Below, in pieces: positions 1-64,000 of a DNA stretch of 64,000 nucleotides. The stretch lies in NCBI GenBank assembly GCA_964482225.1, contig CAYZWT010000019.1, positions 3,909 to 67,908 on the forward strand, in the 5' to 3' direction. A program made the position numbers and the translations under genes. Below the pieces are notes generated by a model. That model was not told the DNA's origin, made no database searches, and was given only the letters and a program-made list of their open reading frames with translations. This DNA comes from an uncultured Anaerolineales bacterium (lineage in GTDB: Bacteria; Chloroflexota; Anaerolineae; UBA1429). Numbering within the stretch: position 1 is the first letter of the stretch; every line of letters starts with the position of its first letter.

Positions 1-2
1 TG

Positions 3-134
3 ATCGCCGACCCCGAGTGGCCCGCCAAGGTGCGCCAGGAGCGGCTGGACGAGATCGTTACCTGCACCAAGTGCGATCACTGCTTTGTGGATTTGCGCGC
101 CGAGCAGCCGGTGGGCTGCGTGCAGTGGCGCTAG
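3..134 (+). CDS. 3' end of a gene cut by the window edge (last 43 aa; possibly OYE-type NADH:flavin oxidoreductase tail)
   Basis: Frame 3 is open from the window edge to TAG at 132-134 (IADPEWPAKVRQERLDEIVTCTKCDHCFVDLRAEQPVGCVQWR*). The family guess rests only on the ADPEWP-type tail. Confidence 0.35.
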   Translation: MADPEWPAKVRQERLDEIVTCTKCDHCFVDLRAEQPVGCVQWR

Positions 135-152
135 GGATAGGAGGGGAACCCC

Positions 153-1043
153 ATGCGGCGTAGGGTGCGGCGGCGGCGACCGATCTCGCCCATCTGGCCC
201 TTTTTCATCCAGGCCTGTTTCATCTCCTGGTTCGCCTGGCTGCCGGGGTTGGTGCTGGGGCCACTGCGCGGATACGAGCTATACGTGGGCGTGGATTTCC
301 TGCGCGTCTTTACGGAAGGGTTCGTGGACGGTACCCACGCTGCCGTGGTGATCCTGTTCTGGATCGCCGTCTATGGCCCGTTCATCAGCGCATTGGGGAT
401 CAGCCAGCGGATCGGCGGCGGGGCGGGCGTGCGCGACCTCTTGCGGCGCATGGTGCGTTGGCGCATTCCCGGCTCCTGGTACGTGATCGTCCTGGTCCTG
501 CCGGTGGTGAACCTGCTGCCCGCGATTGGGTTGGCCTATGCCACCGGCGTCGCCCCAGAGCAGCCCAGCCTGCCCCTGGCGGCGGGCCTGATCCCCCTCT
601 TTTTCTTGTATCAACTGCTCACCAGCGGTCTGGAAGAGCCGGGCTGGCGCGGATTCCTACTGCCCTTTTTGCAGCGCCGCTTTAGCGCCGAGCAGGCCAG
701 CTATATCGTCGGCGGCCTGTGGGCTCTCTGGCACCTGCCCTATGTGATATCCCTCTATCAGGGCCCGGCGCTGCCCTTTGCCCTGGTGGGTTTCGGCCTC
801 AATCTGGTGGCCAGCTCGGTGATCTATACCTTTCTTTACAACAACACCGGCAGCCTGTTCCTGGCGATGGTGTACCACGCCGTGGCCAACGTGGTTGCGG
901 CGCTGGCCATCGGCGTGATGGGCACGCACCCCGCGCCCCAACTGGTCATGGGCCTCACCTCGTGGGGCATCGCCTGGCTATTGCTGCGGCGCTATGGCGC
1001 CGAGCGGCTGACGGGCTCAACTGTGGGCGCGCAGAAAGGGTAG
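153..1043 (+). CDS. CPBP family intramembrane glutamic endopeptidase (CAAX/Abi-like)
   Basis: 296-aa polytopic ORF. GGAGGGG SD lies just upstream of ATG 153. CPBP motifs are present: EEPGWRGFLLP (EExxxR), LWALWHLP and YHAVANV. Confidence 0.8.
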   Translation: MRRRVRRRRPISPIWPFFIQACFISWFAWLPGLVLGPLRGYELYVGVDFLRVFTEGFVDGTHAAVVILFWIAVYGPFISALGISQRIGGGAGVRDLLRRMVRWRIPGSWYVIVLVLPVVNLLPAIGLAYATGVAPEQPSLPLAAGLIPLFFLYQLLTSGLEEPGWRGFLLPFLQRRFSAEQASYIVGGLWALWHLPYVISLYQGPALPFALVGFGLNLVASSVIYTFLYNNTGSLFLAMVYHAVANVVAALAIGVMGTHPAPQLVMGLTSWGIAWLLLRRYGAERLTGSTVGAQKG

Positions 1044-1822
1044 CGCCGCCTCCAGATAGGGGGCGAACCGGTCGCGGCGGATATTGTGCCCCGCGCCGGG
1101 GATATGCACCACGCGCCCATCCTGGAACAGCTCCGCAGCCTGGGCGCTCTCGATGGCGGTCATGCGGGCGCCCAGCTCCGGCTCGCCGGTGAGCAGCAGC
1201 ACAGGGCAGGCGATGGCCTGGGCCGTCTGCGGCCACGCCGTGAACGCGGGCCGGTAGAGTTCGGCGATGGCGACGTTGAACTGTCCTTTGGCCTCGGCCC
1301 AGGGCGGCAGGATGGCCGGGTCCCACAGGGCGTATCGCGTCGGGCCTGGGCCACCAGCTCCTCGGCGCTCATGGCCTGTAGCTTGCGATAGGCCGCGCCG
1401 CGATCCGTCGCGCCGGGCGGCGGCGCAGGCGGGGTGTTCATCCAGGGCGGGTCTTCCAGCACGGCGCAACGCACCAGCTCTGGGTGACGCGCCGCGCAGG
1501 CCGCCGCCGTGCCCGCCCCCATCGAGTGCCCCACCAGGGCCACGCGCTCCAGCCCCAGGGCGCGGATCAGCCCCGCCTCGTCGTCGCCCAGCTCCTCCCA
1601 TCCGTATACCTCGGACGTATGCCCCGAGCGGCCGTGGTTGCGCGCGTCATAGGCCACCACATGGTACGCCTCGGCCAGCGCGGGGGCCACATCGGGCCAA
1701 CAGAGGCCGGAATCGGTGACGCCGTGGCTGAGCACCACGGCGGGCCGGGCCTCGTCGCCCGCGCGATAGACGTGCAGCCGCAGGCCGTTGACGGCGACAT
1801 CCTGTTCTTTCCAATGCAGCAT
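1017..1822 (-). pseudogene. alpha/beta-fold hydrolase interrupted by one frameshift near 1330-1340
   Basis: The N-terminal 163 aa (ORF 1160..1822, nucleophile elbow GHSMGAG) and the C-terminal ~107 aa (frame of ORF 1017..1601: RYALWDPAILPPW..CPVLLLTGEPE..IPGAGHNI) read as consecutive parts of one hydrolase. They sit in frames offset by one base. The junction is AQARRD | (R)YALWDP. Confidence 0.7.
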
Positions 1823-1836
1823 CGGTTTCCTCCTTC

Positions 1837-2955
1837 TCAGTGCGCCACCGAGCCATCGGCGGCAAAAGAACCCACAATGGGGCGCTCCTCAAACGGGAAA
1901 CGGGCCAACTGCTCCTCGCGCAGCTCGACGCCGATGCCGGGGCCCTGCGGCAGCAGGATATAGCCATCCTGCAGCGTCAGCGGCTCGGCCAGGATCGCGT
2001 TCAGCGGGTGGGCGTCCGCATCGTTGCACTCCATCAGCCGGTAGCCCGGCGTGGCGGCGGCGAACTGGACAAAAGCGGCGGTGTTCACCGGGCTGCCCAT
2101 CAGGTGGGGGAACACCCCCACAAAGGCGGCCTCGGCCAGGCCCGCGATCTTGGCAAGCTGGGTATAGCCCCCCGCCAGCGAGAGATCGGGGCGGATCATG
2201 GCCACCGTCTGGCTATCCACCAGGCTCTTGAACTGCTGCAAGGTATGGCAACGCTCGCCCGTGGCGATGGGGATATTCACATGGCGCGCCACGTATTGCA
2301 GCGCCTCCGGGCTCTCGGGCGCGATGGGGTCCTCGTAATAGAGCAGGCGATAGGGCGCCAGCTCGCGGGCCAGGATGATGGCCTCGTCGGGGGCCAGGTT
2401 GCGGTGGATCTCTAGCCCCAGGTCCACCTCGTCGCCCACGGCCTCGCGGATGGCCGCCACGATGGCCACGGCGTCCTTGATCGTCTTGGTGGGCGTCTGG
2501 CGCTCGAACCCCGGGAACATGGGGATGGTGCGCAGCGAGGTGAACCCTCCGGCGACCCGTTGGCGGGCGCTCTCGGCGCGCTCATCCAGGGTGTTGCCGG
2601 TGACATTGGCAAAGACCCGCACCCGGTCGCGCACGGGGCCGCCCAGCAGGGCGTGGATGGGCCGATCCAGGGAGCGGGCCAGGATATCCCACAGGGCGAT
2701 ATCCATGGCGCTCAGGGCGGCGCTGATCACCGACCCGGCAAAGTGGGTGTGGCGGGAAAGGACCTGATAGTGGTGCTCGATGCGCGTGGGGTCCTGGCCC
2801 ACGAAATAGGAGCCCAGGTCACGCAGGGCCTCGCGCACCCAGCGGTGGTGGGCCCACAGGCCCGCCTCGCCCGTCCCCACAATGCCCGCGTCGGTATACA
2901 CCCGCACCAACAGCGAGCGCCCGACCAGGAACGGCGTTACACGTGCGATCTTCAT
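1837..2955 (-). CDS. enolase-superfamily enzyme (mandelate racemase/muconate lactonizing family; galactonate/mannonate dehydratase-like)
   Basis: 372 aa. N-terminal capping domain MKIARVTPFLVG..VRVYTDAGIVGTGEAG. Barrel region has metal-ligand-type acidic residues (EIHRNL.., YYEDPI, ATGER). AGGAGG SD precedes ATG 2955. Confidence 0.85.
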   Translation of the reverse strand: MKIARVTPFLVGRSLLVRVYTDAGIVGTGEAGLWAHHRWVREALRDLGSYFVGQDPTRIEHHYQVLSRHTHFAGSVISAALSAMDIALWDILARSLDRPIHALLGGPVRDRVRVFANVTGNTLDERAESARQRVAGGFTSLRTIPMFPGFERQTPTKTIKDAVAIVAAIREAVGDEVDLGLEIHRNLAPDEAIILARELAPYRLLYYEDPIAPESPEALQYVARHVNIPIATGERCHTLQQFKSLVDSQTVAMIRPDLSLAGGYTQLAKIAGLAEAAFVGVFPHLMGSPVNTAAFVQFAAATPGYRLMECNDADAHPLNAILAEPLTLQDGYILLPQGPGIGVELREEQLARFPFEERPIVGSFAADGSVAH

Positions 2956-3040
2956 GCGAGTCTCCTCCTTGGGACTATGCCGACACCCTCTCGCAGGACC
3001 AAAGACGCGGAGCCAATGACCTGGTTTTCTCTGCGTTCCT

Positions 3041-3090
3041 GACGCGCTCGACGCTTCCGAGCGTCACGCTCAGGAGGCGTGGCGCGAGGA
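3041..3090 (-). repeat. GC-rich palindromic intergenic element, family 1 (ACGCT-N4-AGCGT hairpins)
   Basis: The reverse complement reads GATCCTCGCGCCACGCCTCCTGAGCGTGACGCTCGGAAGCGTCGAGCGCGTC. It shares GATCCTCGCGCCACGC..TGAGCGT with 11201-11229 and 41723-41760. Confidence 0.7.
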
Positions 3091-3118
3091 TCATTCGAGC
3101 CAATCTTGGAGCAAACCT

Positions 3119-3931
3119 CTAGAACAGCACGTATCCCCCGCACACCGCGATGCACTGGCCCGTCACATAATCCGAGAGGTCGGTGACCAGGAACTCGATC
3201 ACCTTGGCGCAATCCTCGGGCAGGCCCAGGCGCCGCAGGGCGATCTGGGGCTCCAGGCGGGCGCGCGTCTCTTCGCTGGCGCGCCCCTGGGCCACCGCCC
3301 GCGAGGAAAGGATCCAGCCGGGCGCCATGCAGTTTACATTGATCCCATACTGGCCGAGCTCGGCGGCCAGCAGCCGGGTGTACTGGATCACGGCGGCCTT
3401 GGCCACGGCATAGGGCGCGCCGCGCCCGCCGATCTGGGCGTGCAGCCCGGCCTGGCTGCCGATGTTGACGATCTTGCCGGAGCCCTGGCGCTGCATGATG
3501 GGTGCGGCGGCCTGGCAGCAGAGGATCGTGTCCATCAGGTTGACATCCATGATGTAGCGGAAATCCTCTTCCGGCGCCGTCGAGGCCGCCGAGCGGTCGT
3601 TGCCGCGCAGAGAGCCTCCCGCGTTGTTCACCAGGATATCCAGCCGCCCAAAGGCTTGTTCGATCTGGGCGAACATGGCCGCCACCTGGGCGGCGTCGGT
3701 GGCGTCGGCCTCGATGCCCAGGCCGCGCACCCCCAGGGCCTCGATCTCGGCGACCACGCTCTCGGCCGTCAGCTCCTCGCCATACTCTTGGTGAGAGCGC
3801 AGGCTGATGTCATTCACAACCACGTGGGCCCCCAGGCGCGCCAGGTGCAGCGCATAGGCGCGGCCCAGCCCCCGCCCCGCGCCGGTGACCAACGCCACCT
3901 TGCCGGCCAGCTTTTTCATTGCTTCCACCAT
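3119..3931 (-). CDS. SDR family oxidoreductase (3-oxoacyl-ACP reductase-like)
   Basis: 270 aa. Rossmann motif VTGAGRGLGRA, NNAG, and catalytic YAVAKAA (YxxxK). An alternative start at ATG 3919 (MKKLAGK) is possible. Confidence 0.9.
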   Translation of the reverse strand: MVEAMKKLAGKVALVTGAGRGLGRAYALHLARLGAHVVVNDISLRSHQEYGEELTAESVVAEIEALGVRGLGIEADATDAAQVAAMFAQIEQAFGRLDILVNNAGGSLRGNDRSAASTAPEEDFRYIMDVNLMDTILCCQAAAPIMQRQGSGKIVNIGSQAGLHAQIGGRGAPYAVAKAAVIQYTRLLAAELGQYGINVNCMAPGWILSSRAVAQGRASEETRARLEPQIALRRLGLPEDCAKVIEFLVTDLSDYVTGQCIAVCGGYVLF

Positions 3932-4160
3932 GCCCCCTTGTGCAGCGCCAGACGTATGCCATGCTCGTGCATGGGCGTCATTCTAGCAAAAGCCGGAGCC
4001 AGAGTCACGCCCGATATGCCCCCACAACTCGTAGATTGTGGGCCGGTTCCTTGCCCGTTTTGAGCGCATCATACAGCAAACAACGAAATCTAAAGGCGAA
4101 AAACGGGCCTGTGTGGAGGGACGTCGTTCGTTAAAATGCCTTTCGCCCCGGCGCGGGTTG

Positions 4161-4169
4161 TGCTACAAT
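4161..4169 (+). promoter_or_regulatory. extended -10 element (TGcTACAAT) upstream of dnaE
   Basis: TGCTACAAT lies about 150 nt upstream of the dnaE GTG start. The -35 is weak (TTTCGC). Confidence 0.4.
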
Positions 4170-4320
4170 GGTTAGGAAGCGGGCCCACAGACGCGCGCCC
4201 CTCGATCTTTGGCTCGGGCTCCTCACGCGGGCCGAGCGCGCGCCGCCCGGCCCCCTCGGTTCGATCCCCTGCCTGGCGGGCGTCTGCGGTCTGGTAGATA
4301 GAAGAGATGCGGAGGGCGCG

Positions 4321-7300
4321 GTGAGTTCCTTTGTGCACCTGCATGTCCACAGCGAGTTCTCGCTGCTCGATGGCCTGGCCCGGTTGCCAGACCTATGCAG
4401 GCGCGCCAAGGAGCTGGGCATGGAGGCCCTGGCCCTCACCGACCACGGCTCGATGTACGGCGCCATCAAGTTCCACCACGCCGCCCAATCCGCCGGCATC
4501 AAGCCGATCTTTGGCTGCGAGGTCTATCAGGCCCGCCGCCGCCTGCACCAGCGCGACGCCAAGCTGGACGCCCGCTCCTACCACCTGGTGCTGTTGGCCG
4601 CTGACATGACGGGTTATCACAACCTGCTCAAGCTGGTGACCACCGCCCACATGGAGGGCTTTTACTATCGCCCCCGCATTGATCAAGAGCTGCTGGCGGA
4701 GCACAGCGAGGGCCTGATCTGCCTGAGCGGGTGCATATCGGGCCAGGTGGCCTCGCTGGTGCGAGAGGGCCAGCTCGATCAGGCGCGGCGCACCATCGGC
4801 TGGTTCAAGGACCTCTTTGGCCCCGACCGCTATTTCATCGAATTGCAGCGCCATGCGGGTGTGCCCGAGCTGGATCAGATCAATGTCCAACTGGTGGAGC
4901 TGGCCCGCGAGGCCGGTCTGCGCTGCGTGGCCACCAACGATGTCCACTATACCCTGCGCGAGAACGCCTTTGCCCAGGAGCTGCTCCTGGCGTTGCAGAC
5001 CAACACCACCCTCGCGGACCCCAACCGGATGCGCATGGGCAGCGACGACTATTACCTCATGTCGCCAGAAGAGATGCGCCAGGTGATGGCGGACTATCCC
5101 GAGGCGGTGGAGAACACCCTGCTGGTGGCCGAGCAGTGTGATGTGGATTTGGGCTTTCAGGGCTACCGCCTGCCCAAATTTCCCGTGCCAGAGCCCCACT
5201 CGGCGTTCGAGTATCTGCGCAGACTCTGTGAAGAGGGCCTGCGCCGCCGCTATGCCGAGATCACCCCCGAGATCCAGCAGCGCCTGGATTACGAGCTACA
5301 GGTGATCCACGACATGGGATTCGACGACTATTTTCTGATCAACGAGGACCTGGTGCGCTGGGCCAAAAAAGAGGCCGGCATGTTGGTGGGGCCGGGGCGC
5401 GGCTCGGGCGCCAGCAGCATCGTCGCCTATGCCCTGGGCATCACCGATCTGGAACCGCTGAGCCTGGGCCTGATCTTTGAGCGTTTTCTGAACCCCGGGC
5501 GCATCACCATGCCCGATATTGACCTGGATTACCCCGAAGACCGCCGCCAAGAAGTGATTGACTATCTCACACAGCGCTATGGCGCGGACCGCACCTCGCA
5601 GATCGCCACCTTTGGCACCATGGCGGCGCGCGGCGCCATCCGCGATGTGGGGCGCGCGCTGGGCATCCCCCTCAGCGAGGTGGACTATGTGGCCAAGCTG
5701 GTGCCCATGGGCCCCAAAAAGACGATCCAGGACGCCCTGGATAACGTGCCCGAGCTGCGCGAGCTGTACGATTCCAAGCCCTATATCCGCAAGTTGATTG
5801 ATTCCTCCCTGGCGGTGCAGGGGGTCTCGCGCCACTTTTCCACCCACGCCGCCGGCGTCCTGATCGCCGACCGGCCCCTGGTCGAGTACACCCCGTTGCA
5901 GCGCGCCCCCCGGGGCGAGGGGATCATCTCCCAATACTGCATGTCCGACGTAGAGGATATCGGCCTGCTCAAGCTGGATGTCCTGGGCCTTTCGACCCTG
6001 ACGGTGCTGGATCGGGCCTTTGCCTGGATCCGCCGCACCCACGGCATCGAGATCACCCAAGAGACGATCCCGATGGACGATCCCGATAGCTATGCGCTGC
6101 TCTCCTCCGGCGATGTGACGGGCATTTTCCAGGTGGAGAGCGAGGGCATGCGGCGGGTGCTGCGCGACATGCAGCCCACCGAGTTTAGCGATATCATCGC
6201 CATCCTGGGGCTCTATCGCCCCGGCCCCATGGCCTCCATCCCCGAGTACATTGACCGACGCTTTGGCCGCAAGGCCGTCACCTATCCGCACCCCTCGCTG
6301 GAGCCGATCCTCTCCGAGACCTTTGGCATCATCGTCTATCAAGAGCAGGTGATCCAGATCGCCACCGACCTGTCCGGGTTCACTGCCTCTGAGGCCGACC
6401 TGATGCGCCGGGCGATGGGCAAGAAAAAAGCCAAGGACATGGAGCGGCAGGGGAAAAAGTTCGTCGAGGGTTGCGTGGCCAGGGATATCCCCCGCGAGGT
6501 GGCCGAGGCGATCTTTGCCGATATCGAGACCTTTGCGGACTATGGCTTTAACAAATCCCACGGGGCGGCCTATGCGGTCATCACCCTGCAGACCGCCTAC
6601 CTCAAGGCCCACTATCCCGTCGAGTTCATGGCGGCGCTGCTCTCGGTGGAACGCGGCAACACGGACAAAGTGGCCCAGTTCGTGGCCGAGTGTCGCCGCC
6701 TGGGGATCGAGGTGCGCCCCCCGGATGTGAACGCCTCCGGCGTGGATTTCCAGGTGGAGCCGCTACAGTGGCAAACCGTGGCCGAACGCAACGACCTCTC
6801 GGGGGCCGATGGCCTGGCCATCCGCTTTGGGCTGGGCGCCATCAAGAACGTGGGCGATGGCCCCGCTGAGGTGATCGTGCAGGCCCGCGGCCAGGAACCC
6901 TTTGCCGATATCGAGGACCTGATCAACCGGGTGGACCTGCGCCAGGTGAACAAGCGCGTGCTGGAATGCCTGGTGCGGGCGGGGGTGATGGATTCGCTGG
7001 GCGAGCGCAACGCGTTGCTGGCCTCGCTGGATTCGATGATCGCCATCAGCCAGGGGGTACACGGCGCCCGCGATGTGGGCCAGCGCAGCCTGTTCGATCT
7101 CAGCCCCCAAGTCATGGGGCAGGGCGGCGGCGCGCGCTTTCGGCTGGCGGACAACGTGCCCCCGCTGGGCGAAAAGCAGCGCCTGGCCGACGAGAAAGAA
7201 CTGCTCGGCTGCTACCTCTCCTCCCATCCTCTGGATGTGCTGACTCTGTACGAGGACCCGCGCCTGACCGCCATTCAAGACCTGGACCCCTCGCGGGGCG

Positions 7301-7833
7301 ACGAACCGGTCACCGTCGCCGGTCTGTTGAGCGGCATCCGGGCCATCACCACGCGCAAGGGCGATCCTATGGCCTTTGCCCAGCTCGAGGACCTCACGGG
7401 CTCTATCGAGGTAGTGGTATTCCCGCGCACCTATGAACTGGTGCGGGCCAACCTGGATGACGGCGCGCCGGTGCTGATCAAGGGCAAGCTCAACGAACGG
7501 AATGACTCTGTGAGCTTGATCCTGGACGAGCTGGCGCCCTACAGTCTGCCGCCGGGGGCCGCCAAGCGCCAACCTGCCGCGCGCAAGGCCCGGCGCTTGA
7601 CGGTCGAGATCCCCCTGAACGGGGACGACGCCAGCGCAGCCTCTCTCGCCCGCAAGGCCCTGGATATCCTGGGCGAGGCGCCGGGCGACGTGCCTTTTCG
7701 CTTTTGGCTGCGGGCCCCCCAGGGGCGCGTCCAACTCGAATTCCCCCAAGCGACCACGCGCTACTCGCCCCAGTTGGAGCGCCAGCTCAGCGACTTGATC
7801 GGGCGCGAGTGCCTGCACATCGAATGGGCCTGA
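4321..7833 (+). CDS. dnaE: DNA polymerase III alpha subunit
   Basis: PHP domain start SSFVHLHVHSEFSLLDG, palm motif MPDIDLDYP, plus GIFQVESEGM, HGAAYA and a C-terminal OB-fold region. GTG 4321 is preceded by GGAGGG 4 nt upstream. The ORF-track ATG 4168 would add 51 Arg/Pro-rich residues with no DnaE-like character. Confidence 0.95.
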   Translation: MSSFVHLHVHSEFSLLDGLARLPDLCRRAKELGMEALALTDHGSMYGAIKFHHAAQSAGIKPIFGCEVYQARRRLHQRDAKLDARSYHLVLLAADMTGYHNLLKLVTTAHMEGFYYRPRIDQELLAEHSEGLICLSGCISGQVASLVREGQLDQARRTIGWFKDLFGPDRYFIELQRHAGVPELDQINVQLVELAREAGLRCVATNDVHYTLRENAFAQELLLALQTNTTLADPNRMRMGSDDYYLMSPEEMRQVMADYPEAVENTLLVAEQCDVDLGFQGYRLPKFPVPEPHSAFEYLRRLCEEGLRRRYAEITPEIQQRLDYELQVIHDMGFDDYFLINEDLVRWAKKEAGMLVGPGRGSGASSIVAYALGITDLEPLSLGLIFERFLNPGRITMPDIDLDYPEDRRQEVIDYLTQRYGADRTSQIATFGTMAARGAIRDVGRALGIPLSEVDYVAKLVPMGPKKTIQDALDNVPELRELYDSKPYIRKLIDSSLAVQGVSRHFSTHAAGVLIADRPLVEYTPLQRAPRGEGIISQYCMSDVEDIGLLKLDVLGLSTLTVLDRAFAWIRRTHGIEITQETIPMDDPDSYALLSSGDVTGIFQVESEGMRRVLRDMQPTEFSDIIAILGLYRPGPMASIPEYIDRRFGRKAVTYPHPSLEPILSETFGIIVYQEQVIQIATDLSGFTASEADLMRRAMGKKKAKDMERQGKKFVEGCVARDIPREVAEAIFADIETFADYGFNKSHGAAYAVITLQTAYLKAHYPVEFMAALLSVERGNTDKVAQFVAECRRLGIEVRPPDVNASGVDFQVEPLQWQTVAERNDLSGADGLAIRFGLGAIKNVGDGPAEVIVQARGQEPFADIEDLINRVDLRQVNKRVLECLVRAGVMDSLGERNALLASLDSMIAISQGVHGARDVGQRSLFDLSPQVMGQGGGARFRLADNVPPLGEKQRLADEKELLGCYLSSHPLDVLTLYEDPRLTAIQDLDPSRGDEPVTVAGLLSGIRAITTRKGDPMAFAQLEDLTGSIEVVVFPRTYELVRANLDDGAPVLIKGKLNERNDSVSLILDELAPYSLPPGAAKRQPAARKARRLTVEIPLNGDDASAASLARKALDILGEAPGDVPFRFWLRAPQGRVQLEFPQATTRYSPQLERQLSDLIGRECLHIEWA

Positions 7834-7863
7834 CGCGCACCAACCGAGGGGAAACAGCATAGG

Positions 7864-10773
7864 ATGCAGACGCCAAGCGCGCGTTGCCGGACCATGATCG
7901 GCGTTGCCGCCGGGATCCTCTTGGCCGCCCTGGCTCTGACCATCGCGACCTCCCTGGGCGCTGCCCGCGCGCCGGGGGGCCTGCCCGGCGGCGCCGTGCT
8001 GGCCATTGCCGCACATCCACGCTCGCCAGATACCCTGGTCGCAGCCACAACCCCGGGCCTGTTCCGCAGCCAAGATGGCGGCATGGCCTGGCAAAAGCTG
8101 GCGCAACCCCAAGACCCCGGGCGCATCGGGCAGTTGCTCTTTGCCTCCGATGGCGAGGTGTTGTACGCAGCGGGAACGCTGGGGCTGGCCATGCTGCGCG
8201 ATGGGGAGACCGTATGGCAGCGGGCGAGCGCCCTGGAACAGATCGAGATCGTCGCCCTGGCCGCCAGCCCGCTAGATGGCGCCCTCTATGTGGCGTCGCA
8301 TCGGCAGGTCTGGCGTAGCCCAGATAGGGGCGCAACCTGGGCTGCCCTGGCGGTTCCCGAGGGCGCCGGCGTGATCTCCGCCCTGGCCGCCCACCCTACA
8401 AGCGCCGGGATACTCTACCTGGGCGCCGAGGGCGGCCTATTCGTCTCGGGGGATCGCGGCGCAACCTGGTATCCCGTCCGGCCCGGCCCGATACACCAAC
8501 CGGTCACCTGGGTCGGATTCTGGGAAACGAACGGGACCCGGCGGCTCTATGCCGCCAGCGCCGACGCCCTTTGGCGCTCGGCGGATGACGGCGCCACCTG
8601 GCAATCTGTGAGCCTGCCAAGCCAGATCGTCGTGCAGGAGCAGCCCATACCCTGGAGCGTATCGCCCTTTATGGTTGAGGGGGCATCTGGGCTGCCGACG
8701 CTGGCGCCGGGCGAACGCCTGCTCTCGGCGGCGAGCACAGCCGCAAGCCCGCCCCGCTTGTACCTGGGCACCACGCGCACCTTGTACGCCAGCGCCGATG
8801 GCGGCCGCTCTTGGCGCGACCTGGTAGGGCAGCCGGCAGAGGCAAGCCCGGGGCGCTCGCCTTGGCAAAAGGTCTTGTACGGGCTGCCGCCCTATCTGGC
8901 CGGGGCCGGGCTCATGCTGGCTTTGTGGGGCGCAGGCATGATGTGGCGCGAGCGGCGCGAGGCGCGCAGACAGGCGCTGGATTCGCAAGGCGCGGGCGTC
9001 CGCTGGGATGATATCATCGCCGATGCCCTGCTGCGCCATCAGCGCGTCACGCCCGACCTATTGGAGCGCATTCCGGGCCAGGCCCGAGTGCACGCCATGA
9101 TCCGCTATGTGGACGCCCATCGCGACCAAGCCCTGATCTTTCAAGATGCGCCGCCCCTGATTGCGCCGGCGCGTGGCGATAGACTGCGCGCCTTTGCCGA
9201 TACATGGAACGACCTGACCCAAAAACTGGGCCAACGCGAGGCCGCTGTGGCTGCCGCTTCGCACCTGATCGAACAACTCTGTGGCCTGCTCGGTTTTGAG
9301 CCTGTGGAACGGCGCGTCTATCGCTCGCTGGCAGGCTATATGGTCGAGGCGCCCACCCTGCGGCTCAGCCTGCCCGCGCGCTTTCCGATCATCGTCTTGC
9401 TCAAAGATTCTCTCGAACGCGAGGATGTGCGCGATATCCGCGCCCTGATGTCGGCCCTGAACGCCGTCTCGTTCTTTGCCCTGCTGATCCCCGTCGGCGC
9501 GCCTTTGGATGGCGCCCGCCCGGCGCAGGCAATGCAGGGCCTGGCGCGCGAGGGCGCCGAGGACCTGATCGTCCTGGACTATCGCGAGCTGTACGGGCTG
9601 CACCTGGCCGCCGACGCCGAGTCGGACCTGGTGCGGCGCATCCTGGACCAGGTGGATCTCACCGTCGTATCGCCCTATGTGCTTTCGGGGCCGGTGCCCC
9701 CCAAGATGTTCTTTGGGCGCGATTACGAGATCAAGGTCATCATGCGCACCGTGCAGGATCGCAGCTTTGCCATCGTCGGGGGCCGCAAGATCGGCAAGAC
9801 CTCGATCCTGAACAAGGTACACCGGCTGCTACAGCAAACCGAGGGCTATAACCCCCTCTATCTCGATTGTCACCATGTCACGACCTATGAGGACTTTTTC
9901 GAGGCTCTCTCCGTGATGAGCGAGGTGTCGGCGGAATCCGCGGCGCCCGACATGCTGCGGCGCATCGTCGTGCGCCTGCGCGGGCGCCAGGGCGATCCGA
10001 GCCAGACCCTGGTCTTTTTGCTGGACGAGGTGGATCACCTGTTGCGCTATGACCTCCAACAGGGCACCCTGCTCTTTCGCGTGTTCCGTTCTCTCTCGCA
10101 AGAGGGGCTCTGCCGCTTTGTGTTCTGCGGCGAGCGCACCCTGGATACCGCCCTGCGCGACCCCAGTTCGCCTCTGTTCAACTTTTGCAGCACGCTACGG
10201 TTGGGCTATCTGCAAGAGCGCGATGCAGAGCGGATCGTGCAGGAGCCGATGCAGGAGATGGGCATCACTTTCGAGGCGCCCGAGCTGATACCGCAGGAGA
10301 TCGTGGCCCTCTCAGGCTGCCATCCCAATATCGTGCAGGCCATCTGCCAGTATCTGATCGAGCGGATCAACCAGCGGCAGGAGCGCGTGATCCGCGCCTC
10401 CGACCTGGCCCAGGTGCGCAACTCGACCGAGTTCCGCGATCTCTTTTTCGAGGTGAGTTGGGGGAATGCCACCACGCTGGAGCGCCTGATCACCGTGCTC
10501 ATGGCGGGGCGCGGGCGCTTTGGGCCCCAGCAGGTGCGCCAGGCCCTCCAGGGCGCCAGTATCGCCCTGAGCGACGCCGAGCTAGAGAGCGTTCTGAACA
10601 ACCTGGTGCTCACCTCTCTGATCAAGCGCCAGGGCCAACAACTCGAATACACATCGGCAGCCTTTGCGCGCGTGCTGGAAGAGGCGGGCTTGGCCGAGGG
10701 GTTACGCGATGGCCTGGTGGAAAAACTGCTGGAGGAGCGGAGAGATCACTCGGCAACGCCCAGCCAAAAGTGA
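7864..10773 (+). CDS. membrane protein: signal peptide + Asp-box (BNR-like) beta-propeller + single TM + cytoplasmic STAND/AAA-type P-loop NTPase with helical C-terminus
   Basis: 969 aa. Signal-like N-terminus MIGVAAGILLAALALTIATSLGAARA. Five SxDxGxxW Asp-boxes at aa 69, 151, 194, 238 and 309. TM helix aa ~337-360 (nt 8872-8943). FFGRDYE lead-in, then Walker A GGRKIGKTS (nt 9775-9798) and Walker B LVFLLDEVD (nt 10006-10029). Confidence 0.75.
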   Translation: MQTPSARCRTMIGVAAGILLAALALTIATSLGAARAPGGLPGGAVLAIAAHPRSPDTLVAATTPGLFRSQDGGMAWQKLAQPQDPGRIGQLLFASDGEVLYAAGTLGLAMLRDGETVWQRASALEQIEIVALAASPLDGALYVASHRQVWRSPDRGATWAALAVPEGAGVISALAAHPTSAGILYLGAEGGLFVSGDRGATWYPVRPGPIHQPVTWVGFWETNGTRRLYAASADALWRSADDGATWQSVSLPSQIVVQEQPIPWSVSPFMVEGASGLPTLAPGERLLSAASTAASPPRLYLGTTRTLYASADGGRSWRDLVGQPAEASPGRSPWQKVLYGLPPYLAGAGLMLALWGAGMMWRERREARRQALDSQGAGVRWDDIIADALLRHQRVTPDLLERIPGQARVHAMIRYVDAHRDQALIFQDAPPLIAPARGDRLRAFADTWNDLTQKLGQREAAVAAASHLIEQLCGLLGFEPVERRVYRSLAGYMVEAPTLRLSLPARFPIIVLLKDSLEREDVRDIRALMSALNAVSFFALLIPVGAPLDGARPAQAMQGLAREGAEDLIVLDYRELYGLHLAADAESDLVRRILDQVDLTVVSPYVLSGPVPPKMFFGRDYEIKVIMRTVQDRSFAIVGGRKIGKTSILNKVHRLLQQTEGYNPLYLDCHHVTTYEDFFEALSVMSEVSAESAAPDMLRRIVVRLRGRQGDPSQTLVFLLDEVDHLLRYDLQQGTLLFRVFRSLSQEGLCRFVFCGERTLDTALRDPSSPLFNFCSTLRLGYLQERDAERIVQEPMQEMGITFEAPELIPQEIVALSGCHPNIVQAICQYLIERINQRQERVIRASDLAQVRNSTEFRDLFFEVSWGNATTLERLITVLMAGRGRFGPQQVRQALQGASIALSDAELESVLNNLVLTSLIKRQGQQLEYTSAAFARVLEEAGLAEGLRDGLVEKLLEERRDHSATPSQK

Positions 10774-10976
10774 TGGGGCAGAACGTCGGGCGCGGCCTGC
10801 AGCCGCAAGCCATTGGCGTTGGCTTTTTCCTGCTCCAAGGCGTGCAGGCTCACATAGCAGACATTGGGGCGACGCCCGTACTTGTGCTCATAGTGGCGCG
10901 CGGCCAGCGCGAGCTTGTCCGCAAGGGGGCGGTCTCGGGCATCATCGAACCATAACATGCCAACGCGGAGAGACAT
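10746..10976 (-). CDS. hypothetical 76-aa protein downstream of a LexA-box promoter
   Basis: The ORF MSLRVGMLWFDDARDRPLADKLALAARHYEHKYGRRPNVCYVSL.. has host-like GC3-rich codons. AGGA sits 9 nt upstream of the ATG. Its 3' end overlaps the convergent 7864..10773 gene by 28 nt. No family was recognised. Confidence 0.6.
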   Translation of the reverse strand: MSLRVGMLWFDDARDRPLADKLALAARHYEHKYGRRPNVCYVSLHALEQEKANANGLRLQAAPDVLPHHFWLGVAE

Positions 10977-11056
10977 AGACCTGTATCCTGGCGGCGTGGC
11001 CGCCGGTAGAGCCGGTAGATGAGAGCGGGGCGGCTGGCAGTTTGAGCTGTCAGCGT

Positions 11057-11129
11057 TGTGGATAGAGCCCTGATATGGAACGCGAAACGACGTGCGCCGG
11101 CCGCCCCTAGAACGGTTGTTCTATCCACA
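11057..11129. promoter_or_regulatory. pair of inverted DnaA-box-like 9-mers (CTATCCACA)
   Basis: TGTGGATAG at 11057-11065 and CTATCCACA at 11121-11129. Each has one mismatch to TTATCCACA. The second abuts the -10 of the LexA-box promoter. Confidence 0.4.
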
Positions 11130-11157
11130 GTATATACGAACATTTGTTCGATGTCAA
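11129..11157 (-). promoter_or_regulatory. sigma-70-type promoter with embedded LexA (Cheo-type) SOS box
   Basis: The minus strand reads TTGACA-tCGAACAAATGTTCGta-TATACT. The spacer is 17 nt. The perfect palindrome CGAACA/TGTTCG at 11137-11150 fits GAAC-N4-GTTC. Confidence 0.65.
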
Positions 11158-11200
11158 GACCCAATTTGCGCTGTAACTACCCCGAAGACAGATTCAGATG

Positions 11201-11229
11201 ATCCTCGCGCCACGCTTCTGAGCGTCGAG
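11201..11229 (+). repeat. GC-rich palindromic intergenic element, family 1
   Basis: ATCCTCGCGCCACGCTTCTGAGCGTCGAG. A related half (GCGTGACGCTCGGAAGCGTGACG) follows at 11281-11303. Confidence 0.65.
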
Positions 11230-11436
11230 ATCGCCAAGCCGCCAAGCCGGAGAAAAACCGGTTCTGGCTCTCCCCTGCGCGCGTGACGCTCGGAAGCGTG
11301 ACGAGAGATTCCGGAAAGCGACACGAACCCATTTTCATCCTTGGTGGTGCGCTATGCGCATGAGGTCTATTCAGATTTTGGGGGACGAGTTCATGACCGC
11401 GTGTGCAAACAGGTATGCGCGCAAGACGCCCGCCCG

Positions 11437-11615
11437 GTAGGGGCGCGGCATGCCGCGCCCCTACCATAAAACCATAGAAAAACATATTAAACACGTATGG
11501 ACAGAACTGACGCCAGACGCATGTATGCGTCCATAGCGAGGCTGTGTGCTCACCGTTTGCAGGATATTGGCATCACTTCCTGGTCAATTAGGAACTCGTC
11601 CCCTTGAATCTGAAC
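11437..11615 (+). repeat. 28-bp perfect palindrome plus 158-bp interspersed repeat, copy A
   Basis: GTAGGGGCGCGGCA/TGCCGCGCCCCTAC occupies 11437-11464. Positions 11458-11615 align without gaps to 49405-49562 with about 7 mismatches. The repeat contains the hairpin GACGCAT-GT-ATGCGTC and an AT-rich head CCATAAAACCATAGAAAAACATATTAAAC. Confidence 0.9.
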
Positions 11616-11713
11616 TGATATCCCAAAGCATGCCGGGCATTGGGGAATTGCCAGCCCTCGCCAGGTTGCCTAGAATGGAACTGTCGCGCTGCTGTCAAAG
11701 GAGCAAGTCCGGC

Positions 11714-12835
11714 ATGAGAGCCAAGTCGCTCAAGCTGGGGCGTTTTGCGGGCATTCCATTGTACGTGGATCCGATCTGGCCGCTCATCTTTGCAGGCATG
11801 GCCTGGATCCTCGCCGATGCCTACTTGCCCGGCGCGTTCGAGGCTGCGCCAGCGACCTATTGGCTGCTGGGAGTGGCCACCACCCTGTTGTTCTTTGGCG
11901 CGGTGTTGCTGCACGAACTGGGCCATGCCCTGATCGCGCGCGCCCAGGGCGCCCAGGTACGTCGGATCACGCTGCTCTTTTTCGGCGGGCTGGCCGAGAT
12001 GGACTCAACGCCCACGCGGGCGCGGGATGAGCTGGCCTCCGCCCTGGCGGGGCCCGCTGTGACGCTGGCGACTGGCCTCTTGTTTGGCCTGGTGTATACC
12101 CTCACGCGCCCTGTGTCCCCCATCATCGCGGCGCCGGCCCGTTTTCTGCAGGTCGCCAATATCGGGCTGGGGTTGTTCAACCTGTTGCCCGGCCTGCCCC
12201 TGGATGGCGGGCGCATCCTACGGGCGGCCCTCTGGGCCCTTGACCATGATGCAAACTGGGCCACCCGCCAGGCGGCTCGCGCCGGCCAGTGGGTGGGCAT
12301 CTTGATTATGAGCCTCGGCGTGTTGCTGACCGTGCGCGAGGATGTGAACGCCGGCATCCTGACCGCTCTGGTGGGCCTGTCGCTGCATCACGCGGCGCGG
12401 ACTGCCTATCATCAGGCCGGTGTGCAAGGCGCTTTGCAGGGCTATGTCGTCTCTGATCTGATGCAAGATCATTCGGCCATGCTCGACCCGCATCTTACCC
12501 TGGATCGCCTCCCTGCAGAGTTGCTCATGGGCGACTCGTCTCGCTATCTGGTGGGCGATAGGGGGCACGTGCTGGGCCTGGTGAGCCTGCGGCACCTGCG
12601 CAAGGTGCCGCAGGCGCGCTGGGAGCGCACCCGGCTGGCCGAGACCCTCACGCCCTGGGACGAGATCGAGCCGGTATCGCCCGAGATGCCGCTGGACAGG
12701 GCACTGCAGCGCATGGCCGGCAGCAACATGGCCCAATTGCCGGTGATGGCCGATGGTGCATTGCAGGGCATTCTCAGCCGCAGGCGCATCATCGCCTTTG
12801 TCGAGATGCGGAGTCAAGCCGGGGCGGGCGAATAG
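11714..12835 (+). CDS. site-2 protease family (M50) metalloprotease with C-terminal CBS pair
   Basis: HExxH in LLHELGHALIA, second motif NLLPGLPLDGGRIL, and C-terminal CBS-like repeats. ATG 11714 (MRAKSLKLGRFAGIP) is preferred because the ORF-track start 11546 lies inside the 158-bp repeat. Confidence 0.85.
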   Translation: MRAKSLKLGRFAGIPLYVDPIWPLIFAGMAWILADAYLPGAFEAAPATYWLLGVATTLLFFGAVLLHELGHALIARAQGAQVRRITLLFFGGLAEMDSTPTRARDELASALAGPAVTLATGLLFGLVYTLTRPVSPIIAAPARFLQVANIGLGLFNLLPGLPLDGGRILRAALWALDHDANWATRQAARAGQWVGILIMSLGVLLTVREDVNAGILTALVGLSLHHAARTAYHQAGVQGALQGYVVSDLMQDHSAMLDPHLTLDRLPAELLMGDSSRYLVGDRGHVLGLVSLRHLRKVPQARWERTRLAETLTPWDEIEPVSPEMPLDRALQRMAGSNMAQLPVMADGALQGILSRRRIIAFVEMRSQAGAGE

Positions 12836-12867
12836 ACACAACGCCATACACAACAGAAAGGGGCATC

Positions 12868-14406
12868 ATGCGAGTTCTCTACCTGGACTGCGATACCTTG
12901 CGGCCCGATCACCTGGGCTGCTATGGCTATCATAGAGACACCTCACCCAACATAGACCGGCTGGCCCGCGAGGGCCTGCGCTGCACCAACTATTACGCCT
13001 CGGATGCCCCTTGCCTGCCCTCGCGGGCCGCGCTGTTCTTGGGGCGCTTTGGCATCCACACGGGCGTCGTCAACCACGGCGGCACAACGGCAGATCCACG
13101 CCTGGAAGGGGCCACGCGGGGTTTTCAACAGTCGCGCGCCGAGGCAAGTTGGATGCAAGCCATGCGGCAAGCAGGGCTCTATACCGTCTCCATCAGCCCC
13201 TATGCCGAGCGCCACTCGGCCTGGTGGTTCTATCGCGGGTTTAACGAGGCGCACAACACGGGCAAGTGGGGCATGGAGCGCGCCGACGAGATCGCGCCGG
13301 TGGCGATAGATTGGATTCAGCGCAACGGTAGCAGGGACAACTGGTTCCTGCAGGTGAATATGTGGGACCCCCACACGCCGTTCCGCACGCCCCTGGCGTA
13401 TGGGAACCCCTTTGAGGGAGAGCCCATCCCCGATTGGATCACCGAGGAGAAAATCAAGCAGGACTATGCGGGGTATGGCCCCCATTGCGCCCAAGACCCG
13501 GCCGGCTTTGGCCCCAACGATACCGAGCGCTGGCCCCGCCTGCCGGCCGAGATCACCTCGCTGGAGGACTATCGCAAGTGGATCGATGGCTATGACATCG
13601 GCATCCGCTACATGGACGATCATATCGGCCTGATCCTGGATGCGCTGGCGGAGCAGGGCGTGCTGGATGATACGGTGATCATCGTCTCTGCCGATCATGG
13701 CGAGAACCAGGGCGAGCTGAACATCTATGGCGACCACCAGACCGCCGACCAGATCACCTCGCGGGTGCCGCTGATCGTGCGCTGGCCGGGGCTGGAGGGG
13801 GGCCGCGTGGATGACGCCCTGCACTACAACCTGGATCTGCCGCCCACCTTGGCCGAGATGCTGGGGATAGACGCCCCCGCCAGGTGGGATGGCCGCAGCT
13901 TTGCCGCGACTCTGCGCGAGGGCGCCCCGGCGGGCCGCGATTACCTGGTGTTGAGCCAGTGCACCTGGAGCTGCCAGCGCGCCGTGCGCTGGGACGAGTG
14001 GATCCTGATCCGCACCTATCATACAGGGCTCAAGGATTTCCCGCCGGTGATGCTGTTCAACCTGGCGGAGGACCCCCACGAGCTGCACGACCTGGCGGCG
14101 GCCCGCCTCGAGATCGTGCAGGCCGGGCTGGCCCGCCTGGAAGAGTGGCAGGCCGAGATGCTGGCCGGCCTGGAAGAGTGGCAGGCCGAGATGCTGGCCG
14201 GCTCCCCGGAGGCCGCCGACCCCCTGTGGACGGTGATGCAGGAGGGCGGACCGTACCACGCTCGGGGCTGGCTGCTCTCCTATTGCGAGCGGCTGCGGGC
14301 CACGGGGCGCGGCCACCATGCCGATCGGCTGTTGGCCCAGCGCCAGCCCAACGAATGGGTCTACCCCGACCGGCCCGGCGATTGGAAGGCGGTACTGGGC
14401 GAGTAA
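12868..14406 (+). CDS. sulfatase (formylglycine-dependent arylsulfatase family)
   Basis: N-terminus MRVLYLDCDTLRPDHLGCYG. CxPxR formylglycine motif in DAPCLPSRAAL. Also SADHGE. No signal peptide is evident. Confidence 0.9.
   Translation: MRVLYLDCDTLRPDHLGCYGYHRDTSPNIDRLAREGLRCTNYYASDAPCLPSRAALFLGRFGIHTGVVNHGGTTADPRLEGATRGFQQSRAEASWMQAMRQAGLYTVSISPYAERHSAWWFYRGFNEAHNTGKWGMERADEIAPVAIDWIQRNGSRDNWFLQVNMWDPHTPFRTPLAYGNPFEGEPIPDWITEEKIKQDYAGYGPHCAQDPAGFGPNDTERWPRLPAEITSLEDYRKWIDGYDIGIRYMDDHIGLILDALAEQGVLDDTVIIVSADHGENQGELNIYGDHQTADQITSRVPLIVRWPGLEGGRVDDALHYNLDLPPTLAEMLGIDAPARWDGRSFAATLREGAPAGRDYLVLSQCTWSCQRAVRWDEWILIRTYHTGLKDFPPVMLFNLAEDPHELHDLAAARLEIVQAGLARLEEWQAEMLAGLEEWQAEMLAGSPEAADPLWTVMQEGGPYHARGWLLSYCERLRATGRGHHADRLLAQRQPNEWVYPDRPGDWKAVLGE
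14137..14202 (+). repeat. perfect in-frame 33-bp tandem duplication inside the sulfatase gene
   Basis: CTGGAAGAGTGGCAGGCCGAGATGCTGGCCGGC occurs twice (14137-14169 and 14170-14202), encoding LEEWQAEMLAG x2. Confidence 0.95.
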
Positions 14407-14570
14407 GGGGCTCGATGGGGTAGCAGCGTGGCCGAGGGGGCGCCCTCGTATCCGATCGAGCGCCCCCCGGCCAGGATCAGCTCTCGGGGCGCGCGGGCTG
14501 CCCCTGCTGCAAGGCGGGCGCCGAAGATCACACAGATGCGCAGTTAGGAACGATCAACCGGAGATCCCAC

Positions 14571-16277
14571 ATGCAAGCGATGCCCGTTGCGATGGCCGCT
14601 ATCTCTGCCTCCTGGATCGCCTTGGCTCTCTTCTTTCAGGGCCTCGGGACCGCCTTTCTGGCACTAATTCCTTCACGGTACCGCTCTGGATCCTATCTTG
14701 AACATTCTTTTGTTTTTGGATTTTCTTGCCTAGTTATTTTTCTGCAATTATGGAACCTTTTCTTTCCTATTAGCTTTATCGCCTACATACCTCTGATTCC
14801 AATTTCAGCCTGGGGTAATGCTAGATATTACATATCATTACGTGAAACGAGCAGAAAAAGACTCCTGTTTTTATTTCGAGATGCTTTATTCTGGATCGCT
14901 ATCTCTATTCCTCTCTCTAATTGGTCCCTTGCGCATGGTATGCCAGGTGATACTGGTCTCTATCATATACCATTTATGAATTGGGTAAGAACATATCCTC
15001 TTCCAGTTGGGTTGGGCAATCTGCACGGTCGCCTTGCTTTTAATAACTCTTACTATTTATATGGAGCATCTCTATGGAGAATTCCAGGTCTGGATGCAAG
15101 TCATTTATGCCACGGCCCTTTTTTTCTTATTCTATTGCGTATAATCTGTAAAAGTCTATATAAGACTATCTTTTTTGCAGATAAAGTTCGTTTGAGTGAT
15201 TTATTTATTCTGGGGATTTCTCCCTATCTGATTCATCTTACTAGGGGTTATCTCAATAGTTATGCGTCTGATTTGATGGTATTTGTATTATCTGTGTCTA
15301 TTATTGTCATATTCATCGAGTATCTATACGGATCCCAGATTAATCCATATGCTCTTATTTTGCTGTTGTTCATGAGCTTATCTGCTATCATGGTCAAGAT
15401 AAGCTCATTGGGGTTAGTTGGCCCTATATCCCTTCTGGCCCTGATATGGTACATCAAGCGCGGTAACGCCGAAGCTGTTCGAGGCAGGAATCTTGTAGGC
15501 ATCGGAGCTCTATCGTTCCTCGGGTTGTGGGGGTGGGTCTGGAGGAGCGTACTAGCCAGCGGGTATCTTATATACCCCATTTCATGGCTCCCAGTGCCTG
15601 TAAGTTGGCGTGTCCCTTCTGAGAAGGTTGCGGAAGAGGCGCGATGGATTGTCAGTTGGGCACGAGCACCCGGGGAGCATTGGGCCGACGTGTTAGGCAA
15701 CTCGCGGTGGCTCTTGCCATGGATCGAACACCATGTTGCCAGATGGTTTGATGTCTCTTTTCCCGTGGCCCTAGCTGTCCTTATGCTAGTAGTTGCGCTC
15801 CTGAGGAGAGTACTGACGTCGCCTAGCAAGACCGTAAAGGGCAACTTTGCTTTCGCGGCGGTCTTTGTCTCAATTCTTGCCAATATAGCTTATTGGTTTC
15901 TTACAGCACCCGGGAGTCGATTTTCTATTGGTTTATTCTGGTTTTTATTTGCTTTTTCCTTCTCCTCCGCTTTATATTGTGACCAGAGGTGGAGCCGTGG
16001 TATAATTGCCAGAATTGCACTATGTATTACATTGGGGCTTTATATGCCTGTTATACATAGAATGAGTTTCTTTTACGGACCAGAGCAGAGACGTATCACG
16101 CCGACAGTAGAATTGAACGAATTCATCACAGATTCGGGTTTGCTGCTATTTGTTCCTGCTAAGGGGTATTCTTGCTGGGAAAGCCCCTTGCCCTGCACGC
16201 CCTACCCGGACTCCGCGCTGCGTTTGCGCCGATCTGGGGACCTAAGCAGCGGCTTTGAGATACGAGTCAAAGAGTAA
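14571..16277 (+). CDS. polytopic membrane protein, putative O-antigen/oligosaccharide polymerase (Wzy-like) or GT-C-type glycosyltransferase; compositionally foreign
   Basis: 568 aa with more than 10 predicted hydrophobic helices. From ~14700 to ~16200 the G+C drops to about 30-48% per 60-nt line, against the mid-60s in the flanks. It uses AGA/AGG, ATA and TTA codons that are rare elsewhere. Functional call rests on topology and the glycosyltransferase neighbourhood only. Confidence 0.6.
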   Translation: MQAMPVAMAAISASWIALALFFQGLGTAFLALIPSRYRSGSYLEHSFVFGFSCLVIFLQLWNLFFPISFIAYIPLIPISAWGNARYYISLRETSRKRLLFLFRDALFWIAISIPLSNWSLAHGMPGDTGLYHIPFMNWVRTYPLPVGLGNLHGRLAFNNSYYLYGASLWRIPGLDASHLCHGPFFLILLRIICKSLYKTIFFADKVRLSDLFILGISPYLIHLTRGYLNSYASDLMVFVLSVSIIVIFIEYLYGSQINPYALILLLFMSLSAIMVKISSLGLVGPISLLALIWYIKRGNAEAVRGRNLVGIGALSFLGLWGWVWRSVLASGYLIYPISWLPVPVSWRVPSEKVAEEARWIVSWARAPGEHWADVLGNSRWLLPWIEHHVARWFDVSFPVALAVLMLVVALLRRVLTSPSKTVKGNFAFAAVFVSILANIAYWFLTAPGSRFSIGLFWFLFAFSFSSALYCDQRWSRGIIARIALCITLGLYMPVIHRMSFFYGPEQRRITPTVELNEFITDSGLLLFVPAKGYSCWESPLPCTPYPDSALRLRRSGDLSSGFEIRVKE

Positions 16278-16407
16278 CCCTGGAGCCTCTCCCGCAAGAT
16301 AGTCCTGCCGAAAAGGCTACGATGCGTACAGTCGGAGATCTGGTGCAACAACCGACCTTATCTGGCAGTGCTCCACTTCCCCTTCAGAGGCGGGTCATCC
16401 AACACGC

Positions 16408-17559
16408 TTAGGCAACCGCAAAGCGTTCATACACGCGCTCGTAGGCCGAAATCATGGTATTGAGGGAATAGCGCTCGCGGGCCCACGCCTGGCCTGCTCG
16501 GCCCAGGCGTGCACGCTCGTCAGGATCATCGAGCAGCCGCAGGATCGCCTCGGCCAGGGCCGGGGCATCGCGGGGCGGCACCACCAGCGCCCCTGGGCCG
16601 GCCGTCTCGGCGCTGGCGCCGGCGCTGGTGGTCGCCACAGGGGTTCCGCAGGCCAGCGCCTCGATGATCGGGATGCCAAAGCCCTCCAGCAAGCTGGGCA
16701 ACACAAACAGATCCGCCAGGCTATAGTAGGCGGGCAGCTCGTCGTCCGGCACATAGCCCGCCTCGATCAGATGGCTCCGCCGGGCGCCCAGCGCCTCTAG
16801 CACGCGCTCGCGGTAGGCGGCCTGCCAACGTCCCACAACCACCAGGCGCACATCCTGCGGCAGGGCGTGCATGGCCCGCGCCAGGTATTCGAGCCCCTTG
16901 CGCGGCGAGCAGAACCCCACAAAAAGCAACACCCGCTCGTTGGCCAGCCCCAGCCGCCGCCGCAGGGGCGTGGGGTCCGTGGGGCGCAGCCGCGCGAGAT
17001 CAATGCCTGTGGGAATCACCGTCACGCGCTCGGCGAGCACGCCATAGCCCTTGGTGAACGCATCGGCGGTGGCCTGGCTCACCGAGATGAGGTGTCGAGC
17101 GCGAAAGAGGGCGGGCCGCTCTGCCCAGGCGAGCGCCGCGCGATAGTACAGGGTCTTGCCGTGCAGCGCCAGCTTGCCTGTGTGGTAGGGCCGCCCGTCA
17201 TCGCTGGTCAGGCGCTGCCGGAACGATTGGTGCAGGCTGGCCAGGAACGGCCCGCGATAGCGCCAGGCAAAGTGCACATCGGCCACGTGCACGAGATCGA
17301 AAGGCGCAGCCGCGTGCAGGCGCGAGACCGAGGGCGCGGCTGCCCAGGCGAACTCGATCCAATCGCCGCGCCCCACGCCTACGCGGTGCACCTCCACCCC
17401 ATCCAGGCGCTCGCGGCGCGCCGCGCCTGGGCGGTGGCGCGTCACCACGGTTATATGGTGGCCCCGCGCTGCCAGGCCCGTCGCCAGCGTCTCGCCATAA
17501 ACGGCCAACCCCGAGCTACGATAGGGGACATAATCCAGGTTGACCAGACAGATCCTCAG
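16408..17559 (-). CDS. glycosyltransferase family 4 (GT-B)
   Basis: N-terminus (L)RICLVNLDYVPYRSSGLAVYGETLATGLAARGHHITVVT. C-terminal motif EGFGIPIIEALACGTPV. The start cannot lie upstream of 17586 (stop of the preceding gene). The family-typical MRI.LV start maps to CTG 17559, 5 nt after GGGGAGG. Confidence 0.8.
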   Translation of the reverse strand: MRICLVNLDYVPYRSSGLAVYGETLATGLAARGHHITVVTRHRPGAARRERLDGVEVHRVGVGRGDWIEFAWAAAPSVSRLHAAAPFDLVHVADVHFAWRYRGPFLASLHQSFRQRLTSDDGRPYHTGKLALHGKTLYYRAALAWAERPALFRARHLISVSQATADAFTKGYGVLAERVTVIPTGIDLARLRPTDPTPLRRRLGLANERVLLFVGFCSPRKGLEYLARAMHALPQDVRLVVVGRWQAAYRERVLEALGARRSHLIEAGYVPDDELPAYYSLADLFVLPSLLEGFGIPIIEALACGTPVATTSAGASAETAGPGALVVPPRDAPALAEAILRLLDDPDERARLGRAGQAWARERYSLNTMISAYERVYERFAVA

Positions 17560-17585
17560 GGTAACCTCCCCTGCACAGCGTATGC

Positions 17586-18230
17586 TCAGTCCGAGATGGT
17601 AACGACGGTCAATGGCTCCTCGGTCACCTGGTCGGCAATGATCTCTACGACGACATCCTGGCCGGTTTCCAGGTTGTGGGCCAGCACCAGGGTCAGCGGA
17701 TGCTTGATGACAAGGGCATACAGCCCGGGCTCCAGATCGGCGAAAGCATAGCGCCCCTCTCGATCTGTCACAGCTACGGGGGCGAGTTCCTCCACAACGC
17801 TGGCAATGGGCGCGATCTCGCCGGAGACATTGCGGTGCACCTGGGCCAGGTAGAGGGTCCAACCTGCCAGGGGCTCGCGGGGACGGATGTCGCTCTCGCG
17901 CATGATTTGGCCGATCAGATGGCCCCGTCCGGGGGCCGGCTCGGCCAGGGGCGCCAGGGTGGGCAGCGCCTCCAGCGTGGCCTCCAGGGCCACGGTCGGC
18001 TCGGCGCCCGGATAGGCCCCCACCGGAGCGGGGTACCCTGGCGCGGGATAGGCCCCTTCAGGGGCGCCTTCCGTTGCCGGGGCGCCAACTGTGGGGCTCG
18101 CTACGGTCTCGGCCTGGACAGCGGTTTCGTCGGGTGACTCGGCAACGGGCGTGGCAGGGCTCCCGGCAGAGCACCCCGCCAGCAGTGCAACGAGCAACAG
18201 AGCGGCGATCAAGTGGGAAAAGCGTCGCAT
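17586..18230 (-). CDS. lipoprotein with carboxypeptidase-regulatory-like (prealbumin fold) domain
   Basis: MRRFSHLIAALLLVALLAGCS lipobox. C-terminal VTDREGRYAFADLEPGLYALVI motif. AAGGAGA SD precedes ATG 18230. Confidence 0.7.
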   Translation of the reverse strand: MRRFSHLIAALLLVALLAGCSAGSPATPVAESPDETAVQAETVASPTVGAPATEGAPEGAYPAPGYPAPVGAYPGAEPTVALEATLEALPTLAPLAEPAPGRGHLIGQIMRESDIRPREPLAGWTLYLAQVHRNVSGEIAPIASVVEELAPVAVTDREGRYAFADLEPGLYALVIKHPLTLVLAHNLETGQDVVVEIIADQVTEEPLTVVTISD

Positions 18231-18321
18231 ACGGTCTCCTTGTGCCAACAGATATGGGTGAAAAAGAGGGGCTGCCGATAAAGGCAACCCCTCGCCACAA
18301 GCAATGCGGAACGGGAAGCGT

Positions 18322-19794
18322 CTATTCAATGACGTCCAGGATGTTGAACGCGTTATAGACATACAGCGTGTCGCCGTTGCCGGGCACTTTGTCGTTGAGC
18401 TGGTTGACCATCGCGACGATCTCTGAGCCAGGCGTGCCGCAAGCGACAGCCGAGCCAACGTAGCGCTCCCCGCCGCCCAGGTGGTTCCAGTGCAGGATGC
18501 CGCCCATCTCATTGGGCTGGAGCACCAGGACATCATTGGCCGGGGTGATGGCCCCGTAGGTCGAGTACTCGACCGTCACCGTGGTGGCAGCGGCGCCGAC
18601 GTTCATGATGTTGAGCGACGTCCAGTAGTTGCTGTTGCGGTCCATGATCAACGGAGCCGCGACGCACTGGGAGGCGCTGCCCGGGTCAAAAGCGTTGTAG
18701 GCGCCCGACTTTTTGTTGATCGAGTTCATCTGGTTCACGATACCCAGCAGCGGCTGCGCCGCGCTGTTGGTGGAGACATAGGCCGAGCCGACGAACTTTG
18801 TCCCCACGCCGCCCGCGCTGTTCTGCTCCCAGCAGTTGCTGTAAGCCTGGGGGGCGTAAAAGGCAAGCATGCCAAATGTCTCGGATGCACCAGCGGCGAC
18901 CTCGTGGGTCTCGGTGCAGGCATTGCCTGCCGAGCCCGGCACATACGAGACGGTCACCGTGGTGGGCGTATCGCCCACGTTCTGGACCTGGATCGAGCTC
19001 TGGTAGCCCGCGTTGTGGTACTGGAAGAGCGGCGCCAAGATGTTGGCCGATCCGCCATTGCTGGCCCCCGCCCCCGATGCCACCGGCGCAGAGCCAAAGC
19101 CGTCATAGGCGAACAGGCCGTTGGGGCCCACTTCGACAGCCGAAGCCACCAAGGGCTGGCCGTTGACGCTGGTGACAATGGCCGAGCCGACAAAGCGCGT
19201 GCCCAGCTCGGGCATCATTGCCTGGTCAAAGTAGTAGGCCGCCCCGGGCTTGATCGTGACCTGATTGGTCTGATCGTCGGGGTTCACCCACTGCCAGTCG
19301 TTGCCAGAGGTGCTGCCGGCAAAGAACTCGACCTCGACGATGGCATCCACCATGCCGGCGTTCTGGACGCTGAACCAGGTGGTGTAGCCGCCGTTGTTGC
19401 GCATCAGCAGCGGGAGTTGCACAACCGGCGCGCCCTCGGCGAACCCGCTGGTGGAGGCGCCCTGCTCACCCACGTTGATGCGCAGGTTGTGAACGATCAC
19501 CAGCTCCTTGTCCGAGGCTACCACGGCCGAGCCCTGGAAATCCTCCGGGAGCTTGTCGTTCTGCAGCACGAAATAGGCGGCCATGCTCTGGGGCGGGATG
19601 CTCATAGTGACATCCGCCGCAGCGTCGTGGGTGCCGTCGGTACCGAAGAACTGGATCACGACGGTGGCTTCACCGTCCTCCATGTTACGGATGTTGATCG
19701 TGGAGTCATACTCGGTCTGGGCTGCGACGCCGGTGGCCGCGAGCAGCCCCAGGGCCAGCAACACAATCGTCAGAATCATCGTCACTCGTTTCAT
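18322..19794 (-). CDS. secreted protein with four ~115-aa internal repeats (candidate surface/S-layer-type protein)
   Basis: Signal peptide MKRVTMILTIVLLALGLLAATGVAAQ. Repeat landmarks: IRNMEDGEATVVIQFF / VQNAGMVDAIVEVEFF / VQNVGDTPTTVTVSYV / IMNVGAAATTVTVEYS, and FQGSAVV / FVGSAIV / FVGSAYV / YVGSAVA. Strong GGGAGGA SD. Confidence 0.75.
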   Translation of the reverse strand: MKRVTMILTIVLLALGLLAATGVAAQTEYDSTINIRNMEDGEATVVIQFFGTDGTHDAAADVTMSIPPQSMAAYFVLQNDKLPEDFQGSAVVASDKELVIVHNLRINVGEQGASTSGFAEGAPVVQLPLLMRNNGGYTTWFSVQNAGMVDAIVEVEFFAGSTSGNDWQWVNPDDQTNQVTIKPGAAYYFDQAMMPELGTRFVGSAIVTSVNGQPLVASAVEVGPNGLFAYDGFGSAPVASGAGASNGGSANILAPLFQYHNAGYQSSIQVQNVGDTPTTVTVSYVPGSAGNACTETHEVAAGASETFGMLAFYAPQAYSNCWEQNSAGGVGTKFVGSAYVSTNSAAQPLLGIVNQMNSINKKSGAYNAFDPGSASQCVAAPLIMDRNSNYWTSLNIMNVGAAATTVTVEYSTYGAITPANDVLVLQPNEMGGILHWNHLGGGERYVGSAVACGTPGSEIVAMVNQLNDKVPGNGDTLYVYNAFNILDVIE

Positions 19795-19855
19795 CGGCCA
19801 TTCCTCCCTTGTTCAGAACATAAAGCGAGCCAAGGCGGCTCTTGTATCTGACATT

Positions 19856-19884
19856 ACCATAGCATCCCGTGGGGCAAGAATCAA
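19856..19884 (-). promoter_or_regulatory. candidate promoter of the four-repeat secreted protein gene
   Basis: The minus strand reads TTGATT-17 nt-TATGGT, about 60 nt upstream of ATG 19794. Confidence 0.45.
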
Positions 19885-19902
19885 TCACCCCTTTGGGTGA
19901 TT
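19883..19902 (-). terminator. 8-bp perfect hairpin after the methyltransferase genes
   Basis: AATCACCC-CTTT-GGGTGATT lies 7 nt downstream of the stop at 19909. On the minus strand it is followed by GATTCTTG. Confidence 0.45.
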
Positions 19903-19908
19903 TCGGGG

Positions 19909-20835
19909 TTACCGGCGCTGCGCGGCCACCAACAACTCGGCGCCACCCGCGATGCGATCCAGCAATGCCGTGGGCAGCAGGCAGAGCGCCTGGCCGGCCG
20001 GGTCGCTCATGGCCTGGGCGACCCAGCGAGGCCACCGTCCACCCAGAACGCCGTTCTGGACGCTCAGGGTCGCCAGGGCATAGCTGCCCGTAGGGCCGGG
20101 CAAGGGCTGCGGTTCCAACGCGCTGGCGCGCAACAGGCTTTCCAGGGCGCGCCGGGTATAGATCACCCGATGGCGGGGGGCATCATAGCCCGCCCACCAG
20201 CGGCCAAACAGGCGCGCTTGCAGGCAGGCGGCGTCGGGCGTGCGCAACACCAGCCAGCCCCCTGGGGCGAGCCAGGCAGCGATCCCGCGTAGGGCGACGC
20301 CCGGTTGCTCCATGTGCTCCAGCACATCCCACAGGGTGATGACGTCAAAGGAGCCAGGCGCAAAGGGATAGCCAGGGGCCTGGCCGGTGCGCACGTCCAG
20401 GCCCCTGGCGCGCGCGGCCTGGGCTGCGCCAGCATCTCGCTCCAGCCCCACCGCGCTCCAGCCCCGCGCCTGCATCGTCTCTACAAAGGCGCCCGCGCCA
20501 CAGCCCACGTCCAGCAGCCGCCCGCCTGTGCGCAGCCGCTCGACCGCCCGGCAGCGTTTGAGCAGGCCGACCTGCTGCGCCATTGCGCCGAGCCTGGAGC
20601 GGGCCGCCCGGTCTACATAGGCGGCATAGTGCGTGGGGTAATAGGGCGCCAATTCCGAGGGTGAGAGGGATTCGGCGGCATAGAGGGCGCCGCACCGGCA
20701 GCAGCGTTGATAGCCAAAGGGGCCTTTTCCGGTGTAGGTCCAATCGTGCAGGGTCAGGGCCGCCTCGGCCTCTTGCGCCAGGCACGCGGGGCAGGGCTGG
20801 TTCAGAGCGTCAGGTGGCGAGGGCGGGGTATTCAT
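19909..20835 (-). CDS. class I SAM-dependent methyltransferase with N-terminal Cys4 zinc-ribbon
   Basis: CPACL..CCRCG at the N-terminus. SAM motif I LLDVGCGAGAF. DVITLWDVLEH. Confidence 0.8.
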   Translation of the reverse strand: MNTPPSPPDALNQPCPACLAQEAEAALTLHDWTYTGKGPFGYQRCCRCGALYAAESLSPSELAPYYPTHYAAYVDRAARSRLGAMAQQVGLLKRCRAVERLRTGGRLLDVGCGAGAFVETMQARGWSAVGLERDAGAAQAARARGLDVRTGQAPGYPFAPGSFDVITLWDVLEHMEQPGVALRGIAAWLAPGGWLVLRTPDAACLQARLFGRWWAGYDAPRHRVIYTRRALESLLRASALEPQPLPGPTGSYALATLSVQNGVLGGRWPRWVAQAMSDPAGQALCLLPTALLDRIAGGAELLVAAQRR

Positions 20836-20838
20836 GGG

Positions 20839-21606
20839 TCAGGGCTTGATCAGGAGGCCCTGGCCTGTGGGCAGGGAGAGGATGGAAACGCCGCGCTGCG
20901 CTGCAAAGATGTCGAACGCCCGCTTTTGCAGCACATGCCGGCTGAATCCGTAATCATCCAGCAGGATGACGCCCCCGGAGGCCAGCCTGGGCCAAAAGTG
21001 CTCCGCTGCCGCGATCTCGGGCTGGTAGACGTTCATATCCAGGGAGAGGTAGGCCACGCGCTCGATCTCTACCTGGAGCAGCGCCTCGGGCACGACGCCC
21101 TGGATCACTCGCACGTTGGAAAAGGGGCGAAAGGTCTCGCAGACGGCGGTATAGCACTCATCGTACTCGCCGGGCAGGCGGCCCAGCGCGCGCTCGGCCG
21201 GGCTGATTGCCTCATCAGGGATGCCCGCAAAGGTATCAAAGAGGTAAAAGGTCTTGTCCAGGGCGCCGAAATCAATGTAATCCACGATCGCCCGCGCCAG
21301 CCCGCCGCGATAGACGCCGCACTCGACATAATCGCCCGCCAGATGTTGGGCGTGGGCCGCCGCCCAGCAGGCCACATGCACCCGCCAGCGCAGCTCGCGC
21401 CCTCGAAAGGAGCCGGTGGCGCGTCCCAACCCGTAGGCGCGGCAAAAACGCTCGTCACGCAGAAAATCGCAGTTGTGCTCGGTGGCCAGCCCGTCCTCGT
21501 GGTAGGTGCGCTCCCACCAGAGCAGGCCGCAAAGGGAGCGTTGCAGCCGCCGGTATGCCTCGCGCGCCGCAGCCCGCCAGGTTCGACCGGCCTTGTTTTC
21601 GCCCAA
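20839..21606 (-). CDS. TylF/MycF-like (macrocin O-methyltransferase family) SAM-dependent methyltransferase
   Basis: GDYVECGVYRGG, LSLDMNVYQP and GGVILLDDYG motifs. It ends 3 nt before the next methyltransferase gene. Confidence 0.8.
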   Translation of the reverse strand: MGENKAGRTWRAAAREAYRRLQRSLCGLLWWERTYHEDGLATEHNCDFLRDERFCRAYGLGRATGSFRGRELRWRVHVACWAAAHAQHLAGDYVECGVYRGGLARAIVDYIDFGALDKTFYLFDTFAGIPDEAISPAERALGRLPGEYDECYTAVCETFRPFSNVRVIQGVVPEALLQVEIERVAYLSLDMNVYQPEIAAAEHFWPRLASGGVILLDDYGFSRHVLQKRAFDIFAAQRGVSILSLPTGQGLLIKP

Positions 21607-21623
21607 CCTGCGCCTCCTCGCCT

Positions 21624-22331
21624 CTAGAACCGCAGCGGCAGCCCGCCCAGCAGCCTGCCGTATAGGCCGGTGACCATGGCAAAGCCCAAGGCGATGAGCA
21701 GAACGCCCCCGGCCACCGAAGCCCAGCGCGCATAGCGGTTCAGGCGGCGGGCCAGGGGCAGCAACGCCCCCATAGCGGCGGCCACGGCGATAAAAGGCAG
21801 CCCCAGGCCCAGGGCATAGGCGCTCAGCAACAGCCCGCCCCGCGCGGCCGTCTGGCCGTCGGCGGCCAGCAGCAGGATGGCGCCCAACACAGGCCCCACA
21901 CAGGGCGTCCAGCCGGCGGCAAATACCAGCCCCAACAGGAATGAGGCCACCGGCCCCGAACCCTGGGGGCGCCCCGAGACGAGGCTCTTTTGGGTATAGA
22001 GCCAGGGGATGCGCAACAGCCCGGCCATGTGCATGCCCAGCACGATCAAGAGCAGGCCGCCCACAGTCACAAGCAGCGAAAGGTATCGCGTCAAGAGCTG
22101 GCCCAGCAGGCCGGCTGCGGCTCCCAACAGCACGAACACCAGCCCAAAGCCGAGTACAAACAGGGCGGCATGGATCACGGGGGTGCGGCGGCGGGACGCC
22201 TCCAGGCTGGCGACCGAATCGCCCGCCAGGTAGCCCAGGTAGATCGGCACCATGGGCAGGACGCAGGGGGAAAAGAAAGACAAGACCCCGGCCCCCAGGG
22301 CGATGCCCAGGGAAATCTCACTGGCGCTCAT
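21624..22331 (-). CDS. ccdA: cytochrome c biogenesis / thiol-disulfide electron transporter CcdA (DsbD family)
   Basis: 235 aa, 6 TM. SFFSPCVLPMVPIYLGY and FAAGWTPCVGPVLG conserved Cys motifs. Confidence 0.9.
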   Translation of the reverse strand: MSASEISLGIALGAGVLSFFSPCVLPMVPIYLGYLAGDSVASLEASRRRTPVIHAALFVLGFGLVFVLLGAAAGLLGQLLTRYLSLLVTVGGLLLIVLGMHMAGLLRIPWLYTQKSLVSGRPQGSGPVASFLLGLVFAAGWTPCVGPVLGAILLLAADGQTAARGGLLLSAYALGLGLPFIAVAAAMGALLPLARRLNRYARWASVAGGVLLIALGFAMVTGLYGRLLGGLPLRF

Positions 22332-22990
22332 GTGGGCTCTCCGTCGGCCAGCATCTCTTCGGCCTCGCGGCGCATGTCATACATGCCTCTTTCAATATAG
22401 GGGTATGTTAGCCAGACCACGGCCAGGCCGAACAGCAGGCCGGTGAGCGTGCGCGTCAGCCAAGTGCTCTCCCACAGGCCCACCAACTGGCCCAGACCAT
22501 CCACGCCCATAGGGACCAACAGCAGAATCGCGCCGCGCACCGAAAGGGGGCGGAGGCGATTGCGCGCCAGGCCAAAGAGCAGGCCCCAGACCAGCCAGCC
22601 GCCGTAGATCGCCGTGCAGCGCTCGCAGACCGCCATCTTGTAGCCCACGAGCTCGTTGCCGATAAAGCGCAGGGGCACGGCCTCGCCCGCCAGGGCGATC
22701 AGCTCGGCGCGGCTATAGGTCCATGCAGGGCCAAACAGAAAGTACGAGCGTTCCGGAAGCTGGTGGCAGGTCACGTAAAAGAGGGTGTGGATGGCCTCTC
22801 CCCAGCGCTCATGGCCGGCCTCCATCAGGGCGGGCGCCAACAGGGGCAACCCGATAAAGAGCGCCAGGGTCAGATTCGCCACCGCCAGCCAATGGCGGCT
22901 GAGGCCGCGCATCAGCCGCGTGACGAGGCCCGTCATGCGCCGTGTCCAGAGATCCACCCTGGGCGGGGCTGCGTGCTGCGCCATGGGCAC
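22328..22990 (-). CDS. DUF2085-type membrane protein
   Basis: CHQLPERSYFLFG and MAVCERCTAIYGG motifs. Its stop overlaps the ccdA start by 4 nt. Confidence 0.75.
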   Translation of the reverse strand: MPMAQHAAPPRVDLWTRRMTGLVTRLMRGLSRHWLAVANLTLALFIGLPLLAPALMEAGHERWGEAIHTLFYVTCHQLPERSYFLFGPAWTYSRAELIALAGEAVPLRFIGNELVGYKMAVCERCTAIYGGWLVWGLLFGLARNRLRPLSVRGAILLLVPMGVDGLGQLVGLWESTWLTRTLTGLLFGLAVVWLTYPYIERGMYDMRREAEEMLADGEPT

Positions 22991-23011
22991 TCCCCTCGCT
23001 ATGCCGACATC

Positions 23012-23638
23012 CTATTGGGCCAACAGCGTCTTGACGATGGTGCGCAGGGTTTCCTCCTGGATGGCGCCTCCATAGACGGCCTGCACCACACCTTCTGCAT
23101 TCAGGAAATAGCTTGCGGGAATGCTCTGGATCAGATAGAGCGGAACCGTGATCCCCTCGACATCGGGCAGGATCGGGAACGCCATGTTGTTCTCGGCAGC
23201 AAACTGCCGCAGGTGTTCCGGGTCTTCACCCAGGCTCACGGCCACGATCTCAAAGCCTTGATCGGCGTACTCGGCATACACCGTGTTCATGTGGGGGATC
23301 TCGGAGCGGCAAAAGCCGCACCAGCTCGCCCAAAAGTTGAGCATCACCACCTTGCCGCGAAAGTCGCTCAGCGAGCGGGGATTGCCATCCAGGTCCTGCA
23401 GGCTAAAGCCGGGCGCCTCCATGCCCTTGGTGACGGGTTGCGCCGCTTGCGGCGCGGCAGTGGGCGGCGCTGTCGTGGGCGTGTCTGTGGCGGGTGGGGC
23501 TTGCGGCCCCGGCGTTGCGACCGTATTGGTGGGCTCTGCCACCAGAGTGGCCGTTGGATCCGCGCTTGTGGTGCAAGCGCTCAAAACGACGGCAGCCAGT
23601 AATAGAACACAGACAATCGCAGACATTGTCTTTGGCAT
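23012..23638 (-). CDS. TlpA/ResA-like thioredoxin-fold thiol:disulfide oxidoreductase (lipoprotein)
   Basis: LLAAVVLSAC lipobox, Thr/Pro linker, active site FWASWCGFCRSE (CxxC). AGGAGG SD. Confidence 0.85.
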   Translation of the reverse strand: MPKTMSAIVCVLLLAAVVLSACTTSADPTATLVAEPTNTVATPGPQAPPATDTPTTAPPTAAPQAAQPVTKGMEAPGFSLQDLDGNPRSLSDFRGKVVMLNFWASWCGFCRSEIPHMNTVYAEYADQGFEIVAVSLGEDPEHLRQFAAENNMAFPILPDVEGITVPLYLIQSIPASYFLNAEGVVQAVYGGAIQEETLRTIVKTLLAQ

Positions 23639-23773
23639 CAGATCAAAAGCCTCCTAGAGTGGGCTAACAGGCAAAGAGTTCGGTCCCGCGCACGATTCTA
23701 CACCGCGAACCGGCGCGGGCCAAACGCGCGCCTGGTCCACGCGGCTATGGCGGCCCATGGCCAAGGCCCTGTG

Positions 23774-23992
23774 CTATGAGATGCGCTTGGCGGGATACCC
23801 GATCTCATCGAGGAGCTGCTCGGCCTGGGCCAGCGCCGCCTCGCTATCATACTCTAGCGTCACGGTCTTGCCGGGCACATCCACCGATAGCACCCTGGCC
23901 CCTTCGACGGCCTCGAGTTCGCGCTGGATGGTCATGGCGCAGTGCTGGCAAGAGATATTCTCGGCCAACAACCGGATCTGGTTGCTCATCAT
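23774..23992 (-). CDS. copZ: heavy-metal-associated copper chaperone
   Basis: 72 aa. HMA metal site ISCQHCAMTIQREL (CxxC) and ferredoxin-like length. GAGGAGAAAG SD. Confidence 0.85.
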   Translation of the reverse strand: MMSNQIRLLAENISCQHCAMTIQRELEAVEGARVLSVDVPGKTVTLEYDSEAALAQAEQLLDEIGYPAKRIS

Positions 23993-24010
23993 CTTTCTCC
24001 TCGTATCATT

Positions 24011-24025
24011 TACCCCACTGGGGTA
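24011..24025. promoter_or_regulatory. CsoR-type operator-like palindrome upstream of copZ
   Basis: TACCCC-ACT-GGGGTA lies 19 nt upstream of the copZ start, flanked by A/T (ATTTACCCCACTGGGGTATACAT). It resembles the GC-tract inverted repeats bound by CsoR-family repressors. Confidence 0.5.
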
Positions 24026-24467
24026 TACATAGAATAGCGCCAGTTGCGCTATCTGTCAATACATCCTCAATTTGCTGGCAGGGTTTTGCCAAGGCCGTGA
24101 TCATGTATATTGGGCCTCCCGCTTCCGGCCAGGTTTGGCGAATGGCCTGACGTAACCGGGCCGGGCGTCCGAGATGCAGGGGCGCCTGCGAGTCGTCCTC
24201 AAGACGGTACCGCTGTCGCGTTCTGTGCAGTGGCTGTCGCAGGCCTTATCTTGAAGCGTCTGGTGGACAAGCCCCTGACTTGCAGAGCCTCTCCGTTCTT
24301 GGCTAGAATACGATTGGATCAGGCGCATCCGCCCTCATGAATGCGCTGCGCCTACCGGCACAGTTCGCCCATGAGCAGGGCGAGCATGCCTCGGCGAGAG
24401 GATGGATATTCGTAATCTGGGCCTTGACCAAGCCCTGCCAGTTTTCGACGTGAGAAGGGAGCAACGC

Positions 24468-24839
24468 ATGCGCAGGATACGGATCACAGCGGGCGATGTC
24501 TCGGCAGAGGCAACGCTACACGACAACGCCACCGCCGACGCCATCTGGGAGGCCCTGCCCATCGAGGCGCGGGGCAGCACCTGGGGCGACGAGATCTATT
24601 TCGGGATCCCCGTCTATCTGGAGGAGGATGGCGGGCGTGAGGTGGTGGAGCTAGGAGATCTGGGCTATTGGCCGCCCGGCCACGCCTTTTGCATCTTTTT
24701 CGGGCGCACGCCCATGAGCCGTGGCAACGAGATCCGCCCCGCCAGCGCGGTGAACGTTTTGGGGCGGGTGGAGGGCGATCCCAAGGTGTTTACCCGTGTG
24801 CCTTCCGGGGCGATGGTCAAGCTGGAGCGCGTGGAATAG
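24468..24839 (+). CDS. cyclophilin-like fold protein (DUF3830-like)
   Basis: MRRIRITAGDVSAEATLHDNATADAIWEALPIEARGSTWGDEIYF..GDLGYWPPGHAFCIFFG. GAAGGGAG SD precedes ATG 24468. Confidence 0.7.
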   Translation: MRRIRITAGDVSAEATLHDNATADAIWEALPIEARGSTWGDEIYFGIPVYLEEDGGREVVELGDLGYWPPGHAFCIFFGRTPMSRGNEIRPASAVNVLGRVEGDPKVFTRVPSGAMVKLERVE

Positions 24840-24863
24840 TCGCCGAGCCGGTGGGGCGCTGTT

Positions 24864-25298
24864 TTAGGCGTCCCCGCCGGCGCGCAAGAGCGCATTTTCC
24901 TGGGTGGCCATGTCTTGAAGGGTGGCTCCCTCCAGGGTAACGAGAAGCTGCTCCTGGGCGTGGCGCAGCACGGGATACAGGGCGCAGGTCTCGCGCCGGT
25001 CGCAGCTCTCAAAAGGGGCCAGGCAACGGCTCAGGGCGATGGGGCCCTCTACCGATTCGACAATCTCGCGCAGGGTGATCTCCTGGGGCGGGCGCGCCAA
25101 TGAAAAGCCGCCCTTGGCCCCGCGATGGGAGCGCAGAATCCCCCCCTTGGCCAGATCCTGCAGGATCTTGGCCAGGTAGCTCTCGGGGATGCCCTCCTCA
25201 CGCGCAATGTCGCCCACCAGCGCGATCGCATTGGCGGGCAGCTTGGCCAGATAGATCACGCCCCTGGCCCCATAATCGGTGCCCCTGGTCAAGCGCAC
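24864..25298 (-). CDS. Rrf2 family transcriptional regulator with Fe-S-type Cys triad
   Basis: VRLTRGTDYGARGVIYLA.., wHTH IPESYLAKILQDLAKGGILRSHRGAKGG, and Cys cluster SRCLAPFESCDRRETC. GTG 25298 lies 5 nt after GGAGGAGG. Confidence 0.85.
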   Translation of the reverse strand: MRLTRGTDYGARGVIYLAKLPANAIALVGDIAREEGIPESYLAKILQDLAKGGILRSHRGAKGGFSLARPPQEITLREIVESVEGPIALSRCLAPFESCDRRETCALYPVLRHAQEQLLVTLEGATLQDMATQENALLRAGGDA

Positions 25299-25420
25299 AG
25301 TCGCCTCCTCCGGTTCGCCAGAATCTTGCAGGCATTCTATCATAGAGCCAGGCTGCATACAAGATGAATGCACGCCTTTTTGTCCGAGCCAAGCCTCGCT
25401 TCAGGTTGAGGAGCAAGCCC

Positions 25421-27235
25421 ATGAGCCATCGTTGCGACGTTCTGGTCATCGGGGGCGGCGGCGCCGCGCTGCGCGCGGCTCTGGCAGCCCACGAGACGGC
25501 CCCGCAGCTCGATATCCTGCTGGTCACCAAGGGCGCCCTGGGCGCCAGCGGCGTCACGGCCACCGCCTGCTCCGACCGCATGGCCTTTCACGCCACGCTG
25601 CCCACCACCGAGCCCGGCGGCCCCGACGCCTGGCGTCACCACGCCGACGACATCTATCGCATCGGCGGGCAGGTTTCCGATGCGGACCTGGCCGCCGTGC
25701 TGGCCCGCGAGGCGGCCTCGGCCTTTGATTACCTGGATCGGCTGGGCGTGCCCTGGGCGCGGCAGGCCGATGGCCGGGTGGATCAGTTCCACACAGACGG
25801 CTCGACCTATGCGCGGGCTTGCTATACGGGACCCTATACCGCCAACCATATTGAGGCGGCCCTGCTGGCGCGCCTGCGGCAGATCCCGATCCGCGTGCTG
25901 GAGCGTCACATGGCCGCCGAGTTGCTGCGCGATCCCCAGGGGCGCGTCAGCGGCGCGCTGCTGCTCTCCCAAGAGAGCGACCAGGCCCTGGCCATTTCGG
26001 CGGGGGCGGTGGTGTTGGCCACGGGCGGCGCGGGCCAGGCCTTTGCCGTCAATGTCTTTCCCCCAGATTGCACCGGCGACGGCTATGCCCTGGCCTATCG
26101 CGCCGGCGCCGAGCTGGTCAACCTGGAGTTCATCCAGATCGGGCTCTGTTCGCTGGCCACGGGGCTGGCCTGCTCCGGCAGCATGATGCGCGCCCTGCCC
26201 CGCCTGGTGGATGAGACGGGGCGCGAGTTCCTGGCGGGGTACATGCCGGGCCTGTCGCCCGCCGAGAGATACGCCATCCTCTTTGCCAAGGGGGCCAGTT
26301 GGCCCGTTTCCTACCGCGAATCCTCCCACGTCATTGATATCGCCGTGGCCGCCGAGATCGCCCAGGGCCGGCGCGTGTTCATGGATTATGGCCGCGACCC
26401 GCAAGGGTTGGAGCTGGCCCAACTGCCCGAGGCGATCCATGCCTGGTTTGCCCGTGAAAAGGGGCTGCCGCTGGATGCGGGCCACGAGCTGGCGACGCCC
26501 CTGGCGCGCCTGTTGGCCATCAACCGCCCGTCGGTGGATTGGCTGGCCGAGCGGGGGGTGGACCTGCAGGCGGGCGACATGGTCGAGATCGCGCCTGCCG
26601 TGCAACACTTTCAGGGGGGGATCAAGATCCGCACCGGCGCCGAGACGAGCGCGCCGGGCCTGTTTGCCGCCGGAGAGACGGCGGGCGGCCAGCACGGGGC
26701 CAACCGCCCCGGCGGCAACGCCCTGCTGGATGCCCAGGTATTCGGGCGCATTGCGGGGGTCAGCGCCGCCGCCTATGCCCAGGCCCAGGCCGCCGCTGCG
26801 CCCCCAGGGCCGGAGGAGGCCCGGCGGGCCATCGAGTCGCTTTTGCGGCCCGGCGGCGCGCCCGCTGCCGAGGCCGCGCAGGCCATCCGGGCGAGTATGT
26901 CGGCGGCCTGCGGCGTGCGCCGCACCGAGGCGGGGCTGGACCAATTGCGGCGCGAGTTGGCCGCTCTGGACGCATCGGGCATTGACCGCGACGGCGTCCC
27001 CCTCTGGCAGGCCATCGAGGCGCTCAACCTCTTGCAGGCAGCCCGCATGATCGCCCTGGCCGCCCACCGGCGCGACGAGAGCCGGGGACCGCACCTGCGC
27101 TTTGCCGGCGCCGAGAGCCTGCGGCCCATCCCCCGCGACGACGTCGGCTGGAACCGGTACATCGTGATTCGCCAGGGAGAGGGCGGCCCCGTGGCCGAGC
27201 TACGCGAGCCGGTGCGCCCGCCCCAGGCGGATTGA
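25421..27235 (+). CDS. FAD-binding oxidoreductase, SdhA/FrdA/NadB-like flavoprotein
   Basis: Dinucleotide fold CDVLVIGGGGAALRAALAA, GLFAAGETAGGQHGANRPGGNAL, and a C-terminal helical domain. ATG 25421 lies after GAGGAG. Confidence 0.8.
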   Translation: MSHRCDVLVIGGGGAALRAALAAHETAPQLDILLVTKGALGASGVTATACSDRMAFHATLPTTEPGGPDAWRHHADDIYRIGGQVSDADLAAVLAREAASAFDYLDRLGVPWARQADGRVDQFHTDGSTYARACYTGPYTANHIEAALLARLRQIPIRVLERHMAAELLRDPQGRVSGALLLSQESDQALAISAGAVVLATGGAGQAFAVNVFPPDCTGDGYALAYRAGAELVNLEFIQIGLCSLATGLACSGSMMRALPRLVDETGREFLAGYMPGLSPAERYAILFAKGASWPVSYRESSHVIDIAVAAEIAQGRRVFMDYGRDPQGLELAQLPEAIHAWFAREKGLPLDAGHELATPLARLLAINRPSVDWLAERGVDLQAGDMVEIAPAVQHFQGGIKIRTGAETSAPGLFAAGETAGGQHGANRPGGNALLDAQVFGRIAGVSAAAYAQAQAAAAPPGPEEARRAIESLLRPGGAPAAEAAQAIRASMSAACGVRRTEAGLDQLRRELAALDASGIDRDGVPLWQAIEALNLLQAARMIALAAHRRDESRGPHLRFAGAESLRPIPRDDVGWNRYIVIRQGEGGPVAELREPVRPPQAD

Positions 27236-27296
27236 CCGTTTCTGGCGCCTATGGTAGCATCGGTGACATCTCGAGAGCTAGCAAAGGAAACGGGTC

Positions 27297-28292
27297 ATGC
27301 AAGTCGGTAGAAACGATCCCTGCCCCTGTGGCAGCGGGAAAAAGTACAAGAACTGCTGCATGCGCCAGGATCGTGTGCAGGCCGCCCGCGTGGTGAACCA
27401 GGCTCCCCTACAAACCGCCCTGTTTTATGAGGTGATCGAGTTCCTCGATCACCCGCGCTTTACAGAGGGCCTGGATGAGGGGCTGGACATCTTTTGGGGC
27501 GGGCATTACTCGGTGGACGTACTCTCTGCCTTGCAGGACGATGACAAACGGCGCTTTATCGAGTGGTTCATCCACGACTATCGCTATGGCGATGAGCGCC
27601 GCTATATCATTGACCTGTTCATCGAGCGCGAGGGGCACCGGCTGAACGAGGAGGCGCGCCAACTGCTCGACGCCTGGTCGGCTTCGGCGATGACGCTGGC
27701 GCGCCACCTGCGGCGCACGGGCGATGACCGCATCGCGGTGTACGATCCGCTGCGCGAGTCCGAGTACGAGATCGCGAGCCGCCTGATGGCCACCAATGGG
27801 CGGCCCGGCGACCTGCTGATGGGGCGCCTGTACGAGCTGGAGGGCGCCAGACATCTCTCCGTCACAACCTTGCTCTTGCCTGCCGAGTACGAGCAACCCC
27901 TGGTCGAGTATGTGCGCAACGCCTATCGCATCTGTTGCGACGAGCATCCCGGAGCATCGTGGGAGCAGTTCTTGCGGCGGCACGGCCACATGATGAACAT
28001 ATTCCTGCTCTCCGATCGCGCCCAGGCGCTGCGCGCCCTGATCGGGCCAGGCACCCGCTTTTATGATCCCGCCGCCACCCGCGACCGGATGCGCGAGATC
28101 CAGCGGCGCATACGCCAGCAAGGGGACGACGACGAGCTGATGACCCTGGATGACTTGGAGCCGTTGTTGCACATGCACCACACCGCCGGGGGCATCGTGT
28201 TGCCGGGCCATGAGGAGCCGGAGGAAGACGAGCCCGCCCAAGATGCGCCGCCCAAGCGCCCCACCATCTTGCTGCCTGGCCGCGACGACTGA
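27297..28292 (+). CDS. SEC-C metal-binding motif protein of unknown function
   Basis: N-terminal RNDPCPCGSGKKYKNCC. The remaining ~300 aa are uncharacterised. Confidence 0.7.
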   Translation: MQVGRNDPCPCGSGKKYKNCCMRQDRVQAARVVNQAPLQTALFYEVIEFLDHPRFTEGLDEGLDIFWGGHYSVDVLSALQDDDKRRFIEWFIHDYRYGDERRYIIDLFIEREGHRLNEEARQLLDAWSASAMTLARHLRRTGDDRIAVYDPLRESEYEIASRLMATNGRPGDLLMGRLYELEGARHLSVTTLLLPAEYEQPLVEYVRNAYRICCDEHPGASWEQFLRRHGHMMNIFLLSDRAQALRALIGPGTRFYDPAATRDRMREIQRRIRQQGDDDELMTLDDLEPLLHMHHTAGGIVLPGHEEPEEDEPAQDAPPKRPTILLPGRDD

Positions 28293-28336
28293 GCGCGCCC
28301 GGCCGCTCTTCCGGAACATGCGAACAGGAGAGAGTC

Positions 28337-29065
28337 TTGCCCAACATCAAGGCCGTTCTGCTGGATCTGGACGATACCCTATTGATCAACGACATGGAGA
28401 CCTTTTCGCCCCACTATTACCGGGCGCTCCTGAACAAAATGAGAGGGGTTTGCCCCCCAGGCGCCTTTGTGGAGGCGCTCAACCAGGGCGTGCGGGCCAT
28501 GGTGCACAACGACGGCCGCCAGGGTACCAACGCCGAGGTCTTTGGCCGCGAGTTCTACCGGCGGCTGGATCGCGACCCGCAAGAGATCGAGCCGATCCTG
28601 TACGAGTTCTATGCCAACGAGTTCGAGGAGCTGGCCCAGTATACCGAGCCGGACCCGGTCGCCCGTGAACTGGTGCAGCTCTTGCGGGCGCGGGGCTACC
28701 AGATCGCCATCGCCACCCAGCCCCTGTTCCCCCGCATCGCCATCGAGGCGCGCCTGCGTTGGGCCGGCGTCGGCGCGGACGAGTTTCCGTACGACCTGAT
28801 CACCTCCTATGAGATCATGCGCGCCTGCAAGCCGCGCACAGCCTATTTCGAGGCGGTTCTCCAACAGCTTGGCCGCCGTGCGCCCGAGGCGCTCATGGTG
28901 GGCGATAGCCCCGAGTCCGACATGCCCGCCGGGCGCATGGGTTTCTACACCTTTTGGGTGGATCGGGGTCGCCTGGCCGAGGAGCCGGATGTAGCGAGCG
29001 ACGCACGCGGCAGCCTCAGCGATCTCTATGCGCTGATAGAAACAGGAGCGATCAATGCACTCTGA
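28337..29065 (+). CDS. HAD-superfamily hydrolase
   Basis: Motif I AVLLDLDDTLL (DxDxT), motif III/IV MVGDSPESD. TTG start after AGGAGAGAG. Confidence 0.8.
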   Translation: MPNIKAVLLDLDDTLLINDMETFSPHYYRALLNKMRGVCPPGAFVEALNQGVRAMVHNDGRQGTNAEVFGREFYRRLDRDPQEIEPILYEFYANEFEELAQYTEPDPVARELVQLLRARGYQIAIATQPLFPRIAIEARLRWAGVGADEFPYDLITSYEIMRACKPRTAYFEAVLQQLGRRAPEALMVGDSPESDMPAGRMGFYTFWVDRGRLAEEPDVASDARGSLSDLYALIETGAINAL

Positions 29066-30227
29066 CACATGGTCCCCCCGCTTGCTGGCCTTGCGAGAGC
29101 TGGCCGCCGGCGCCTTTGCAGAGGCTTTTGGCGGCGAGCCTGAACTGTGGGTGGCGGCCCCAGGCCGGGTGAACCTGATCGGCGAGCACACCGACTATAA
29201 CGACGGCTTTGTGTTGCCCGCAGCCATTGACCGGCATGTGCTGATGGCCGTCTCGCCCCGCCAGGATCGCCAGGTGCACCTGGTGGCCGCCGATTTTCCC
29301 GCCCGCGCCAGCTTTTGCCTGGACGAGATCGTCCACGACCCGAGCCAGCGTTGGAGCGAGTACCAGCGCGGGGTGGCCTGGGCGCTGCAGGAGGCGGGCC
29401 ACCGGTTGAACGGCTTGAACGCCGTCCTGGTCAGCGATGTGCCTGTGGCATCGGGGCTCTCTTCGTCGGCAGCCCTCGAGATGGCCATGGCCTATGCCTT
29501 TCAAGTGACGTGCGGCCTGGAGCTGGATGGGGTGCAGCGGGCGCTGCTGGGCCAAAAGGCCGAGAACCAGTTCGTGGGCATGAACTGCGGCATCATGGAC
29601 CAGTACATCGTCTCCCTGGGCAAGCGCGGCCACGCCCTCTTGATAGATTGCCGCAGCCTGGAATATACCTTGGTGCCCGTGCCCGCCGGGTGCGACGTGG
29701 TCATCTGCGATACGAAAAAGCGCCGGGGCCTGGTGGATAGCGAGTACAACCGCCGCCGCCAAGAGTGCGAGCGCGGGGCCGAGGCGCTGGGGGTCAGGGC
29801 GCTGCGCGATGTGACGCCCGAGGCGTTCGCGGCGCGCCAGAGCGAGCTGGACGAGATCACCCGCATGCGCTGCCGCCACGTGATCACCGAGAACCAGCGC
29901 ACCCTGGATGGCGTCGAGGCGCTGCGGCGCGGCGACGTGGCCCTCTTTGGCGCGCTGATGAACGCCTCGCACGCCAGCCTGCGGGACGACTATCAGGTCA
30001 GTTGTGACGAGCTGGATATCATGGTAGAGGCGGCCCAGCGCCAGCCGGGCGTCCTGGGGGCGCGCATGACGGGGGCGGGCTTTGGCGGCTGCACCGTCAG
30101 CCTGGTGCGCTCGGAGCACACGCCCGCCTTTGGCCGCGAGGTCGCCCGCGCCTATACAAAAGAGACCGGAGTGACACCCGATGTCTATGTCTGCCAGGCT
30201 GAAGACGGCGTCCGCCGCCTCGACTGA
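29055..30227 (+). CDS. galK: galactokinase
   Basis: GRVNLIGEHTDYNDGFVLPAAI signature, GHMP ATP site PVASGLSSSAALE, and MTGAGFGGC. Confidence 0.92.
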   Translation: MHSDTWSPRLLALRELAAGAFAEAFGGEPELWVAAPGRVNLIGEHTDYNDGFVLPAAIDRHVLMAVSPRQDRQVHLVAADFPARASFCLDEIVHDPSQRWSEYQRGVAWALQEAGHRLNGLNAVLVSDVPVASGLSSSAALEMAMAYAFQVTCGLELDGVQRALLGQKAENQFVGMNCGIMDQYIVSLGKRGHALLIDCRSLEYTLVPVPAGCDVVICDTKKRRGLVDSEYNRRRQECERGAEALGVRALRDVTPEAFAARQSELDEITRMRCRHVITENQRTLDGVEALRRGDVALFGALMNASHASLRDDYQVSCDELDIMVEAAQRQPGVLGARMTGAGFGGCTVSLVRSEHTPAFGREVARAYTKETGVTPDVYVCQAEDGVRRLD

Positions 30228-31359
30228 GGGGCGCCGGGGGGCCCTCTATACCGCCTTTTTGAGCATGATCCTGATGGGCGCCACCGTCTCGATGACGGGC
30301 GCCCTCTTGCCGTCCATCGTGGCCGACCTGGGCCTGAGCGATGGCCAGGCCGGGCTGCTGGTGGCCAGCCCCGCCGTGGGCTATGTGGTCACGGCCCTGC
30401 TGGCGGGGGCCCTGGGCGATGCCTGGGGCTTTCGGCGCGTCTGGATCATTGGCGTGGCGCTGGGCTGGCTGGCGTTGCTGGCGGTGGCCTTTTCGCCCGG
30501 GTACGGTTGGATGCTGCCCGCCATGGTGGCATTGGGGCTGGTCTCGGGCGCCTTTGACGGGGCCATCAACCCGCTGATCGCCGGGCTATATGGCGAGCGT
30601 TCCGGGGGCATCCTGAACAGCGTGCACCTGTTCTTTGGCATGGGCGCCACCATCACCCCCTTTCTGATCAGCCTGGGGCTGCGCTATGGCCTGGGCTGGC
30701 GCTGGCACTTTGGCCTGCTCTCTTTCTATGTACTGCTGATCGGCGTCGTGATCCTGCGGACGCGCTTTCCGGCCCCGCCCCCGCAACCAGAGGAAAGCGA
30801 GCCCCTTTCCACGGGCCAGATCCTGCGGAGGCGCCTGGTGCTGGTGGCCGTGCTGGTCATGTTCCTGTATGTGGGGGCCGAGTCCAGCGTCTTTGCCTGG
30901 TCGGCCCTGTTCCTACAGCGGCTGCGGGGCGTGCCCGTGGCGACGGCCAGCCTGAGCGTGTCGCTCTTTGGCGGCAGCATCATGCTGGGGCGGCTGATCT
31001 GTGGCCAGATCGCCGAGCGGGTGGGCTACAAGCGGCTGATCGTGGCCGGATCGCTGCTGGGCGCGGTGGGGATCGCCGTGCTGCTCTGGGGGCCGGGGGC
31101 CCTGAGCCCCTGGCTGGGCGTGGGCCTGGCCGGGCTGGCCTATGCGGGCATCTTTGCCACCATCATGGCCGAGGTCACGGGGCGCTCCCCCGGCTACCAG
31201 GGCACCGTATCGGGGCTGCTCTGCTCGGCGGGCGGCCTGGGGCAGATCGTGTTCCCCTGGGCCGTGGGCATGCTCTCCGAGGCCGCCGGTCTGCCCGTGG
31301 GCATGGGGCTGGTGCTGGGCATCTCGGCGCTCATGGGCCTGCTGTACCTGCTCACCTGA
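30181..31359 (+). CDS. MFS transporter
   Basis: 392 aa, ~12 TM, with a typical MFS loop GALGDAWGFRRV. The start is uncertain (it overlaps galK by 47 nt). Confidence 0.8.
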   Translation: MSMSARLKTASAASTEGRRGALYTAFLSMILMGATVSMTGALLPSIVADLGLSDGQAGLLVASPAVGYVVTALLAGALGDAWGFRRVWIIGVALGWLALLAVAFSPGYGWMLPAMVALGLVSGAFDGAINPLIAGLYGERSGGILNSVHLFFGMGATITPFLISLGLRYGLGWRWHFGLLSFYVLLIGVVILRTRFPAPPPQPEESEPLSTGQILRRRLVLVAVLVMFLYVGAESSVFAWSALFLQRLRGVPVATASLSVSLFGGSIMLGRLICGQIAERVGYKRLIVAGSLLGAVGIAVLLWGPGALSPWLGVGLAGLAYAGIFATIMAEVTGRSPGYQGTVSGLLCSAGGLGQIVFPWAVGMLSEAAGLPVGMGLVLGISALMGLLYLLT

Positions 31360-31370
31360 CGGGAGGCGAG

Positions 31371-32507
31371 ATGCGCCCCCTTGCGCTGGCGCTCTTTTGG
31401 GGCTCGGCCGCCGTCATCGCCTATGCCTACCTGGGCTATCCTTTGCTCCTGGCTTTGCTGGGGCGTTTCCTCCGCCCACGCCACACCGACGACGTGACCC
31501 CTGCGGTGGACGTGGTGATCGCCGCCTATAACGAGGCGGGCTGCATCGAGGCCAAGTTGGAGAACACCCTGGCCCTGGACTATCCCGCCGACCGGCTGCG
31601 CATCTGGGTCGTTACCGACGGCTCCACCGACGCCACCCCCGACCTTGTGCAGCGCTATGCCCCGCGCGAGGTGACCCTGCTGCACCGGCCGGAGCGCCAG
31701 GGCAAGGCGGCGGCCCTGGCCCGCGCCTTGCCCCACCTGGTGGGCGAGGCGATCCTGTTCACCGACGCCAATTGCAGCCTGCCCCCCCACGCGTTGCGCC
31801 GCATGGCGCGCCACCTGGCCGATCCGCAGGTGGGGGGCGTCAGCGGGGCCAAGCGTGTGGCGAGGGCCGGGTCCTCGGAGGGGGAGAACCTGTACTGGCG
31901 CTACGAGGGCTGGCTCAAGGCGCTGGATGCCCGCCTGGGCTCGGTGATGGGTGCGCCGGGCGAGGTCTGGCTGGCGCGGCGCGCGGCCTATCGCCCCCCG
32001 CCGCCGGACATCCTGTTGGACGATTTCTACGCCTCCATTGAGATGGCGGCGCGGGGCTGGCGCGTGGCCTACGAGCCGGACGCCTGGTCGCTGGAGCCTG
32101 CCTCGCCCGACCTGGGGGCCGAGTGGCAGCGGCGGGTGCGCAACGCCGCCGGAGGCTGGCAGGCCGTCTTGCGCCTGAGGGCCGTGTGGCGGGGCGGGGC
32201 GCGCCTGGTGTTCCAGTACCTCTCGCACCGGGTGCTGCGCTGGGTGGCCGCGCCGCTCTTGCTGCCCCTGCTGCTGCTGGCGAATTTGCTCCTGCTGCCC
32301 CACCCCGTGTACACCCTGTTGCTGGCGGCCCAGGGCCTGTTCTACGCGGCGGCCCTGGCCGGATGGGCTCTGGCGCGGCAAGGGCGACGGGCCGGATGGC
32401 TCGCCGCCCCTCTGGCGGTAGTCATGCTCAACGCCGCGGCGCTGGCCGGCGGCTGGCGCTATCTGCGCGGGCAACACACGGTGCTGTGGCCCAAAGTGCG
32501 GCCATAG
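31371..32507 (+). CDS. glycosyltransferase family 2 (membrane-bound, processive-synthase-like)
   Basis: VDVVIAAYNEAGCIE..LDYP..VVTDGSTD, with an N-terminal TM and C-terminal TM helices. Confidence 0.85.
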   Translation: MRPLALALFWGSAAVIAYAYLGYPLLLALLGRFLRPRHTDDVTPAVDVVIAAYNEAGCIEAKLENTLALDYPADRLRIWVVTDGSTDATPDLVQRYAPREVTLLHRPERQGKAAALARALPHLVGEAILFTDANCSLPPHALRRMARHLADPQVGGVSGAKRVARAGSSEGENLYWRYEGWLKALDARLGSVMGAPGEVWLARRAAYRPPPPDILLDDFYASIEMAARGWRVAYEPDAWSLEPASPDLGAEWQRRVRNAAGGWQAVLRLRAVWRGGARLVFQYLSHRVLRWVAAPLLLPLLLLANLLLLPHPVYTLLLAAQGLFYAAALAGWALARQGRRAGWLAAPLAVVMLNAAALAGGWRYLRGQHTVLWPKVRP

Positions 32508-32511
32508 GGGG

Positions 32512-33750
32512 CTACGACGCCACAACCTCTCGCGCGATCTCGGCCCACCTCCAGAGGCGTTGCGGCGCATAGCGCACGGTGCTGATATCTTTGAGGATGA
32601 ACTCGAGCGGCGTCCCGCGCCGTTCGCAGGCCGCCCGCGTCTCTTCCAGATCGCGCCGGATCGCATCCTCGTCCAAGCTCTCGCCGGCCAGCAGAGCCGG
32701 GCTCGGCTTGCGGGAGAAGACATAGTCCCTACCAATGCCCTCAGCGCCCTTTTCCTGGTCAACCCAGGGGCTCATGGAGATCTTGCGTAGGTTGGGGATG
32801 GTGCGCAAGAGATCAAGCTTGCCGTCCAGCGGCTCACAGCAGCCATAGTACACCAGGCCAAAGCGGGCATACCAGGGCCGCACATAGTCCAGCTCGAACA
32901 GCTCGTGCATCTTGGGCGAGACCGAGGCAAAGATCTGGGCCATGCCGCAGGTCCACACATCCCTGGCACGTGGCCGCGCGGGGTCATAGCCGGGCGCCGG
33001 TAGCTCGTCGCTATAGGCGCCGGAGCAGTGGATCAACGCCTGCGGCTGCCCGAGCAGCCCCTGCTCCTCCAGTTGATCGAGCATCGAGGAATAGGCATCG
33101 GTCACGCGTCGCATCAGCCCGTGCGTGAACTCGGGCCGGACGGCCAGATCCAGCAGGGCGTTCTGGGCGCCGCGCCACTCGACAATGCGATCCCATAGGG
33201 CCAGCATCGGATGCAATCCTTGCATGCGCACCTCGAGGATGCCGCCCAGGAGCTCCTGGGCCTGCTCTTCGGTCCGGGCCGTGGCCTCTGCGTCCAGCGA
33301 GATGCGGGGCATCTGGATCTTGGCCAGGTCATCCTCGCTCTGGAGTTGGTCCAGGTAAAAGTGGCCCACCACATCGTTGGCCGGATCGGTCACCGCGCGC
33401 TGCTCGCTGGGCCGGATGCCCAGATCGGCGCCCAGGATCGTCTTGGGTAGCGAAATGTGGGGCTCGACGACCATATCCGCCCGCATATGCTCCCAGGAGT
33501 AGAGGGTTCGGCGGAGCTGGGTCTCGATCTCTCGGCAAAAGGGGTCCTCGGCCTGGGGTGCCAGCGAGCCATCCACATCCATCTCGTGCCAGGGGATCTG
33601 GTCAATCAAGACCATCGGCCGTGCAGGCGCCAAGCGGTTGAGAGCCTTCCAGAGCCGCACGGTCTCTTGTTGCACCGGCAACGCCGCGATCTCGGCCACG
33701 CGCCGGCCCAGTTCGCGCACGATCTCTTGGTCTCTGCGGCTGATCGGCAT
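32512..33750 (-). CDS. hypothetical protein, possibly URO-D/MtaA-like TIM-barrel
   Basis: 412-aa ORF from ATG 33750 (MPISRRDQEIVREL..). The C-terminal YYGCCEPL..ISMSPWVD pattern is reminiscent of uroporphyrinogen-decarboxylase-like proteins. Weak assignment. Confidence 0.5.
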   Translation of the reverse strand: MPISRRDQEIVRELGRRVAEIAALPVQQETVRLWKALNRLAPARPMVLIDQIPWHEMDVDGSLAPQAEDPFCREIETQLRRTLYSWEHMRADMVVEPHISLPKTILGADLGIRPSEQRAVTDPANDVVGHFYLDQLQSEDDLAKIQMPRISLDAEATARTEEQAQELLGGILEVRMQGLHPMLALWDRIVEWRGAQNALLDLAVRPEFTHGLMRRVTDAYSSMLDQLEEQGLLGQPQALIHCSGAYSDELPAPGYDPARPRARDVWTCGMAQIFASVSPKMHELFELDYVRPWYARFGLVYYGCCEPLDGKLDLLRTIPNLRKISMSPWVDQEKGAEGIGRDYVFSRKPSPALLAGESLDEDAIRRDLEETRAACERRGTPLEFILKDISTVRYAPQRLWRWAEIAREVVAS

Positions 33751-33782
33751 GGCGCCCCCTTGACATAGCGAACATGGGCAGG

Positions 33783-34808
33783 TCAGGGCGCGTTCACCTC
33801 GCGGCCTGCATAGTGGCTTTGATAGTAGGCTTGATAGTGCTCGCCCGACCTGATCTTGCGCCACCACCACTCGTTCTCGACATACCAGCGCACCGTAGCC
33901 TCCAGGGCGGCGTCGAAATCGTGGCGCGGGCGCCAGCCCAGGGCCTTGATCTTGCTCACGTTCAGGGCATAGCGCCGGTCGTGGCCCGGGCGGTCGGTGA
34001 TATGTTGCAGCAGCGATTCGGGCTTGCCCACCAGGGCCAACAGCTTGCGGGCCATGTCAATATTGCGCGTCTCGGCGCCGGTGCCCAGGTTATAGATCTC
34101 GCCCAGGGCGCCGCGCTGAAGCACCACGTCAATCCCCTCGCAGTGATCCTCCACATACTGGTAATCGCGCATCTGCAAGCCATCGCCATAGATGGGCAGG
34201 GGCTTGTCATCCAGGGCATTGGAGATGAACAGGGGGACGACTTTTTCCGGGTATTGGAAGGGGCCGATGCTGTTCGAGCCCCGGGTGATGGTGACGGGCA
34301 GCCCGAAACTGGTGTGATAGGCCAGCACCATCAGGTCGCCGCCCGCCTTGCTGGCCGAATAGGGGCTGCGGGTCTCGATCCGGTCGGTCTCGACCGAGGC
34401 GCCCTCCAACACCTGGCCGTACACCTCGTCGGTGCTCACCTGGTGATAGCGCTCCAGCCCCAGCTCTTTGGCGGCCTCTAGCAGGACAAAGGTGCCATAG
34501 ACGTCGGTCATGACGAAACTGCCCGCATCGGAGAGGGAGCGATCCACGTGGGTCTCGGCGGCAAAGTTGACGATGGTGTCAATCTCGTGGGCGCGGATCG
34601 TCTCGCGGACGGCCTCGGCATCGCAGATATCGCCCAGCACAAAGGCGTAGCGCGGGTTCTCGGCCAGGTCGGCCAGGTTGTCCGGATTGCCCGCATAGGT
34701 GAGCTTGTCATACACCACCACGCGATAGTCCGGATGCTGGCGGAGCATATAGCGCGCGAAATTGGAGCCGATGAACCCGGCCCCTCCGGTCACCAAGAGG
34801 TTCTTCAT
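33783..34808 (-). CDS. rfbB: dTDP-glucose 4,6-dehydratase
   Basis: MKNLLVTGGAGFIGSNF, STDEVYG, YSASKAGGD (YxxxK), and PGHDRRYA near the C-terminus. Confidence 0.92.
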   Translation of the reverse strand: MKNLLVTGGAGFIGSNFARYMLRQHPDYRVVVYDKLTYAGNPDNLADLAENPRYAFVLGDICDAEAVRETIRAHEIDTIVNFAAETHVDRSLSDAGSFVMTDVYGTFVLLEAAKELGLERYHQVSTDEVYGQVLEGASVETDRIETRSPYSASKAGGDLMVLAYHTSFGLPVTITRGSNSIGPFQYPEKVVPLFISNALDDKPLPIYGDGLQMRDYQYVEDHCEGIDVVLQRGALGEIYNLGTGAETRNIDMARKLLALVGKPESLLQHITDRPGHDRRYALNVSKIKALGWRPRHDFDAALEATVRWYVENEWWWRKIRSGEHYQAYYQSHYAGREVNAP

Positions 34809-34910
34809 GCTTGGTTGCCTCCCGAACTCGTATGTACAGGCCACGTCGCCAGCTCTCAGACGCGCAGGACAGGGCTTTCGTTCCCACGGCGGCGCCCCGT
34901 CGCAGAGGGC

Positions 34911-35681
34911 CTAGTCGTCCAGATCGAGCGCCTCTGCAGGGGATTCGGCTACGCTCTGGGGATCGGGCTGGCGGGCCTCTAGATAGATCTCGCCAAAGAG
35001 CTGTTCTTGCACGGCGCGCAGCCGCTGCTGCTTGATCAGCTCCAACATGGCCAAAAAGGTGACAATCACCTCTAGCCGGCTGCGGGCCCCGCGCATCAGG
35101 GTGCTAAAGCGGGCGCGGCGGTAGCGGGCCACCCGGTCCAGGATGCGCTCGATGCACTCGCCGATGTGCACCGTCAGCGGCGCCACCACCCCATCCACCG
35201 GTTGGGCCTCGGGATGGGCCTCTAGCACCTGGCGAAAGGCGGCCACCAGATCGGCCACGCTGGCCTCGCCCGGGGCGAGGCGCTTTTCGATGCGGGGCAG
35301 GGGCGCGGCCCGGGGGTAGGTGCGCAAGCCCGTCTCCTCGATGGCGCGCAGCCGGGCCGCCGTATCCTTGTAGCGCTTGTACTCGCGCAACTGGAACACC
35401 AGGTCGTCCTCGGCCTCGGGCTCTTCCTCCTCGCCCTCGGCGTCCTCCGGGCGCGGCAGCAGCACCCGCGATTTGATCACCAGCAGCCGCCCGGCGATCT
35501 GCAGGAAATCGGCCAACTGGGCGGCCGTGCGTTGCTGCATCTCGGCCAGGTGCGCCAGGTATTGATCTGTCACCACGGCCAGCGAGACCAGCGTGATATC
35601 CAGCTCCTCACGTTGGATCAACCTGAGCAGCAGTTCCAGCGGGCCATGAAAGATCTCGAGTTCCACCTGATAGGACGTCAT
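34911..35681 (-). CDS. scpA: segregation and condensation protein A
   Basis: VELEIFHGPLELLLRLIQREELDITLVSLAVVTDQYL at the N-terminus. 256 aa with a winged-helix C-terminus. Confidence 0.88.
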   Translation of the reverse strand: MTSYQVELEIFHGPLELLLRLIQREELDITLVSLAVVTDQYLAHLAEMQQRTAAQLADFLQIAGRLLVIKSRVLLPRPEDAEGEEEEPEAEDDLVFQLREYKRYKDTAARLRAIEETGLRTYPRAAPLPRIEKRLAPGEASVADLVAAFRQVLEAHPEAQPVDGVVAPLTVHIGECIERILDRVARYRRARFSTLMRGARSRLEVIVTFLAMLELIKQQRLRAVQEQLFGEIYLEARQPDPQSVAESPAEALDLDD

Positions 35682-35814
35682 GCTCTCCTCTCACCCGGGC
35701 GGATTCTAGCGCAAAGGGGCGTCGCTGTCCATCCGGCAGAGCCGATGGCGTCTGTTCAGATTTGGGGGATGAGATCATGACCCCGCGCTGACAGCTATGT
35801 GCGCTCAAGACGCT

Positions 35815-35837
35815 GGAGGGCGGGCGTCTCGCCCGCC
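35815..35837. repeat. GC-rich hairpin element, family 2
   Basis: GGAGGGCGGGCGTCTCGCCCGCC (8-bp stem GGCGGGCG/CGCCCGCC). It is identical to the 23-mer at 49339-49361, and a loop variant lies at 49001-49023. Confidence 0.85.
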
Positions 35838-36247
35838 TATGCTGCTTGGAGCGTCACGGGCAAGACGCCCGCGCCACAAGCTTACCCGCCGCTGTCGCCT
35901 AGTGTTCGTCGCTTCCCGCCAATTTCGTGCTGATACGTCCCGTGTTGCCGCCAGGACCGTGCCCACTTTTGTTGTGCGTCGTGTTCGCCCATGGCTACCG
36001 TGCAGTTGGCGGGAAAGGGTAATCGGGCAGGACAGGCACGCTTGTCAGCAGCCAAACCTGGCGGCCCTGAAGGCTACAGAAGCGCAATAGACAGTAATGC
36101 CGTCGAGCATACTGCCTGGGCACATCCCCCGATTTCGCCGCTCCTGCAAGGGCACGGTGCACGAGAGCCAGTTTCCGGAATCCGCAAGGCAACGTACAAT
36201 GGACTCAGACGCCCGTTCACAGTCCAGCGCGATAGGGAGGCACGGTC

Positions 36248-38668
36248 ATGGCCAGAGTACAGAGAACGATCAACCGGGGTTGGAAGTTCCACCGGAGGGA
36301 CTGCCCCGATGCCTGGTTCAAAGGGTTCGATGAGGGCGCCTGGGCCGATGTCACCCTCCCCCATGATTGGGCCGTAACGGAGCCCTTTAGCCAAGAGCAC
36401 TCTAGCGGCGGCGGGTATCTCGCCGGCGGCGTAGGGTGGTATCGAGGCAGATTCACCCTGCCCGAAGCCTGTCGGGGTAAAAAGGTCTGGATCGTTTTCG
36501 ATGGCGTGTACAACAATGCCCAGGTGTGGGCCAACAGCTACTATCTGGGCAAGTGGCCCTATGGCTATACCACCTTTGCCCATGATATCTCCCACGCCGC
36601 CCGCTTTGGCGAGGATGAGAACCAGGTGAGCGTGCGCGTCGAGCACGCCCACACTGCCGACTCGCGCTGGTTCACCGGCTCGGGCATCTATCGCAAGGTC
36701 AGCGTGTTGGTCAAGGAGCCGGTCTATATTGACCAATACGGCGTCTTTTTCACGACGCCCGAGGTCAGCGCCGATTCAGCGCAGATCCACGTGGCGAATA
36801 CCCTGGTCAACGAGACGGCAGAGCCGGTGTGCGGCGCGGTTCGCAACACCCTCAAGGGGCCTGATGGCCGGGCCGTAGCCGTGATAGAGAGCGTCTGCGA
36901 GATCCCGGCGGGGGAGAGCGTGTGTGTGGCGCAAGAAACGATGGTAGACAAGCCTCTGCTCTGGAGCCCCGAGCATCCCCACCTGTACACCCTGGTCACC
37001 GAGATGGCGGTGGATGGGGACCTCATGGATAGCGAGGAAAGCCGTGTGGGCATCCGGTCTTGCCGCTTTGACGCCGACGAAGGGTTTTTCCTGAACGGCG
37101 CCAATATCAAGCTCAAGGGGGTTTGCGTCCACCACGATGCGGGGTGCCTGGGGGCCGCCGTGCATCCCAAGGTTTGGCGTCGTCGCCTGGAGCTCCTCAA
37201 GGCCGCGGGCTGCAACGCCATCCGCATGAGCCACAACCCCCACATGCCCGAGCTATACGACCTGTGCGACGAGATGGGACTCATGGTGATTGACGAGGCC
37301 TTTGACGAGTGGGAAGGCCCCAAGAACAAGTGGTGGCAGGGGCACAACGTCTACCCGCCCAAGCTCTATGGCTATTTTGAGGATTTCCCCGCCTGGCACG
37401 AGCGCGACCTGAGCCTGCTGGTGCGGCGCGACCGCAACCACCCCAGTGTGATTCTGTGGTCCATCGGCAACGAGATAGATTACCCCAACGATCCCTATGG
37501 TCACCCCACCTTTGAGAGCATGATGGGGAACAACGACGCCAACAAGCCCGCCGCCGAGCGCCGCTATAGCCCGGACAAGCCCAATGCCGAACGGCTGGCG
37601 CCCCTGGCGCAGCGGCTCAAGGCGATTGTCAAACAGTGGGATACAACGCGACCGGTGACGGCGGCGGTGGCCTTTCCCGAGCTTTCCAACCTCACCGGCT
37701 ATTGCGATACGTTGGACGTGTGTGGCTACAACTACAAAGAGCAATGGTACGCCGAGGATCATGCGCAGTACCCGAACCGGCCCTTGCTGGGCAGCGAGAA
37801 CGGGCATCACTATGCCGCATGGCTCGCGGTGCGCGATAACCCATTCATTTCCGGCCAGTTCCTCTGGACGGGGATTGACTACCTGGGCGAGGCGCGCGGC
37901 TGGCCCATCCACGGCTCCGGCGCCGGCCTGCTCACCACAGCCGGTTTCCCCAAGGCCCAGTATTGGTTCCGCCGCAGCCTGTGGGCCGATGAGCCCGTGG
38001 TCCACCTGGCGACCTCGCGCCACGAGGATGAGGATTCTCCGCTGCTGCGGGGGACGCCCATCCAGTGGCAGCGCTACATCCGGCGCGCGTTGGAGGCCCC
38101 ATCGTGGAGCTATGCGCCGGGCGACCTGGTGGATATCACCTGCTACACCAACTGCCCCGAGGCAGAGCTGTTCCTCAACGGCGCCTCCCAGGGCGTCCGC
38201 CGCCTGGCTGATTTCCCGGAAGAAGGGTGCATCACCTGGCAGGTCCCCTTTGCGGCGGGCGCCCTGGAAGTGGCAGCGACGGCGGCGGACGGAAGCAGGA
38301 TCGCAAGCCAACTATTCACCACAGGGGCCGCCGCCGCGCTCCAGGCCCGGGTGTTTGGCGACGTCGCTATCCAGGCCGATGGCGAGGATATCGCCCAAAT
38401 CGAGATTGCGGTGGTGGATGGCGACGGCCGCCTTGTGGCCAACGCCTCCGATATGGTGGGCGTCATGGTCGAGGGCGCTGCGACGCTGCTGGGCATTGAC
38501 AATGGCGACCTGGCCGACAACACGCCCTTTTTCGCGACAGAGCGCCGCGCCTACCAGGGGCGCCTGATCGCCTACGTCCGCTCCAACGGGCAGGCCGGGC
38601 CGATCACGGTCTACTGCCACGGGCGGGGGGCGCTCAAACCTGTGGAGGTTGGGCTAACGGCCCTGTAA
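36248..38668 (+). CDS. glycoside hydrolase family 2 (beta-galactosidase/glucuronidase-like)
   Basis: Sugar-binding N-domain, NGANIKLKGVCVHHD, NAIRMSHNP, acid/base PSVILWSIGNE, and Ig-like C-terminal domains. No signal peptide. Confidence 0.88.
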   Translation: MARVQRTINRGWKFHRRDCPDAWFKGFDEGAWADVTLPHDWAVTEPFSQEHSSGGGYLAGGVGWYRGRFTLPEACRGKKVWIVFDGVYNNAQVWANSYYLGKWPYGYTTFAHDISHAARFGEDENQVSVRVEHAHTADSRWFTGSGIYRKVSVLVKEPVYIDQYGVFFTTPEVSADSAQIHVANTLVNETAEPVCGAVRNTLKGPDGRAVAVIESVCEIPAGESVCVAQETMVDKPLLWSPEHPHLYTLVTEMAVDGDLMDSEESRVGIRSCRFDADEGFFLNGANIKLKGVCVHHDAGCLGAAVHPKVWRRRLELLKAAGCNAIRMSHNPHMPELYDLCDEMGLMVIDEAFDEWEGPKNKWWQGHNVYPPKLYGYFEDFPAWHERDLSLLVRRDRNHPSVILWSIGNEIDYPNDPYGHPTFESMMGNNDANKPAAERRYSPDKPNAERLAPLAQRLKAIVKQWDTTRPVTAAVAFPELSNLTGYCDTLDVCGYNYKEQWYAEDHAQYPNRPLLGSENGHHYAAWLAVRDNPFISGQFLWTGIDYLGEARGWPIHGSGAGLLTTAGFPKAQYWFRRSLWADEPVVHLATSRHEDEDSPLLRGTPIQWQRYIRRALEAPSWSYAPGDLVDITCYTNCPEAELFLNGASQGVRRLADFPEEGCITWQVPFAAGALEVAATAADGSRIASQLFTTGAAAALQARVFGDVAIQADGEDIAQIEIAVVDGDGRLVANASDMVGVMVEGAATLLGIDNGDLADNTPFFATERRAYQGRLIAYVRSNGQAGPITVYCHGRGALKPVEVGLTAL

Positions 38669-38732
38669 TAACGTCATTGCCTGGTGCGCAGCGATGCCTA
38701 CGGCCGACGCCCCGTGCAGCCAGCCTTTGGCG

Positions 38733-38761
38733 TTGCCACCCCCTGGCTCCTGTGCTATCAT
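38733..38761 (+). promoter_or_regulatory. candidate promoter of the second M50 protease gene
   Basis: TTGCCA-17 nt-TATCAT with a TG at the extended -10 position, 22 nt upstream of ATG 38783. Confidence 0.5.
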
Positions 38762-38782
38762 CTAGCGCAATAGGGGAACAGG

Positions 38783-39898
38783 ATGAACCATCGGCCTGAC
38801 ATGCTTGCGCACAACGACGATCTGGACTGGATCACGCCCTTGCTGCGTGGCATCTTTCAAGTGCAGGATGTCACCGTCGGAGCGCTGGGCGGCGCGGCCA
38901 CGCGCCTGCGGGGCCGCTTCCTCGTGCCCTCCGAGCGCGCCTATGGCGCCCTGGCGCCCGCTTTTGAGGCCCACGGGCGCACGCTGCTGCTGCGCCATGA
39001 ACAAGGCCAGGACGTGATCTATGGCCTGTACGGCGTCCACCGGCCCACGCCCAACAACCGCTGGTTGCCTCCTGTGCTGGCCCTGCTCACCGTGATTTCG
39101 ATCCTGGGCACCTATCTGTTGATGTACGGCATGGAAGAGCTCACCTGGGCCAGCGCCCGCGCCGGGCTGGGCCAGGCGGCCCAGTTCACCCTGGCCCTGG
39201 TGGTCGTTCTGTTGGCTCACGAGATGGGCCACTATCTGGCAGCCCGCCGCCTGGGCCTGGCCGTCACCCTGCCCTACTTGATCCCCTTTCCCTTCAGCCC
39301 TTTTGGGACGATGGGAGCGGTGATCCGCATGAAGGACATCCCGCCCAACAAGCGCGCCATGCTGCTCACGGGCGCCGCAGGCCCCCTGGCGGGCCTGGCC
39401 GTCACCCTGCCCATCCTGATCGTGGGGCTGCTGCTCTCCGAGGTGCGCGCCCTGCCCGCCTCCGGCAGCTATATCGTCGAGGGCAACTCGCTCCTCTATC
39501 TGTTGGCCAAGTACCTGGTGCATGGCGAGTGGCTGCCCTCTGCCACCCACGATCTGTTCATGCACCCGTTGGCCTTTGCCAGTTGGGCCGGCTTGCTGGT
39601 CACTTCTTTCAACCTGATCCCCGCCGGGCAACTGGATGGCGGCCATATCGCCTATGCCTGGCTGGGCAGCAAGGCGCGCTACCTGACCTGGGGCATCATC
39701 GCGCTGCTGGCGGGGCTCGGCTTTGTGTGGCCCGGCTGGTTCCTGTGGGCCGGGCTGATCTTTGTCCTGGCGCGAACCCAGCAAGAGCCCCTGGATAGCA
39801 TCACGCCCCTGAGGCGGCGCGACATCGCCATCGCCATCGGGCTGCTGGTGGTCCTGGTGCTCACATTCACGCCCATGCCGTTGCGCTTTATCAACTAG
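38783..39898 (+). CDS. site-2 protease family (M50) metalloprotease
   Basis: LLAHEMGHYLAARR (HExxH) and NLIPAGQLDGGHI. Polytopic. Confidence 0.85.
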   Translation: MNHRPDMLAHNDDLDWITPLLRGIFQVQDVTVGALGGAATRLRGRFLVPSERAYGALAPAFEAHGRTLLLRHEQGQDVIYGLYGVHRPTPNNRWLPPVLALLTVISILGTYLLMYGMEELTWASARAGLGQAAQFTLALVVVLLAHEMGHYLAARRLGLAVTLPYLIPFPFSPFGTMGAVIRMKDIPPNKRAMLLTGAAGPLAGLAVTLPILIVGLLLSEVRALPASGSYIVEGNSLLYLLAKYLVHGEWLPSATHDLFMHPLAFASWAGLLVTSFNLIPAGQLDGGHIAYAWLGSKARYLTWGIIALLAGLGFVWPGWFLWAGLIFVLARTQQEPLDSITPLRRRDIAIAIGLLVVLVLTFTPMPLRFIN

Positions 39899-39934
39899 CC
39901 AATTCGGACCTGCGTCGAATACAGAAGGTGGACC

Positions 39935-41704
39935 ATGCTCAACCGCTCGCCCATGTGGAAGACCGCTCTGATCGGCATCGCCGCCGCGATCCTGGTCATC
40001 GCCGGGCTGGCCATCGTGATCTGGGTGACCGTAGCCCGGGAGCGCATCGCCGCGCCCGAGCCCACACCTGCCTGGACGCTAACCCCGCGCGCCTCGGCCA
40101 CCCTCGATCTCACGGCAACATTGGAACCCTCGGCCACGCCCATCCCGCCGGATGCTGCCCTGGGCATCGTGCAGGACTATACACCGGGCGCCCTGATCAT
40201 CGTCATCACCCCCGTCCAGGGCAGTGTGAACCAGATCATCGTGCCGGAGAACCTCCAGGTATCCTGGGAGGACGGGCGCCGTGCCTCGCCCAGCGAGATC
40301 ATGCGCGGGCAAACGATCTACGCCGAGGGGTCGCTGGACGCCCTGGGGCGCTTGGTGGCCGCCTCGATCGTGATCATTGACCCGGGCGCCGCCGCCACGG
40401 CCACGCCGCCGCCCACCGGGACGCCCACCGTGGGCCCCACGCCCACGCCATCCATCCCACGGCGGGCCTGGCTGGGCGAGTACTATGCCAACATGAACCT
40501 GAGCGGCGCGCCGGTGCTGACGCGCCAGGATGCCGAGATAGATTTTCAGTGGGGCACCGGCTCGCCCGGCCCCAACGTGCCCGCCGACCGCTTTTCGGCG
40601 CGTTGGCGCGGCTATTGGCCCTTTGAGGGCGGCGTGCACAACTTTGTGGCCTATTCCGATGACGGCGTGCGCATCTGGGTGGATGGCCAGTTGGTCGTGG
40701 ATCAGTGGGTAGACCAATCCGGGGCCTTTGCCACAGGCCAGGTCTATCTCCAGAGCGGCGATCACCTGGTCGAAGTCGAGTACTATGAGAACGCCCAGCG
40801 GGCCGAGATCCGCGTCACCTGGGAACTGCAAGGCGCTTTTGATAACTGGAAGGGCGAGTACTTTGACAACACGGCGCTGCAAGGCGAGCCTGTGTTGGTG
40901 CGCAATGATGAAGAGATCAGCTTTAACTGGGGCGCCGGTTCGCCGCATCCCCAGGTGCCGGCGGATAGTTTCAGCGTGCGCTGGACCCAGGAGATCACCT
41001 TTGAAGAAGGGGCCTATCGCTTTCGGGCGCGGGCCGATGATGGCGTGCGCGTCTGGGTGGCCAATAGCCTGCTCATTGATGCCTGGCAGCCCAACATTGA
41101 CCAGACCTTTACCGGCTATATCTGGCTGCCCCAGGGAACGCACCCGGTGCGCATCGAGTATTTCGAGATGGGCGGCAACGCCTCGATCCAGGTGTGGCGC
41201 GAGCATATCACCACCTTTGCCAACTGGCGGGGCGAGTACTATACCAACCCCGATCTGGCGGGCAACCCGCGCTTTGTGCGCGATGACGAAAAGATTGACT
41301 TTGACTGGGGGCAGGGATCGCCGGGGCATGGCCTGCCCAACGACGGCTACTCGGCGCGCTGGACGCGGCGCGTGCAACTGAACGCCGGGCGCTATAATCT
41401 CTGGGCCATTGCTGACGATGGCGTGCGGGTGTATGTCAACGGGCGTCTGGTCATTGATGCCTGGCGCGATTCGGGCGCCGAGCGGTACGATGGCGCCATA
41501 GACCTGGAAACCGGCGAGCATCGCATCGTGGTCGAATACTATGAGCGCATTGGGATGGCCGTGATCCAGTTCGGCTGGGAGTGGATTCCGCCCGCCACGG
41601 CCACACCCACGCCCACCCCAACGGCGACGCCGACAGCTACGCCGACAGCTACGCCTACGGCGACCGAGACGCCGACGTTGACGCCCACCACGCCAACGCC
41701 CTAG
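39935..41704 (+). CDS. membrane-anchored protein with three PA14 domains and Thr/Pro-rich tail
   Basis: N-terminal [23 protein letters not shown]. Three repeats start W(L/K/R)GEY(Y/F).N and contain DDGVR(I/V)(W/Y)V. The C-terminus is [33 protein letters not shown]. Confidence 0.85.
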
Positions 41705-41722
41705 CGCGCTCGGTCTTGGAAC

Positions 41723-41760
41723 TCTCGCGCCACGCTTCTGAGCGTCAGGAGCGCGGAGAC
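41723..41760 (+). repeat. GC-rich palindromic intergenic element, family 1
   Basis: TCTCGCGCCACGCTTCTGAGCGTCAGGAGCGCGGAGAC, with inner hairpin ACGCT-TCTG-AGCGT. Confidence 0.7.
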
Positions 41761-41768
41761 GCAGAAAT

Positions 41769-41803
41769 GGCAAAGTACGGTGGCTCTGCCACCGTACTTT
41801 GCC
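41769..41803 (+). terminator. 15-bp perfect hairpin downstream of the PA14 gene
   Basis: GGCAAAGTACGGTGG-CTCTG-CCACCGTACTTTGCC. No clear U-tract follows. Confidence 0.55.
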
Positions 41804-41830
41804 CACTCGATCTATTTCTGAGGTACATCC

Positions 41831-42736
41831 GTGAAAAGAGAACACCGACCCACTCGCTTCTATAACACCTTTGGCCCCCACGCCCCGGCCCTGACGCTGG
41901 ATGACGGCGATATCCTGGTCGTCGAGACGCTGGACTCGCGGGGGCGCAACGGCCACATGGAGACGGTGGCCGCTCCCTCGAACCCCCTCTCGGGGCCCTT
42001 TTATGTGCGGGGCGCCGAGCCGGGCGACGCCCTGGAGGTGGAGATTCTAGAGTTGCGCCCCAACCGGGCCTATGGCTACTGCGGCACCTCCGTGGCTGAG
42101 CACGTGGTGGAACCCGCCCATGTGCGCCAACTGCCCCCGCGCGAACTGGCCGCCTGGGAGGTGGATGCAGCGGCCTGGACGGCTACCCTGACCGAGCCGG
42201 ACACCAAACTTGGGCGCTTGACCCTGCCGCTGGACCCCATGCTGGGCTGCATCGGCGTCGCCCCCAAGGGCGGGCAGGCCATCTCCTCGGCCACCTCGGC
42301 GGAGCACGGCGGCAACATGGACTATCGCGGCTACCGCAAGGGCGTCACGGCCCTGTTCCCCGTGTTCGAGCCCGGGGCGCTGCTCTTTGTGGGTGATGGC
42401 CACGCCGTCCAGGGCGATGGCGAGATCGTAGGCATGGGCATCGAGATCTCGATGGAGGCCGAGCTGCGGGTGCGTGTGCGCAAGGGCGCGGGGCTCCGCT
42501 GGCCCCGGGGCTATACCGACCAGTACCTCTTTGCCGTGGGCAATGCCCGCCCCCTGGATCAGGCCCTCCAACACGCCACCACCGAGCTGCTGGCCTGGCT
42601 GGAGGATGACTATGGGCTGGACCCTGTGGCCGCCAGCATCCTGTTGGGCCAGTGCATCCGCTACGACATCGGCAATGTGTTCGATCCGGCCTATACCGTG
42701 GTCGCCCGGATCGCGCGCGCGCTGCTGCCCGCATGA
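41831..42736 (+). CDS. acetamidase/formamidase family protein
   Basis: 301 aa. GGNMDYRGYRKG and FVGDGHAVQGDGEI motifs typical of the FmdA/AmdA family. GTG start after GAGGT. Confidence 0.85.
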   Translation: MKREHRPTRFYNTFGPHAPALTLDDGDILVVETLDSRGRNGHMETVAAPSNPLSGPFYVRGAEPGDALEVEILELRPNRAYGYCGTSVAEHVVEPAHVRQLPPRELAAWEVDAAAWTATLTEPDTKLGRLTLPLDPMLGCIGVAPKGGQAISSATSAEHGGNMDYRGYRKGVTALFPVFEPGALLFVGDGHAVQGDGEIVGMGIEISMEAELRVRVRKGAGLRWPRGYTDQYLFAVGNARPLDQALQHATTELLAWLEDDYGLDPVAASILLGQCIRYDIGNVFDPAYTVVARIARALLPA

Positions 42737-42762
42737 ATGCCAACCGGGCCGGGGGTTGACCC

Positions 42763-43950
42763 ATGCGCGTCGCCATGATCGGGGCCTTTGGGCTCTCGCC
42801 CCGCATGACCATGAGCGCCCGGGCGTTGCCCCTGGCCCGGGCCCTGGCGGCGCAGGGTCACCAGGTGCGCGTGGTGATGCCGCCCTGGCACACCCCCGAG
42901 CAGGGCGGGCGCCGCTGGAACGACCAGGGCGTCGAGTTGGAGTACGTCCCCCTGTCCCCTCGCATCCCTGGCCTCTCGGCGGCGGCCATCTCCTGGCGGC
43001 TGCTGGCCCGCGCCCTGGATCACCGGCCCGACGTGGTGCACATTTTCAAGCCCAAGGCCTTTGCGGGGCTGGCGGGCTGGCTGCTCTGGCACGCCGGGCG
43101 CCTGGGGCTGGCCCGCGCGCCTCTGGTGGTGGACGAGGACGACTGGGAGGGCCCTGGCGGCTGGAACGAGACCCTGGCCTATCCGCGCGCGGCGCGGGCG
43201 CTCTTTGCCTGGCAGGAGCGCTGGGGCCTGCGCCACGCCGCTGCCGTGACCGTGGCCAGCCGCGCGCTGCAGAGCCTCGCCTGGGGGCTGGGGGTCGCGC
43301 CAGAGCGGGTGCACCACCTGCCCAACGGCCCCCGCGCCTGGCCCGCCGGCGAGGGCGACGTGGTGCGGGCGCGCTATGGGCTGGGGGATGCCCCGGTGGT
43401 GCTGCTCTATACCCGCTTTTTCGAGTACGAACCAAGTTGCCTGGTGGAGACGTTTCGGCGCATCCACGCCGCCCTGCCCCAGGCGCGGCTGCTGGTGGTG
43501 GGCCAGGGGCTCTCGCCGGAGGATGAGGACGTTTTCTCGCAGCAGGTCGCCCAGGCCGGGCTGGAGGCCAGCGTAACGCGGGCCGGCTGGGTGCAGGAGG
43601 ATGCGCTGCCCGATCATTTTGCCGCCGCCGACCTGGCCCTCTATCCCTTTGCCGATACGCTGATCAACCGCTGTAAGTGCCCCGTCAAGCTGGTGGACCT
43701 GCTCTATAGCGGCGTGCCCGTGGTGGCCGCCGCCGTGGGCGAGATCCGCGAATACATCCGCCACGGCGAGACGGGCCTGTTGATGCCCCCCGGCGCGCCC
43801 GAGCGCATGGCCGAGGCGGCCATCGCCCTGCTGCGCGACCCGGCCCGGCGCGCCGCCCTGGCCGAGCGGGCCGCCGCCGAGATGCGCACACTCTACGCCT
43901 GGGAGGCCCTGGCCGAGCGCCTGGTAGAGGTGTACGAAAGCTCCGTGTGA
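42763..43950 (+). CDS. glycosyltransferase family 4 (GT-B)
   Basis: MRVAMIGAFGL N-terminus. The C-terminal ..GETGLLMPPG.. block is typical of the GT4 donor site. Confidence 0.85.
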   Translation: MRVAMIGAFGLSPRMTMSARALPLARALAAQGHQVRVVMPPWHTPEQGGRRWNDQGVELEYVPLSPRIPGLSAAAISWRLLARALDHRPDVVHIFKPKAFAGLAGWLLWHAGRLGLARAPLVVDEDDWEGPGGWNETLAYPRAARALFAWQERWGLRHAAAVTVASRALQSLAWGLGVAPERVHHLPNGPRAWPAGEGDVVRARYGLGDAPVVLLYTRFFEYEPSCLVETFRRIHAALPQARLLVVGQGLSPEDEDVFSQQVAQAGLEASVTRAGWVQEDALPDHFAAADLALYPFADTLINRCKCPVKLVDLLYSGVPVVAAAVGEIREYIRHGETGLLMPPGAPERMAEAAIALLRDPARRAALAERAAAEMRTLYAWEALAERLVEVYESSV

Positions 43951-43999
43951 GAGCGACCAACGATCAGAACCCGCGCCGACATCCGAAAGGAGACAGATC

Positions 44000-44929
44000 A
44001 TGCAGCCCTATGCTCGTCCCGCCGCAGAGGAACGCCTGCGCCTGCTAGCGCCGCCCCAGGGGCGCAAGCCTATCGTCCTGGATACCGATACCTACAACGA
44101 GATAGACGACCAGTTTGCCCTGGTCTATGCCCTGCTCTCGCCGGAGGTGGACCTGCAGGCGGTGTATGCCGCGCCGTTCCACAACAGCCGCTCGTCCGGC
44201 CCCGGCGATGGCATGGAAAAGAGCTATGAGGAGATCCTGCGCATCCTGTCGTTCATGGAGCGGGAGGCCGAGGGGCTGGCCTACCGCGGCTCGGCGGCCT
44301 GGCTGCCCGTGCCAGGCGAGCCGGTGCGCAGCCCCGCCGTGGACGACCTGATCGCCAGGGCTAAGGAGGAGCGCGATGGCCCGCTCTACGTCCTGGCCGT
44401 CGGCGCCATCACCAACGTGGCCTCGGCGCTGCTGCTGGCGCCCGAGATCGCCTCGCGCATCGTCGTCGTCTGGCTGGGCGGGCACCCCACCTATTGGCCC
44501 GATACCCGCGAGTTCAACCTGGCGGGCGATCCCCTGGCCTCGCGCACGGTGCTGGATTGCGGCGTTCCCCTGGTGATGCTGCCCTGCGCCCTGGTGACGG
44601 AGCAACTGCGCACCACGCTGCCCGAGATGGAACGCTATGTCAAGGGCAAGGGCGCCGTGGGCGATTACCTCTATAGCATCTATGAGGCGTACATGGACGA
44701 CCATTACGCCCGCTCCAAGGTGATCTGGGATATCAGCGCCGTGGCCTACATGATCAACCCGGGCTGGCTGCCCTCCGAGCTGCGCCCCTCACCCGTGCTG
44801 CGAGACGACATCACCTGGGGGCCGGAGGACGCCGAGCGGCACCCGGTGCGCATCGTGCGGCACGTCAACCGGGATGCCGTCTTTGGTGACCTGTTCCGCA
44901 AGCTGGAGGTTGCCCAGACCGCACGCTGA
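44000..44929 (+). CDS. nucleoside hydrolase (IUNH family)
   Basis: IVLDTDTYNEIDDQFALVYAL aspartate cluster. 309 aa. Confidence 0.88.
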   Translation: MQPYARPAAEERLRLLAPPQGRKPIVLDTDTYNEIDDQFALVYALLSPEVDLQAVYAAPFHNSRSSGPGDGMEKSYEEILRILSFMEREAEGLAYRGSAAWLPVPGEPVRSPAVDDLIARAKEERDGPLYVLAVGAITNVASALLLAPEIASRIVVVWLGGHPTYWPDTREFNLAGDPLASRTVLDCGVPLVMLPCALVTEQLRTTLPEMERYVKGKGAVGDYLYSIYEAYMDDHYARSKVIWDISAVAYMINPGWLPSELRPSPVLRDDITWGPEDAERHPVRIVRHVNRDAVFGDLFRKLEVAQTAR

Positions 44930-44938
44930 TCGCATACT

Positions 44939-44982
44939 GCGTTGGAACGTTTGAACGTGCTAACGTTCGAACGTTCCAACGC
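44939..44982. repeat. 20-bp inverted repeat rich in AACGTT between convergent genes
   Basis: GCGTTGGAACGTTTGAACGT-GCTA-ACGTTCGAACGTTCCAACGC (one mismatch). The right arm encodes the last residues (GVGTFER*) of the ARH-fusion gene. Confidence 0.85.
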
Positions 44983-47080
44983 CCGCCGGCGCCACCGCCA
45001 CATCCTCGACCCCGATGCGGCCCTCCTCGATCAGGATCGCCATGGCCCCGCCGTCCAGGTCGCTGGCGTCCACCAGGTCGAACAGCACGTCGCCATCCAC
45101 CGAGCCGATCAGGCGACTGCCCTGGACGGTCAGCTCCAGCCGGTAGGGCCGGTAGAGTTCCCAGTCATAGGGGCGCTCGGCCAGTACGGCCCGGCCATAG
45201 CGCTGGCGCACCAGCCGCGCCACGCCCGGGGCCAGTTCCAGGGCAACATAGCGCTGCAACCCTTGCACCCGCGCGGCCAGCCCCATCGAGCGGGCCAGGT
45301 TGGCCGTGAGGGTGGCCGTCACGGTGTAATCGCGCCAATCCCGCGTCCCCTGAATCCACAAGCCGCGCCCCTCATTCTGGATCAACCGGTAGGGTTCCTC
45401 GGGGTGGGTGGCGGCGGCGCTGCATGCCTGGGTCCAGGCGCCGAACCAGCGGAGGCCCGCATGGGCGGGGGCGGCCAGGCGCACATCGGGGGCGCCCTCC
45501 CAGGTGAGCCAATCCAGATAGACGGCGCCATCCATGCGCTCAACCGAGCTCAACTCCACGCCCACCCAGGCGATGGGGCAGCCAGTGGGAACCTCCACGC
45601 GCCAGGCTGTCTCGATCTCGGCGCCGGGCGCCAGGGCAAACATTGGGCCGTAAAAGAGAGTCAGGGCGTCCTCGGCGCCGTAGGCTTTGACGAACAGCCT
45701 GCCCTGGACGGCGCGGGTGTTGGCGGCATCGGCGGAGAGGCGGGCGCGCAGCATCTGCCCCGGGAACAGCGTGGGCGAGGCCACCATGCGATAGCCCCCC
45801 GAGGCGGCCAGGCTGGGGTAAGTCTCACGCTGGGCTCGGGCGATGCGCCCCTGGGCCAGGGCCGTCAGGCGCAGCGCCAGGCTTCGGCTGCCCGCGCGGC
45901 TGTGGCCGGGCACATTCTCCAGGGCCAGCACCCCCTGGCACGCGGGGCTGTCCTCGGCGACGAACCCTTGCAGCGAGCCGGGCAGCTCGAAATGGTAGCG
46001 GGCGCCGCCCTTTAGCGCGGGCAGCGGCGCGCCCCAGAGCGAGCAGCCCACGGCGGCCACCCGGTGCGCCTCGGTTGCGGCGTCGGTGACGGCCTGGCCC
46101 ACATCCGCCGTGGGCAGGTACATCCGGTCGGCCACGGGGCCGCGCCAGTCGGGGCCCGCCTCCAGCCCCGCCAGGCCGTGGGCCACCCCCAGCACGCAGC
46201 CCACGTTGCCCGAGTTACAATCGGTATCCCAGCCAGCGGTGTTGACCACCGTCATGCCCCGTTGAAAGCTGCCGCCGCTATAGAGCAGCGCCAGGATCAC
46301 CACGGCGTGGTTGGGGATGATGTGGCAGTTGCCGCCATACTTGTCATAGCCATAGTGGGCCTCGATCTGGGCGAATGCCTCGTACCAGCTCTCGTAGCGG
46401 GCGTGCCAGGCGCGCACGTCCTGGATCACGCGATAGATCAGCGACGTGGCGGGGATCTGGGCCGCAGCGACATCCAGCAGGGCGGGGATCTCGGGCTCGG
46501 CAAAGGCCTGGGCTGCCAGGGCGGCCACCACCTGGGCGCCATAGATGGCCTCGCCATCGTGGCTGACGCTGGCGGCGCGGCGGGCCAGGTCGGCGGCCCG
46601 CTCCGGATCGCCGGGACAGATCAGGCCCCAGCCGTCAATAAAGATCTGCGCCCCGATCTGCTCGGCCACCACGGGGCCGTTGAGGGCGATGGAGCCGCTC
46701 TGGGGCGCGGGGATGCCCGCCTTGAGCCGCAGGTAGGCGGTGTGCTCGGTGGACATGCCCATGCCGCCCCACCAGAGGATGGTCTGGTTCTCGATCAGGT
46801 AATCGAGCCAGGTCTGGCCGATCTGCTCGGGCGTGAGGGCCAGGCCCACGCCATGATCGGGCATGGCCCGCAAAAAGGCGAACGTGCCCGAGATGTCATC
46901 GTCAATGACGATCAGCGGTTTGCTCAGCCTTTCATGGACATAGTATTGGATCTCGCCCAGCTCGGTCAGGATACGCTGGTGGCTCCAGCCCTCAAAGGGA
47001 CGCCCCACGTACACGCCAATGATCTTGCCCAGCACCCCGGCATAGACCCGCTCCAGATAGTCAGTGGGAATGGTCGCCAT
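44960..47080 (-). CDS. ADP-ribosylglycohydrolase-family domain fused to a ~370-aa C-terminal beta-rich (lectin/jelly-roll-like) region
   Basis: N-terminal ARH landmarks YAGVLGKIIGVYVGRPFEGW and AGWDTDCNSGNVGCVLGVAHG. The C-terminal part has the WRDYTVTATL..GLAARVQG..YVALEL pattern suggestive of a concanavalin-like fold. GGAGGGGG SD. Confidence 0.78.
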   Translation of the reverse strand: MATIPTDYLERVYAGVLGKIIGVYVGRPFEGWSHQRILTELGEIQYYVHERLSKPLIVIDDDISGTFAFLRAMPDHGVGLALTPEQIGQTWLDYLIENQTILWWGGMGMSTEHTAYLRLKAGIPAPQSGSIALNGPVVAEQIGAQIFIDGWGLICPGDPERAADLARRAASVSHDGEAIYGAQVVAALAAQAFAEPEIPALLDVAAAQIPATSLIYRVIQDVRAWHARYESWYEAFAQIEAHYGYDKYGGNCHIIPNHAVVILALLYSGGSFQRGMTVVNTAGWDTDCNSGNVGCVLGVAHGLAGLEAGPDWRGPVADRMYLPTADVGQAVTDAATEAHRVAAVGCSLWGAPLPALKGGARYHFELPGSLQGFVAEDSPACQGVLALENVPGHSRAGSRSLALRLTALAQGRIARAQRETYPSLAASGGYRMVASPTLFPGQMLRARLSADAANTRAVQGRLFVKAYGAEDALTLFYGPMFALAPGAEIETAWRVEVPTGCPIAWVGVELSSVERMDGAVYLDWLTWEGAPDVRLAAPAHAGLRWFGAWTQACSAAATHPEEPYRLIQNEGRGLWIQGTRDWRDYTVTATLTANLARSMGLAARVQGLQRYVALELAPGVARLVRQRYGRAVLAERPYDWELYRPYRLELTVQGSRLIGSVDGDVLFDLVDASDLDGGAMAILIEEGRIGVEDVAVAPAGVGTFER

Positions 47081-47107
47081 TGGCCCCCTCCGTGTATGAT
47101 GCTTGGT

Positions 47108-48541
47108 TCATTCTCGCGAACTCCGGTCCCGTGGCGTGATGCGCAACACCACCGCATGCTCGCAGGGTGCCTCTGCAGGGAGCCTGACGCGCAACCCGCG
47201 CACGCCCTGCGACCACTGGAGCGGCCCGGCAACGCCCAGCATCTCGACCGAGCCGATGGCCTGGGGGTACAGTTTCAGGTGGGCGCCCAAGGACTGGATC
47301 GTGACCTCGCCGCGCGCGGGCCAGCCAAGGACGATGGCATATAGGGTATCGCCTTTGGTGGTAAAACGGATATCCCGCTCGCCAAAGGCTGCGCGCTTGG
47401 TATCGGCAAAGGAACCACTGACTATCTCCGTAGGCCCCTCGCCATAGACGCGCCAGGGGCGCGTGCCATAGATCGCCTCTCCGTTCAGGGCCAGCCAGCG
47501 CCCCATCTCTAGCAGAATCTCTTGCTCCGGCTCGGGGATCACGCCATCGGGGCGCGGCCCGATATTCAGGAGCAGGGCCCCATTCTTGCTGACGATATCC
47601 ACCAGATCGCCGATCAGGGCGGTGGCCGTCTTGTAGTCCTGGTTCTGCACATAGCCCCAAGAGTTCTTGGAGACCGATGTGTCGGTTTGCCAGAACAGGG
47701 GGCGGATGTCGGCCAGTTGCCCCCGCTCGACGTCATAGACCGCTGCGCCATCGGGAAAGGCGCCGTGCTTGTAATTGATGGCCACACCCCGCTGCCACTG
47801 GGCGCCCCGGTTATAGTAATAGGCCGCAAAGCGACGCAGGTAGGGCGCAAAGGCGGGCTGCTCGATCCACCAATCGAACCAGACCAGTTGCGGCTGGTAC
47901 TTGTCCACCAGCTCGCAGGTGCGCGCCAACCAATCTTCTAGAAAGGCTTCGTGGGGCTCGGTGCTGCGGGGTTGGGCGGGGCCATACAGCCCGGCGTAGC
48001 GCGGGTCCTGCACATCCGAATCGAACTGCATGCCGCCATCGTAGAACCACCAATGTTCGGCCCGGTGGCTGGAAAGGCCCAAGACGAGCCACTGGCGGCG
48101 CACCGCCTCGGCCAGCTCTCCGATCAGGTCGCGGCGCGGCCCCATCTTGGCCGCGCACCAATCCGAGAGGCCGCAATCGTACATGGCGAACCCGTCGTGG
48201 TGCTCGGCAACGGGCACCACGAACTTGGCGCCCGCCTGGCGAAAGAGCCCGGCCCATTGGTCCGGGTCAAACCGCTCGGCTGTAAAGAGGGGGATCAGGT
48301 CCTTGTAGCCAAAGCGGGCCTGCGGCCCGTGGGTGGTCACATGGTGCTCATATTCGGGCGTGCCCTGCACATACATGTTGCGCGGGTACCATTCGTTCCC
48401 AAAGGCCGCCGCCGCATAGAGCCCCCAGTGGATAAAGATCCCAAACTTGGCATCCTGGTACCATTGAGGGATCTGATAGTCCAACAACGACTCCCAGGTC
48501 GGCTGAAACGGCCCTTCCGGCAGTGCCAGGCGGTTGTCCAT
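47108..48541 (-). CDS. alpha-L-fucosidase (GH29)
   Basis: AKFGIFIHWGLYAAAAFGNEWYPRNMY signature. 477 aa. GAGGAGG SD. Confidence 0.9.
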   Translation of the reverse strand: MDNRLALPEGPFQPTWESLLDYQIPQWYQDAKFGIFIHWGLYAAAAFGNEWYPRNMYVQGTPEYEHHVTTHGPQARFGYKDLIPLFTAERFDPDQWAGLFRQAGAKFVVPVAEHHDGFAMYDCGLSDWCAAKMGPRRDLIGELAEAVRRQWLVLGLSSHRAEHWWFYDGGMQFDSDVQDPRYAGLYGPAQPRSTEPHEAFLEDWLARTCELVDKYQPQLVWFDWWIEQPAFAPYLRRFAAYYYNRGAQWQRGVAINYKHGAFPDGAAVYDVERGQLADIRPLFWQTDTSVSKNSWGYVQNQDYKTATALIGDLVDIVSKNGALLLNIGPRPDGVIPEPEQEILLEMGRWLALNGEAIYGTRPWRVYGEGPTEIVSGSFADTKRAAFGERDIRFTTKGDTLYAIVLGWPARGEVTIQSLGAHLKLYPQAIGSVEMLGVAGPLQWSQGVRGLRVRLPAEAPCEHAVVLRITPRDRSSRE

Positions 48542-48595
48542 GTCGTGCGCCTCCTCTCGTCCATCTCGCAGCGGATTCTAGGCGCCAGGCGGGGT

Positions 48596-48614
48596 CTCGT
48601 CAAGGCATTCGGGG
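48596..48614 (+). repeat. intergenic repeat family 3, copy 1
   Basis: CTCGTCAAGGCATTCGGGG is identical to 48965-48983. Both copies are followed by an AAAGC..GCTTT hairpin. Confidence 0.8.
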
Positions 48615-48693
48615 ATGAGGGCGACCGGCACAGCAAAGCAGGAACAGCTCGCTTTACCATGACTGCGACCTTGAAAAGGCCCTGGCAAGAACC

Positions 48694-48722
48694 TTGTGTT
48701 AATAGAACAAATGTGCTATAAT
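48694..48722 (+). promoter_or_regulatory. candidate promoter with LexA-like half-degenerate box
   Basis: TTGTGT-17 nt-TATAAT. The spacer contains GAACAAATGTGC (48705-48716), one mismatch from GAAC-N4-GTTC. Confidence 0.4.
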
Positions 48723-48778
48723 TCGCCTGTGCGGGCGAGGCCCGCCCCTCTGGTCGCCTCGGAGCTCTCCCGCCCCAG

Positions 48779-48811
48779 GGCAGAGCGTATCGCATGTCAA
48801 CTGCCTTTTTT
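48779..48811 (+). terminator. weak hairpin followed by T6
   Basis: GGCAG-17 nt-CTGCC then TTTTTT. A T-run is unusual in this GC-rich DNA. Confidence 0.3.
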
Positions 48812-48828
48812 ACGAAACGAACCCATTT

Positions 48829-48865
48829 TGGGGATAACCATTTGGGATAAATAGGGTTATCCCAA
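48829..48865. promoter_or_regulatory. three weak DnaA-box-like motifs in an AT-rich patch
   Basis: TGGGGATAA (rc TTATCCCCA) at 48829-48837, TTGGGATAA at 48842-48850, and TTATCCCAA at 48857-48865. The last two form the inverted repeat TTTGGGATAA-N6-TTATCCCAAA. Confidence 0.4.
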
Positions 48866-48964
48866 ATCCCCCTCTCCTGATCCTGTCTACCCGCCCTCTC
48901 GGTGTGGTCTTGGCGGCAACACGAGGGGGGGGGCGCCTCAGTTACGCAAGTGGGTAGGAGCCAG

Positions 48965-48983
48965 CTCGTCAAGGCATTCGGGG
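48965..48983 (+). repeat. intergenic repeat family 3, copy 2
   Basis: CTCGTCAAGGCATTCGGGG, followed by a family-2 hairpin (49001-49023) and the perfect 10-bp hairpin CAAAGCAAGC-GCA-GCTTGCTTTG (49026-49048). Confidence 0.8.
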
Positions 48984-49000
48984 GCGGGGCCAGGGCGTTG

Positions 49001-49023
49001 GGAGGGCGGGCGAGGCGCCCGCC
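49001..49023. repeat. GC-rich hairpin element, family 2 (loop variant)
   Basis: GGAGGGCGGGCGAGGCGCCCGCC. Confidence 0.8.
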
Positions 49024-49194
49024 TGCAAAGCAAGCGCAGCTTGCTTTGTCCAGTACCCGGCTCCGTGCGCTATTGGCCGCCCCACTACACCTGGAGCCCA
49101 TCCGCTAGACACCGAGTATAGGACTTTGCTCTGCAAGGGAGCGCACCTTTTACACCACTTGACAAGACGCAAACGTCCATAGCGTGTTGGCCCG

Positions 49195-49259
49195 TTTTCC
49201 CCAGGTTGCCCACAGGTTATCCACAGGGACACGCGAGTTATCCACAGGTGTTTTCCACA
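49195..49259 (+). promoter_or_regulatory. array of five same-strand DnaA boxes
   Basis: TTTTCCCCA 49195, TTGCCCACA 49206, TTATCCACA 49217, TTATCCACA 49238, TTTTCCACA 49251. Each is followed by GG. Two are perfect consensus boxes. Confidence 0.7.
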
Positions 49260-49338
49260 GGGCCAGGGCGCACGTCGTATCAGTTCAGAATTGGGGGGGA
49301 AAGAGGCCAACACGTTGGGGACGGCGGCAGCGAACCGT

Positions 49339-49361
49339 GGAGGGCGGGCGTCTCGCCCGCC
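49339..49361. repeat. GC-rich hairpin element, family 2
   Basis: GGAGGGCGGGCGTCTCGCCCGCC, identical to 35815-35837. Confidence 0.85.
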
Positions 49362-49363
49362 TT

Positions 49364-49562
49364 GTAGGGGCGCGGCCAACGGTGGCGCAACCACCGTCCC
49401 TCGCCCCCTACCATAAAACCATAGAAACACACATTAAACACGTATGGGCAGAACTGACGCCAGACGCATGTATGCGTCCATAGCGAGGCTGTGTGCTCAC
49501 CGTTTGCAGGATATTGGCATCACTTCCTGGTCAATCAGGAACTCGTCCCCTCAATTCTGAAC
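49364..49562 (+). repeat. compound hairpin plus 158-bp interspersed repeat, copy B
   Basis: GTAGGGGCG..CGCCCCCTAC hairpin with inner ACGGTGG-CGCAA-CCACCGT. Positions 49405-49562 align to 11458-11615 with about 7 mismatches. Confidence 0.9.
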
Positions 49563-49593
49563 AGTTGCCGCATGTCCTCGCCCTGCCCACGGT

Positions 49594-49622
49594 TTGACAC
49601 CCCGCCCCGTTTGGCGCATAAC
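49594..49622 (+). promoter_or_regulatory. candidate promoter of the dehydratase gene
   Basis: TTGACA-17 nt-CATAAC, 41 nt upstream of ATG 49663. Confidence 0.5.
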
Positions 49623-49662
49623 TTGCGGGTCTGGATCACCAACCCGTTAGCAGGAGCACAAG

Positions 49663-50832
49663 ATGCACATCACCGAGATCAAGAGCTATCTGGTCAGCCC
49701 CCAGAGCCACACCGCCGGCATGATCGGCGGCAAGAACTGGCTCTTTGTCCAGATCAAAACCGACGAGGGCCTGGTGGGCTGGGGCGAGTGCTACACCCAG
49801 TTGGATCGGGATGTGGCCATCCAGCGCCATGTCCACGAGCTGTCGCGCTATCTGGTGGGCCAGAGCCCCTTTGCCATCAAGTATTTCACCACCACGGTCT
49901 ATCGTGATTTTGCCGGGCTGCGGGGCTCTATGGACCTCTATTGCGCCATGAGCGGCATGGAGCAGGCCATGTGGGACCTGGCGGGCAAGGCCCTGGGCGC
50001 GCCGGTGTACAATCTGCTGGGCGGCCCCTGCCGCGATCGCATCCGCGTCTATGCCAATGGCTGGTACGGCGGCGCCAAGACCCCCGAGGCCTATGGCGAG
50101 CTGGCCGCCGCCACCGTGGCGCGGGGCTTTACGGCGCTCAAGTTCGATCCCTTCCCCGGGCCGTGGCGCCTGTACGTGGATCGCGCCGGCGAGCGCGCCT
50201 TTGTGGATACTATCGCCGCCGTGCGCGAGGCGGTGGGCCCCGATGTGGACCTGCTGATTGAGGGGCACCGGCGGCTGGCCCCCATGCACGCCGTGCGCCT
50301 GGCCCGCGAGATCGCGCCCCTGGGCATCTACTGGTACGAGGAGCCGGTGCCTGTGGATAACGTGGCCGCCCTGGCCGAGGTGCGCAGCGAGGCGCCCATG
50401 CCCATCGTCACAGGGGAGACCCTTTACTGCAAGGCGGATTTCGTGCCGGTGTTCGAGGCGCGCGCGGCGGATATCATCAACCCCGACGTGTGCAGTTGCG
50501 GCGGCATCCTGGAGCTCAAAGAGATCGCGGCCATGGCCGAGCCCCACTATGTGGCCGTCTCGCCCCACAACTATAACAGCACCAGCATGGGGCTGGCCGC
50601 CACGGTGCAGGCCGCGGCCACCATGCCCAATTTCATCATCACCGAGTATTTCTGCAATTTCGAGGCCACCAGCGCCCTGATCGCCCGCAACCCGCTCAAG
50701 CCGGAGAACAGCTATATCGCGCTGCCCGAGCGGCCGGGGCTGGGGGTGGAGCTGGACGAAGAGGCGCTGGCGGCTCATGCCTACCAGCAGTATCCCCGAC
50801 GCACGTTTGTGGGGATGGGCGGCGAGCTGTAG
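49663..50832 (+). CDS. enolase-superfamily dehydratase (galactonate dehydratase-like; paralogue of 1837..2955)
   Basis: MHITEIKSYLVSP..NWLFVQIKTDEGLVGWGEC, with YWYEEPV and VTGETLY blocks. 389 aa. Confidence 0.88.
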   Translation: MHITEIKSYLVSPQSHTAGMIGGKNWLFVQIKTDEGLVGWGECYTQLDRDVAIQRHVHELSRYLVGQSPFAIKYFTTTVYRDFAGLRGSMDLYCAMSGMEQAMWDLAGKALGAPVYNLLGGPCRDRIRVYANGWYGGAKTPEAYGELAAATVARGFTALKFDPFPGPWRLYVDRAGERAFVDTIAAVREAVGPDVDLLIEGHRRLAPMHAVRLAREIAPLGIYWYEEPVPVDNVAALAEVRSEAPMPIVTGETLYCKADFVPVFEARAADIINPDVCSCGGILELKEIAAMAEPHYVAVSPHNYNSTSMGLAATVQAAATMPNFIITEYFCNFEATSALIARNPLKPENSYIALPERPGLGVELDEEALAAHAYQQYPRRTFVGMGGEL

Positions 50833-50929
50833 CGCGCACGCCTGGGCCTGCTTTGCGGCCAGGGCGCGGGTTGGGTAGAATGGGCATTGTCCCTCGGGCA
50901 ACCGGTTGCGCCGCCCGAGAGCAGACGCC

Positions 50930-51856
50930 ATGATTGGAAAGGAGAGCATCTTGGACAAGAGACTGCCGATACTCGGCATCGCTACGTTGGTCATCCTGGG
51001 GCTGGTGGTGATCGTGCACCTGGTGGGGCTGGCGGCCCCTGCCCAGGGCGGGCTGACGGCCAGGGGCGAGGCGAGCGACCTGCCCGCGCGGCCCACCCGC
51101 ACCGCCACCCCCTCTGCGACGCCGCTGCCGCCCACCGCCACGCCAACGGCCACGGCCACGCCCGTGCCGCCCACGCCAACGCCGGTGCCGCCGACGGCCA
51201 CGGCCACGGCCACGCTGCCGCCCGCCACAGCCACGCCCACGGCGACCGAAACGCCAGAGCCGACGCAGACGCCGCCCCCGACGGCGATCCCGCCGACGCG
51301 GGTTCCGGCGCCCACCAACACGCCCGTTCCCACGGCGGCGCCGGTGACGGTGCTCAGCTCGGTGCAGGTGAACAACGGCGAGTGGGGCAGCAACTATATC
51401 TTTGCGCGTTATGACAACCCCGAGGGCGACGAGGTCAGCGATGTGCGCGTCAAAGCATCGGACGGACACACGTACAAGGCCGAGCTCGGTTTCCTCTCAC
51501 GCTCGCAATCGTTGGCCCAGATTCAGGCCTACTGGGGTTATGCCCAGCGCGGCGCGGCCAACTGGAAAGGCTTTGTGCGCGTATATGACGCGGTGAATTG
51601 GATCTCGTGCAGCGCCGAGGCCCATGTCTGCTATGAAAAGCACGAGGATTTCGGCCAGGCGGCCATCACATCCAGGGTATATATCAAGCCCCACGTGTGG
51701 GAGTCGTTGGTGAACGACTATTTGGCCGGGGGCTGGCAGGCAACCACCCGCAACGCCTACTATCGCGAGGTCCAGAACGCGGTCTTTAGGCCGATCATTG
51801 ACATTGATCCGCCCGCCGAGCCGTGCATCGGGTTCCGGTTCGTGCGCGTGGATTAG
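50930..51856 (+). CDS. membrane-anchored protein with Thr/Pro-rich linker and unknown ~170-aa C-terminal domain
   Basis: ATG 50930 (MIGKESILDKRLPILGIATLVILGLVVIVHLVGL), a linker of TPT/ATP repeats, and a globular C-terminus with 4 Cys. No family was recognised. Confidence 0.65.
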   Translation: MIGKESILDKRLPILGIATLVILGLVVIVHLVGLAAPAQGGLTARGEASDLPARPTRTATPSATPLPPTATPTATATPVPPTPTPVPPTATATATLPPATATPTATETPEPTQTPPPTAIPPTRVPAPTNTPVPTAAPVTVLSSVQVNNGEWGSNYIFARYDNPEGDEVSDVRVKASDGHTYKAELGFLSRSQSLAQIQAYWGYAQRGAANWKGFVRVYDAVNWISCSAEAHVCYEKHEDFGQAAITSRVYIKPHVWESLVNDYLAGGWQATTRNAYYREVQNAVFRPIIDIDPPAEPCIGFRFVRVD

Positions 51857-51882
51857 CCGCTGCGCCCCGTTGGGCGTGCAAC

Positions 51883-51924
51883 AAACAGCGGGCCGGATGA
51901 CGCCATCCGGCCCGCTGTTTTTGT
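51883..51924. terminator. bidirectional rho-independent terminator
   Basis: 17-bp perfect stem AAACAGCGGGCCGGATG-ACGC-CATCCGGCCCGCTGTTT flanked by T-runs on both strands, between convergent genes. Confidence 0.85.
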
Positions 51925-51936
51925 GCAACTGCGAGG

Positions 51937-53427
51937 CTATGCCCCTTGCCCGACATAGCTGGCGCACACCAGGCGAAAGTGAAAGCCATAAATCGCCAGG
52001 GTGATCGCATGGGGCAGCAGGCGAGGCCGCGTAAAGAGCGTCCAGAAGAACAGCTTCCAGTACTCCCAGCGCTCCTGCCCCTTGACCCCCAGCGCCACGA
52101 TGGAGCGCAAAAAGGCGGCCAGGTATTGCCAGTCCAGCCGGGGACGGATGATATCGGATTTCTTGTAGGTCTTGAGAAAGGTGCGCACCCGCTCATAGTA
52201 GAACTTGGGCGCATAGATGGTCTGCAAGATGCGCCGGTAGCCCTCGTGCAAGAGATCGGGGCTCATCTTGGGCTCAAAGTTCATTGTATCGTCGGTGTTG
52301 TTGCCCGAGATAGCGCCCACCAGCCGGCCCTCTTCGCGCATACGCTCGTACAGGCGGGTGCCAAAGGGCGCCTGCAAGAGCCCCACCATCGCCGTCACAA
52401 TGCCGCTGCTCTGGATGAACTCGATCTGCCGTTGAAAGATCGAGGGGGTATCACTATCAAAGCCGACGATAAAGCCCCCCTGCACCTCTAGCCCGGCCTG
52501 GTGCAAGCGATGCACCGCCTCCACCAGGTCGCGCCCCTGGTTCTGCACCTTGTTGCACTCGGCCAGACCCTCTTCGTCGGGGGTCTCGATGCCCACAAAG
52601 ACCCGATCGAAGCCGGCTTGCACCATCAGCTTGGTCAGCTCGGGATCATCCACCAGGTTGATGGAGACCTCGGTCTGAAAGGCATAGCCGACCTTGTTCT
52701 TGCGCCACTGGATCAGGGCGGGCAGGATGTTGTCCTTGAGATCGCGCTTGTTGCCGATCAAGTTGTCATCCACGAAAAAGACGCCCCCCCGCCAGCCTGT
52801 CGCATAGAGGGCATCCAGCTCGCGGATGATCTGCTCGGCCGTCTTGATACGGGGGCGGCGCCCCAGCATGGCGGTGATGTTGCAGAACTCGCAATCAAAG
52901 GGGCAGCCCCGCGAGTATTGCAGGCACATGGAGGAGTAATGGCGCAGGTCCACCAGTTCCCACATGGGCGTGGGCGTGGCGTGCATATCGGCATAGCCCT
53001 CGCATTCGTACACGCGCCGGGCCTCGCTCCGCGCCAGGTCCTCCAGGAAAGGCGGCAACGAGACCTCGCCCTCGCCCAGCACGAAATGGTCAACCTCGGG
53101 GAAATCCTGCCACTCGCCCAGGAACAGCGGGCCGCCGGCCACCACCGGCACGCCCGCCTGACGGCAGCGGGCCACCAGGGCATGGGTGCTCTCGCGCTGG
53201 GCGACCATGGCGCTCACAAAGACGTAATCGGCCCACTCGAGATCGCGCTGCGAGAGGGGCTGCACGTTCAGATCCACCAGCCGCTTCTCCCACTCCTCGG
53301 GCAGCAGCGCTGCCACGGTGAGCAGGCCCAGGGGCGGGAACGAAGCCTTTTTGCGGATGAAACGCAGGGCGTGGCGGAAACTCCAAAAGGTATCGGGGAA
53401 CTCGGGATAGACTAACAGAATGCGCAT
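51937..53427 (-). CDS. B12-binding domain radical SAM protein (DUF4070-type C-terminus)
   Basis: MRILLVYPEFPDTFWSF B12-like N-domain and radical SAM cluster CPFDCEFCNI (CxxxCxxC). AGGAGG lies 10 nt before ATG 53427. An alternative GTG at 53499 would add 24 aa. Confidence 0.88.
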   Translation of the reverse strand: MRILLVYPEFPDTFWSFRHALRFIRKKASFPPLGLLTVAALLPEEWEKRLVDLNVQPLSQRDLEWADYVFVSAMVAQRESTHALVARCRQAGVPVVAGGPLFLGEWQDFPEVDHFVLGEGEVSLPPFLEDLARSEARRVYECEGYADMHATPTPMWELVDLRHYSSMCLQYSRGCPFDCEFCNITAMLGRRPRIKTAEQIIRELDALYATGWRGGVFFVDDNLIGNKRDLKDNILPALIQWRKNKVGYAFQTEVSINLVDDPELTKLMVQAGFDRVFVGIETPDEEGLAECNKVQNQGRDLVEAVHRLHQAGLEVQGGFIVGFDSDTPSIFQRQIEFIQSSGIVTAMVGLLQAPFGTRLYERMREEGRLVGAISGNNTDDTMNFEPKMSPDLLHEGYRRILQTIYAPKFYYERVRTFLKTYKKSDIIRPRLDWQYLAAFLRSIVALGVKGQERWEYWKLFFWTLFTRPRLLPHAITLAIYGFHFRLVCASYVGQGA

Positions 53428-53535
53428 GCGAACCAGGCCTCCTATTGATACAAACACGCCCCCGCGCCCCCATGGGCGCTCGATGGGCGACGTGCTCACT
53501 ACATATGACCCTCCTTACGTCAAAAGGTTGCAGGT

Positions 53536-53578
53536 TTGACGCTTTACGAGCCTGCGCGTACAATTAGGTCTGCTAATT
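53536..53578 (+). promoter_or_regulatory. marR promoter with overlapping palindromic operator candidate
   Basis: TTGACG (53536-53541)-17 nt-TACAAT (53559-53564). The inverted repeat AATTAG-GTCTG-CTAATT (53562-53578) overlaps the -10. Confidence 0.55.
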
Positions 53579-53592
53579 GTTAGAGGTGCTAA

Positions 53593-54054
53593 ATGATGTC
53601 TGACAAACAACAGCGCGCGGCAGGTCTCGTGGTCGAGGTGATCCCCAAGATCATGCGTGCGCTGGCCTCGGATTGGCGCCATGTGGATGATCGGGCCGAC
53701 CCCGGGCACTTTCGTATCCTGCTGATCCTGACCGAGGGGCCCGCCAACCTCAGCGCCCTGGCCGCCAAACTGGAGGTCAGCCTGCCCACCATGTCCAACT
53801 CGATCTCGACCCTGGTGGAGCGCGGTTGGGTGGCGCGCCGCCGCGACCCGGAAGACCGGCGGCGGGTGCTAATCGAGATTACGGCCCAGGGATGCGCCGT
53901 GTTGGAGCGCATCCGCCATGTCGCCCAGATCCAGGTCGAGCGGACTCTGCGCGATCTGACGGATGTGGAATATGACCAGATCATCGCCGGCCTGGATACC
54001 CTGCGCCGCGCCCTGGATGGAGAGGATAGCGCCCTCTGCCACAAGCAAGCGTAG
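53593..54054 (+). CDS. MarR family transcriptional regulator
   Basis: wHTH LSALAAKLEVSLPTMSNSISTLVERGWVARRRDPEDRRRVLIEIT. Confidence 0.88.
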   Translation: MMSDKQQRAAGLVVEVIPKIMRALASDWRHVDDRADPGHFRILLILTEGPANLSALAAKLEVSLPTMSNSISTLVERGWVARRRDPEDRRRVLIEITAQGCAVLERIRHVAQIQVERTLRDLTDVEYDQIIAGLDTLRRALDGEDSALCHKQA

Positions 54055-54105
54055 ACGTCAACGGCTTGCATCCCCTTTATGATCCAATCCTCGTGAGGAG
54101 TTGTC

Positions 54106-55878
54106 GTGAAACAGTTATTGCGCTCCTTTCGCTATCTCAAGCCCTATTGGCCCCTGGCTCTAGGCTCGCTGCTCAGCATGTTCCTATCGGCGGGCGCCAT
54201 GCTGTTCCTGCCGCGCCTGCAGCAAATGGCCATAGACCAGGGTATCTCCCAGGGCGATATGGGCGTGGTCTGGCGTTTGGCGATCGTGGCGGTCGGCCTG
54301 GCCCTGGTGCGCGGGCTGTTCCAGTTCGGCCAAGGCGCCCTTGCCATCCGTTCTGCCCAGGGCGTGGCTTTTGACATGCGCAACGATGTCTATGGCAAGA
54401 TCCAGTCTCTCTCCTTCAGCTATCACGACAAGATCCACACCGGCCAACTGCTGACCCGCGCCACCTCGGATGTGGATCGCGTGCAGGGGTTCATCGGGCA
54501 CGGCGCCGTGATGCTGCTCTCGGCGGTGTTCATGATCGGCGGCTCGGTCGTGCTGCTCTTTAGCCTGAATGCGCGCCTGGCGCGGATCATGCTGATCATG
54601 GTGCCCGTCACCCTGGCGCTCTTTGCCCTCTTTGCCAGGGCCGCCTTTCCGCTCTTTCGCGAGGTGCAACGCAAGCTCGACGACCTGAACACGGTGCTAC
54701 AAGAGAACTTTGCCGGCATCCGCGTGATCAAGTCGTTCGTACGCGAGGCCCACGAGGCGCACCGCTATGAAAAGGTCAACCTCGAGTTCTATGACCTGAA
54801 TATTCGCGTCAACAACATCCTGTCGTTGGCCTTTCCCACCATCTTTGGCGTGCTGAATGTCGCCACCCTGGCGATCTACTGGATGGGTGGCCTGCAGGTG
54901 ATCGGCGAGACCCTGACACTGGGCGAGCTGGTGGCCTTTGCCACCTATCTGGGCATGGCCTTTTTCCCCGTGCTGATGATCGGGTTCATCGTCACCATGC
55001 TCTCCAGCGCCTCAGCCTCGGCGGTGCGCATTTTCGAGCTGCTGGACGCCGAATCCGAGGTGGTGGAGCAACCCGGCGCCATCGCGCTGCCGCCCGTGCA
55101 GGGGCGCATCGCCTTTGAGCACGTCACCTTTCGTTACTATGAGGGGGGCGAGCCGGTGCTGGATGACGTGAGCTTTGAGGTGGAGCCGGGGCAGACCCTG
55201 GCGCTGCTGGGCACCACGGGCTCGGGTAAATCCACCATCATCAACCTGATCCCGCGCTTTTACGACGTGCGCGAGGGGGGCATCCGTATAGACGGCTACG
55301 ATACCCGCCAGGTGACGCTGGAATCGCTGCGCAGCCAGATCGGCATCGTGCTACAAGAGACCAACCTGTTCGATGGCGCCATCCGCGATAACATCGCCTT
55401 TGGCTGCCCTCAGGCCACGCAGGAAGAGATCGAGCGCGCGGCGCGGGCCGCCGAGGCCCACGATTTCATCGTCGGCTTTCCCGATGGCTATGAGACCCAT
55501 GTGGGCGAGCGTGGCGTCAACCTCTCCGGCGGGCAAAAGCAGCGCATCGCCATCGCCCGCGCTTTGCTGCTGAACCCGGCCATCCTGATCCTGGATGACG
55601 CCACCTCTAGCGTGGACCTGGCCACCGAGCTTCGCATCCAAAAGGCGCTGGACCACCTGATGCAGGGGCGCACCAGCATCGTCGTGGCGCAGCGGGTGGC
55701 GACGGTGCTGAACGCCGACCAGATCCTGGTGCTGGACAAGGGGCGCATTGTGGCCCGTGGCGCCCATGAAGAGCTGATCCGCAGCAGCGAGCTGTATGCC
55801 GAGATCTATTCCTCGCAGTTGCAGGACGACCGCTACCTGCTACAGCAGGCCGAAATCACCCGGGAGGTTACCCCATGA
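54106..55878 (+). CDS. ABC transporter permease/ATP-binding fusion (exporter half-transporter)
   Basis: 6-TM domain, then Walker A GTTGSGKST, signature LSGGQKQR, and Walker B ILILDDATS. GTG start after GAGGAG. Confidence 0.9.
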   Translation: MKQLLRSFRYLKPYWPLALGSLLSMFLSAGAMLFLPRLQQMAIDQGISQGDMGVVWRLAIVAVGLALVRGLFQFGQGALAIRSAQGVAFDMRNDVYGKIQSLSFSYHDKIHTGQLLTRATSDVDRVQGFIGHGAVMLLSAVFMIGGSVVLLFSLNARLARIMLIMVPVTLALFALFARAAFPLFREVQRKLDDLNTVLQENFAGIRVIKSFVREAHEAHRYEKVNLEFYDLNIRVNNILSLAFPTIFGVLNVATLAIYWMGGLQVIGETLTLGELVAFATYLGMAFFPVLMIGFIVTMLSSASASAVRIFELLDAESEVVEQPGAIALPPVQGRIAFEHVTFRYYEGGEPVLDDVSFEVEPGQTLALLGTTGSGKSTIINLIPRFYDVREGGIRIDGYDTRQVTLESLRSQIGIVLQETNLFDGAIRDNIAFGCPQATQEEIERAARAAEAHDFIVGFPDGYETHVGERGVNLSGGQKQRIAIARALLLNPAILILDDATSSVDLATELRIQKALDHLMQGRTSIVVAQRVATVLNADQILVLDKGRIVARGAHEELIRSSELYAEIYSSQLQDDRYLLQQAEITREVTP

Positions 55879-57749
55879 GACGTCCGGGCGCCCTCGAGGT
55901 GCAAAAGCCGCAGGACGTGGGCCAAGTGTTGCGCCGTCTGGCCCCCTATTTCAGTCCCTTCAAGCATCGCCTGATCGCCATCGCAGTGCTGCTGGTGCTG
56001 GGCACCCTGACCGATCTGGCCGCCCCGTACCTGATCGGCGTTGCCATTGACCAGTTCATCGCCCTGCCCGAGGGCGGCATGCCCTTCTGGCTGGGCTGGC
56101 TGGTGGGGCCGGATGCCGGCCGCGCCTCTGGGCTGGCCATCGCCATGTTGACCCTGCTGGCGATGTATGCCATCTCGTGGGTGCTGAACGTGACCCAGTT
56201 CCGGCTGATGGTGCGCGTCAGCCAGCGAGTGCTGCTGACCATGCGCGCCCAGATCCTGGACCAGCTCCACCTCCTCTCGCTGGATTTCTTTGACCAACAC
56301 CAGGCGGGCGATCTGATGAGCCGCCTGACCAACGACACCCAGGTGATCAACGACATGTTCGGCCAGGGGTTGATGCGCATCCTGCGCATGAGCCTGAGCC
56401 TGGTGGGCATCGTGATCGCCATGCTCGCCCTGAACTGGCGGCTGGCCCTGGCCTCTTTTGCCATCCTGCCGGTGATCCTGGCGGCCACGGCCTACTTTTC
56501 GGGGCGGGTGCGCCGCGCCTATCGCGAGACCCGCAAGACCATCGGCGCCGTCAGCGCCGAGTTGCAGGAGAACATCTCGGGCATCCGCGAGGTGCAGGCC
56601 TTTGCCCGCGAGAACGAGACCATCGGTGAGTTCCGCGAGGTAAACCGGCGCAACCGCAACGCCGTGGTCAACGCCGAGACGATCAGCGCGCTCTTTATGC
56701 CCGTGCTGGATGTGCTCAGCACCGTGGCGGCGGCGGTGGTGATCGGGTTCGGGGGCTATCTGGTGCTGGGCTTTGACCCGCCGCTGGTGAGCGTGGGCAT
56801 TATTGTGGCGTTCCTGAACTATGTGCGGCGCTTTTACGACCCGATCCGCGAGATGGCCAACCTCTGGGGCCAGATGCAATCGGCCATCGCGGGCTCGGAG
56901 CGCATTTTCGAGCTGCTGGATACCGAGCAGAGCGTCAAGGATCGGCCCGACCCAAGCTGCCTGCCCAGCGTGCTGGAAGGGCGCGTCGTGTATGAGGACG
57001 TCTCCTTCCGCTACAAGGAGGACGAGCCCGTTCTGGATCATGTCAACGCCGTGATCGAGCCGGGGCAGATGATCGCGCTGGTGGGACCCACCGGCGCGGG
57101 CAAAACGACCTTTGTGAACCTGCTGTTGCGCCTGTATGACGTCCAGAGCGGCAGCATCCGCATTGACGGCTGCGATGTCCGGGATGTATCCCAGGCCACC
57201 CTGCGCGAGGCCATCGGCATGGTGCCCCAGGATACCTACCTGTTCTCGTCCACTATCATGGAGAATATCCGCTACGGGCGACTGGACGCCACGGATGAAG
57301 AGGTGATGGAGGCGGCGCGCGTCGCCAATGCGGACGGGTTCATCCGGCGGTTGCCCGAGGGCTATCAGACCCAGGTGGGTGAGCGCGGCTCAAACCTGAG
57401 CCAGGGCCACCGCCAGATGATCGCCATCTCGCGGGCGATCCTGAACTCGCCCAAGATCCTGGTGCTGGACGAGGCCACCAGTTCGGTGGATACCCGCACC
57501 GAGCTCTTGATCCAGGAGGCGCTGGACAAGCTCATGTCCGAGCGCACCAGCGTCGTGATCGCCCACCGGCTGAGCACCATCCGCAAGGCCGACCAGATCC
57601 TGGTCATCCAGGATGGCCAGATCGTCGAGCGGGGCACTCATACGGAGCTGTTGACGCACGAGGGAGTCTATCGCGAGCTGTACATGAGCCAGTTCCGCCG
57701 CCAAGAGGGGATGTTCGAGCCCGCCGAGGCGGCTGCGCCGGGGGCCTGA
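55875..57749 (+). CDS. ABC transporter permease/ATP-binding fusion (partner half-transporter)
   Basis: Walker A GPTGAGKTT, degenerate signature LSQGHRQM, and Walker B ILVLDEATS. A 4-nt ATGA overlap with the upstream gene suggests a heterodimer with one degenerate site. Confidence 0.9.
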   Translation: MRRPGALEVQKPQDVGQVLRRLAPYFSPFKHRLIAIAVLLVLGTLTDLAAPYLIGVAIDQFIALPEGGMPFWLGWLVGPDAGRASGLAIAMLTLLAMYAISWVLNVTQFRLMVRVSQRVLLTMRAQILDQLHLLSLDFFDQHQAGDLMSRLTNDTQVINDMFGQGLMRILRMSLSLVGIVIAMLALNWRLALASFAILPVILAATAYFSGRVRRAYRETRKTIGAVSAELQENISGIREVQAFARENETIGEFREVNRRNRNAVVNAETISALFMPVLDVLSTVAAAVVIGFGGYLVLGFDPPLVSVGIIVAFLNYVRRFYDPIREMANLWGQMQSAIAGSERIFELLDTEQSVKDRPDPSCLPSVLEGRVVYEDVSFRYKEDEPVLDHVNAVIEPGQMIALVGPTGAGKTTFVNLLLRLYDVQSGSIRIDGCDVRDVSQATLREAIGMVPQDTYLFSSTIMENIRYGRLDATDEEVMEAARVANADGFIRRLPEGYQTQVGERGSNLSQGHRQMIAISRAILNSPKILVLDEATSSVDTRTELLIQEALDKLMSERTSVVIAHRLSTIRKADQILVIQDGQIVERGTHTELLTHEGVYRELYMSQFRRQEGMFEPAEAAAPGA

Positions 57750-57769
57750 TTGCCCACTCCGAGCGCAAG

Positions 57770-57803
57770 ACGGGCCGACGCCTTATGGTGTCGGCCCGTT
57801 TGT
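57770..57803. terminator. hairpin terminator between convergent genes
   Basis: ACGGGCCGAC-10 nt-GTCGGCCCGT followed by TTTG. Confidence 0.65.
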
Positions 57804-57814
57804 CGTACCTGGGC

Positions 57815-59152
57815 CTACGCGCCCCCGCCCCAGGCCAGGGTGGCGACGGTCTTGGCCGGGATGGCGGCGCGCACGAGCCAGCCGGGCCAGGCAAGGATGC
57901 ACGCACGGGCTTCTTGCGTCTGGTTCACCACGATGGCCACCATCTCGCCATCGGGGTTCTGGAAAGCGGCCTGGGTCAGCGTCGCGGGCGAGCCAGGATC
58001 GCAGGCGATGCGCCGGGCCCCGGCCCGCACAAAGCGGGTGATCTGGCCCAGCATATAGTACTCGGGTATATACCAGACCTCATTGGGGTCCAGGCGGCTG
58101 ACGGTCACAATCGTTGGGCTGCAACTGTGAGGGCCGGGATTGGGCTCTTGCACGTCGTTCAGGCAGGTGACCCAGGCGCTATAGCTGCGCGAATCGTTGC
58201 GCAGGTATTGCAGGATGCGCTCGATGCCACGCGTTCCCCAGGTCGAGTGCTCGGTCATATAGACCGGCTTGTCGGGGTAGTCGCGATGCAGGGCGCCCAT
58301 CTCGGAGGGCTCGCCCTCGTAATCGTGAAAGGCGACGCCGTCGGTAGCGGCATAGCCCTTGGGATCGCCGAGGATGCGCCCCGGAACGGTCATGGCCTCG
58401 GCAAAGTTGTGGTCAAAGATCCAGATCTCGGTCTCGAGGTTGTGCCGGTCAAACTCCTCGCGCACCTCCAGCAGCAGGCGCCGCTGATCCTCCCAGCTAT
58501 AGTAGCAGGTGGGGTAGCCCGGATGTGGGAACATGGGCTCGTTCTGCAGGGTAAAGGCGTGGATGGGGATGCCCTGTTCCTGATAGGCCTGGATGGCCAT
58601 GCGATAGTAGCGGGCCGCCGTGGCGTAATACCCGGGCAGCAGGTGGCCGCCGCACATGCTATCGTTGGATTTCATCCAGCCGGGGGGACTCCAGGGTGAG
58701 GCGAAAAAGCGCAGCTCCGGGTTGATGGCCAGCGCCTCGTGCAGCACCTCCAGGATGTGCAGGTCAATGTCCTTCTGGATGCTGAAATGGGCCAGCTCCG
58801 GGTCCTTTTGGCCGGGGGGCATGTCGTCGTAAGAGTAGTAGGGCGCCGAGGTAAAGTCCGAGGCGCCAAAGCAGATGCGCATCAAGTTCCAACCGATGCC
58901 CTCCTGGGGGTGCACCAGGTCGCGCAGCACGCGGCGGCGTAGCTCGGGCGCCATGCGCATCAGGTGATAGACGCTGGCCTCCTCAAAGGAGGAGCCCATG
59001 CCGAGGATGGACTGGTAGCGTTGCGACGGGTCCAGGCGGGCCGCCTCAGCCGGGGCAACGCTCACCGGCGTCGCAACGAGGTCGGGCTGGCGGCTGAGGC
59101 GATGTTGCTCCGCGTCCTCCGAGGTAAACCAGACTTGTACGTTCGGACTCAT
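57815..59152 (-). CDS. glycoside hydrolase family 30 (glucosylceramidase-like)
   Basis: ILGMGSSFEEAS, RICFGASDF and FASPWSPPGWMK motifs. ATG 59152 lies after AAGGAG. The upstream extension in the ORF track is Arg/Trp-rich. Confidence 0.85.
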   Translation of the reverse strand: MSPNVQVWFTSEDAEQHRLSRQPDLVATPVSVAPAEAARLDPSQRYQSILGMGSSFEEASVYHLMRMAPELRRRVLRDLVHPQEGIGWNLMRICFGASDFTSAPYYSYDDMPPGQKDPELAHFSIQKDIDLHILEVLHEALAINPELRFFASPWSPPGWMKSNDSMCGGHLLPGYYATAARYYRMAIQAYQEQGIPIHAFTLQNEPMFPHPGYPTCYYSWEDQRRLLLEVREEFDRHNLETEIWIFDHNFAEAMTVPGRILGDPKGYAATDGVAFHDYEGEPSEMGALHRDYPDKPVYMTEHSTWGTRGIERILQYLRNDSRSYSAWVTCLNDVQEPNPGPHSCSPTIVTVSRLDPNEVWYIPEYYMLGQITRFVRAGARRIACDPGSPATLTQAAFQNPDGEMVAIVVNQTQEARACILAWPGWLVRAAIPAKTVATLAWGGGA

Positions 59153-59192
59153 CGCATTCGCTCCTTTGGTTACTCTCCGGGGCGCCGCCCCG

Positions 59193-60578
59193 CTAACAAC
59201 CGCTGCTCTTCCAGATGCCATCCATGCGCCAGGCGTCCAGTGCCAGCAGCCGCGCCGAGCCGCCGGATGCCACCAAGGCCACCTGGATGCTATCCTCGCG
59301 GGTGGGATAGACCCTGGCCGTGAGGCAGGCCCGTTCATTGGCAAACACCTCGATCACCGATTCGTCCAGGAACACGCGCAGAGAGAGGGGCTCGCCCTGC
59401 AAATCCAGCGGCGCCTCGGCCAAGCGGCCCTCGGTCTCGGGGGCCAGGCTGGCGGCGCGTGAATCGACCACGAGTTGTTGCCGAGCCGCCTCGTAAGAGA
59501 TGGTCACGCCCTCGGCGCCATCGGGGCTGCGCCGCACGGCCAGGCCGACCGTCTGGGCCTGCTGGGGGTCCAGCTCGGCGCTCAATTCCAGGCAGGCCCC
59601 GCGCACCGGCGCCAGGGGCATGAGGCCCTCGATGGCGCCGGGCTGCACGCGCACATGCTCCCGGCGCAGGCTCGCCAGCTCGGGCACGGGGCGCTGGCGC
59701 AGGCTCCCATCGGCGGCCAGGGATAGCTCGCGGGGCAGAGATTGCACCCCCGCCCAGCCGGCGGCCAGGGTAGCCTCCTGGTTGCGCCCCTCCAGCAGCC
59801 AGCCCAGGCAGATGCGCCGCCCGCTTTCGTCAATGAACGCCTGGGGCGCATAGTAGAGACCGCCGTGATCCAGCAGGCCGTGCTGCTGGGGCGTAAAGCG
59901 ATGATCGGCATAGCGCCCCGTGAAATAGTGGGCCTGGCGAAAGGGCTCGGGTGAAAAGAGCAACAGGTGCCGGTCGCCCAGGGGCAGGAAATTGGGGCAC
60001 TCCCAGTTGTGGCCCGTCTCCTCGATCTTGCCCTCGCACAAGAGCCCGAGGTACTCCCAGCGCTCCAGATCGGGCGAGCGATACAGCAGGATCGCGCCGC
60101 CCCGTCCCCGGATGCCAGAGCCCAGCGCCATATACCAGCCGTCGCCCTCGCGCCACACGCATGGATCGCGAAAGCCGGTGACCTCCAGCCCCTCGGGCGG
60201 CCCGGCGATGACAGGGTTGCACGGCGATTTGCGCCACACGATCATCTCGTCGTCGCTGCTCGCCAGGCATTGCACCTCGGGCCGCACGCCGGTATAGACC
60301 AGGGTGGGCACACCGTCGCGGTTCACGGCGCAGCCGCTCCACACGCCGTCCTTGTCGGGGCCGCCCGGCGTGGGCGCCAGGGCGATGGGTTGGTGCACCC
60401 AGTGCACCAGATCGCGGCTGGTGGCATGGCCCCAGTGCATGGGCCCCCAGTTGGCCGAGTTGGGGTGGTACTGGTAAAAGAGGTGATAGACGCCCTTCCA
60501 CTGGATCAGGCCGTTGGGGTCGTTCATCCAGTTGGCCAGGGGCAGGAAATGGTATTGGGGCCGATGACGCAGATCCAT
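59193..60578 (-). CDS. glycoside hydrolase family 32 (beta-fructofuranosidase/sucrose-6-phosphate hydrolase-like)
   Basis: NWMNDPNGL nucleophile motif, FRDPCV and WECPNF. ATG 60578 lies after AGGAGG. Confidence 0.9.
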   Translation of the reverse strand: MDLRHRPQYHFLPLANWMNDPNGLIQWKGVYHLFYQYHPNSANWGPMHWGHATSRDLVHWVHQPIALAPTPGGPDKDGVWSGCAVNRDGVPTLVYTGVRPEVQCLASSDDEMIVWRKSPCNPVIAGPPEGLEVTGFRDPCVWREGDGWYMALGSGIRGRGGAILLYRSPDLERWEYLGLLCEGKIEETGHNWECPNFLPLGDRHLLLFSPEPFRQAHYFTGRYADHRFTPQQHGLLDHGGLYYAPQAFIDESGRRICLGWLLEGRNQEATLAAGWAGVQSLPRELSLAADGSLRQRPVPELASLRREHVRVQPGAIEGLMPLAPVRGACLELSAELDPQQAQTVGLAVRRSPDGAEGVTISYEAARQQLVVDSRAASLAPETEGRLAEAPLDLQGEPLSLRVFLDESVIEVFANERACLTARVYPTREDSIQVALVASGGSARLLALDAWRMDGIWKSSGC

Positions 60579-60730
60579 CGAGAGCTGCCTCCTTGTAGGC
60601 ATGATGGCGACACGGGGCATGGTAACACAAAAGGGGCGGCAGGGCACGCGCATTCGCTGGCGCCCGCGCTCTGGCTCTGGTACACTGGGCGCATAGAGCA
60701 CCCAGACCTCGTTCACAAGGAGCAGTTCCC

Positions 60731-61669
60731 ATGCGCTATCGCAAGCTAGGCCGCACCGGATTGGATGTCTCGCTGGTAGGCTTGGGCACGGGCGGGCCCT
60801 CGCAACTGGGCCAAGCCACGGGCCGCGCCCCCTCTGAGTCGTTCCGCGTGGTGCACGCCGCGCTGGACCTGGGCATCAACATTTTTGACACCTCACCCGC
60901 CTATCGCGAGAGCGAGATGCTGCTGGGCCAGGCGTTGCAGGGCATCCCCCGCCACCGCTACATCCTGGCAACAAAGTTCAACCCGGGGCGGATCGCGCCG
61001 GACGCGGGCCCCGAGGCGTTCACCGAGCAACTGGAGAACAGCCTGCGCTACCTGCACACCGACCATATCGAGGTGCTCCAGTATCACGGCATCGCGCCGG
61101 AGCAGTATCGCTCCATCGTTGATCGCTTTTACCCGGCGGCGCTAGAGGCCCAGCGCCAGGGCAAGATCGGCCACATCGGCATCACCGAGACCATGGGCAC
61201 CGACGTACACCACGAGATGCTGGAGACGGCCCTGGAGGATGACCTGTTCGACACGTTCATGATCCACTATGGCCTCTTGAACCAGCTTGCCGAGGGCAAG
61301 GTCTTTCCCATGGCCCAGGAGCGCAATGTGGGGGTGTTCGTCATGGGGCCGGTGCGCATGTCGCTGCGCACGCCCGAGGAGGCGGTCAGCCGCATCAACC
61401 ATTTCATTGACGAGGGCTGGCTGGATATCCCCCGCCCCGAGGTGAGCGACCCTTTGGGCATGGGCCGGGTGAGCGAGCCCACCGCCGATGTGACCCGGGT
61501 GGCCTACCGGTTCGCCGCCGCCCACCCCGCCGTCTCGACCATGCTGGTGGGCACGGGCAACCCCGACCATCTACGGGCCAACGTGGAGGACGTGCTCTCG
61601 GGCGAGTTGACGCCCGAGGAGTTGGCCTACCTGCGCGAGACCTACGGCAGCCTGGCCTGGCACCAGTAG
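60731..61669 (+). CDS. aldo/keto reductase
   Basis: MRYRKLGRTGLDVSLVGLGTG start, FDTSPAYRESE, 312 aa. Confidence 0.9.
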   Translation: MRYRKLGRTGLDVSLVGLGTGGPSQLGQATGRAPSESFRVVHAALDLGINIFDTSPAYRESEMLLGQALQGIPRHRYILATKFNPGRIAPDAGPEAFTEQLENSLRYLHTDHIEVLQYHGIAPEQYRSIVDRFYPAALEAQRQGKIGHIGITETMGTDVHHEMLETALEDDLFDTFMIHYGLLNQLAEGKVFPMAQERNVGVFVMGPVRMSLRTPEEAVSRINHFIDEGWLDIPRPEVSDPLGMGRVSEPTADVTRVAYRFAAAHPAVSTMLVGTGNPDHLRANVEDVLSGELTPEELAYLRETYGSLAWHQ

Positions 61670-61684
61670 TAGCAGGCCTGGATT

Positions 61685-61735
61685 GGAGGGGCATAGCACG
61701 CTATGCCTCATAGCACGCTATGCCCCTCCTTTATT
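61685..61735. terminator. compound hairpin terminator between convergent genes
   Basis: 13-bp stem GGAGGGGCATAGC..GCTATGCCCCTCC enclosing a duplicated CATAGCACGCTATGCC unit, followed by TTTATT. Confidence 0.7.
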
Positions 61736-61740
61736 GGCGT

Positions 61741-64000
61741 TCAGGCCTCAAAGGTATCCACCAGCGAGTAGAGCTGCAACTGGCCGCGCAGCTCCTCTGC
61801 GCTCAAGGGCTGCTCAGGCGTGACCACGATCTCTACCGGATGCCCCGGCGCCACGTGTACAAAGGCATCGGAGTAGCGCGCCTCGGCATAGCGCAGCTCG
61901 ATCCAGGCCCACAGGGCGGGCCGCTCCGCCGACAGGGTTACCCGCAGGCTGCCATCGTGCAGGTCCTCCACCTGGGCGCTCAGGTTGGGCTGCTCCAGGG
62001 GCAGGTGCTTGGGTCGGGCAAAGGTCACCAGATTGGTCGAGACGATCTCGCCATCCACTTCCAGCTCCAGCCAGACCAGCAACCCGCGCGGGCCGTGGGT
62101 CTTGAGGTGCACGCCCAGGTCCAGCGTGGCGGCCAGGCTGTTCTTTTGCGGCGGGATGTTCACGTCCAGCGCCTTGCCGCCCAGCGCCTTGCCGCGCACA
62201 TCGGTCAAACGCCAGCGCACGATGCCTGCACACCCATCCTGCAAGTCACTGGTGACGTGGATCTCTACCTGGCCGGTGACGGTATCCTCCACGCCAGAGA
62301 CCAGCAGCGGCGCATAGAACTGGCGCGCCATATAGTGCAGCGCCTTCCAGCGGCCATAGCTATCCACCGATGACCAGGACGCCACGGGCCAGCAATCGTT
62401 GATCTGCCAGTAGAGGGTGCCCATGCCCCGGGGCATGGCGCGCCGCCAGTGCTCCACCGCGTACTTGATCGCCATGCCCTGCAGGATCTGGCTTAGCCAG
62501 AGGGTCATCTCGAAGGATTTGGGCAGGCGGAACCAATCGCACATATAGGACATGATGGTGGTGTTGCCGATGGCGCTGCGCTGGTGGTGCTCCATCACAA
62601 AGCTGGTGATGTTGCGGTCGCCCGGCTCGGTATAGGCATAGGTGGTGCGGGGCTCGGGGAAGGACTGGAACCCGAACTCGCTGTTAAAGCGGTGCTCGCA
62701 GGTGCGATACCACTCGAAAGGCATCTTGCCGTGCCACACGCTCCACAGGTGGGCGTCGCCGCAGGTGGGATCGTTGAAATTGTAGCGGTCGCCCACGGGC
62801 GTGTGGGGGCTGGAGGGCCAATAGTCGGTCTGGGGGTCCAGCCGCGCCACGATCTCGGGCAGCATCTCGTCAAAGAGCGGCTTGTAATCGGCCCAGCTCA
62901 TGGTGTGGTCGGTCCATTCCTCGCCCACCAGGCCCTGCTCCAGCTCGTTGTTGCCGCACCAGAGGGCCAGGCAGGCATGGTGGCGGATGCGCCGCACGTT
63001 CTGCTCCGCCTCCACCTTGACGTTGGCCATCCAGTCGGGATCAAAGGCCGGGTAGGTGGCGCAGGCAAAGATGAAATCCTGCCAGATGCACAGGCCCAGC
63101 TCGTCGCACAGGTCGTAGAACATCTCTTGCTCATAGATGCCGCCGCCCCAGACGCGCAGCATGTTCATATTGGCATCCACGGCGTCCTGCAGCGAGCGGG
63201 CATAGCGCTCTTTGGTCAGGCGTGTGGCAAACACGTCGTCGGGGATCCAGTTGGCGCCCTTGGCGAAAAAGGGCACGCCGTTGGCGGCAAAATGGAACGA
63301 CTCACCCCACTCGTCGGGCTGGCGCACCAGTTCCAGGGTGCGCAGGCCGATGCGCTTGGCCACGCTATCCAGCGCCTCTCCATCGCGATCCAGCAGCTCG
63401 ACCCGCACCTGGTAGAGGGGCTGGGCGCCCATGCCGTTGGGCCACCAGAGCTGGGGGCTCTCCACCAGCAGCTCCACCACGCCCTGGCCCTCGGCCAGGG
63501 GCGCCAGGCCCCGGGCGACGGTCTCGCCGTCCAGCGCCACGGTCACCTCGGCCCTGAGGGGCTCGTCATCCAGGGTTTCGGCGGCCACGCGCACCGCCAG
63601 GGCCACGCCCTCGGCGGGGGTGTGATCCTGCAAGATGTGGACGTCCTCCAGTCGGGCGGTGTCATAGCCCAGGACCTCAATCTCGCGCCAGATGCCGCAG
63701 GTGGCCAGCATGGGGCCCCAATCCCAGCCAAAGTTGCAGGGCTCTTTGCGGATCCAGCCGCCGCCATCCAGCTTGTGGTGGCCCACGCCCCAGGCGGGCA
63801 GGTAGCGGGCGCCCTCGGCCTTTTCCCGCACATAGCTCATCGGGGCGCGAAAGGCGATCTCGATCTCGTTCTCGCCGGCCCGCAGCACCGGCTTGAGATC
63901 ATAACGCCACTCGCGGAACATGTTATCGGCCTGGCCCAGGGCCACGCCATTCAACCGCACCGTGGCGATGGTATCCAGCCCCAGGCAGCGCAGCATGACC
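61741..64000 (-). CDS. beta-mannosidase (GH2), N-terminus beyond the window edge
   Basis: LDTIATVRLNGV..ADNMFREWRYDL N-domain, NMLRVWGGGIYE, acid/base WCGNNE, and nucleophile region NSEFGFQSFP. The ORF is open to the window end. Confidence 0.88.
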   Translation of the reverse strand, partial: VMLRCLGLDTIATVRLNGVALGQADNMFREWRYDLKPVLRAGENEIEIAFRAPMSYVREKAEGARYLPAWGVGHHKLDGGGWIRKEPCNFGWDWGPMLATCGIWREIEVLGYDTARLEDVHILQDHTPAEGVALAVRVAAETLDDEPLRAEVTVALDGETVARGLAPLAEGQGVVELLVESPQLWWPNGMGAQPLYQVRVELLDRDGEALDSVAKRIGLRTLELVRQPDEWGESFHFAANGVPFFAKGANWIPDDVFATRLTKERYARSLQDAVDANMNMLRVWGGGIYEQEMFYDLCDELGLCIWQDFIFACATYPAFDPDWMANVKVEAEQNVRRIRHHACLALWCGNNELEQGLVGEEWTDHTMSWADYKPLFDEMLPEIVARLDPQTDYWPSSPHTPVGDRYNFNDPTCGDAHLWSVWHGKMPFEWYRTCEHRFNSEFGFQSFPEPRTTYAYTEPGDRNITSFVMEHHQRSAIGNTTIMSYMCDWFRLPKSFEMTLWLSQILQGMAIKYAVEHWRRAMPRGMGTLYWQINDCWPVASWSSVDSYGRWKALHYMARQFYAPLLVSGVEDTVTGQVEIHVTSDLQDGCAGIVRWRLTDVRGKALGGKALDVNIPPQKNSLAATLDLGVHLKTHGPRGLLVWLELEVDGEIVSTNLVTFARPKHLPLEQPNLSAQVEDLHDGSLRVTLSAERPALWAWIELRYAEARYSDAFVHVAPGHPVEIVVTPEQPLSAEELRGQLQLYSLVDTFEA

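Follow-up and report, generated by a model that had tools for sequence, protein, structure and literature searches.

STAND/NLR switches are at the core of intracellular innate immunity in organisms ranging from bacteria to plants and animals; to our knowledge, all of those that have been characterised sense intracellular ligands. Among the described groups is the nSTAND1 clade of STAND NTPases (PF20703; Kaur, Iyer, Burroughs & Aravind 2021, PMC8195603). Antiviral STAND/NLR-like proteins, comprising the Avs families and bacterial NACHT proteins (PMC13581612; bioRxiv 10.1101/2022.07.19.500537), are cytoplasmic, with N-terminal effectors and C-terminal sensors (TPR, WD40 or FGE-like) that bind phage proteins. 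'Transmembrane STAND ATPases' have been mentioned in passing as sensors fused to Pepco-associated proteases, in Actinobacteria and cyanobacteria (bioRxiv 10.1101/2025.11.14.688446).

Here we analyse a gene within 64,000 nt of DNA from an uncultured Anaerolineales bacterium (GCA_964482225.1 CAYZWT010000019.1:3909-67908; this whole stretch is referred to as the window). The product of this gene is a real membrane protein, conserved in Anaerolineae (Chloroflexota), which matches no characterised protein. It shares with nSTAND1 proteins a P-loop NTPase that opens with hhGRxxE and contains Walker A and B, a GxP motif within a helical domain, and a winged helix; caspase, CHAT or kinase domains occur in its soluble relatives, as they do in described conflict systems. 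Unlike nSTAND1 proteins, it lacks an effector-associated, Death-like or TRADD-N adaptor domain and a C-terminal repeat sensor, and it adds a juxtamembrane winged-helix/endonuclease-like domain, a transmembrane (TM) helix, a propeller and a dnaE-linked context. The three-part scheme of Avs and NACHT proteins (variable recognition, a central ATP-driven oligomerisation switch, and output) is shared, but here the only repeat domain is predicted to lie outside the membrane, N-terminal to the NTPase, and the gene has neither a PADLOC match nor a defence-island context. The Pepco-associated proteins are alike in that STAND ATPases can be membrane-embedded, but they are protease fusions for which no Asp-box ectodomain or dnaE linkage is described. 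In overall layout (an N-terminal hydrophobic segment, an external sensor, a TM helix and a cytoplasmic transmitter) the protein resembles histidine kinases, chemoreceptors and PASTA Ser/Thr kinases, in which sensor domains are likewise variable and sometimes missing; however, its transmitter is a STAND NTPase rather than a kinase or methyl-accepting domain, and HAMP, PAS and DHp domains are absent.

Domain order and membrane topology

Pfam searches, AlphaFold models and fold matches uphold the domain order given in a preliminary description of this locus, and the reading frame proposed there is open over all 969 codons. The confirmed order is signal peptide or anchor, six-bladed propeller, TM helix, 220-aa domain, linker, NTPase and winged-helix tail (Table 1). 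The gene caller placed the start at M11, yielding a 959-aa product (P0001); because the first 10 residues, including the invariant R7, are conserved in orthologues that lack M11, the start at 7864 is favoured. In base composition (GC 0.66, GC3 0.80) the gene is the same as its neighbours, and it is native by this measure.

Table 1. Features of the gene and its surroundings; positions are counted from the first nucleotide of the window.
Feature	Position	Strand	Basis
dnaE, DNA polymerase III alpha subunit	4168..7833	+	PHP, DNA_pol3_alpha, finger, HHH_6 and OB domains
Whole gene: membrane-anchored Asp-box propeller / nSTAND1-type NTPase, 969 aa	7864..10773	+	open ORF
N-terminal hydrophobic segment, aa 11-33, signal peptide or uncleaved signal anchor	7894..7962	+	hydropathy, AlphaFold
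Asp-box (BNR / Sortilin-Vps10-like) beta-propeller, aa ~40-322, six blades, predicted extracytoplasmic	7981..8829	+	Pfam, AlphaFold, fold matches
TM helix, aa ~341-361, G/A-rich, then RERREARR on the predicted cytoplasmic side	8884..8946	+	AlphaFold, hydropathy, homologue alignment
Juxtamembrane middle domain, aa 379-597, modelled winged helix + restriction-endonuclease-like fold	8998..9654	+	AlphaFold
Non-globular linker QVDLTVVSPYVxSGPVP..MFFGRDxE, aa 596-622, into the NTPase	9649..9729	+	alignment, AlphaFold
P-loop NTPase core, aa 613-780	9700..10203	+	profile and fold matches
Modelled helical GxP domain, then winged helix and C-terminal helices, aa 785-963	10216..10752	+	AlphaFold secondary structure
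76-aa ORF, convergent, overlapping the 3' end of the main gene by 28 nt	10746..10976	-	conserved ORF
Sigma-70-like promoter TTGACA-17-TATACT upstream of the 76-aa ORF	11129..11157	-	consensus match only

Homology searches returned no characterised family with the same architecture, and the matching database proteins are named solely 'hypothetical protein', 'AAA family ATPase', 'PSII stability/assembly factor-like', 'orc1/cdc6' or 'TniB'. The earlier suggestion of an undescribed device has to be narrowed: the NTPase is no orphan (it falls in the nSTAND1 clade; see below), and the architecture is a common theme across the lineage rather than a single case.

The N-terminal hydrophobic segment follows a positively charged n-region and reaches a Kyte-Doolittle peak of 2.28, and the AlphaFold helix spans aa 6-30. 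Longer homologues have canonical AxA cleavage sites, whereas the window protein has ARA followed by P; the segment may therefore be either a signal peptide, as first proposed, or an uncleaved signal anchor. The single TM helix previously noted is placed at a position where homologues have a strong TM segment, 17-36 aa upstream of the middle domain; its Kyte-Doolittle values are moderate in the window protein (1.39-1.45, against 1.7-2.7 at the equivalent position in homologues), and it has no conserved polar, pore-like residues. A further hydrophobic stretch (aa 524-545) was considered as a third TM helix and rejected, as it forms a buried helix and strand of the middle domain in the AlphaFold model. 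Hydrophobicity, the positive-inside RERREARR motif, the AxA sites of homologues and the need for cytoplasmic ATP together predict that the propeller is outside and the NTPase cytoplasmic, and the earlier reasoning on topology holds.

The Asp-box ectodomain

All five SxDxGxxW Asp-boxes already recognised in the ectodomain are present (aa 69, 152, 195, 239 and 310), and we found a degenerate sixth (LRDGETVW, aa 111-118) in the second blade, in which D113 and W118 are invariant. The boxes recur one per blade in an AlphaFold model with six four-stranded blades, and Sortilin-Vps10 (PF15902) matches with 40.9 bits against a gathering threshold of 33. Sortilin/Vps10 receptors likewise combine a non-cytoplasmic Asp-box propeller, a single TM helix and a cytoplasmic part, but theirs is a 10-bladed propeller with a short sorting tail and no NTPase. 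The fold matches of the ectodomain are to GH74 propellers, Ycf48, DAIP (alike in its Asp-box/BNR propeller fold) and the BNR protein 3b7f. Ycf48 differs in being a 7-bladed, soluble or lipid-anchored PSII assembly factor; matches to the corresponding models are below their cutoffs (PF14870, 16.8 versus 27 bits; NF010237, 23.6 versus 326 bits), and we know of no oxygenic members of Anaerolineae, the host lineage.

A match to the F510_1955 glycosylhydrolase model (NF045728; 114.7 bits, E=4e-33, over three stretches, with a cutoff of 175) raises the question of whether the protein is a cell-surface enzyme, that is, an F510_1955- or GH74-like glycoside hydrolase, or else a Ycf48-like chaperone, acting on wall or sheath polymers while the ATPase merely regulates or localises it. 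Such a role would fit the fold matches to GH74 xyloglucanases, to 3b7f (a putative BNR glycosyl hydrolase) and to Ycf48, and the presence of sulfatase and GT4 glycosyltransferase genes downstream. We nevertheless regard it as very improbable. The F510_1955 match is scaffold similarity only, and it falls short of its cutoff, as do those to PSII_BNR and Ycf48; GH74 enzymes have two propellers and their catalysis requires the cleft between them, whereas the window protein has one; and conservation in the family lies in the cytoplasmic module and not in the ectodomain, which some orthologues lack.

The ectodomain is the fastest-evolving part of the protein and is poorly conserved outside the Asp-box scaffold residues. 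In the three closest loci (L008, L007 and L009) its identity is 63, 45 and 40%, respectively, compared with 84-89, 78-80 and 66-67% for the cytoplasmic part and 91, 81 and 81% for DnaE. Some orthologues, such as L018, keep both TM helices but have an external loop of just ~35 aa and no propeller; thus membrane anchoring, not the propeller, is the conserved property.

The cytoplasmic module and its family

The stretch between the TM helix and the NTPase (aa 365-615) had been described as free of recognisable motifs, and a Pfam search indeed assigned it to no family; it nevertheless contains a conserved domain that is modelled as well folded (pLDDT 88.5, pTM 0.85). In this model an alpha-beta-beta-beta-alpha-beta core lies C-terminal to a winged helix, and the PDB matches, to EcoT38I, Shedu nuclease and Rpb5, are weak. 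R484, R500, R506, D521, D524 and D567 are conserved, but the PD-(D/E)xK triad is absent and strands 2 and 3 show no conserved acidic or lysine residues in the family alignment; the domain is confidently modelled as a restriction-endonuclease-like fold without catalytic residues. Two acidic positions conserved in most of the family are lost in the window protein (E434A and D546A). In the linker that follows, all 62 sequences share Q596, D598, L599, S603, P604, G609, P610 and V611, and pLDDT is below 50 over aa 598-616. This unannotated juxtamembrane domain and its invariant linker may be a coupling device.

The motifs first reported for the NTPase are confirmed: FFGRDYE is found at aa 616, and Walker A (GGRKIGKTS) and Walker B (LVFLLDEVD) occupy aa 639-647 and 716-724, respectively. 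Walker A and B are intact; nine of nine orthologues have them unchanged, and conservation across 62 relatives is at least 90%, so the P-loop is not degenerate. The core matches AAA_22 (8e-10); nSTAND1 (PF20703) scores 22.7 bits over the full length and 26.0 bits on the isolated fragment, just under its gathering threshold of 27.1. The nSTAND6 match (PF25201; 24.6 bits over the full length and 28.1 on the isolated C-terminal fragment, with a cutoff of 27.7) is borderline and confined to the first ~110 residues of the NTPase. Since 32 of the 44 relatives that share the whole cytoplasmic module match PF20703 (E<1e-4, best 5.5e-19), and orthologues bear precomputed matches to it, we assign the NTPase to the described nSTAND1 clade from profile similarity.

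In the AlphaFold model the NTPase is followed by helices (aa 785-866) that hold a GxP motif, GCHPN, at aa 818-822, and by a winged helix (aa 871-929); H820, P821 and N822 are invariant in orthologues. A helical GxP domain and winged helix in this position are typical of STAND proteins, and the model, the fold matches and the PF20703 matches of relatives together sustain the STAND-type assignment and winged-helix-like tail proposed earlier. The best structural matches to the NTPase-helical-winged-helix module are Orc1/Cdc6 and archaeal MNS-clade proteins (1fnn, 2qby, 2fna SSO1545 and 2qen PAB2304; PF01637), with TM-scores of 0.63-0.67 on the target, and the only PDB sequence-profile matches are Cdc6 (7.8e-8) and SSO1545 (9e-5). 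However, identity is only 12-17%, these proteins have no TM or extracellular parts, and the Orc1/Cdc6 family model TIGR02928 scores 17.9 bits against a curated cutoff of 181.3; the likeness reflects the shared AAA+/STAND core. No C-terminal repeat sensor (TPR, WD40 or LRR) was found, the protein ending ~90 aa past the winged helix, so that the Asp-box blades of the predicted extracytoplasmic N-terminal part are its sole repeats; nor does it have a recognised effector domain. A search of PADLOC-DB v2 gave no significant match (the best, to GajA, has E=0.003 and covers the P-loop only), and relatives and their AAA_35 partners gave only weak PDC-S matches.

Through its constant cytoplasmic module the protein belongs to a large family defined by this module, with 590 cluster representatives (E<1e-30); full-length orthologues are found in about 45 Anaerolineae MAG species. 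Of 180 members sampled, 150 (about 83%) place a TM segment no more than 70 aa from the middle domain, and 46 (about a quarter) have at least three Asp-boxes as well. The N-termini of some relatives are multi-TM or hold up to 18 Asp-boxes, with ectodomains of 300-1100 aa, and soluble relatives have caspase, CHAT, kinase or TPR domains, or a DpnII endonuclease, at this position; the caspase, CHAT, kinase and DpnII fusions are a hallmark of conflict systems. In at least 25 related loci, the more distant ones, a gene for an AAA_35 ATPase lies directly downstream of the STAND gene, but it is absent from the window.

We tentatively interpret the gene as encoding a receptor-like, membrane-anchored nSTAND1-clade STAND NTPase with the external propeller as its trigger site, a reading that we prefer while placing it slightly short of probable. 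By analogy with other STAND proteins, the NTPase would act as an ADP/ATP switch and oligomerise once auto-inhibition is released, which would happen when the fast-evolving propeller binds a ligand or otherwise changes; a glycan, a peptide or a cell-surface component is a candidate ligand. The signal would pass through the TM helix to the juxtamembrane domain, and the output would be an assembled cytoplasmic platform, possibly on nucleic acid via the winged-helix/endonuclease-like domain; in distant relatives it may run through the AAA_35 ATPase. In filamentous Anaerolineae the likely role would be envelope surveillance, for instance in conflict, in self/non-self recognition or of envelope status. 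This receptor reading draws on the architecture and predicted topology, the STAND features, the contrast between a fast ectodomain and a slow cytoplasmic module, a mostly membrane-anchored family with variable N-terminal or extracellular parts, conflict-type soluble relatives, the AAA_35 partner gene, and a native gene with dnaE synteny. Several observations count against it. The orthologues without a propeller indicate that this part is not universally required; the window protein has no C-terminal repeat sensor or effector domain, has lost two conserved acidic residues and lies just under the nSTAND1 threshold; there is no PADLOC match; and the dnaE housekeeping context is atypical for defence genes. 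The outside-in signalling originally suggested is only inferred.

Moreover, soluble relatives hold effectors at the N-terminal position, so the TM/propeller part would be an effector or anchor rather than a sensor. The protein could then be an abortive-infection device working from the inside out, in which the cytoplasmic module senses foreign DNA or a phage protein, oligomerisation clusters the TM helices and perturbs the membrane, and the propeller anchors or positions the protein at the cell wall. The caspase, CHAT, kinase and DpnII effectors of soluble members point this way, as do the persistence of the TM anchor where the propeller is lost, the multi-TM N-termini of many relatives, and the constant module being the most conserved part. 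We consider this unlikely, though far from negligible: ectodomains of such length, with so many Asp-boxes, would be costly for a mere anchor, the single G/A-rich TM helix lacks conserved polar, pore-like residues, PADLOC models do not include the family, and none of 56 pattern matches on viral contigs encoded a relative. Vertical inheritance beside dnaE is also unlike the patchy occurrence of defence-island genes.

Linkage to dnaE

As the preliminary description stated, dnaE lies directly upstream, ending 30 nt before the gene, and the two are co-directional. About 24 species-level loci keep this adjacency, at DnaE identities as low as 49%, with spacing from a 4-nt overlap to a 30-nt gap; full-length orthologues usually sit right behind dnaE, and the adjacency is conserved, not incidental. 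The stretch between the dnaE stop and the gene start showed neither a promoter-like nor a terminator-like site. In the lineage of the window, we regard the gene as likely to be a vertically inherited, single-locus gene, with predicted co-transcription with dnaE, and not a mobile defence-island gene.

The same linkage invites an explanation in terms of replication or chromosome housekeeping, whereby a membrane-tethered, Orc/Cdc6-like DNA-binding ATPase, co-expressed with DnaE, might in filamentous cells hold the replisome or chromosome at the envelope or regulate it there, its ectodomain reporting wall or septum status. Consistent with this are the number and depth of the dnaE-linked loci and their site-free gap, Cdc6 and Orc1 as the nearest solved relatives by sequence profile, a middle domain likened to winged-helix and nuclease-fold DNA binders, and a cytoplasmic module whose rate of change among close relatives is about as low as that of DnaE. 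The flanking 76-aa ORF is also linked elsewhere to dnaE, holA and priA. However, about 13 assessable related loci are not beside dnaE but follow Nramp/MgtE or other genes, and in one genome (L088) no such gene separates dnaE from the small ORF. Given also the conflict-type fusions in the broader family, the TIGR02928 score (17.9 versus 181 bits) and the fact that gene order alone does not demonstrate function, we judge housekeeping improbable.

Returning to the receptor reading, its most far-reaching form would be a new class of prokaryotic TM receptor in which a propeller directly gates an NLR-type switch, and in which, in Anaerolineae, wiring into the dnaE operon couples surface cues to replication or a DNA-directed response; we hold this form to be doubtful. 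If true, it would unite a surface receptor and an NLR in one polypeptide, with envelope, cell-cell or invader cues acting through the juxtamembrane domain. A membrane-anchored propeller branch would allow a STAND switch to read the cell exterior, by a route that would differ from histidine kinases, chemoreceptors, Ser/Thr kinases and ECF sigma/anti-sigma pairs. Linkage to dnaE and to a replisome-linked small ORF further leads to the hypothesis that envelope status and replication are joined in these little-studied, mostly uncultured filamentous Chloroflexota.

The 76-aa ORF itself has no Pfam family and is represented by 26 protein clusters only; it is a lineage-restricted small protein linked to replisome genes, its homologue lying beside holA and priA in L089 and converging directly on dnaE in L088.

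Gene model, ectodomain and membrane topology

The reading frame of the STAND gene is open and translates to the 969 aa of the preliminary description. Gene callers in public assemblies place the start at Met11, which yields a 959-aa protein (P0001); we prefer the start at nucleotide 7864, because residues 1-10, including an invariant Arg7, are kept in orthologues that have no Met at position 11. Both GC and GC3 of the gene are native.

All five of the strict SxDxGxxW boxes described earlier are present (aa 69, 152, 195, 239 and 310), and there is a sixth, degenerate box (LRDGETVW, aa 111-118) in which D113 and W118 are invariant. A full-length AlphaFold model based on nine sequences (mean pLDDT 74.5) has an N-terminal helix at aa 6-30 and six four-stranded blades at aa 45-320. 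The Pfam family Sortilin-Vps10 passes its gathering threshold (40.9 vs 33 bits), and a Foldseek comparison with the PDB found that the N-terminal part resembles GH74 propellers, the BNR protein 3b7f, DAIP and Ycf48. Membership thresholds for Ycf48 and for the F510_1955 hydrolases were both tested and not reached by the window protein, which by these scores is neither. A surface enzyme or an assembly factor, the reading to which the sub-threshold glycosylhydrolase and Ycf48 similarity would point, is in our judgement very improbable.

The proposed signal peptide corresponds to a hydrophobic N-terminal segment behind a positively charged n-region, but its cleavage is uncertain: longer homologues have AxA-type cleavage sites at this segment, and the window protein has ARA|P. 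The single TM helix that had been proposed is predicted at aa ~341-361, within a long helix (aa 343-376) of the AlphaFold model, where a well-ordered cytoplasmic part comes next. In the window protein this segment is G/A-rich, moderately hydrophobic and followed by RERREARR; the segments aligned to it in homologues are strongly hydrophobic. As an ATPase must be cytoplasmic, the NTPase side is taken to be the inside; with the n-region charge, the AxA sites, the aligned TM segments and RERREARR, this leads to the prediction that the propeller is outside and the NTPase inside. A further candidate TM helix, the third, at aa 524-545 (Kyte-Doolittle 1.88) would have flipped the NTPase to the outside; it was ruled out, as both AlphaFold models place the segment with high confidence in a buried helix and strand of the middle domain.

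The cytoplasmic module

Each of the NTPase motifs noted previously was found, namely FFGRDYE at aa 616, the Walker A sequence GGRKIGKTS at aa 639 and the Walker B sequence LVFLLDEVD at aa 716, and the Pfam family AAA_22 matches at 8e-10. The STAND hallmarks are completed by a GxP-type motif, the invariant GCHPN at aa 818-822, and by a winged-helix domain at aa 871-929. The isolated C-terminal fragment scores 28.1 bits for nSTAND6 (threshold 27.7) and 26.0 bits for nSTAND1 (threshold 27.1). In Foldseek searches of the PDB the C-terminal module resembles Cdc6/Orc1 (1fnn, 2qby, 2v1u), with closer matches to the MNS-clade archaeal ATPases SSO1545 (2fna) and PAB2304 (2qen; TM-scores of 0.63-0.67 on the target); a sequence profile of 62 relatives matches only Cdc6 (7.8e-8) and SSO1545 (9e-5) in the PDB. 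The threshold for an Orc/Cdc6 initiator was tested and not reached by the window protein, which, to judge from its sequence, is not such an initiator. We agree with the original assignment: the domain order and a STAND-type fold with an intact and conserved nucleotide-binding site are strongly predicted.

The nSTAND1 clade, whose members belong to predicted conflict systems, was defined by Kaur et al. (PMC8195603). A Pfam scan of 44 family members with few or no Asp-boxes returned an nSTAND1 match for 32 (best 5.5e-19), and their N-terminal domains include caspase (five), CHAT (three), protein kinase (three), TPR/HEAT, PEGA and Tubulin_2. On the basis of these matches and of the effector-type domains, the constant module is placed in the nSTAND1 clade. 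The NTPase most probably works like, and is, an nSTAND1-clade STAND, with the window protein itself borderline against the Pfam thresholds; among the architectures of that clade, TM segment plus propeller is a major variant. Our literature search returned no description of an Asp-box-propeller/TM/STAND family, nor of the juxtamembrane domain or dnaE linkage of such proteins; STAND proteins with TM segments receive only passing mention in the literature searched. A 2026 STAND phylogeny distinguishes 589 clades, and this one may be among them.

The ~250-aa region between TM helix and NTPase had been called motif-less. Indeed aa 365-615 have no Pfam match, but the region is modelled as a well-folded, conserved domain: modelled alone from a 62-sequence alignment (aa 378-613), it reaches a pLDDT of 88.5 and a pTM of 0.85 in AlphaFold. 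It comprises a winged helix (H-H-β-β), two helices, an α-β-β-β-α-β core and an extra α-β unit. Its PDB matches are weak (TM-score ~0.3) and include the EcoT38I restriction endonuclease, the Shedu nuclease domain, Rpb5 and winged-helix regulators; the model fits a winged helix joined to a restriction-endonuclease-like fold. We do not call the domain a nuclease, because its conserved polar residues (R484, R500, R506, D521, D524 and D567) form no PD-(D/E)xK triad on strands 2 and 3, where one was sought. The linker that follows is the most conserved stretch of the family, invariant in 62 diverse sequences, and is predicted to be non-globular (pLDDT <50 over aa 598-616); a role as docking site, cleavage site or hinge is conceivable.

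Relatives, ectodomain variation and proposed function

Asp-box words dominate the word index, so that from billions of proteins the full-length query retrieved no more than nine full-length relatives. Searched against 1.84 billion cluster representatives, the cytoplasmic module alone (aa 365-969) gave 6254 matches at E<1e-3, of which 590 had E<1e-30; the best 150 span essentially the whole module, with total lengths from ~220 aa (fragments) to 2044 aa. When one genome per GTDB species is considered, ~45 loci match the middle domain and NTPase together, almost all of them in MAGs of Anaerolineae or other Chloroflexota and each occurring once; more-distant relatives, which share the NTPase only, are found in several other phyla. 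Two distant NTPase-module homologues have contexts that look like defence systems. One, on a Sulfitobacter MAG chromosome (L060), carries an N-terminal DpnII endonuclease fusion and is followed by an AAA_35 gene, and the other, in Sphaerospermopsis (L081), lies directly after a PLD-SNF2 helicase gene.

Among 180 sampled relatives with an assessable N-terminus, 150 have a TM-like segment in the 70 aa that precede the middle domain; the other 30 are soluble. At least three Asp-boxes occur in 46 of the 150 TM-bearing proteins; some members have multi-TM N-termini or up to 18 Asp-boxes. The window clade has one propeller and deeper relatives a double-size ectodomain of ~650 aa. In some dnaE-linked orthologues, such as that at locus L018, an external loop of ~35 aa takes the place of the propeller between the two hydrophobic segments, both of which are retained; the L018 protein also has the complete cytoplasmic module.

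At these divergences synonymous sites are saturated, and we therefore measured rate by per-domain amino-acid identity relative to DnaE instead of dN/dS. In three orthologous loci, the ectodomain retains 63% (L008), 45% (L007) and 40% (L009) identity, against 84%, 78% and 67% for the middle domain, 89%, 80% and 66% for the NTPase, and 91%, 81% and 81% for DnaE. The cytoplasmic module changes far more slowly than the ectodomain. What is conserved at the core of these proteins is this module and its anchoring in the membrane, to which the ectodomain is a variable addition.

We tentatively favour a receptor-like reading, and put its likelihood a little short of even, in which the protein would be a membrane-anchored, ATP-dependent switch or oligomerisation platform. 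Input would come from the variable ectodomain, and output from the constant cytoplasmic module through its winged-helix/endonuclease-like domain and, in relatives, also through the AAA_35 partner. The opposite direction, as in abortive infection, with the cytoplasmic module sensing and the TM part acting as effector, draws support from the effector-type domains that soluble relatives bear at the same position and from the orthologues without a propeller; the very large ectodomains, the vertical inheritance and the housekeeping context speak against it, and we consider it rather unlikely.

Genomic neighbourhood

As first described, dnaE ends 30 nt before the STAND gene. It is directly upstream and co-directional in ~24 species-level loci, over DnaE identities from 91% down to 49% and with a spacing between 4 nt of overlap and a 30-nt gap; the linkage is absent in ~13 assessable loci. 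We found no promoter- or terminator-like site between the two genes, which is weak evidence. A replication-linked housekeeping role would suit both this synteny and the DNA-binding-type folds, but the synteny is not universal and such a role seems to us quite improbable. That the protein is a true STAND receptor signalling from the outside in, with coupling to replication or to DNA, we regard as doubtful.

The remaining neighbourhood in the window is of housekeeping type (oxidoreductases, M50 protease, sulfatase, glycosyltransferases). In PADLOC scans for known defence families, neither the STAND protein nor its relatives nor the AAA_35 partner had a significant match. A phage or mobile origin was rejected: none of 56 pattern matches in IMG/VR viral contigs encodes a relative, and base composition is native.

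In more-distant relatives, the STAND gene is followed by a gene for an AAA_35 (PF14516) ATPase of ~500-570 aa, whose start codon often overlaps the stop codon of the STAND gene. There are at least 25 such related loci, including the one in Sulfitobacter and four with dnaE linkage. This two-ATPase module is conserved over several phyla; neither the window nor its ~20 closest relatives have the partner. Minus-strand ORFs of 674 and 135 aa, seemingly conserved 3' of relatives, were discarded as antisense shadows of the plus-strand AAA_35 gene.

Coordinates of the STAND gene, its neighbours and related loci
Feature	Sequence	Position	Strand	Remarks
dnaE	window	4168-7833		PHP, pol3-alpha, finger, HHH and OB domains
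STAND gene	window	7864-10773	+	
Linker	window	9649-9729		aa 596-622, directly before NTPase; QVDLTVVSPYVxSGPVP..MFFGRDxE
76-aa ORF	window	10746-10976	-	convergent, 28-nt overlap with 3' end of STAND gene; conserved in window clade
Repeat unit, ~245 bp	window	11370-11614		imperfect 23-nt inverted repeats at ends (TTCAGATTTTGGGGGACGAGTTC / GAACTCGTCCCCTTGAATCTGAA)
Palindrome in repeat unit	window	11436-11465		perfect, 15+15 nt
Further right arm of repeat unit	window	49537-49561		
568-aa ORF	window	14571-16277	+	
Orthologue with external loop	L018	5806-7935		
DpnII-fused homologue	L060	4744-7320		
Homologue after helicase gene	L081	2591-8274		
AAA_35 gene	L025	9549-11267		
AAA_35 gene	L060	7333-8823		
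AAA_35 gene	L021, L023-L030, L032-L037, L040, L047, L050			
76-aa ORF	L088	9001-9240		
76-aa ORF	L089	9001-9240		

The protein of the 76-aa ORF (MSLRVGMLWFDD...KYGRxPNVCYV...LPHHFWLG) falls in only 26 protein clusters, with no Pfam family and no annotation. On a 3.3-Mb contig (L088) the ORF converges directly on dnaE with no gene between, and at a second locus (L089) it follows a DUF6504 gene and is located beside holA, DUF6391 and priA. We consider it a candidate for a small, replisome-linked protein of Anaerolineae that has so far gone unrecognised.

The intergenic region at 10.98-11.55 kb of the window has no Rfam match at E≤1, and an RNA element was rejected; the ~245-bp repeat unit likewise has no Rfam match. 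Metagenome contigs L001-L003, otherwise identical, diverge within or just past the right arm of this unit (from window position ~11584-11595). It resembles a dispersed MITE-like repeat and would either break assemblies or mediate rearrangement. The 568-aa ORF, which adjoins glycosyltransferase genes, is DUF8201 by precomputed annotation, with no match in our Pfam scan; its GC of 0.456 and GC3 of 0.446, compared with 0.65 and ~0.8 in the neighbouring genes, suggest a foreign origin.

Follow-up and report, generated by a model that had tools for sequence, protein, structure and literature searches.

Integration of mobile DNA at a set distance from bacterial promoters has been described for TnGBS ICEs, the ISLre2 family (p-MULT 3) and the ISKra4 group (p-MULT 4). 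In each case a gap of 15-17 bp separates the inserted element from the -35 box of the sigmaA promoter downstream (Guerillot et al. 2014, PMC3942029; for ISLre2 and TnGBS see also Brochet 2009; Guerillot 2013). The p-MULT enzymes are Mutator-like DDE transposases with an N1-N2 signature motif, and their promoter insertion is oriented, with IR-right beside the promoter; near-perfect IRs are associated with both orientations (PMC3942029). The same study lists Chloroflexi among the host phyla of p-MULT 4 and proposes, by analogy with Ty3, that targeting depends on an interaction with the transcription machinery. A 2022 survey found the preferred location of ISLre2 and ISKra4 elements to be 50-250 bp from genes (PMC9208149). 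Oriented integration at a fixed distance from a promoter is documented for only these two related transposase lineages, and its mechanism is unproven.

The DNA examined here is a stretch of 64,000 nt (the window) from an uncultured member of the Anaerolineae. A preliminary description had reported in it a direct repeat of 158 bp, about 95% identical between its two copies, and had offered a structured ncRNA or leader, a MITE-like element and a cis-acting replication or partition site as possible identities. The MITE-like option was the correct one: the repeat belongs to an element with TIRs and 8-bp target-site duplications (TSDs), whose dispersed copies, at least 13 in number, have flanks unrelated to one another, and a related genome has an empty site. 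The best explanation, to which we assign a probability of about 0.8, is a MITE family with an 8-bp TSD and promoter-targeted, oriented insertion that is mobilised in trans by a promoter-docking transposase. As a MITE the element is ordinary, and the noteworthy part is the geometry of its insertion. Its oriented, promoter-locked position at about -62 is a variation on a targeting behaviour that is known but rare.

Extent, termini and mobility of the element

The 158-nt repeat is real. Positions 11458-11615 (copy A) align without gaps to 49405-49562 (copy B) with 7 mismatches (95.6% identity), and the uninterrupted identical stretch, put at roughly 85 bp in the preliminary description, measures 87 nt (11502-11588). 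The 28-bp palindrome at its head is perfect, as claimed, and both the AT-rich head and the hairpin GACGCAT-GT-ATGCGTC are found in each copy. Nothing comparable occurs elsewhere in the window, where the core sub-motifs are confined to the two copies. The start of the repeat at 11458/49405, on the other hand, was misplaced. Pairwise alignment of wider regions follows a weaker homology further upstream, and the repeat is the right two-thirds of a larger, non-coding unit of 256-293 bp. No terminal inverted repeat had been noticed because the unit was truncated; TIRs appear once it is extended, and the GTAGGGGCG hairpin that was thought to precede the repeat is actually an internal module of the element.

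When the copies are aligned together, their boundaries are sharp, with GTATCAGTTCAGAATTGGGGGG on the left and CCCCTTGAATCTGAACTGATAC on the right. The family ends are imperfect TIRs, GTATCAGTTCAGAATTGGGG ... CCCCTTGAATCTGAACTGATAC, flanked by the 8-bp duplications. Over about 22 bp, the left TIR GTATCAGTTCAGAATTGGGGGG and the reverse complement of the right TIR CCCCTTGAATCTGAACTGATAC agree at 18 of 22 positions, with no difference between the two ends in the outer 13 bp, GTATCAGTTCAGA. A repeat finder also paired 11367-11396, in inverted orientation, with the 3' end of copy B, and in the predicted fold of each copy the 5' arm and the 3' end of the 158-nt unit close a structure of 250-290 nt. 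The element has no coding capacity: overlapping ORFs lack the GC3 signature of the genome and are disrupted by an indel between short and long forms of the internal hairpin. Promoter-like sites were found only in the flanks, and neither promoter-like nor terminator-like sites inside the element. The coordinates of the features are collected in Table 1; loci other than the window are given as L001, L002 and so on.

Table 1. Features of the element and its surroundings in the window, and predicted promoters beside copies at four other loci
Feature	Position	Strand	Basis or remark
Copy B, complete MITE, 292 bp, long internal hairpin	49277-49568	+	Sharp homology edges against 11 other copies with unrelated flanks; absent at orthologous site L020/L021
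Left 8-bp TSD of copy B, CGCACGTC	49269-49276		7/8 match to 49569-49576
Right 8-bp TSD of copy B, CGCATGTC	49569-49576		Deleting 49277-49576 restores colinearity with L020, with one 1-nt gap
Left TIR of copy B, GTATCAGTTCAGAATTGGGGGG	49277-49298	+	Pairs with right end in folds
Right TIR of copy B, CCCCTCAATTCTGAACAGTTGC	49547-49568	+	Variant common to L013
25-bp internal GC hairpin module, GGAGGGCGGGCGTCTCGCCCGCCTT	49338-49362		Also solo elsewhere in the genome
Internal hairpin, long form, 48 nt, GTAGGGG...CCCCTAC	49364-49411		Copy alignment
Copy A, apparent recombinant MITE, 256 bp	~11366-11621	+	Right two-thirds (~11417/11427 to 11621) canonical; left arm the reverse complement of a right-end variant
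Internal hairpin, short form, perfect 28-bp palindrome GTAGGGGCGCGGCATGCCGCGCCCCTAC	11437-11464		Same form in L001, L002, L005, L010, L011, L016
158-nt stretch, conserved right part of the element	11458-11615	+	Gapless alignment
Right TIR of copy A, CCCCTTGAATCTGAACTGATAT	11600-11621	+	Copy alignment, TIR profile
Different small repeat, end ...GGATCATCTGAATCTGTCTTC (minus-strand reading)	11184-11365	-	Resembles L012 8804-8995 and L005 9716-9771; adjoins copy A on the left
Short diverged superfamily member, 189 bp, upstream of scpA	35748-35936	-	TIR profile matches at both ends
Predicted host promoter, dehydratase gene, TTGACA-N17-CATAAC	49594-49622	+	-35 starts 25 nt after the end of copy B (flank position 26)
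Predicted host promoter, M50 protease gene, TTGCCA-N17-TAGAAT	11648-11676	+	-35 starts 26 nt after the end of copy A (flank position 27)
Predicted promoter, L001			-35 TTGCCC, spacer 17, -10 TATAAT
Predicted promoter, L012			-35 TTGCGC, spacer 17, -10 TAGAAT
Predicted promoter, L016			-35 TTGCCA, spacer 17, -10 TATACT
Predicted promoter, L009			-35 TTGACA, spacer 17, -10 TATATA

The interior of the element is an assembly of palindromic modules. Its internal hairpin exists in two alternative forms, of 28 nt and 48 nt, and the long form is flipped in L009. The GC hairpin module GGAGGGCGGGCGTCTCGCCCGCCTT also has exact solo copies in the window (35814-35838) and in L002 (7958, 8082 and 8207), L008 (8426), L012 (5308 and 8996) and L016 (2240), and its read depth peaks at about 900x, compared with 16.6x in the flanks.

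A search with a core 20-mer in a JGI sludge metagenome series returned 16 loci, which after removal of re-sampled duplicates gave 11 further copies with unrelated flanks and, with copies A and B, a total of at least 13. A recent local duplication, with copies limited to the two loci first seen, is refuted by this copy number. One locus, L017, is 99.99% identical to the window, which places the window in the same metagenome series. Within each of four sludge samples, read depth over the unique flanks is the same from copy to copy (about 16x, 22x, 23.5x and 25x), and relative to the flanks the element core is covered about 13-fold and the right end about 35-40-fold. The equal flank depths together with these ratios indicate that the copies belong to one genome, from activated sludge, and they suggest that this genome carries about 13 canonical copies alongside further relatives with the same termini, and about 35-40 related ends. 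The closest named homologues of the host are Anaerolineae/Chloroflexota MAGs. The sample is a small one, since all copies come from one community and one genome, and all 13 of the 13 copies are intergenic.

The 8-bp TSD matches at all positions in L003 and L013, at 7 of 8 in copy B, L001 and L016, and at 6 of 8 in L010 and L012; two copies have longer duplications (19 bp in L009, about 14 bp in L011). Over the whole family, 58 of 80 TSD positions agree, where chance would give 27.5% (P=9e-17). The site of copy B has an unoccupied counterpart in the related MAG GCA_002329325.1 (L020, confirmed by the Logan contig L021), where the gene order is the same, the dehydratase is 95% identical and the gap between the fucosidase and dehydratase genes is only 266 bp. 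Taking out the element together with one 8-bp repeat leaves the window colinear with this locus except for a single nucleotide. L020 is the empty site for copy B and the element is mobile; insertion proceeds by a cut and staggered join (DDE-type) that duplicates 8 bp of the target. The TTATCCACAGG boxes, which the preliminary description had taken for DnaA-box-like motifs upstream of the copies, are indeed present outside the element, but they are host sequence, conserved at the empty site and at the more distant orthologous locus L024.

The family shows every testable feature of a MITE, being short (under ~600 bp) and non-coding, with TIRs, a TSD of fixed length, and dispersed copies with presence/absence polymorphism; only the autonomous partner is missing. 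Its termini were absent from about 70 kb of loci from three related MAGs, and neither an exact core 24-mer nor a degenerate 22-mer covering both TIR versions had a match in 185,579 species-representative genomes.

Register of the right end relative to host promoters

Anchored at the right end of the element, flanks that are otherwise unrelated share a -35-like hexamer at position 26/27, a 17-nt spacer and TAnnnT at position 49/50, followed by an RBS and then a start codon. These promoters are consensus predictions of the sigma70-type -35/-10 form. Of 12 copies, 7 have the strict pattern TTG-N20-TA-N3-T at flank offset 26/27 (P=5e-23), given a background of 41 occurrences in 325,406 positions (1.26e-4 per position), and most of the remaining copies have near-misses in the same register. 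Three diverged relatives keep it as well: L001:837-1149, the short copy L016:2174-2329, and the window repeat that ends at 11184, which lies 26 nt upstream of a strong minus-strand promoter at 11157-11129. In total, about 15 elements including the diverged relatives have a right end that faces a predicted promoter within +/-1 nt of the same register. When flanks from four metagenomes are pooled, their consensus closes with ...CCCCCTTG, in which TTG occupies flank positions 27-29; this consensus overlaps the loci already analysed and is not independent of them.

The promoters were in place before the element arrived. The dehydratase promoter block is conserved in the element-free orthologous loci L020, L022, L023 and L024, and the M50 promoter in the element-free relatives L027 and L029, so the promoters predate insertion and are host-borne, not element-borne. 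Insertion is oriented and position-specific, with the right end 25-26 bp upstream of the -35 of predicted sigma70/sigmaA-type promoters, which puts the duplicated 8 bp at about -61 to -54. Between the right end and the promoter, the intervening 26 nt have no consensus. The preliminary description had noted that the copies end 50-100 bp upstream of a plus-strand gene, and this was a real clue, as such a distance follows from promoter-targeted insertion.

Exceptions to the register are the right end at 35748 in the window, at 16 nt, and the short copy L012:448, at 62 nt; right-end variants inside composite repeats have no adjacent promoter. The right end faces a gene start in 12 of 13 copies. 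Since about half of the copies are located between divergent genes, we do not count this as a separate line of evidence; statistically, the promoter register carries more weight. Near L009, L010, L002 and L016, promoters are also found beyond the left end, and since their distances vary (23-30 nt) we treat them as incidental divergent promoters.

Could selection have produced this pattern from insertions that were random within intergenic DNA? Only copies at about -62 would then have been retained, as an upstream activating, insulating or regulator-binding module (a 'mobile upstream element'). Such a role would agree with the uniform orientation of the copies and with their location immediately outside the stretch that RNA polymerase contacts, and regulatory rewiring is plausible at copy B, which parts the conserved TTATCCACAGG box array from the core promoter. 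However, a +/-1-nt register over about 15 independent insertions at functionally unrelated genes is hard to obtain by selection alone, and neutral insertions further upstream should have persisted, whereas none is seen. Inside the element we detected no promoter-like or known binding motif, and for targeted insertion a precedent exists (PMC3942029). Selection could sharpen the register pattern, but it is unlikely to have produced +/-1 nt at unrelated genes, and we consider this explanation an improbable one overall.

RNA, REP and replication readings

A structured ncRNA, or a riboswitch-like 5' leader of the adjacent genes, would be in keeping with the folding of both copies, which is far better than that of shuffled controls (z = -8.2 and -5.2), and with their location upstream of co-oriented genes. 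Both strands fold equally well, however, which points to DNA palindromes and TIRs rather than to RNA. One metatranscriptome contains low-depth contigs that match family members, but with an RNA depth of 2-3x, on contigs of other copies and with DNA carry-over possible, these matches are uninformative. The earlier remark that no known RNA family is recognisable was borne out by Rfam, which gave no match for the whole window at the gathering threshold and none for the two loci at E<=1. Covariation, which the preliminary description had proposed as a check, lends no support to a consensus fold built from 12 copies: RNAalifold gives an unfavourable covariation term (+2.07), and most variants disrupt predicted pairs. 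As the host promoters are situated downstream, the element is outside the 5' UTR, and the genes downstream of the copies are functionally unrelated. The TSDs and the empty site, finally, indicate mobility and argue against an RNA, which we regard as very improbable.

The second of these readings is a REP/REPIN palindrome mobilised by a RAYT (Y1), or a palindrome-associated element derived from IS200/IS605. The internal palindrome GTAG...CTAC resembles REP heads, and the short GC hairpin module does stand solo at many sites. Against this, the whole unit has TIRs and 8-bp target duplications, and Y1-transposase elements are not known to produce either. Within the window GTAGGGGCG is found only inside the two copies, and there is no RAYT or TnpA gene among the window genes tested. 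The chance that this reading is right seems to us just as slight.

A cis-acting replication origin or partition site with DnaA boxes and an AT-rich unwinding element is effectively refuted and has a negligible probability. In its favour, perfect TTATCCACA boxes lie immediately to the left of copy B, and the element has an AT-rich internal segment. The boxes are outside the element, though, and relatives conserve them at the empty site; near copy A there are just two, each with one mismatch and 240-300 bp away. GC skew is flat with no switch, there are 13 to 40 copies per genome, and the neighbouring genes encode a fucosidase, a dehydratase and an M50 protease with no dnaA or dnaN adjacent.

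Proposed targeting mechanism, known systems and diverged copies

On the reading that we favour, a transposase encoded elsewhere in the genome would mobilise this MITE family in trans and, as is proposed for the p-MULT elements, would find its targets by binding to RNA polymerase or sigma factor already seated on a promoter. The lack of a consensus in the 26 nt next to the promoter suggests that the promoter complex, not the target sequence, would be read. The element would thereby come to lie at the upstream edge of the RNA polymerase footprint, a 'safe haven' in which the core promoter and the genes are spared. That genes and core promoters are left intact would explain why such elements are tolerated, although insertion may still part a promoter from regulatory sites further upstream, copy B being an instance.

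An autonomous element or transposase with matching termini was sought among the window genes tested, in 163 kb of host DNA, in the 185,579 representative genomes and in plasmids, and none was found. Pfam scans of 20 window proteins gave no transposase, a plasmid collection searched by blastn in 'distant' mode gave no match, and the 163 kb of host DNA held no IS-sized repeats (>=330 bp). Since no autonomous partner came to light, mobilisation in trans and the family of the transposase are inferred.

In its insertion the family behaves like the p-MULT promoter-targeting elements, to which it may or may not belong. With ISLre2 and TnGBS the present family shares fixed-distance, oriented insertion upstream of predicted sigmaA-type promoters with the right IR on the promoter side, an intergenic 'safe-haven' site at 50-250 bp from the next gene, and asymmetric IRs that correlate with a fixed orientation. 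In contrast, ISLre2 and TnGBS are autonomous (IS or ICE), measure 1.5-50 kb and occur mostly in Firmicutes, whereas the element described here is a non-coding sequence of 256-293 bp in Anaerolineae. In the published entries compared, their distance from IRr to the -35 is 15-17 bp and their DR is 9 bp, as against 25-26 bp, an 8-bp DR and unrelated termini in the present family.

The ISKra4 group (e.g. ISKra2/4/5/6, ISCasp2 and ISAcce1; the ISKra elements are named after Ktedonobacter racemifer) likewise inserts upstream of promoters, and Chloroflexi are listed among the hosts of p-MULT 4 elements, the present host being a member of the Chloroflexota. The group entries compared have GGG(T/C)G... 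ends, a 9-bp DR and near-perfect IRs with insertion in both orientations, whereas the present family has GTATCAG... ends, an 8-bp DR and one orientation. The distance to the promoter is also about 10 bp shorter in the ISKra4 group; of the present elements only the short relative at 35748-35936 is at the canonical 16 nt, from TGGACA-N17-TAGAAT. Of the p-MULT features, then, oriented promoter-facing insertion was found here, and the 15-17 bp distance, the 9-bp DR and the termini were not found in the main family. Among the entries examined in Table S1 of PMC3942029, no IS termini match those of the present family, and the word 'MITE' is absent from that paper.

Bacterial MITEs (Correia/NEMIS, RUP, Nezha and IS-derived families) resemble the present element in being short, non-coding, multi-copy and intergenic, with TIRs and TSDs, strong hairpin potential and a tendency to recombine between copies. 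To our knowledge, the bacterial MITEs described so far choose short targets such as TA, never a fixed position relative to a promoter -35/-10. A literature search for promoter-targeting bacterial MITEs surfaced none, which cannot prove their absence. The integration sites of Ty3 and of Dictyostelium TRE5-A are likewise set by bound transcription machinery and not by target sequence; these are eukaryotic retroelements that use RNA polymerase III genes via TFIIIB/TFIIIC, and they have no known mechanistic or evolutionary tie to the present element.

A more specific proposal, which we put forward tentatively and consider rather doubtful, is that the family may be the footprint of an undescribed promoter-docking transposase in Anaerolineae, either a divergent p-MULT or an unrelated DDE enzyme. 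It would act at about -62, one helical turn further upstream than TnGBS, ISLre2 and ISKra4 and on the same DNA face, probably via RNA polymerase (sigma region 4 or alpha-CTD). If this were true, promoter-guided integration would be wider and mechanistically more diverse than the two known lineages suggest, and the non-autonomous copies would systematically cut core promoters off from their operator or activator sites, in the way that copy B stands between its promoter and the conserved TTATCCACAGG array. A small element of this kind offers a compact substrate for studying how a bacterial transposase reads a promoter, be it through RNA polymerase, sigma factor or DNA shape, and its copies in effect flag the active promoters of an uncultured member of the Anaerolineae. 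Here, too, mobile DNA comes time and again between core promoters and the regulatory sites upstream of them, and it favours rearrangements. Copy A would be one example and a possible 38-kb deletion between copies A and B another; a junction at locus L018 may represent this deletion or else an assembly join.

In copy A, canonical homology begins only at about 11417-11427. On the minus strand, its left arm (11366-11395) fits the right-end profile, and it also matches right-end variants in L008, L012 and at window position 35750. From these matches, copy A appears to be a recombinant with two right-type ends around a shared palindrome, the structure expected from recombination between inverted copies. 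It probably arose later, by inversion between two inverted copies at that palindrome, and such recombination would be the reason why only the right 158-200 nt of copy A match copy B well. The broken synteny on the left of the M50 protease gene supports the recombinant origin: in relatives, a divergent ahpC-like gene precedes the M50 gene at a distance of 151 bp, whereas in the window this arrangement is broken, with the M50 promoter and the order of the M50 and sulfatase genes kept.

A junction between copies A and B and rearrangement around copy B

L018, a 36-kb contig (ENA ERZ27252300 k141_134469), runs from the left flank of copy A of the MITE straight into the right flank of copy B. The crossover point falls within the identical core, part of the 158-nt repeat common to the two copies, with the variant sites being A-type on the 5' side and B-type on the 3' side. 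The junction is either a real deletion of 37,947 bp through recombination between the two copies, or a join made by the assembler through the repeat.

A locus of GCA_040364295.1 (L022) was compared with window 38783-42736 and 49663. In this relative a block of M50-like, PA14-repeat and FmdA-like genes is inverted and directly adjoins the dehydratase gene, and this gene order indicates that related genomes differ by rearrangements around the copy B locus.

Regulatory-type sequences

The (G)TTATCCACAGG direct repeats fit the DnaA-box consensus. Since they are kept at L020, the empty site for copy B in the related MAG GCA_002329325.1, and partly in the more distant orthologous locus L024, these repeats are a host regulatory array of the divergent region between the fucosidase and dehydratase genes. 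The array and the dehydratase promoter are now 300 bp apart, with copy B between them. Compared with L020, this intergenic region of the window contains another insertion, of about 350-566 bp. A 19-bp direct repeat, CTCGTCAAGGCATTCGGGG, brackets one part of it and includes the fucosidase promoter's -35 region, and the insertion holds a promoter-like site of its own with a LexA-box-like spacer.

A strong predicted promoter points toward a 76-aa ORF for which no Pfam match was found, and its spacer contains a perfect Cheo-type LexA box, CGAACATTTGTTCG. Spacers like GAACAAATGT were also found in promoter-like sites at window 48694 and at position 3971 of L011, a sludge-metagenome locus of the host genome.

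Small repeats and a low-GC island

A 25-bp GC hairpin, GGAGGGCGGGCGTCTCGCCCGCC, is present alone at many sites, and three of these in L002 are spaced about 125 bp apart. Some MITE copies (L009, L010) have this hairpin's loop (GTCTC or GAGAC) and also the long GTAGGGG hairpin in flipped orientation, which suggests that palindromic modules are inverted in place. Another short palindromic repeat, CGCGCCACGCTTCTGAGCGTC / GACGCTTCCGAGCGTC, is represented by fragments dispersed through intergenic DNA. These fragments and the MITEs show that the host genome is rich in small repeats. The 3' part of a sulfatase gene carries a 33-bp tandem duplication, in perfect register and 97% identical, that would give an 11-aa repeat in the product. 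A low-GC island (approximately 52% GC vs 65% elsewhere), which may have been acquired horizontally, includes a 568-aa ORF having no Pfam match.

Positions of repeats, promoters and genes in the window and in loci of the host genome
Feature	Position	Strand	Remark
L018 matching segments	window 8716-11615 + 49402-53832		
(G)TTATCCACAGG repeats	window 49205-49260		4-5 units, just left of copy B
Further insertion	window 48617-48964		
CTCGTCAAGGCATTCGGGG	window 48597 and 48965		
Predicted promoter	window 11129-11157	minus	TTGACA-N17-TATACT
LexA box	window 11137-11150		
76-aa ORF	window 10746-10976	minus	
Solo GGAGGGCGGGCGTCTCGCCCGCC hairpin	window 35814-35838; L002 7958, 8082, 8207; L008 8426; L012 5308, 8996; L016 2240		
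CGCGCCACGCTTCTGAGCGTC / GACGCTTCCGAGCGTC fragments	window 3066-3107, 11198-11242, 41724-41762		
Sulfatase gene	window 12868-14406		
Tandem duplication	window 14127-14192		
Low-GC island	window 14400-17700		
568-aa ORF	window 14571-16277		
GT4 glycosyltransferase	window 16408-17862	minus	adjoins 568-aa ORF

What the first reader, a model, noticed from the sequence alone, without database searches (positions are those of the whole stretch)
48542..49662. Gene-free 1.1-kb region with a phased DnaA-box array: candidate oriC or DnaA-titration locus
This is the largest non-coding stretch in the window. No ORF in it has coding-like composition. It lies between genes transcribed away from it (GH29 start 48541 on the minus strand, dehydratase start 49663 on the plus strand).

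Five same-strand 9-mers match or nearly match the DnaA box TTATCCACA, each followed by GG:
- TTTTCCCCA at 49195
- TTGCCCACA at 49206
- TTATCCACA at 49217
- TTATCCACA at 49238
- TTTTCCACA at 49251

Start-to-start spacings among the last four are 11, 21 and 13 bp, close to helical phasing.

Three weaker boxes sit in an AT-rich patch at 48829-48865. A ~35-nt, roughly 70% A+T tract (49411-49445) lies about 150 bp downstream of the array.

No dnaA or dnaN gene is in the window. The region could therefore be an origin unlinked to dnaA, a datA/DARS-like DnaA reservoir, or a DnaA-controlled promoter. The downstream sugar-acid dehydratase is an unlikely DnaA target.
Basis: partly seen in the sequence, partly recalled or inferred. 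Interest (0 to 1): 0.75.

Follow-up and report, generated by a model that had tools for sequence, protein, structure and literature searches.

The report
Conserved DnaA-box operator, not an origin
The row of DnaA-type boxes is real and is conserved in related bacteria as an upstream control element of a sugar-acid dehydratase promoter, while the 1.1-kb gene-free stretch and its AT-rich tracts come from recent insertions of small mobile repeats, so this is not a replication origin.

Summary
Five same-strand units of the form G-TTnnCCaCA-GG lie at 49194-49261, two of them perfect TTATCCACA. In 400 Markov simulations of the window, none gave three same-strand boxes within 50 bp.

The origin reading does not hold. 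The window comes from an uncultured Anaerolineales (Chloroflexota) genome. In eight related species, the same head-to-tail array sits 14-53 bp upstream of a conserved promoter, TTGACA-17-CATAAC, of the orthologous enolase-superfamily dehydratase. One exception (L014) has it about 230 bp away because of an insertion. Two boxes 21-22 bp apart are as invariant as the promoter hexamers, while the spacers drift freely.

In the closest relative the whole intergenic region is 266 bp. Here it is 1121 bp because of about 554 bp and 301 bp of extra sequence.

The orthologous regions have no AT-rich unwinding element and no DnaA-trios. The window shows no GC-skew switch and no origin-linked genes.

Best reading: an extra-origin DnaA-box cluster acting as a promoter operator. 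The 12-mer equals E. coli R1 with its flanks, and the spacings are typical of such boxes. An unidentified regulator that binds 11-nt direct repeats remains a serious rival.

The parts
47108..48541 (-). GH29 alpha-L-fucosidase gene. It was inserted in this lineage between the ADP-ribosylglycohydrolase gene (44960-47080) and the control region.
   Evidence: Pfam Alpha_L_fucos, E=1e-102. Present only in the window, L007 and L208; absent in L009-L012 and L014.
48575..48603 (-). Divergent sigma-70-type promoter, TTGACG-17-TAGAAT, serving the GH29/ADP-ribosylglycohydrolase genes.
   Evidence: The same TTGACG-17-TAGAnT element is conserved upstream of the minus-strand gene in L007 and L009-L012.
48583..49193 (.). 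A 611-bp block that corresponds to only 57 bp in L007 (about 554 bp extra). It contains 19-nt direct repeats at 48596-48614 and 48965-48983 that bracket 369 bp.
   Evidence: blastn of L007 against the window; repeats; sequence.
49194..49261 (+). The DnaA-box-type array, five head-to-tail 12-mers. Two weak boxes start at 49194 and 49205, two perfect GTTATCCACAGG boxes at 49216 and 49237, and GTTTTCCACAGG at 49250.
   Evidence: The orthologous arrays are in L007, L008, L009, L010, L011, L012/L209, L014 and L211. L007 5833-5903 is 90% identical.
49284..49561 (.). A 278-bp MITE with terminal inverted repeats TTCAGAATTGGGGGG / CCCCTCAATTCTGAA, flanked by CAG on both sides.
   Evidence: Inverted repeat I7. 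Second copy at 11370-11614, 97% identical over 147 nt. Partial third copy at 35756. Absent from L007. Folds as a long hairpin, z = -6.0. Contigs of the same organism break here.
49594..49622 (+). Dehydratase promoter: -35 TTGACA (49594-49599), a 17-bp spacer, and -10 CATAAC (49617-49622).
   Evidence: Both hexamers and the exact 17-bp spacing are conserved in all array-bearing species.
49652..50832 (+). Shine-Dalgarno sequence AGGAG (49652-49656) and the enolase-superfamily acid-sugar dehydratase gene (49663-50832).
   Evidence: Pfam MR_MLE_N/C. NCBIfam galactonate/gluconate dehydratase-like, but below every equivalog cutoff. PDB relatives are MR/MLE dehydratases.

Best explanation
The array is a conserved cis-regulatory operator made of DnaA-type boxes. 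It belongs to the sigma-70-type promoter of an enolase-superfamily acid-sugar dehydratase operon, within a divergent control region shared with an ADP-ribosylglycohydrolase-family gene.

Shown by the data:
- Two high-affinity-type boxes (GTTATCCACAG) lie two helical turns apart and are invariant across species.
- Weaker boxes in the same orientation sit at 11- or 13-bp steps.
- Ancestrally the array lies just upstream of the -35 element.

Inferred:
- The replication initiator DnaA, probably as a head-to-tail ATP-DnaA oligomer nucleated on the two perfect boxes and extended over the weak ones, occupies the array and modulates the promoter.
- The effect is more likely positive, because the boxes lie wholly upstream of a perfect -35 that is paired with a weak -10.
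- The array also ties up some DnaA as a by-product.

In this genome a 278-bp MITE has pushed the array to about 330 bp from the -35. About 554 bp of other inserted sequence separates it from the divergent promoter. These insertions created the 1.1-kb 'gene-free' region and its AT-rich tracts. It is not a replication origin.
For: 1. Conservation with the promoter. Same-strand arrays lie upstream of the orthologous dehydratase in L007, L008, L009, L010, L011, L012/L209, L014 and L211. The dehydratase is 69-95% identical in L007-L014.

2. Footprint. In a 7-species alignment, the invariant columns are TCCACAG of one box, GTTATCCACAG of the next, the -35 TTGACA, the -10 GCATAA and the Shine-Dalgarno sequence. 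The spacers are free to vary.

3. Linkage. The array is absent where the dehydratase lacks this divergent arrangement (L013, L015-L021). It is also absent where the ADP-ribosylglycohydrolase has another neighbour (L208, L210).

4. Likeness to DnaA boxes.
- The 12-mer GTTATCCACAGG is identical to E. coli oriC box R1 with its flanks, and all four E. coli R boxes are preceded by G.
- In a metagenome-wide sample of tandem GTTATCCACAG pairs, start-to-start spacings of 11-13 and 21-22 bp dominate, as they do here.
- Three of those loci lie next to dnaA (two of them also next to dnaN), and several carry 10-39 boxes.
- Boxes in those loci that the search pattern did not select also prefer G at -1 (57%) and G at +1 (56%).

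5. Precedent. B. subtilis DnaA stably binds non-origin intergenic clusters of 4-8 boxes. It directly regulates the adjacent genes sda, ywlC and yydA, and such clusters are conserved across Bacillus species (PMC2533591). By that paper's A-value, L007 (1.43) and L014 (1.50) exceed its 0.3 threshold.

6. No regulator gene is adjacent. The only ones in the window are a MarR gene three genes away, which is absent from L011, and an Rrf2 gene 24 kb away.
Against: 1. No binding data exist, and no dnaA locus of this clade could be fetched to confirm that its own origin uses this box.

2. By the B. subtilis criterion of at least four boxes with at most one mismatch, the window's array scores only A = 0.08, and L008-L012 also fall below 0.3. 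Stable DnaA occupancy is therefore not assured.

3. The distance from the last box to the -35 varies, at 14, 14, 14, 15, 20, 27, 32 and about 53 bp, and more than 200 bp in L014. This is not what a phase-dependent activator would tolerate.

4. A sugar-acid dehydratase has no known link to DnaA.

5. Direct repeats with an 11-bp period are also typical of OmpR/PhoB-type response regulators, and 21-bp direct repeats of AraC-type regulators (from general knowledge, not tested here).
Confidence: 0.55

Rival explanations
1. The repeats are the operator of a dedicated transcription factor that is encoded elsewhere and is not DnaA. Candidates are an OmpR/PhoB/MtrA-type response regulator that reads 11-nt direct repeats, or an AraC-type sugar regulator that reads 21-bp direct repeats. 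The factor would control the dehydratase operon in response to a carbon or stress signal, and the match to the DnaA box would be coincidental.
For: The array is strictly linked to a catabolic-type promoter in eight species. The most conserved core is TCCACAG plus the flanking G residues, which extends beyond the classical 9-mer. Periodicities are 11 and 21-22 bp. L009-L012 carry a partial palindrome, CCACAGGCTGTGG. From memory only: the MtrA motif GTCACAG and the AraC half-site TTTATCCATA resemble the unit.
Against: The perfect 9-mer TTATCCACA is itself conserved, and the full 12-mer equals E. coli R1. The same flanks and spacings are general properties of tandem DnaA-type boxes across phyla, including next to dnaA. 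No regulator gene co-occurs with the array. Every bacterium has DnaA, so DnaA would be expected to bind perfect boxes in any case.
Confidence: 0.3
2. The array is a chromosomal DnaA reservoir or modulator of the datA or DARS type, or a Bacillus-like DnaA-box cluster. Its main role would be to titrate or recycle DnaA, and its position at the promoter would be incidental.
For: It is a dense head-to-tail cluster with two top-affinity boxes. In this genome the cluster remains intact although insertions have moved it away from both promoters. Some conserved Bacillus clusters have no known transcriptional role (PMC2533591).
Against: Conservation follows the promoter. The array is absent whenever the dehydratase or the ADP-ribosylglycohydrolase sits in another context. 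In the window all boxes are head-to-tail, whereas DARS needs a head-to-head pair of boxes I and II, and datA needs an IHF site with defined spacing (PMC10380432). No such features are conserved here. There are only 3-5 boxes. The insertions are recent (L007 is 95% identical and lacks them), so an intact array says little about selection.
Confidence: 0.1
3. The region is a chromosomal replication origin (oriC) that is not linked to dnaA.
For: It has a cluster of DnaA-type boxes in a long non-coding region between divergent genes, with AT-rich tracts within 200-400 bp.
Against: The AT-rich tracts lie in a MITE and in an inserted block that L007 lacks. Most of the orthologous intergenic regions are only 205-266 bp long, already hold two promoters, and reach at most 50-67% A+T in any 30-nt window (L007, L009-L012, L014); L008 is 340 bp and has an 87% A+T stretch. 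None has DnaA-trios. There are only 2-4 good boxes. GC skew is weakly negative on both sides, from 38 to 56 kb. Eight consecutive + strand genes lie to the left of the locus. No origin-linked genes were found among the window genes scanned.
Confidence: 0.03

Closest known systems
Bacillus subtilis non-origin DnaA-box clusters and DnaA-regulated promoters (sda, ywlC, yydA; Ishikawa et al. 2007, PMC2533591)
   Same: It is an intergenic cluster of 4-8 closely spaced boxes, including perfect TTATCCACA, lying next to promoters. Its position is conserved across related species. DnaA acts there as a transcription factor. L007 and L014 pass that paper's A > 0.3 criterion.
   Different: The phylum is different (Chloroflexota) and the neighbouring gene is a sugar-acid dehydratase. 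The window's own array has only 3 boxes with at most one mismatch (A = 0.08). All boxes share one orientation. No binding data exist.
Left DnaA-oligomerisation region of E. coli oriC (R1 plus head-to-tail low-affinity sites)
   Same: The anchor box is identical to R1 with its flanks (GTTATCCACAGG). Weaker boxes in the same orientation are separated by 2 bp, giving an 11-bp period. Head-to-tail arrays favour ATP-DnaA oligomers (PMC10380432).
   Different: There is no unwinding element, no conserved IHF site, no opposing array and no origin context.
E. coli datA and DARS1/2
   Same: They are non-origin chromosomal DnaA-box clusters in intergenic DNA.
   Different: DARS requires a head-to-head pair of boxes I and II. 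datA requires an IHF site at a fixed spacing from boxes 2, 3 and 7. Neither arrangement is present or conserved here.
Bacterial MITEs
   Same: The 278-bp element has terminal inverted repeats and 3-bp flanking repeats, encodes no protein, occurs in multiple copies and folds as a long hairpin.
   Different: The parent transposon was not identified.

Membership tests
Bacterial chromosomal origin (oriC) | Cluster of DnaA boxes | tested here: met
   Five same-strand boxes, two of them perfect. The cluster is modest: 3 boxes with at most one mismatch, and A = 0.08 by the Ishikawa metric.
Bacterial chromosomal origin (oriC) | Adjacent AT-rich DNA-unwinding element, conserved together with the boxes | tested here: not met
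   The AT-rich tracts of the window lie in a MITE and in an inserted block that L007 lacks. In six of the seven orthologous regions the most AT-rich 30-nt window reaches only 50-67% A+T (L008 has an 87% stretch about 70 bp upstream of its array), and none has DnaA-trios.
Bacterial chromosomal origin (oriC) | GC-skew switch or gene-strand switch at the locus | tested here: inconclusive
   The skew is weakly negative on both sides from 38 to 56 kb with no inflection at 49 kb, and + strand genes dominate to the left. However, only 64 kb is available and the skew is weak.
Bacterial chromosomal origin (oriC) | Linkage to dnaA, dnaN or other origin-proximal genes | tested here: not met
   None among the roughly 45 window genes scanned.
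Bacterial chromosomal origin (oriC) | Initiation of replication in vivo (marker frequency, autonomous replication) | not testable with these tools
   This needs culture work or read-depth data from growing cells.
Extra-origin DnaA-box cluster / DnaA-regulated promoter | Several closely spaced boxes matching TTATNCACA, including high-affinity TTATCCACA, in a promoter region | tested here: met
   Ancestrally the array lies 14-53 bp upstream of the -35.
Extra-origin DnaA-box cluster / DnaA-regulated promoter | Conserved at the syntenic site in related species | tested here: met
   Eight related species carry it, and the boxes are as invariant as the promoter hexamers.
Extra-origin DnaA-box cluster / DnaA-regulated promoter | Box density and affinity above the empirical threshold for stable binding (A > 0.3, PMC2533591) | tested here: inconclusive
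   L007 scores 1.43 and L014 scores 1.50, which pass. The window scores 0.08 and L008-L012 score below 0.3, which fail, because the 2-mismatch boxes are not counted.
Extra-origin DnaA-box cluster / DnaA-regulated promoter | DnaA binding and DnaA-dependent transcription | not testable with these tools
   This needs EMSA, ChIP or reporter assays.
DARS | Core of boxes I-III with a head-to-head pair of boxes I and II | tested here: not met
   In the window, L007, L008 and L014 all array boxes are head-to-tail. Only L009-L012 have a weak inverted box, and L211 has an inverted half-box after its array (definition from PMC10380432).
datA | IHF site at a fixed spacing from the essential boxes | not tested
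   No IHF-site scan was run. No conserved non-box element is visible in the array region of the alignment.
MITE | Short non-coding element with terminal inverted repeats, flanking duplication and multiple copies | tested here: met

The most novel reading that the evidence does not exclude
DnaA itself, or a paralogue carrying the DnaA DNA-binding domain, directly gates an acid-sugar dehydratase operon throughout a clade of uncultured Anaerolineales, coupling the state of the replication initiator to carbon use. The same array would double as a chromosomal DnaA sink. It would be the first DnaA regulon element or DnaA-box cluster described in Chloroflexota. In this genome, a MITE would have just uncoupled it from its promoter.
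Probability: 0.35. Interest if true: 0.5.

Novelty: new member of a known kind. Interest (0 to 1): 0.3.

Why it matters
The case shows how MITE and REP-like insertions can inflate a compact bacterial control region into something that looks like an origin. That matters for origin prediction in metagenome-assembled genomes.

If DnaA does bind here, it would give a first, directly testable DnaA target outside the origin in Chloroflexota. It would also give an unusual link between the replication initiator and sugar-acid metabolism.

There is a natural experiment as well. L007 has the operator next to its promoter. The window organism has the same operator moved 278 bp away by a MITE.

Tried and rejected
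- **Rfam and tRNA scans.** Rfam at gathering thresholds on the whole window and at permissive E-values on 48400-49800 found nothing credible. The tRNA/tmRNA scan found none.
- **Small RNA in the inserted block.** A small RNA at 48726-48815, downstream of the promoter-like site, was considered. Its fold is no better than shuffled sequence (z = -0.19).
- **Local regulator.** Only a MarR gene (53593-54054, absent from L011) and an Rrf2 gene (24864-25373) are present.
- **Array as part of the MITE.** Rejected, because copy 1 at 11370 has no array upstream and L007 has the array without the MITE.
- **Array following the ADP-ribosylglycohydrolase promoter.** Rejected, because L208 keeps that promoter and has no array.
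- **Fetching a dnaA locus of the clade.** This failed. The metagenome pattern scan returned dnaA-linked arrays only from other taxa (L094, L100, L157). Literature searches for Chloroflexi or Anaerolinea origins gave nothing usable.
- **First Markov simulation.** It timed out and was rerun successfully.
Full report
**1. The observation**

The five 9-mers lie at the stated coordinates on the + strand. The repeated unit is really a 12-mer, G-TTnnCCaCA-GG, at 49194, 49205, 49216, 49237 and 49250.

Two units are perfect TTATCCACA. The whole 64-kb window (65% G+C) has only three perfect copies. It has ten matches with at most one mismatch, against 4.6 expected. Three same-strand boxes within 50 bp never occurred in 400 Markov simulations of the window.

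No ORF between 48578 and 49650 has coding-type third-position G+C. The flanking genes are a GH29 fucosidase on the minus strand and an MR_MLE enolase-superfamily dehydratase on the plus strand.

**2. What the 1.1 kb is made of**

Positions 49405-49551 are 97% identical to 11458-11604 in the same window. With its terminal inverted repeats (TTCAGAATTGGGGGG / CCCCTCAATTCTGAA) and flanking CAG, this defines a 278-bp MITE at 49284-49561.

- A second copy lies at 11370-11614 and a partial third at about 35756.
- The element folds as a long hairpin (z = -6.0).
- Contigs of the same organism from other metagenomes break in this region. One contig (L002) joins window position ~11.4 kb to ~49.5 kb through the two MITE copies.

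The closest genome is Anaerolineales UBA1429 (L007), whose dehydratase is 95% identical. Its whole intergenic region is 266 bp. Only three segments align with the window:

| Segment | L007 | Window |
|---|---|---|
| GH29 start and its promoter | 5600-5775 | 48407-48582 |
| The array (90% identity) | 5833-5903 | 49194-49264 |
| Promoter spacer/-10 and dehydratase start | 5946-6100 | 49608-49762 |

The window therefore carries about 554 bp of extra sequence to the left of the array and 301 bp to the right. The left block contains the AT-rich patch with the 'weaker boxes', which is an inverted repeat. It also contains a 369-bp piece bracketed by 19-nt direct repeats, and REP-like GC hairpins that recur at 35815.

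The 'largest gene-free stretch' is thus a small control region swollen by insertions.

**3. The array is a conserved promoter element**

The organism belongs to Anaerolineales, Chloroflexota. Same-strand arrays of the same boxes precede the orthologous dehydratase in L007, L008, L009, L010, L011, L012 (the same sequence as L209), L014 and L211.

They lie just upstream of a promoter whose -35 (TTGACA), exact 17-bp spacer and -10 (CATAAC, CATAAA or CATAGT) are conserved. In the window this promoter is at 49594-49622.

In L009-L012 the array fills the roughly 75 bp between this promoter and a divergent one, TTGACG-17-TAGAnT. The divergent promoter corresponds to window 48603-48575. It drives a 706-aa ADP-ribosylglycohydrolase-family gene.

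A 7-species alignment shows a clear footprint. TCCACAG of one box and GTTATCCACAG of the next, 21 bp apart, are as invariant as the promoter hexamers and the Shine-Dalgarno sequence. The spacers are not conserved.

The array is missing in three situations:
- The dehydratase lies in another context (L013 and L015-L021).
- The ADP-ribosylglycohydrolase operon has another divergent partner, even though it keeps the same minus-strand promoter (L208).
- That gene sits behind a sulfatase gene with no dehydratase nearby (L210).

The array therefore travels with this dehydratase promoter.

**4. Why it is not an origin**

- Six of the seven orthologous intergenic regions are 205-466 bp long and reach no more than 50-67% A+T in any 30-nt window. 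Often the most AT-rich window is the boxes themselves. L008 has an 87% A+T stretch about 70 bp upstream of its array, in sequence the other species do not share. None of the seven has a run of DnaA-trios.
- Every AT-rich tract in the window is in inserted DNA.
- GC skew is weakly negative on both sides of the locus, from 38 to 56 kb.
- Eight consecutive + strand genes lie to the left.
- The window encodes ordinary chromosomal genes, such as dnaE, scpA, galK, glycosidases and ABC exporters. None of the usual origin neighbours was found among the genes scanned.
- There are only two to four good boxes per species.

**5. Who binds it**

Arguments for DnaA:
- The 12-mer GTTATCCACAGG is identical to E. 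coli oriC box R1 with its flanks, and all four R boxes there are preceded by G.
- A metagenome scan for tandem GTTATCCACAG pairs returned 80 loci from organisms of 26-75% G+C. Three loci were beside dnaA, two of them also beside dnaN, and several carried 10-39 boxes.
- In those loci the gaps between units peak at 0-2 and 10-11 nt. That corresponds to spacings of 11-13 and 21-22 bp, the same as here.
- Perfect boxes in those loci that the pattern did not select also prefer G at -1 (57%) and G at +1 (56%).
- Head-to-tail arrays with a strong anchor and 2-bp-spaced weak sites are how ATP-DnaA oligomers assemble in E. coli oriC (PMC10380432).
- B. subtilis DnaA stably binds non-origin intergenic clusters and regulates the adjacent genes. 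Those clusters are conserved among Bacillus species (PMC2533591).

Arguments against, or leaving it open:
- By that paper's A-value, only L007 (1.43) and L014 (1.50) pass the 0.3 threshold. The window scores 0.08, because two of its boxes have two mismatches.
- The distance from box to -35 is not phase-locked across species.
- A dehydratase is an unexpected DnaA target.
- 11-nt and 21-nt direct repeats also suit response regulators and AraC-type factors. This point rests on my own knowledge and was not tested.
- No regulator gene co-occurs with the array.
- I could not retrieve a dnaA locus of this clade to compare boxes.

**6. Verdict**

The origin reading is not supported.

The best-supported reading is a conserved operator made of DnaA-type boxes at the dehydratase promoter. 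This is an extra-origin DnaA-box cluster of a known kind in a new phylum and gene context. In this genome, mobile-element insertions have separated it from both promoters.

- That it is a promoter-linked cis element and not an origin: about 0.85-0.9.
- That DnaA is the binder: about 0.55.

Interest is modest.

Noticed in passing
window 11370-11614, 49284-49561, ~35756-35840; L002: A MITE family with TIR TTCAGAWTTGGGGG has three copies in 64 kb. One metagenome contig (ERZ27252300 k141_134469) joins window ~11.4 kb directly to ~49.5 kb through two copies. That is either a 38-kb deletion variant in the population or a chimeric assembly.
   Followed up: partly
window 11129-11157 (minus strand) and ORF 10746-10976 (minus strand): A perfect Gram-positive-type LexA (Cheo) box, CGAACATTTGTTCG (11138-11151), lies in the spacer of a strong minus-strand promoter, TTGACA-17-TATACT. 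Downstream is a 76-aa ORF that was not searched against protein families here (one search lists no Pfam hit for the equivalent gene in L002). It is a candidate SOS-regulated small protein. Two CTATCCACA boxes in opposite orientation flank the site (11057, 11121).
   Followed up: no
window 48694-48811: Inside the inserted block there is a promoter-like TTGTGT-17-TGcTATAAT with a half Cheo box (GAACAAATGT) in its spacer. It is followed by a GC hairpin and a hairpin with a T6 run. There is no Rfam hit and the fold is no better than shuffled sequence. It may be a remnant or a small transcript carried in with the insertion.
   Followed up: partly
window 48596-48614 and 48965-48983: An exact 19-nt direct repeat, CTCGTCAAGGCATTCGGGG, brackets 369 bp that L007 lacks. 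The repeat includes the -35 of the minus-strand promoter. This suggests an insertion with an unusually long target duplication, or a local duplication.
   Followed up: partly
window 35815-35838, 49001-49024, 49339-49362, 48731-48748: A REP-like GC-rich hairpin, GGAGGGCGGGCG(n)CGCCCGCCT, recurs in intergenic DNA.
   Followed up: no
window 14571-16277: A 568-aa ORF with no Pfam match lies in a patch of 52% G+C within a 65% G+C genome. It may be horizontally acquired.
   Followed up: no
L009-L012 arrays (e.g. L011 5893-5922): In the more distant species, a weak inverted box lies between the two direct boxes (CCACAGGCTGTGGAAAG), giving a right-left-right arrangement. The window's sub-clade lacks it. 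L121, from an unrelated metagenome, has the same GTTATCCACAGGCTGTGGATAAGTTATCCACAG layout.
   Followed up: partly
window 50906-51856: The gene after the dehydratase encodes a membrane-anchored protein with a Pro/Thr-rich linker and a conserved C-terminal domain of about 170 aa of unknown function. It is co-conserved with the dehydratase in L007, L009, L012 and L014.
   Followed up: no
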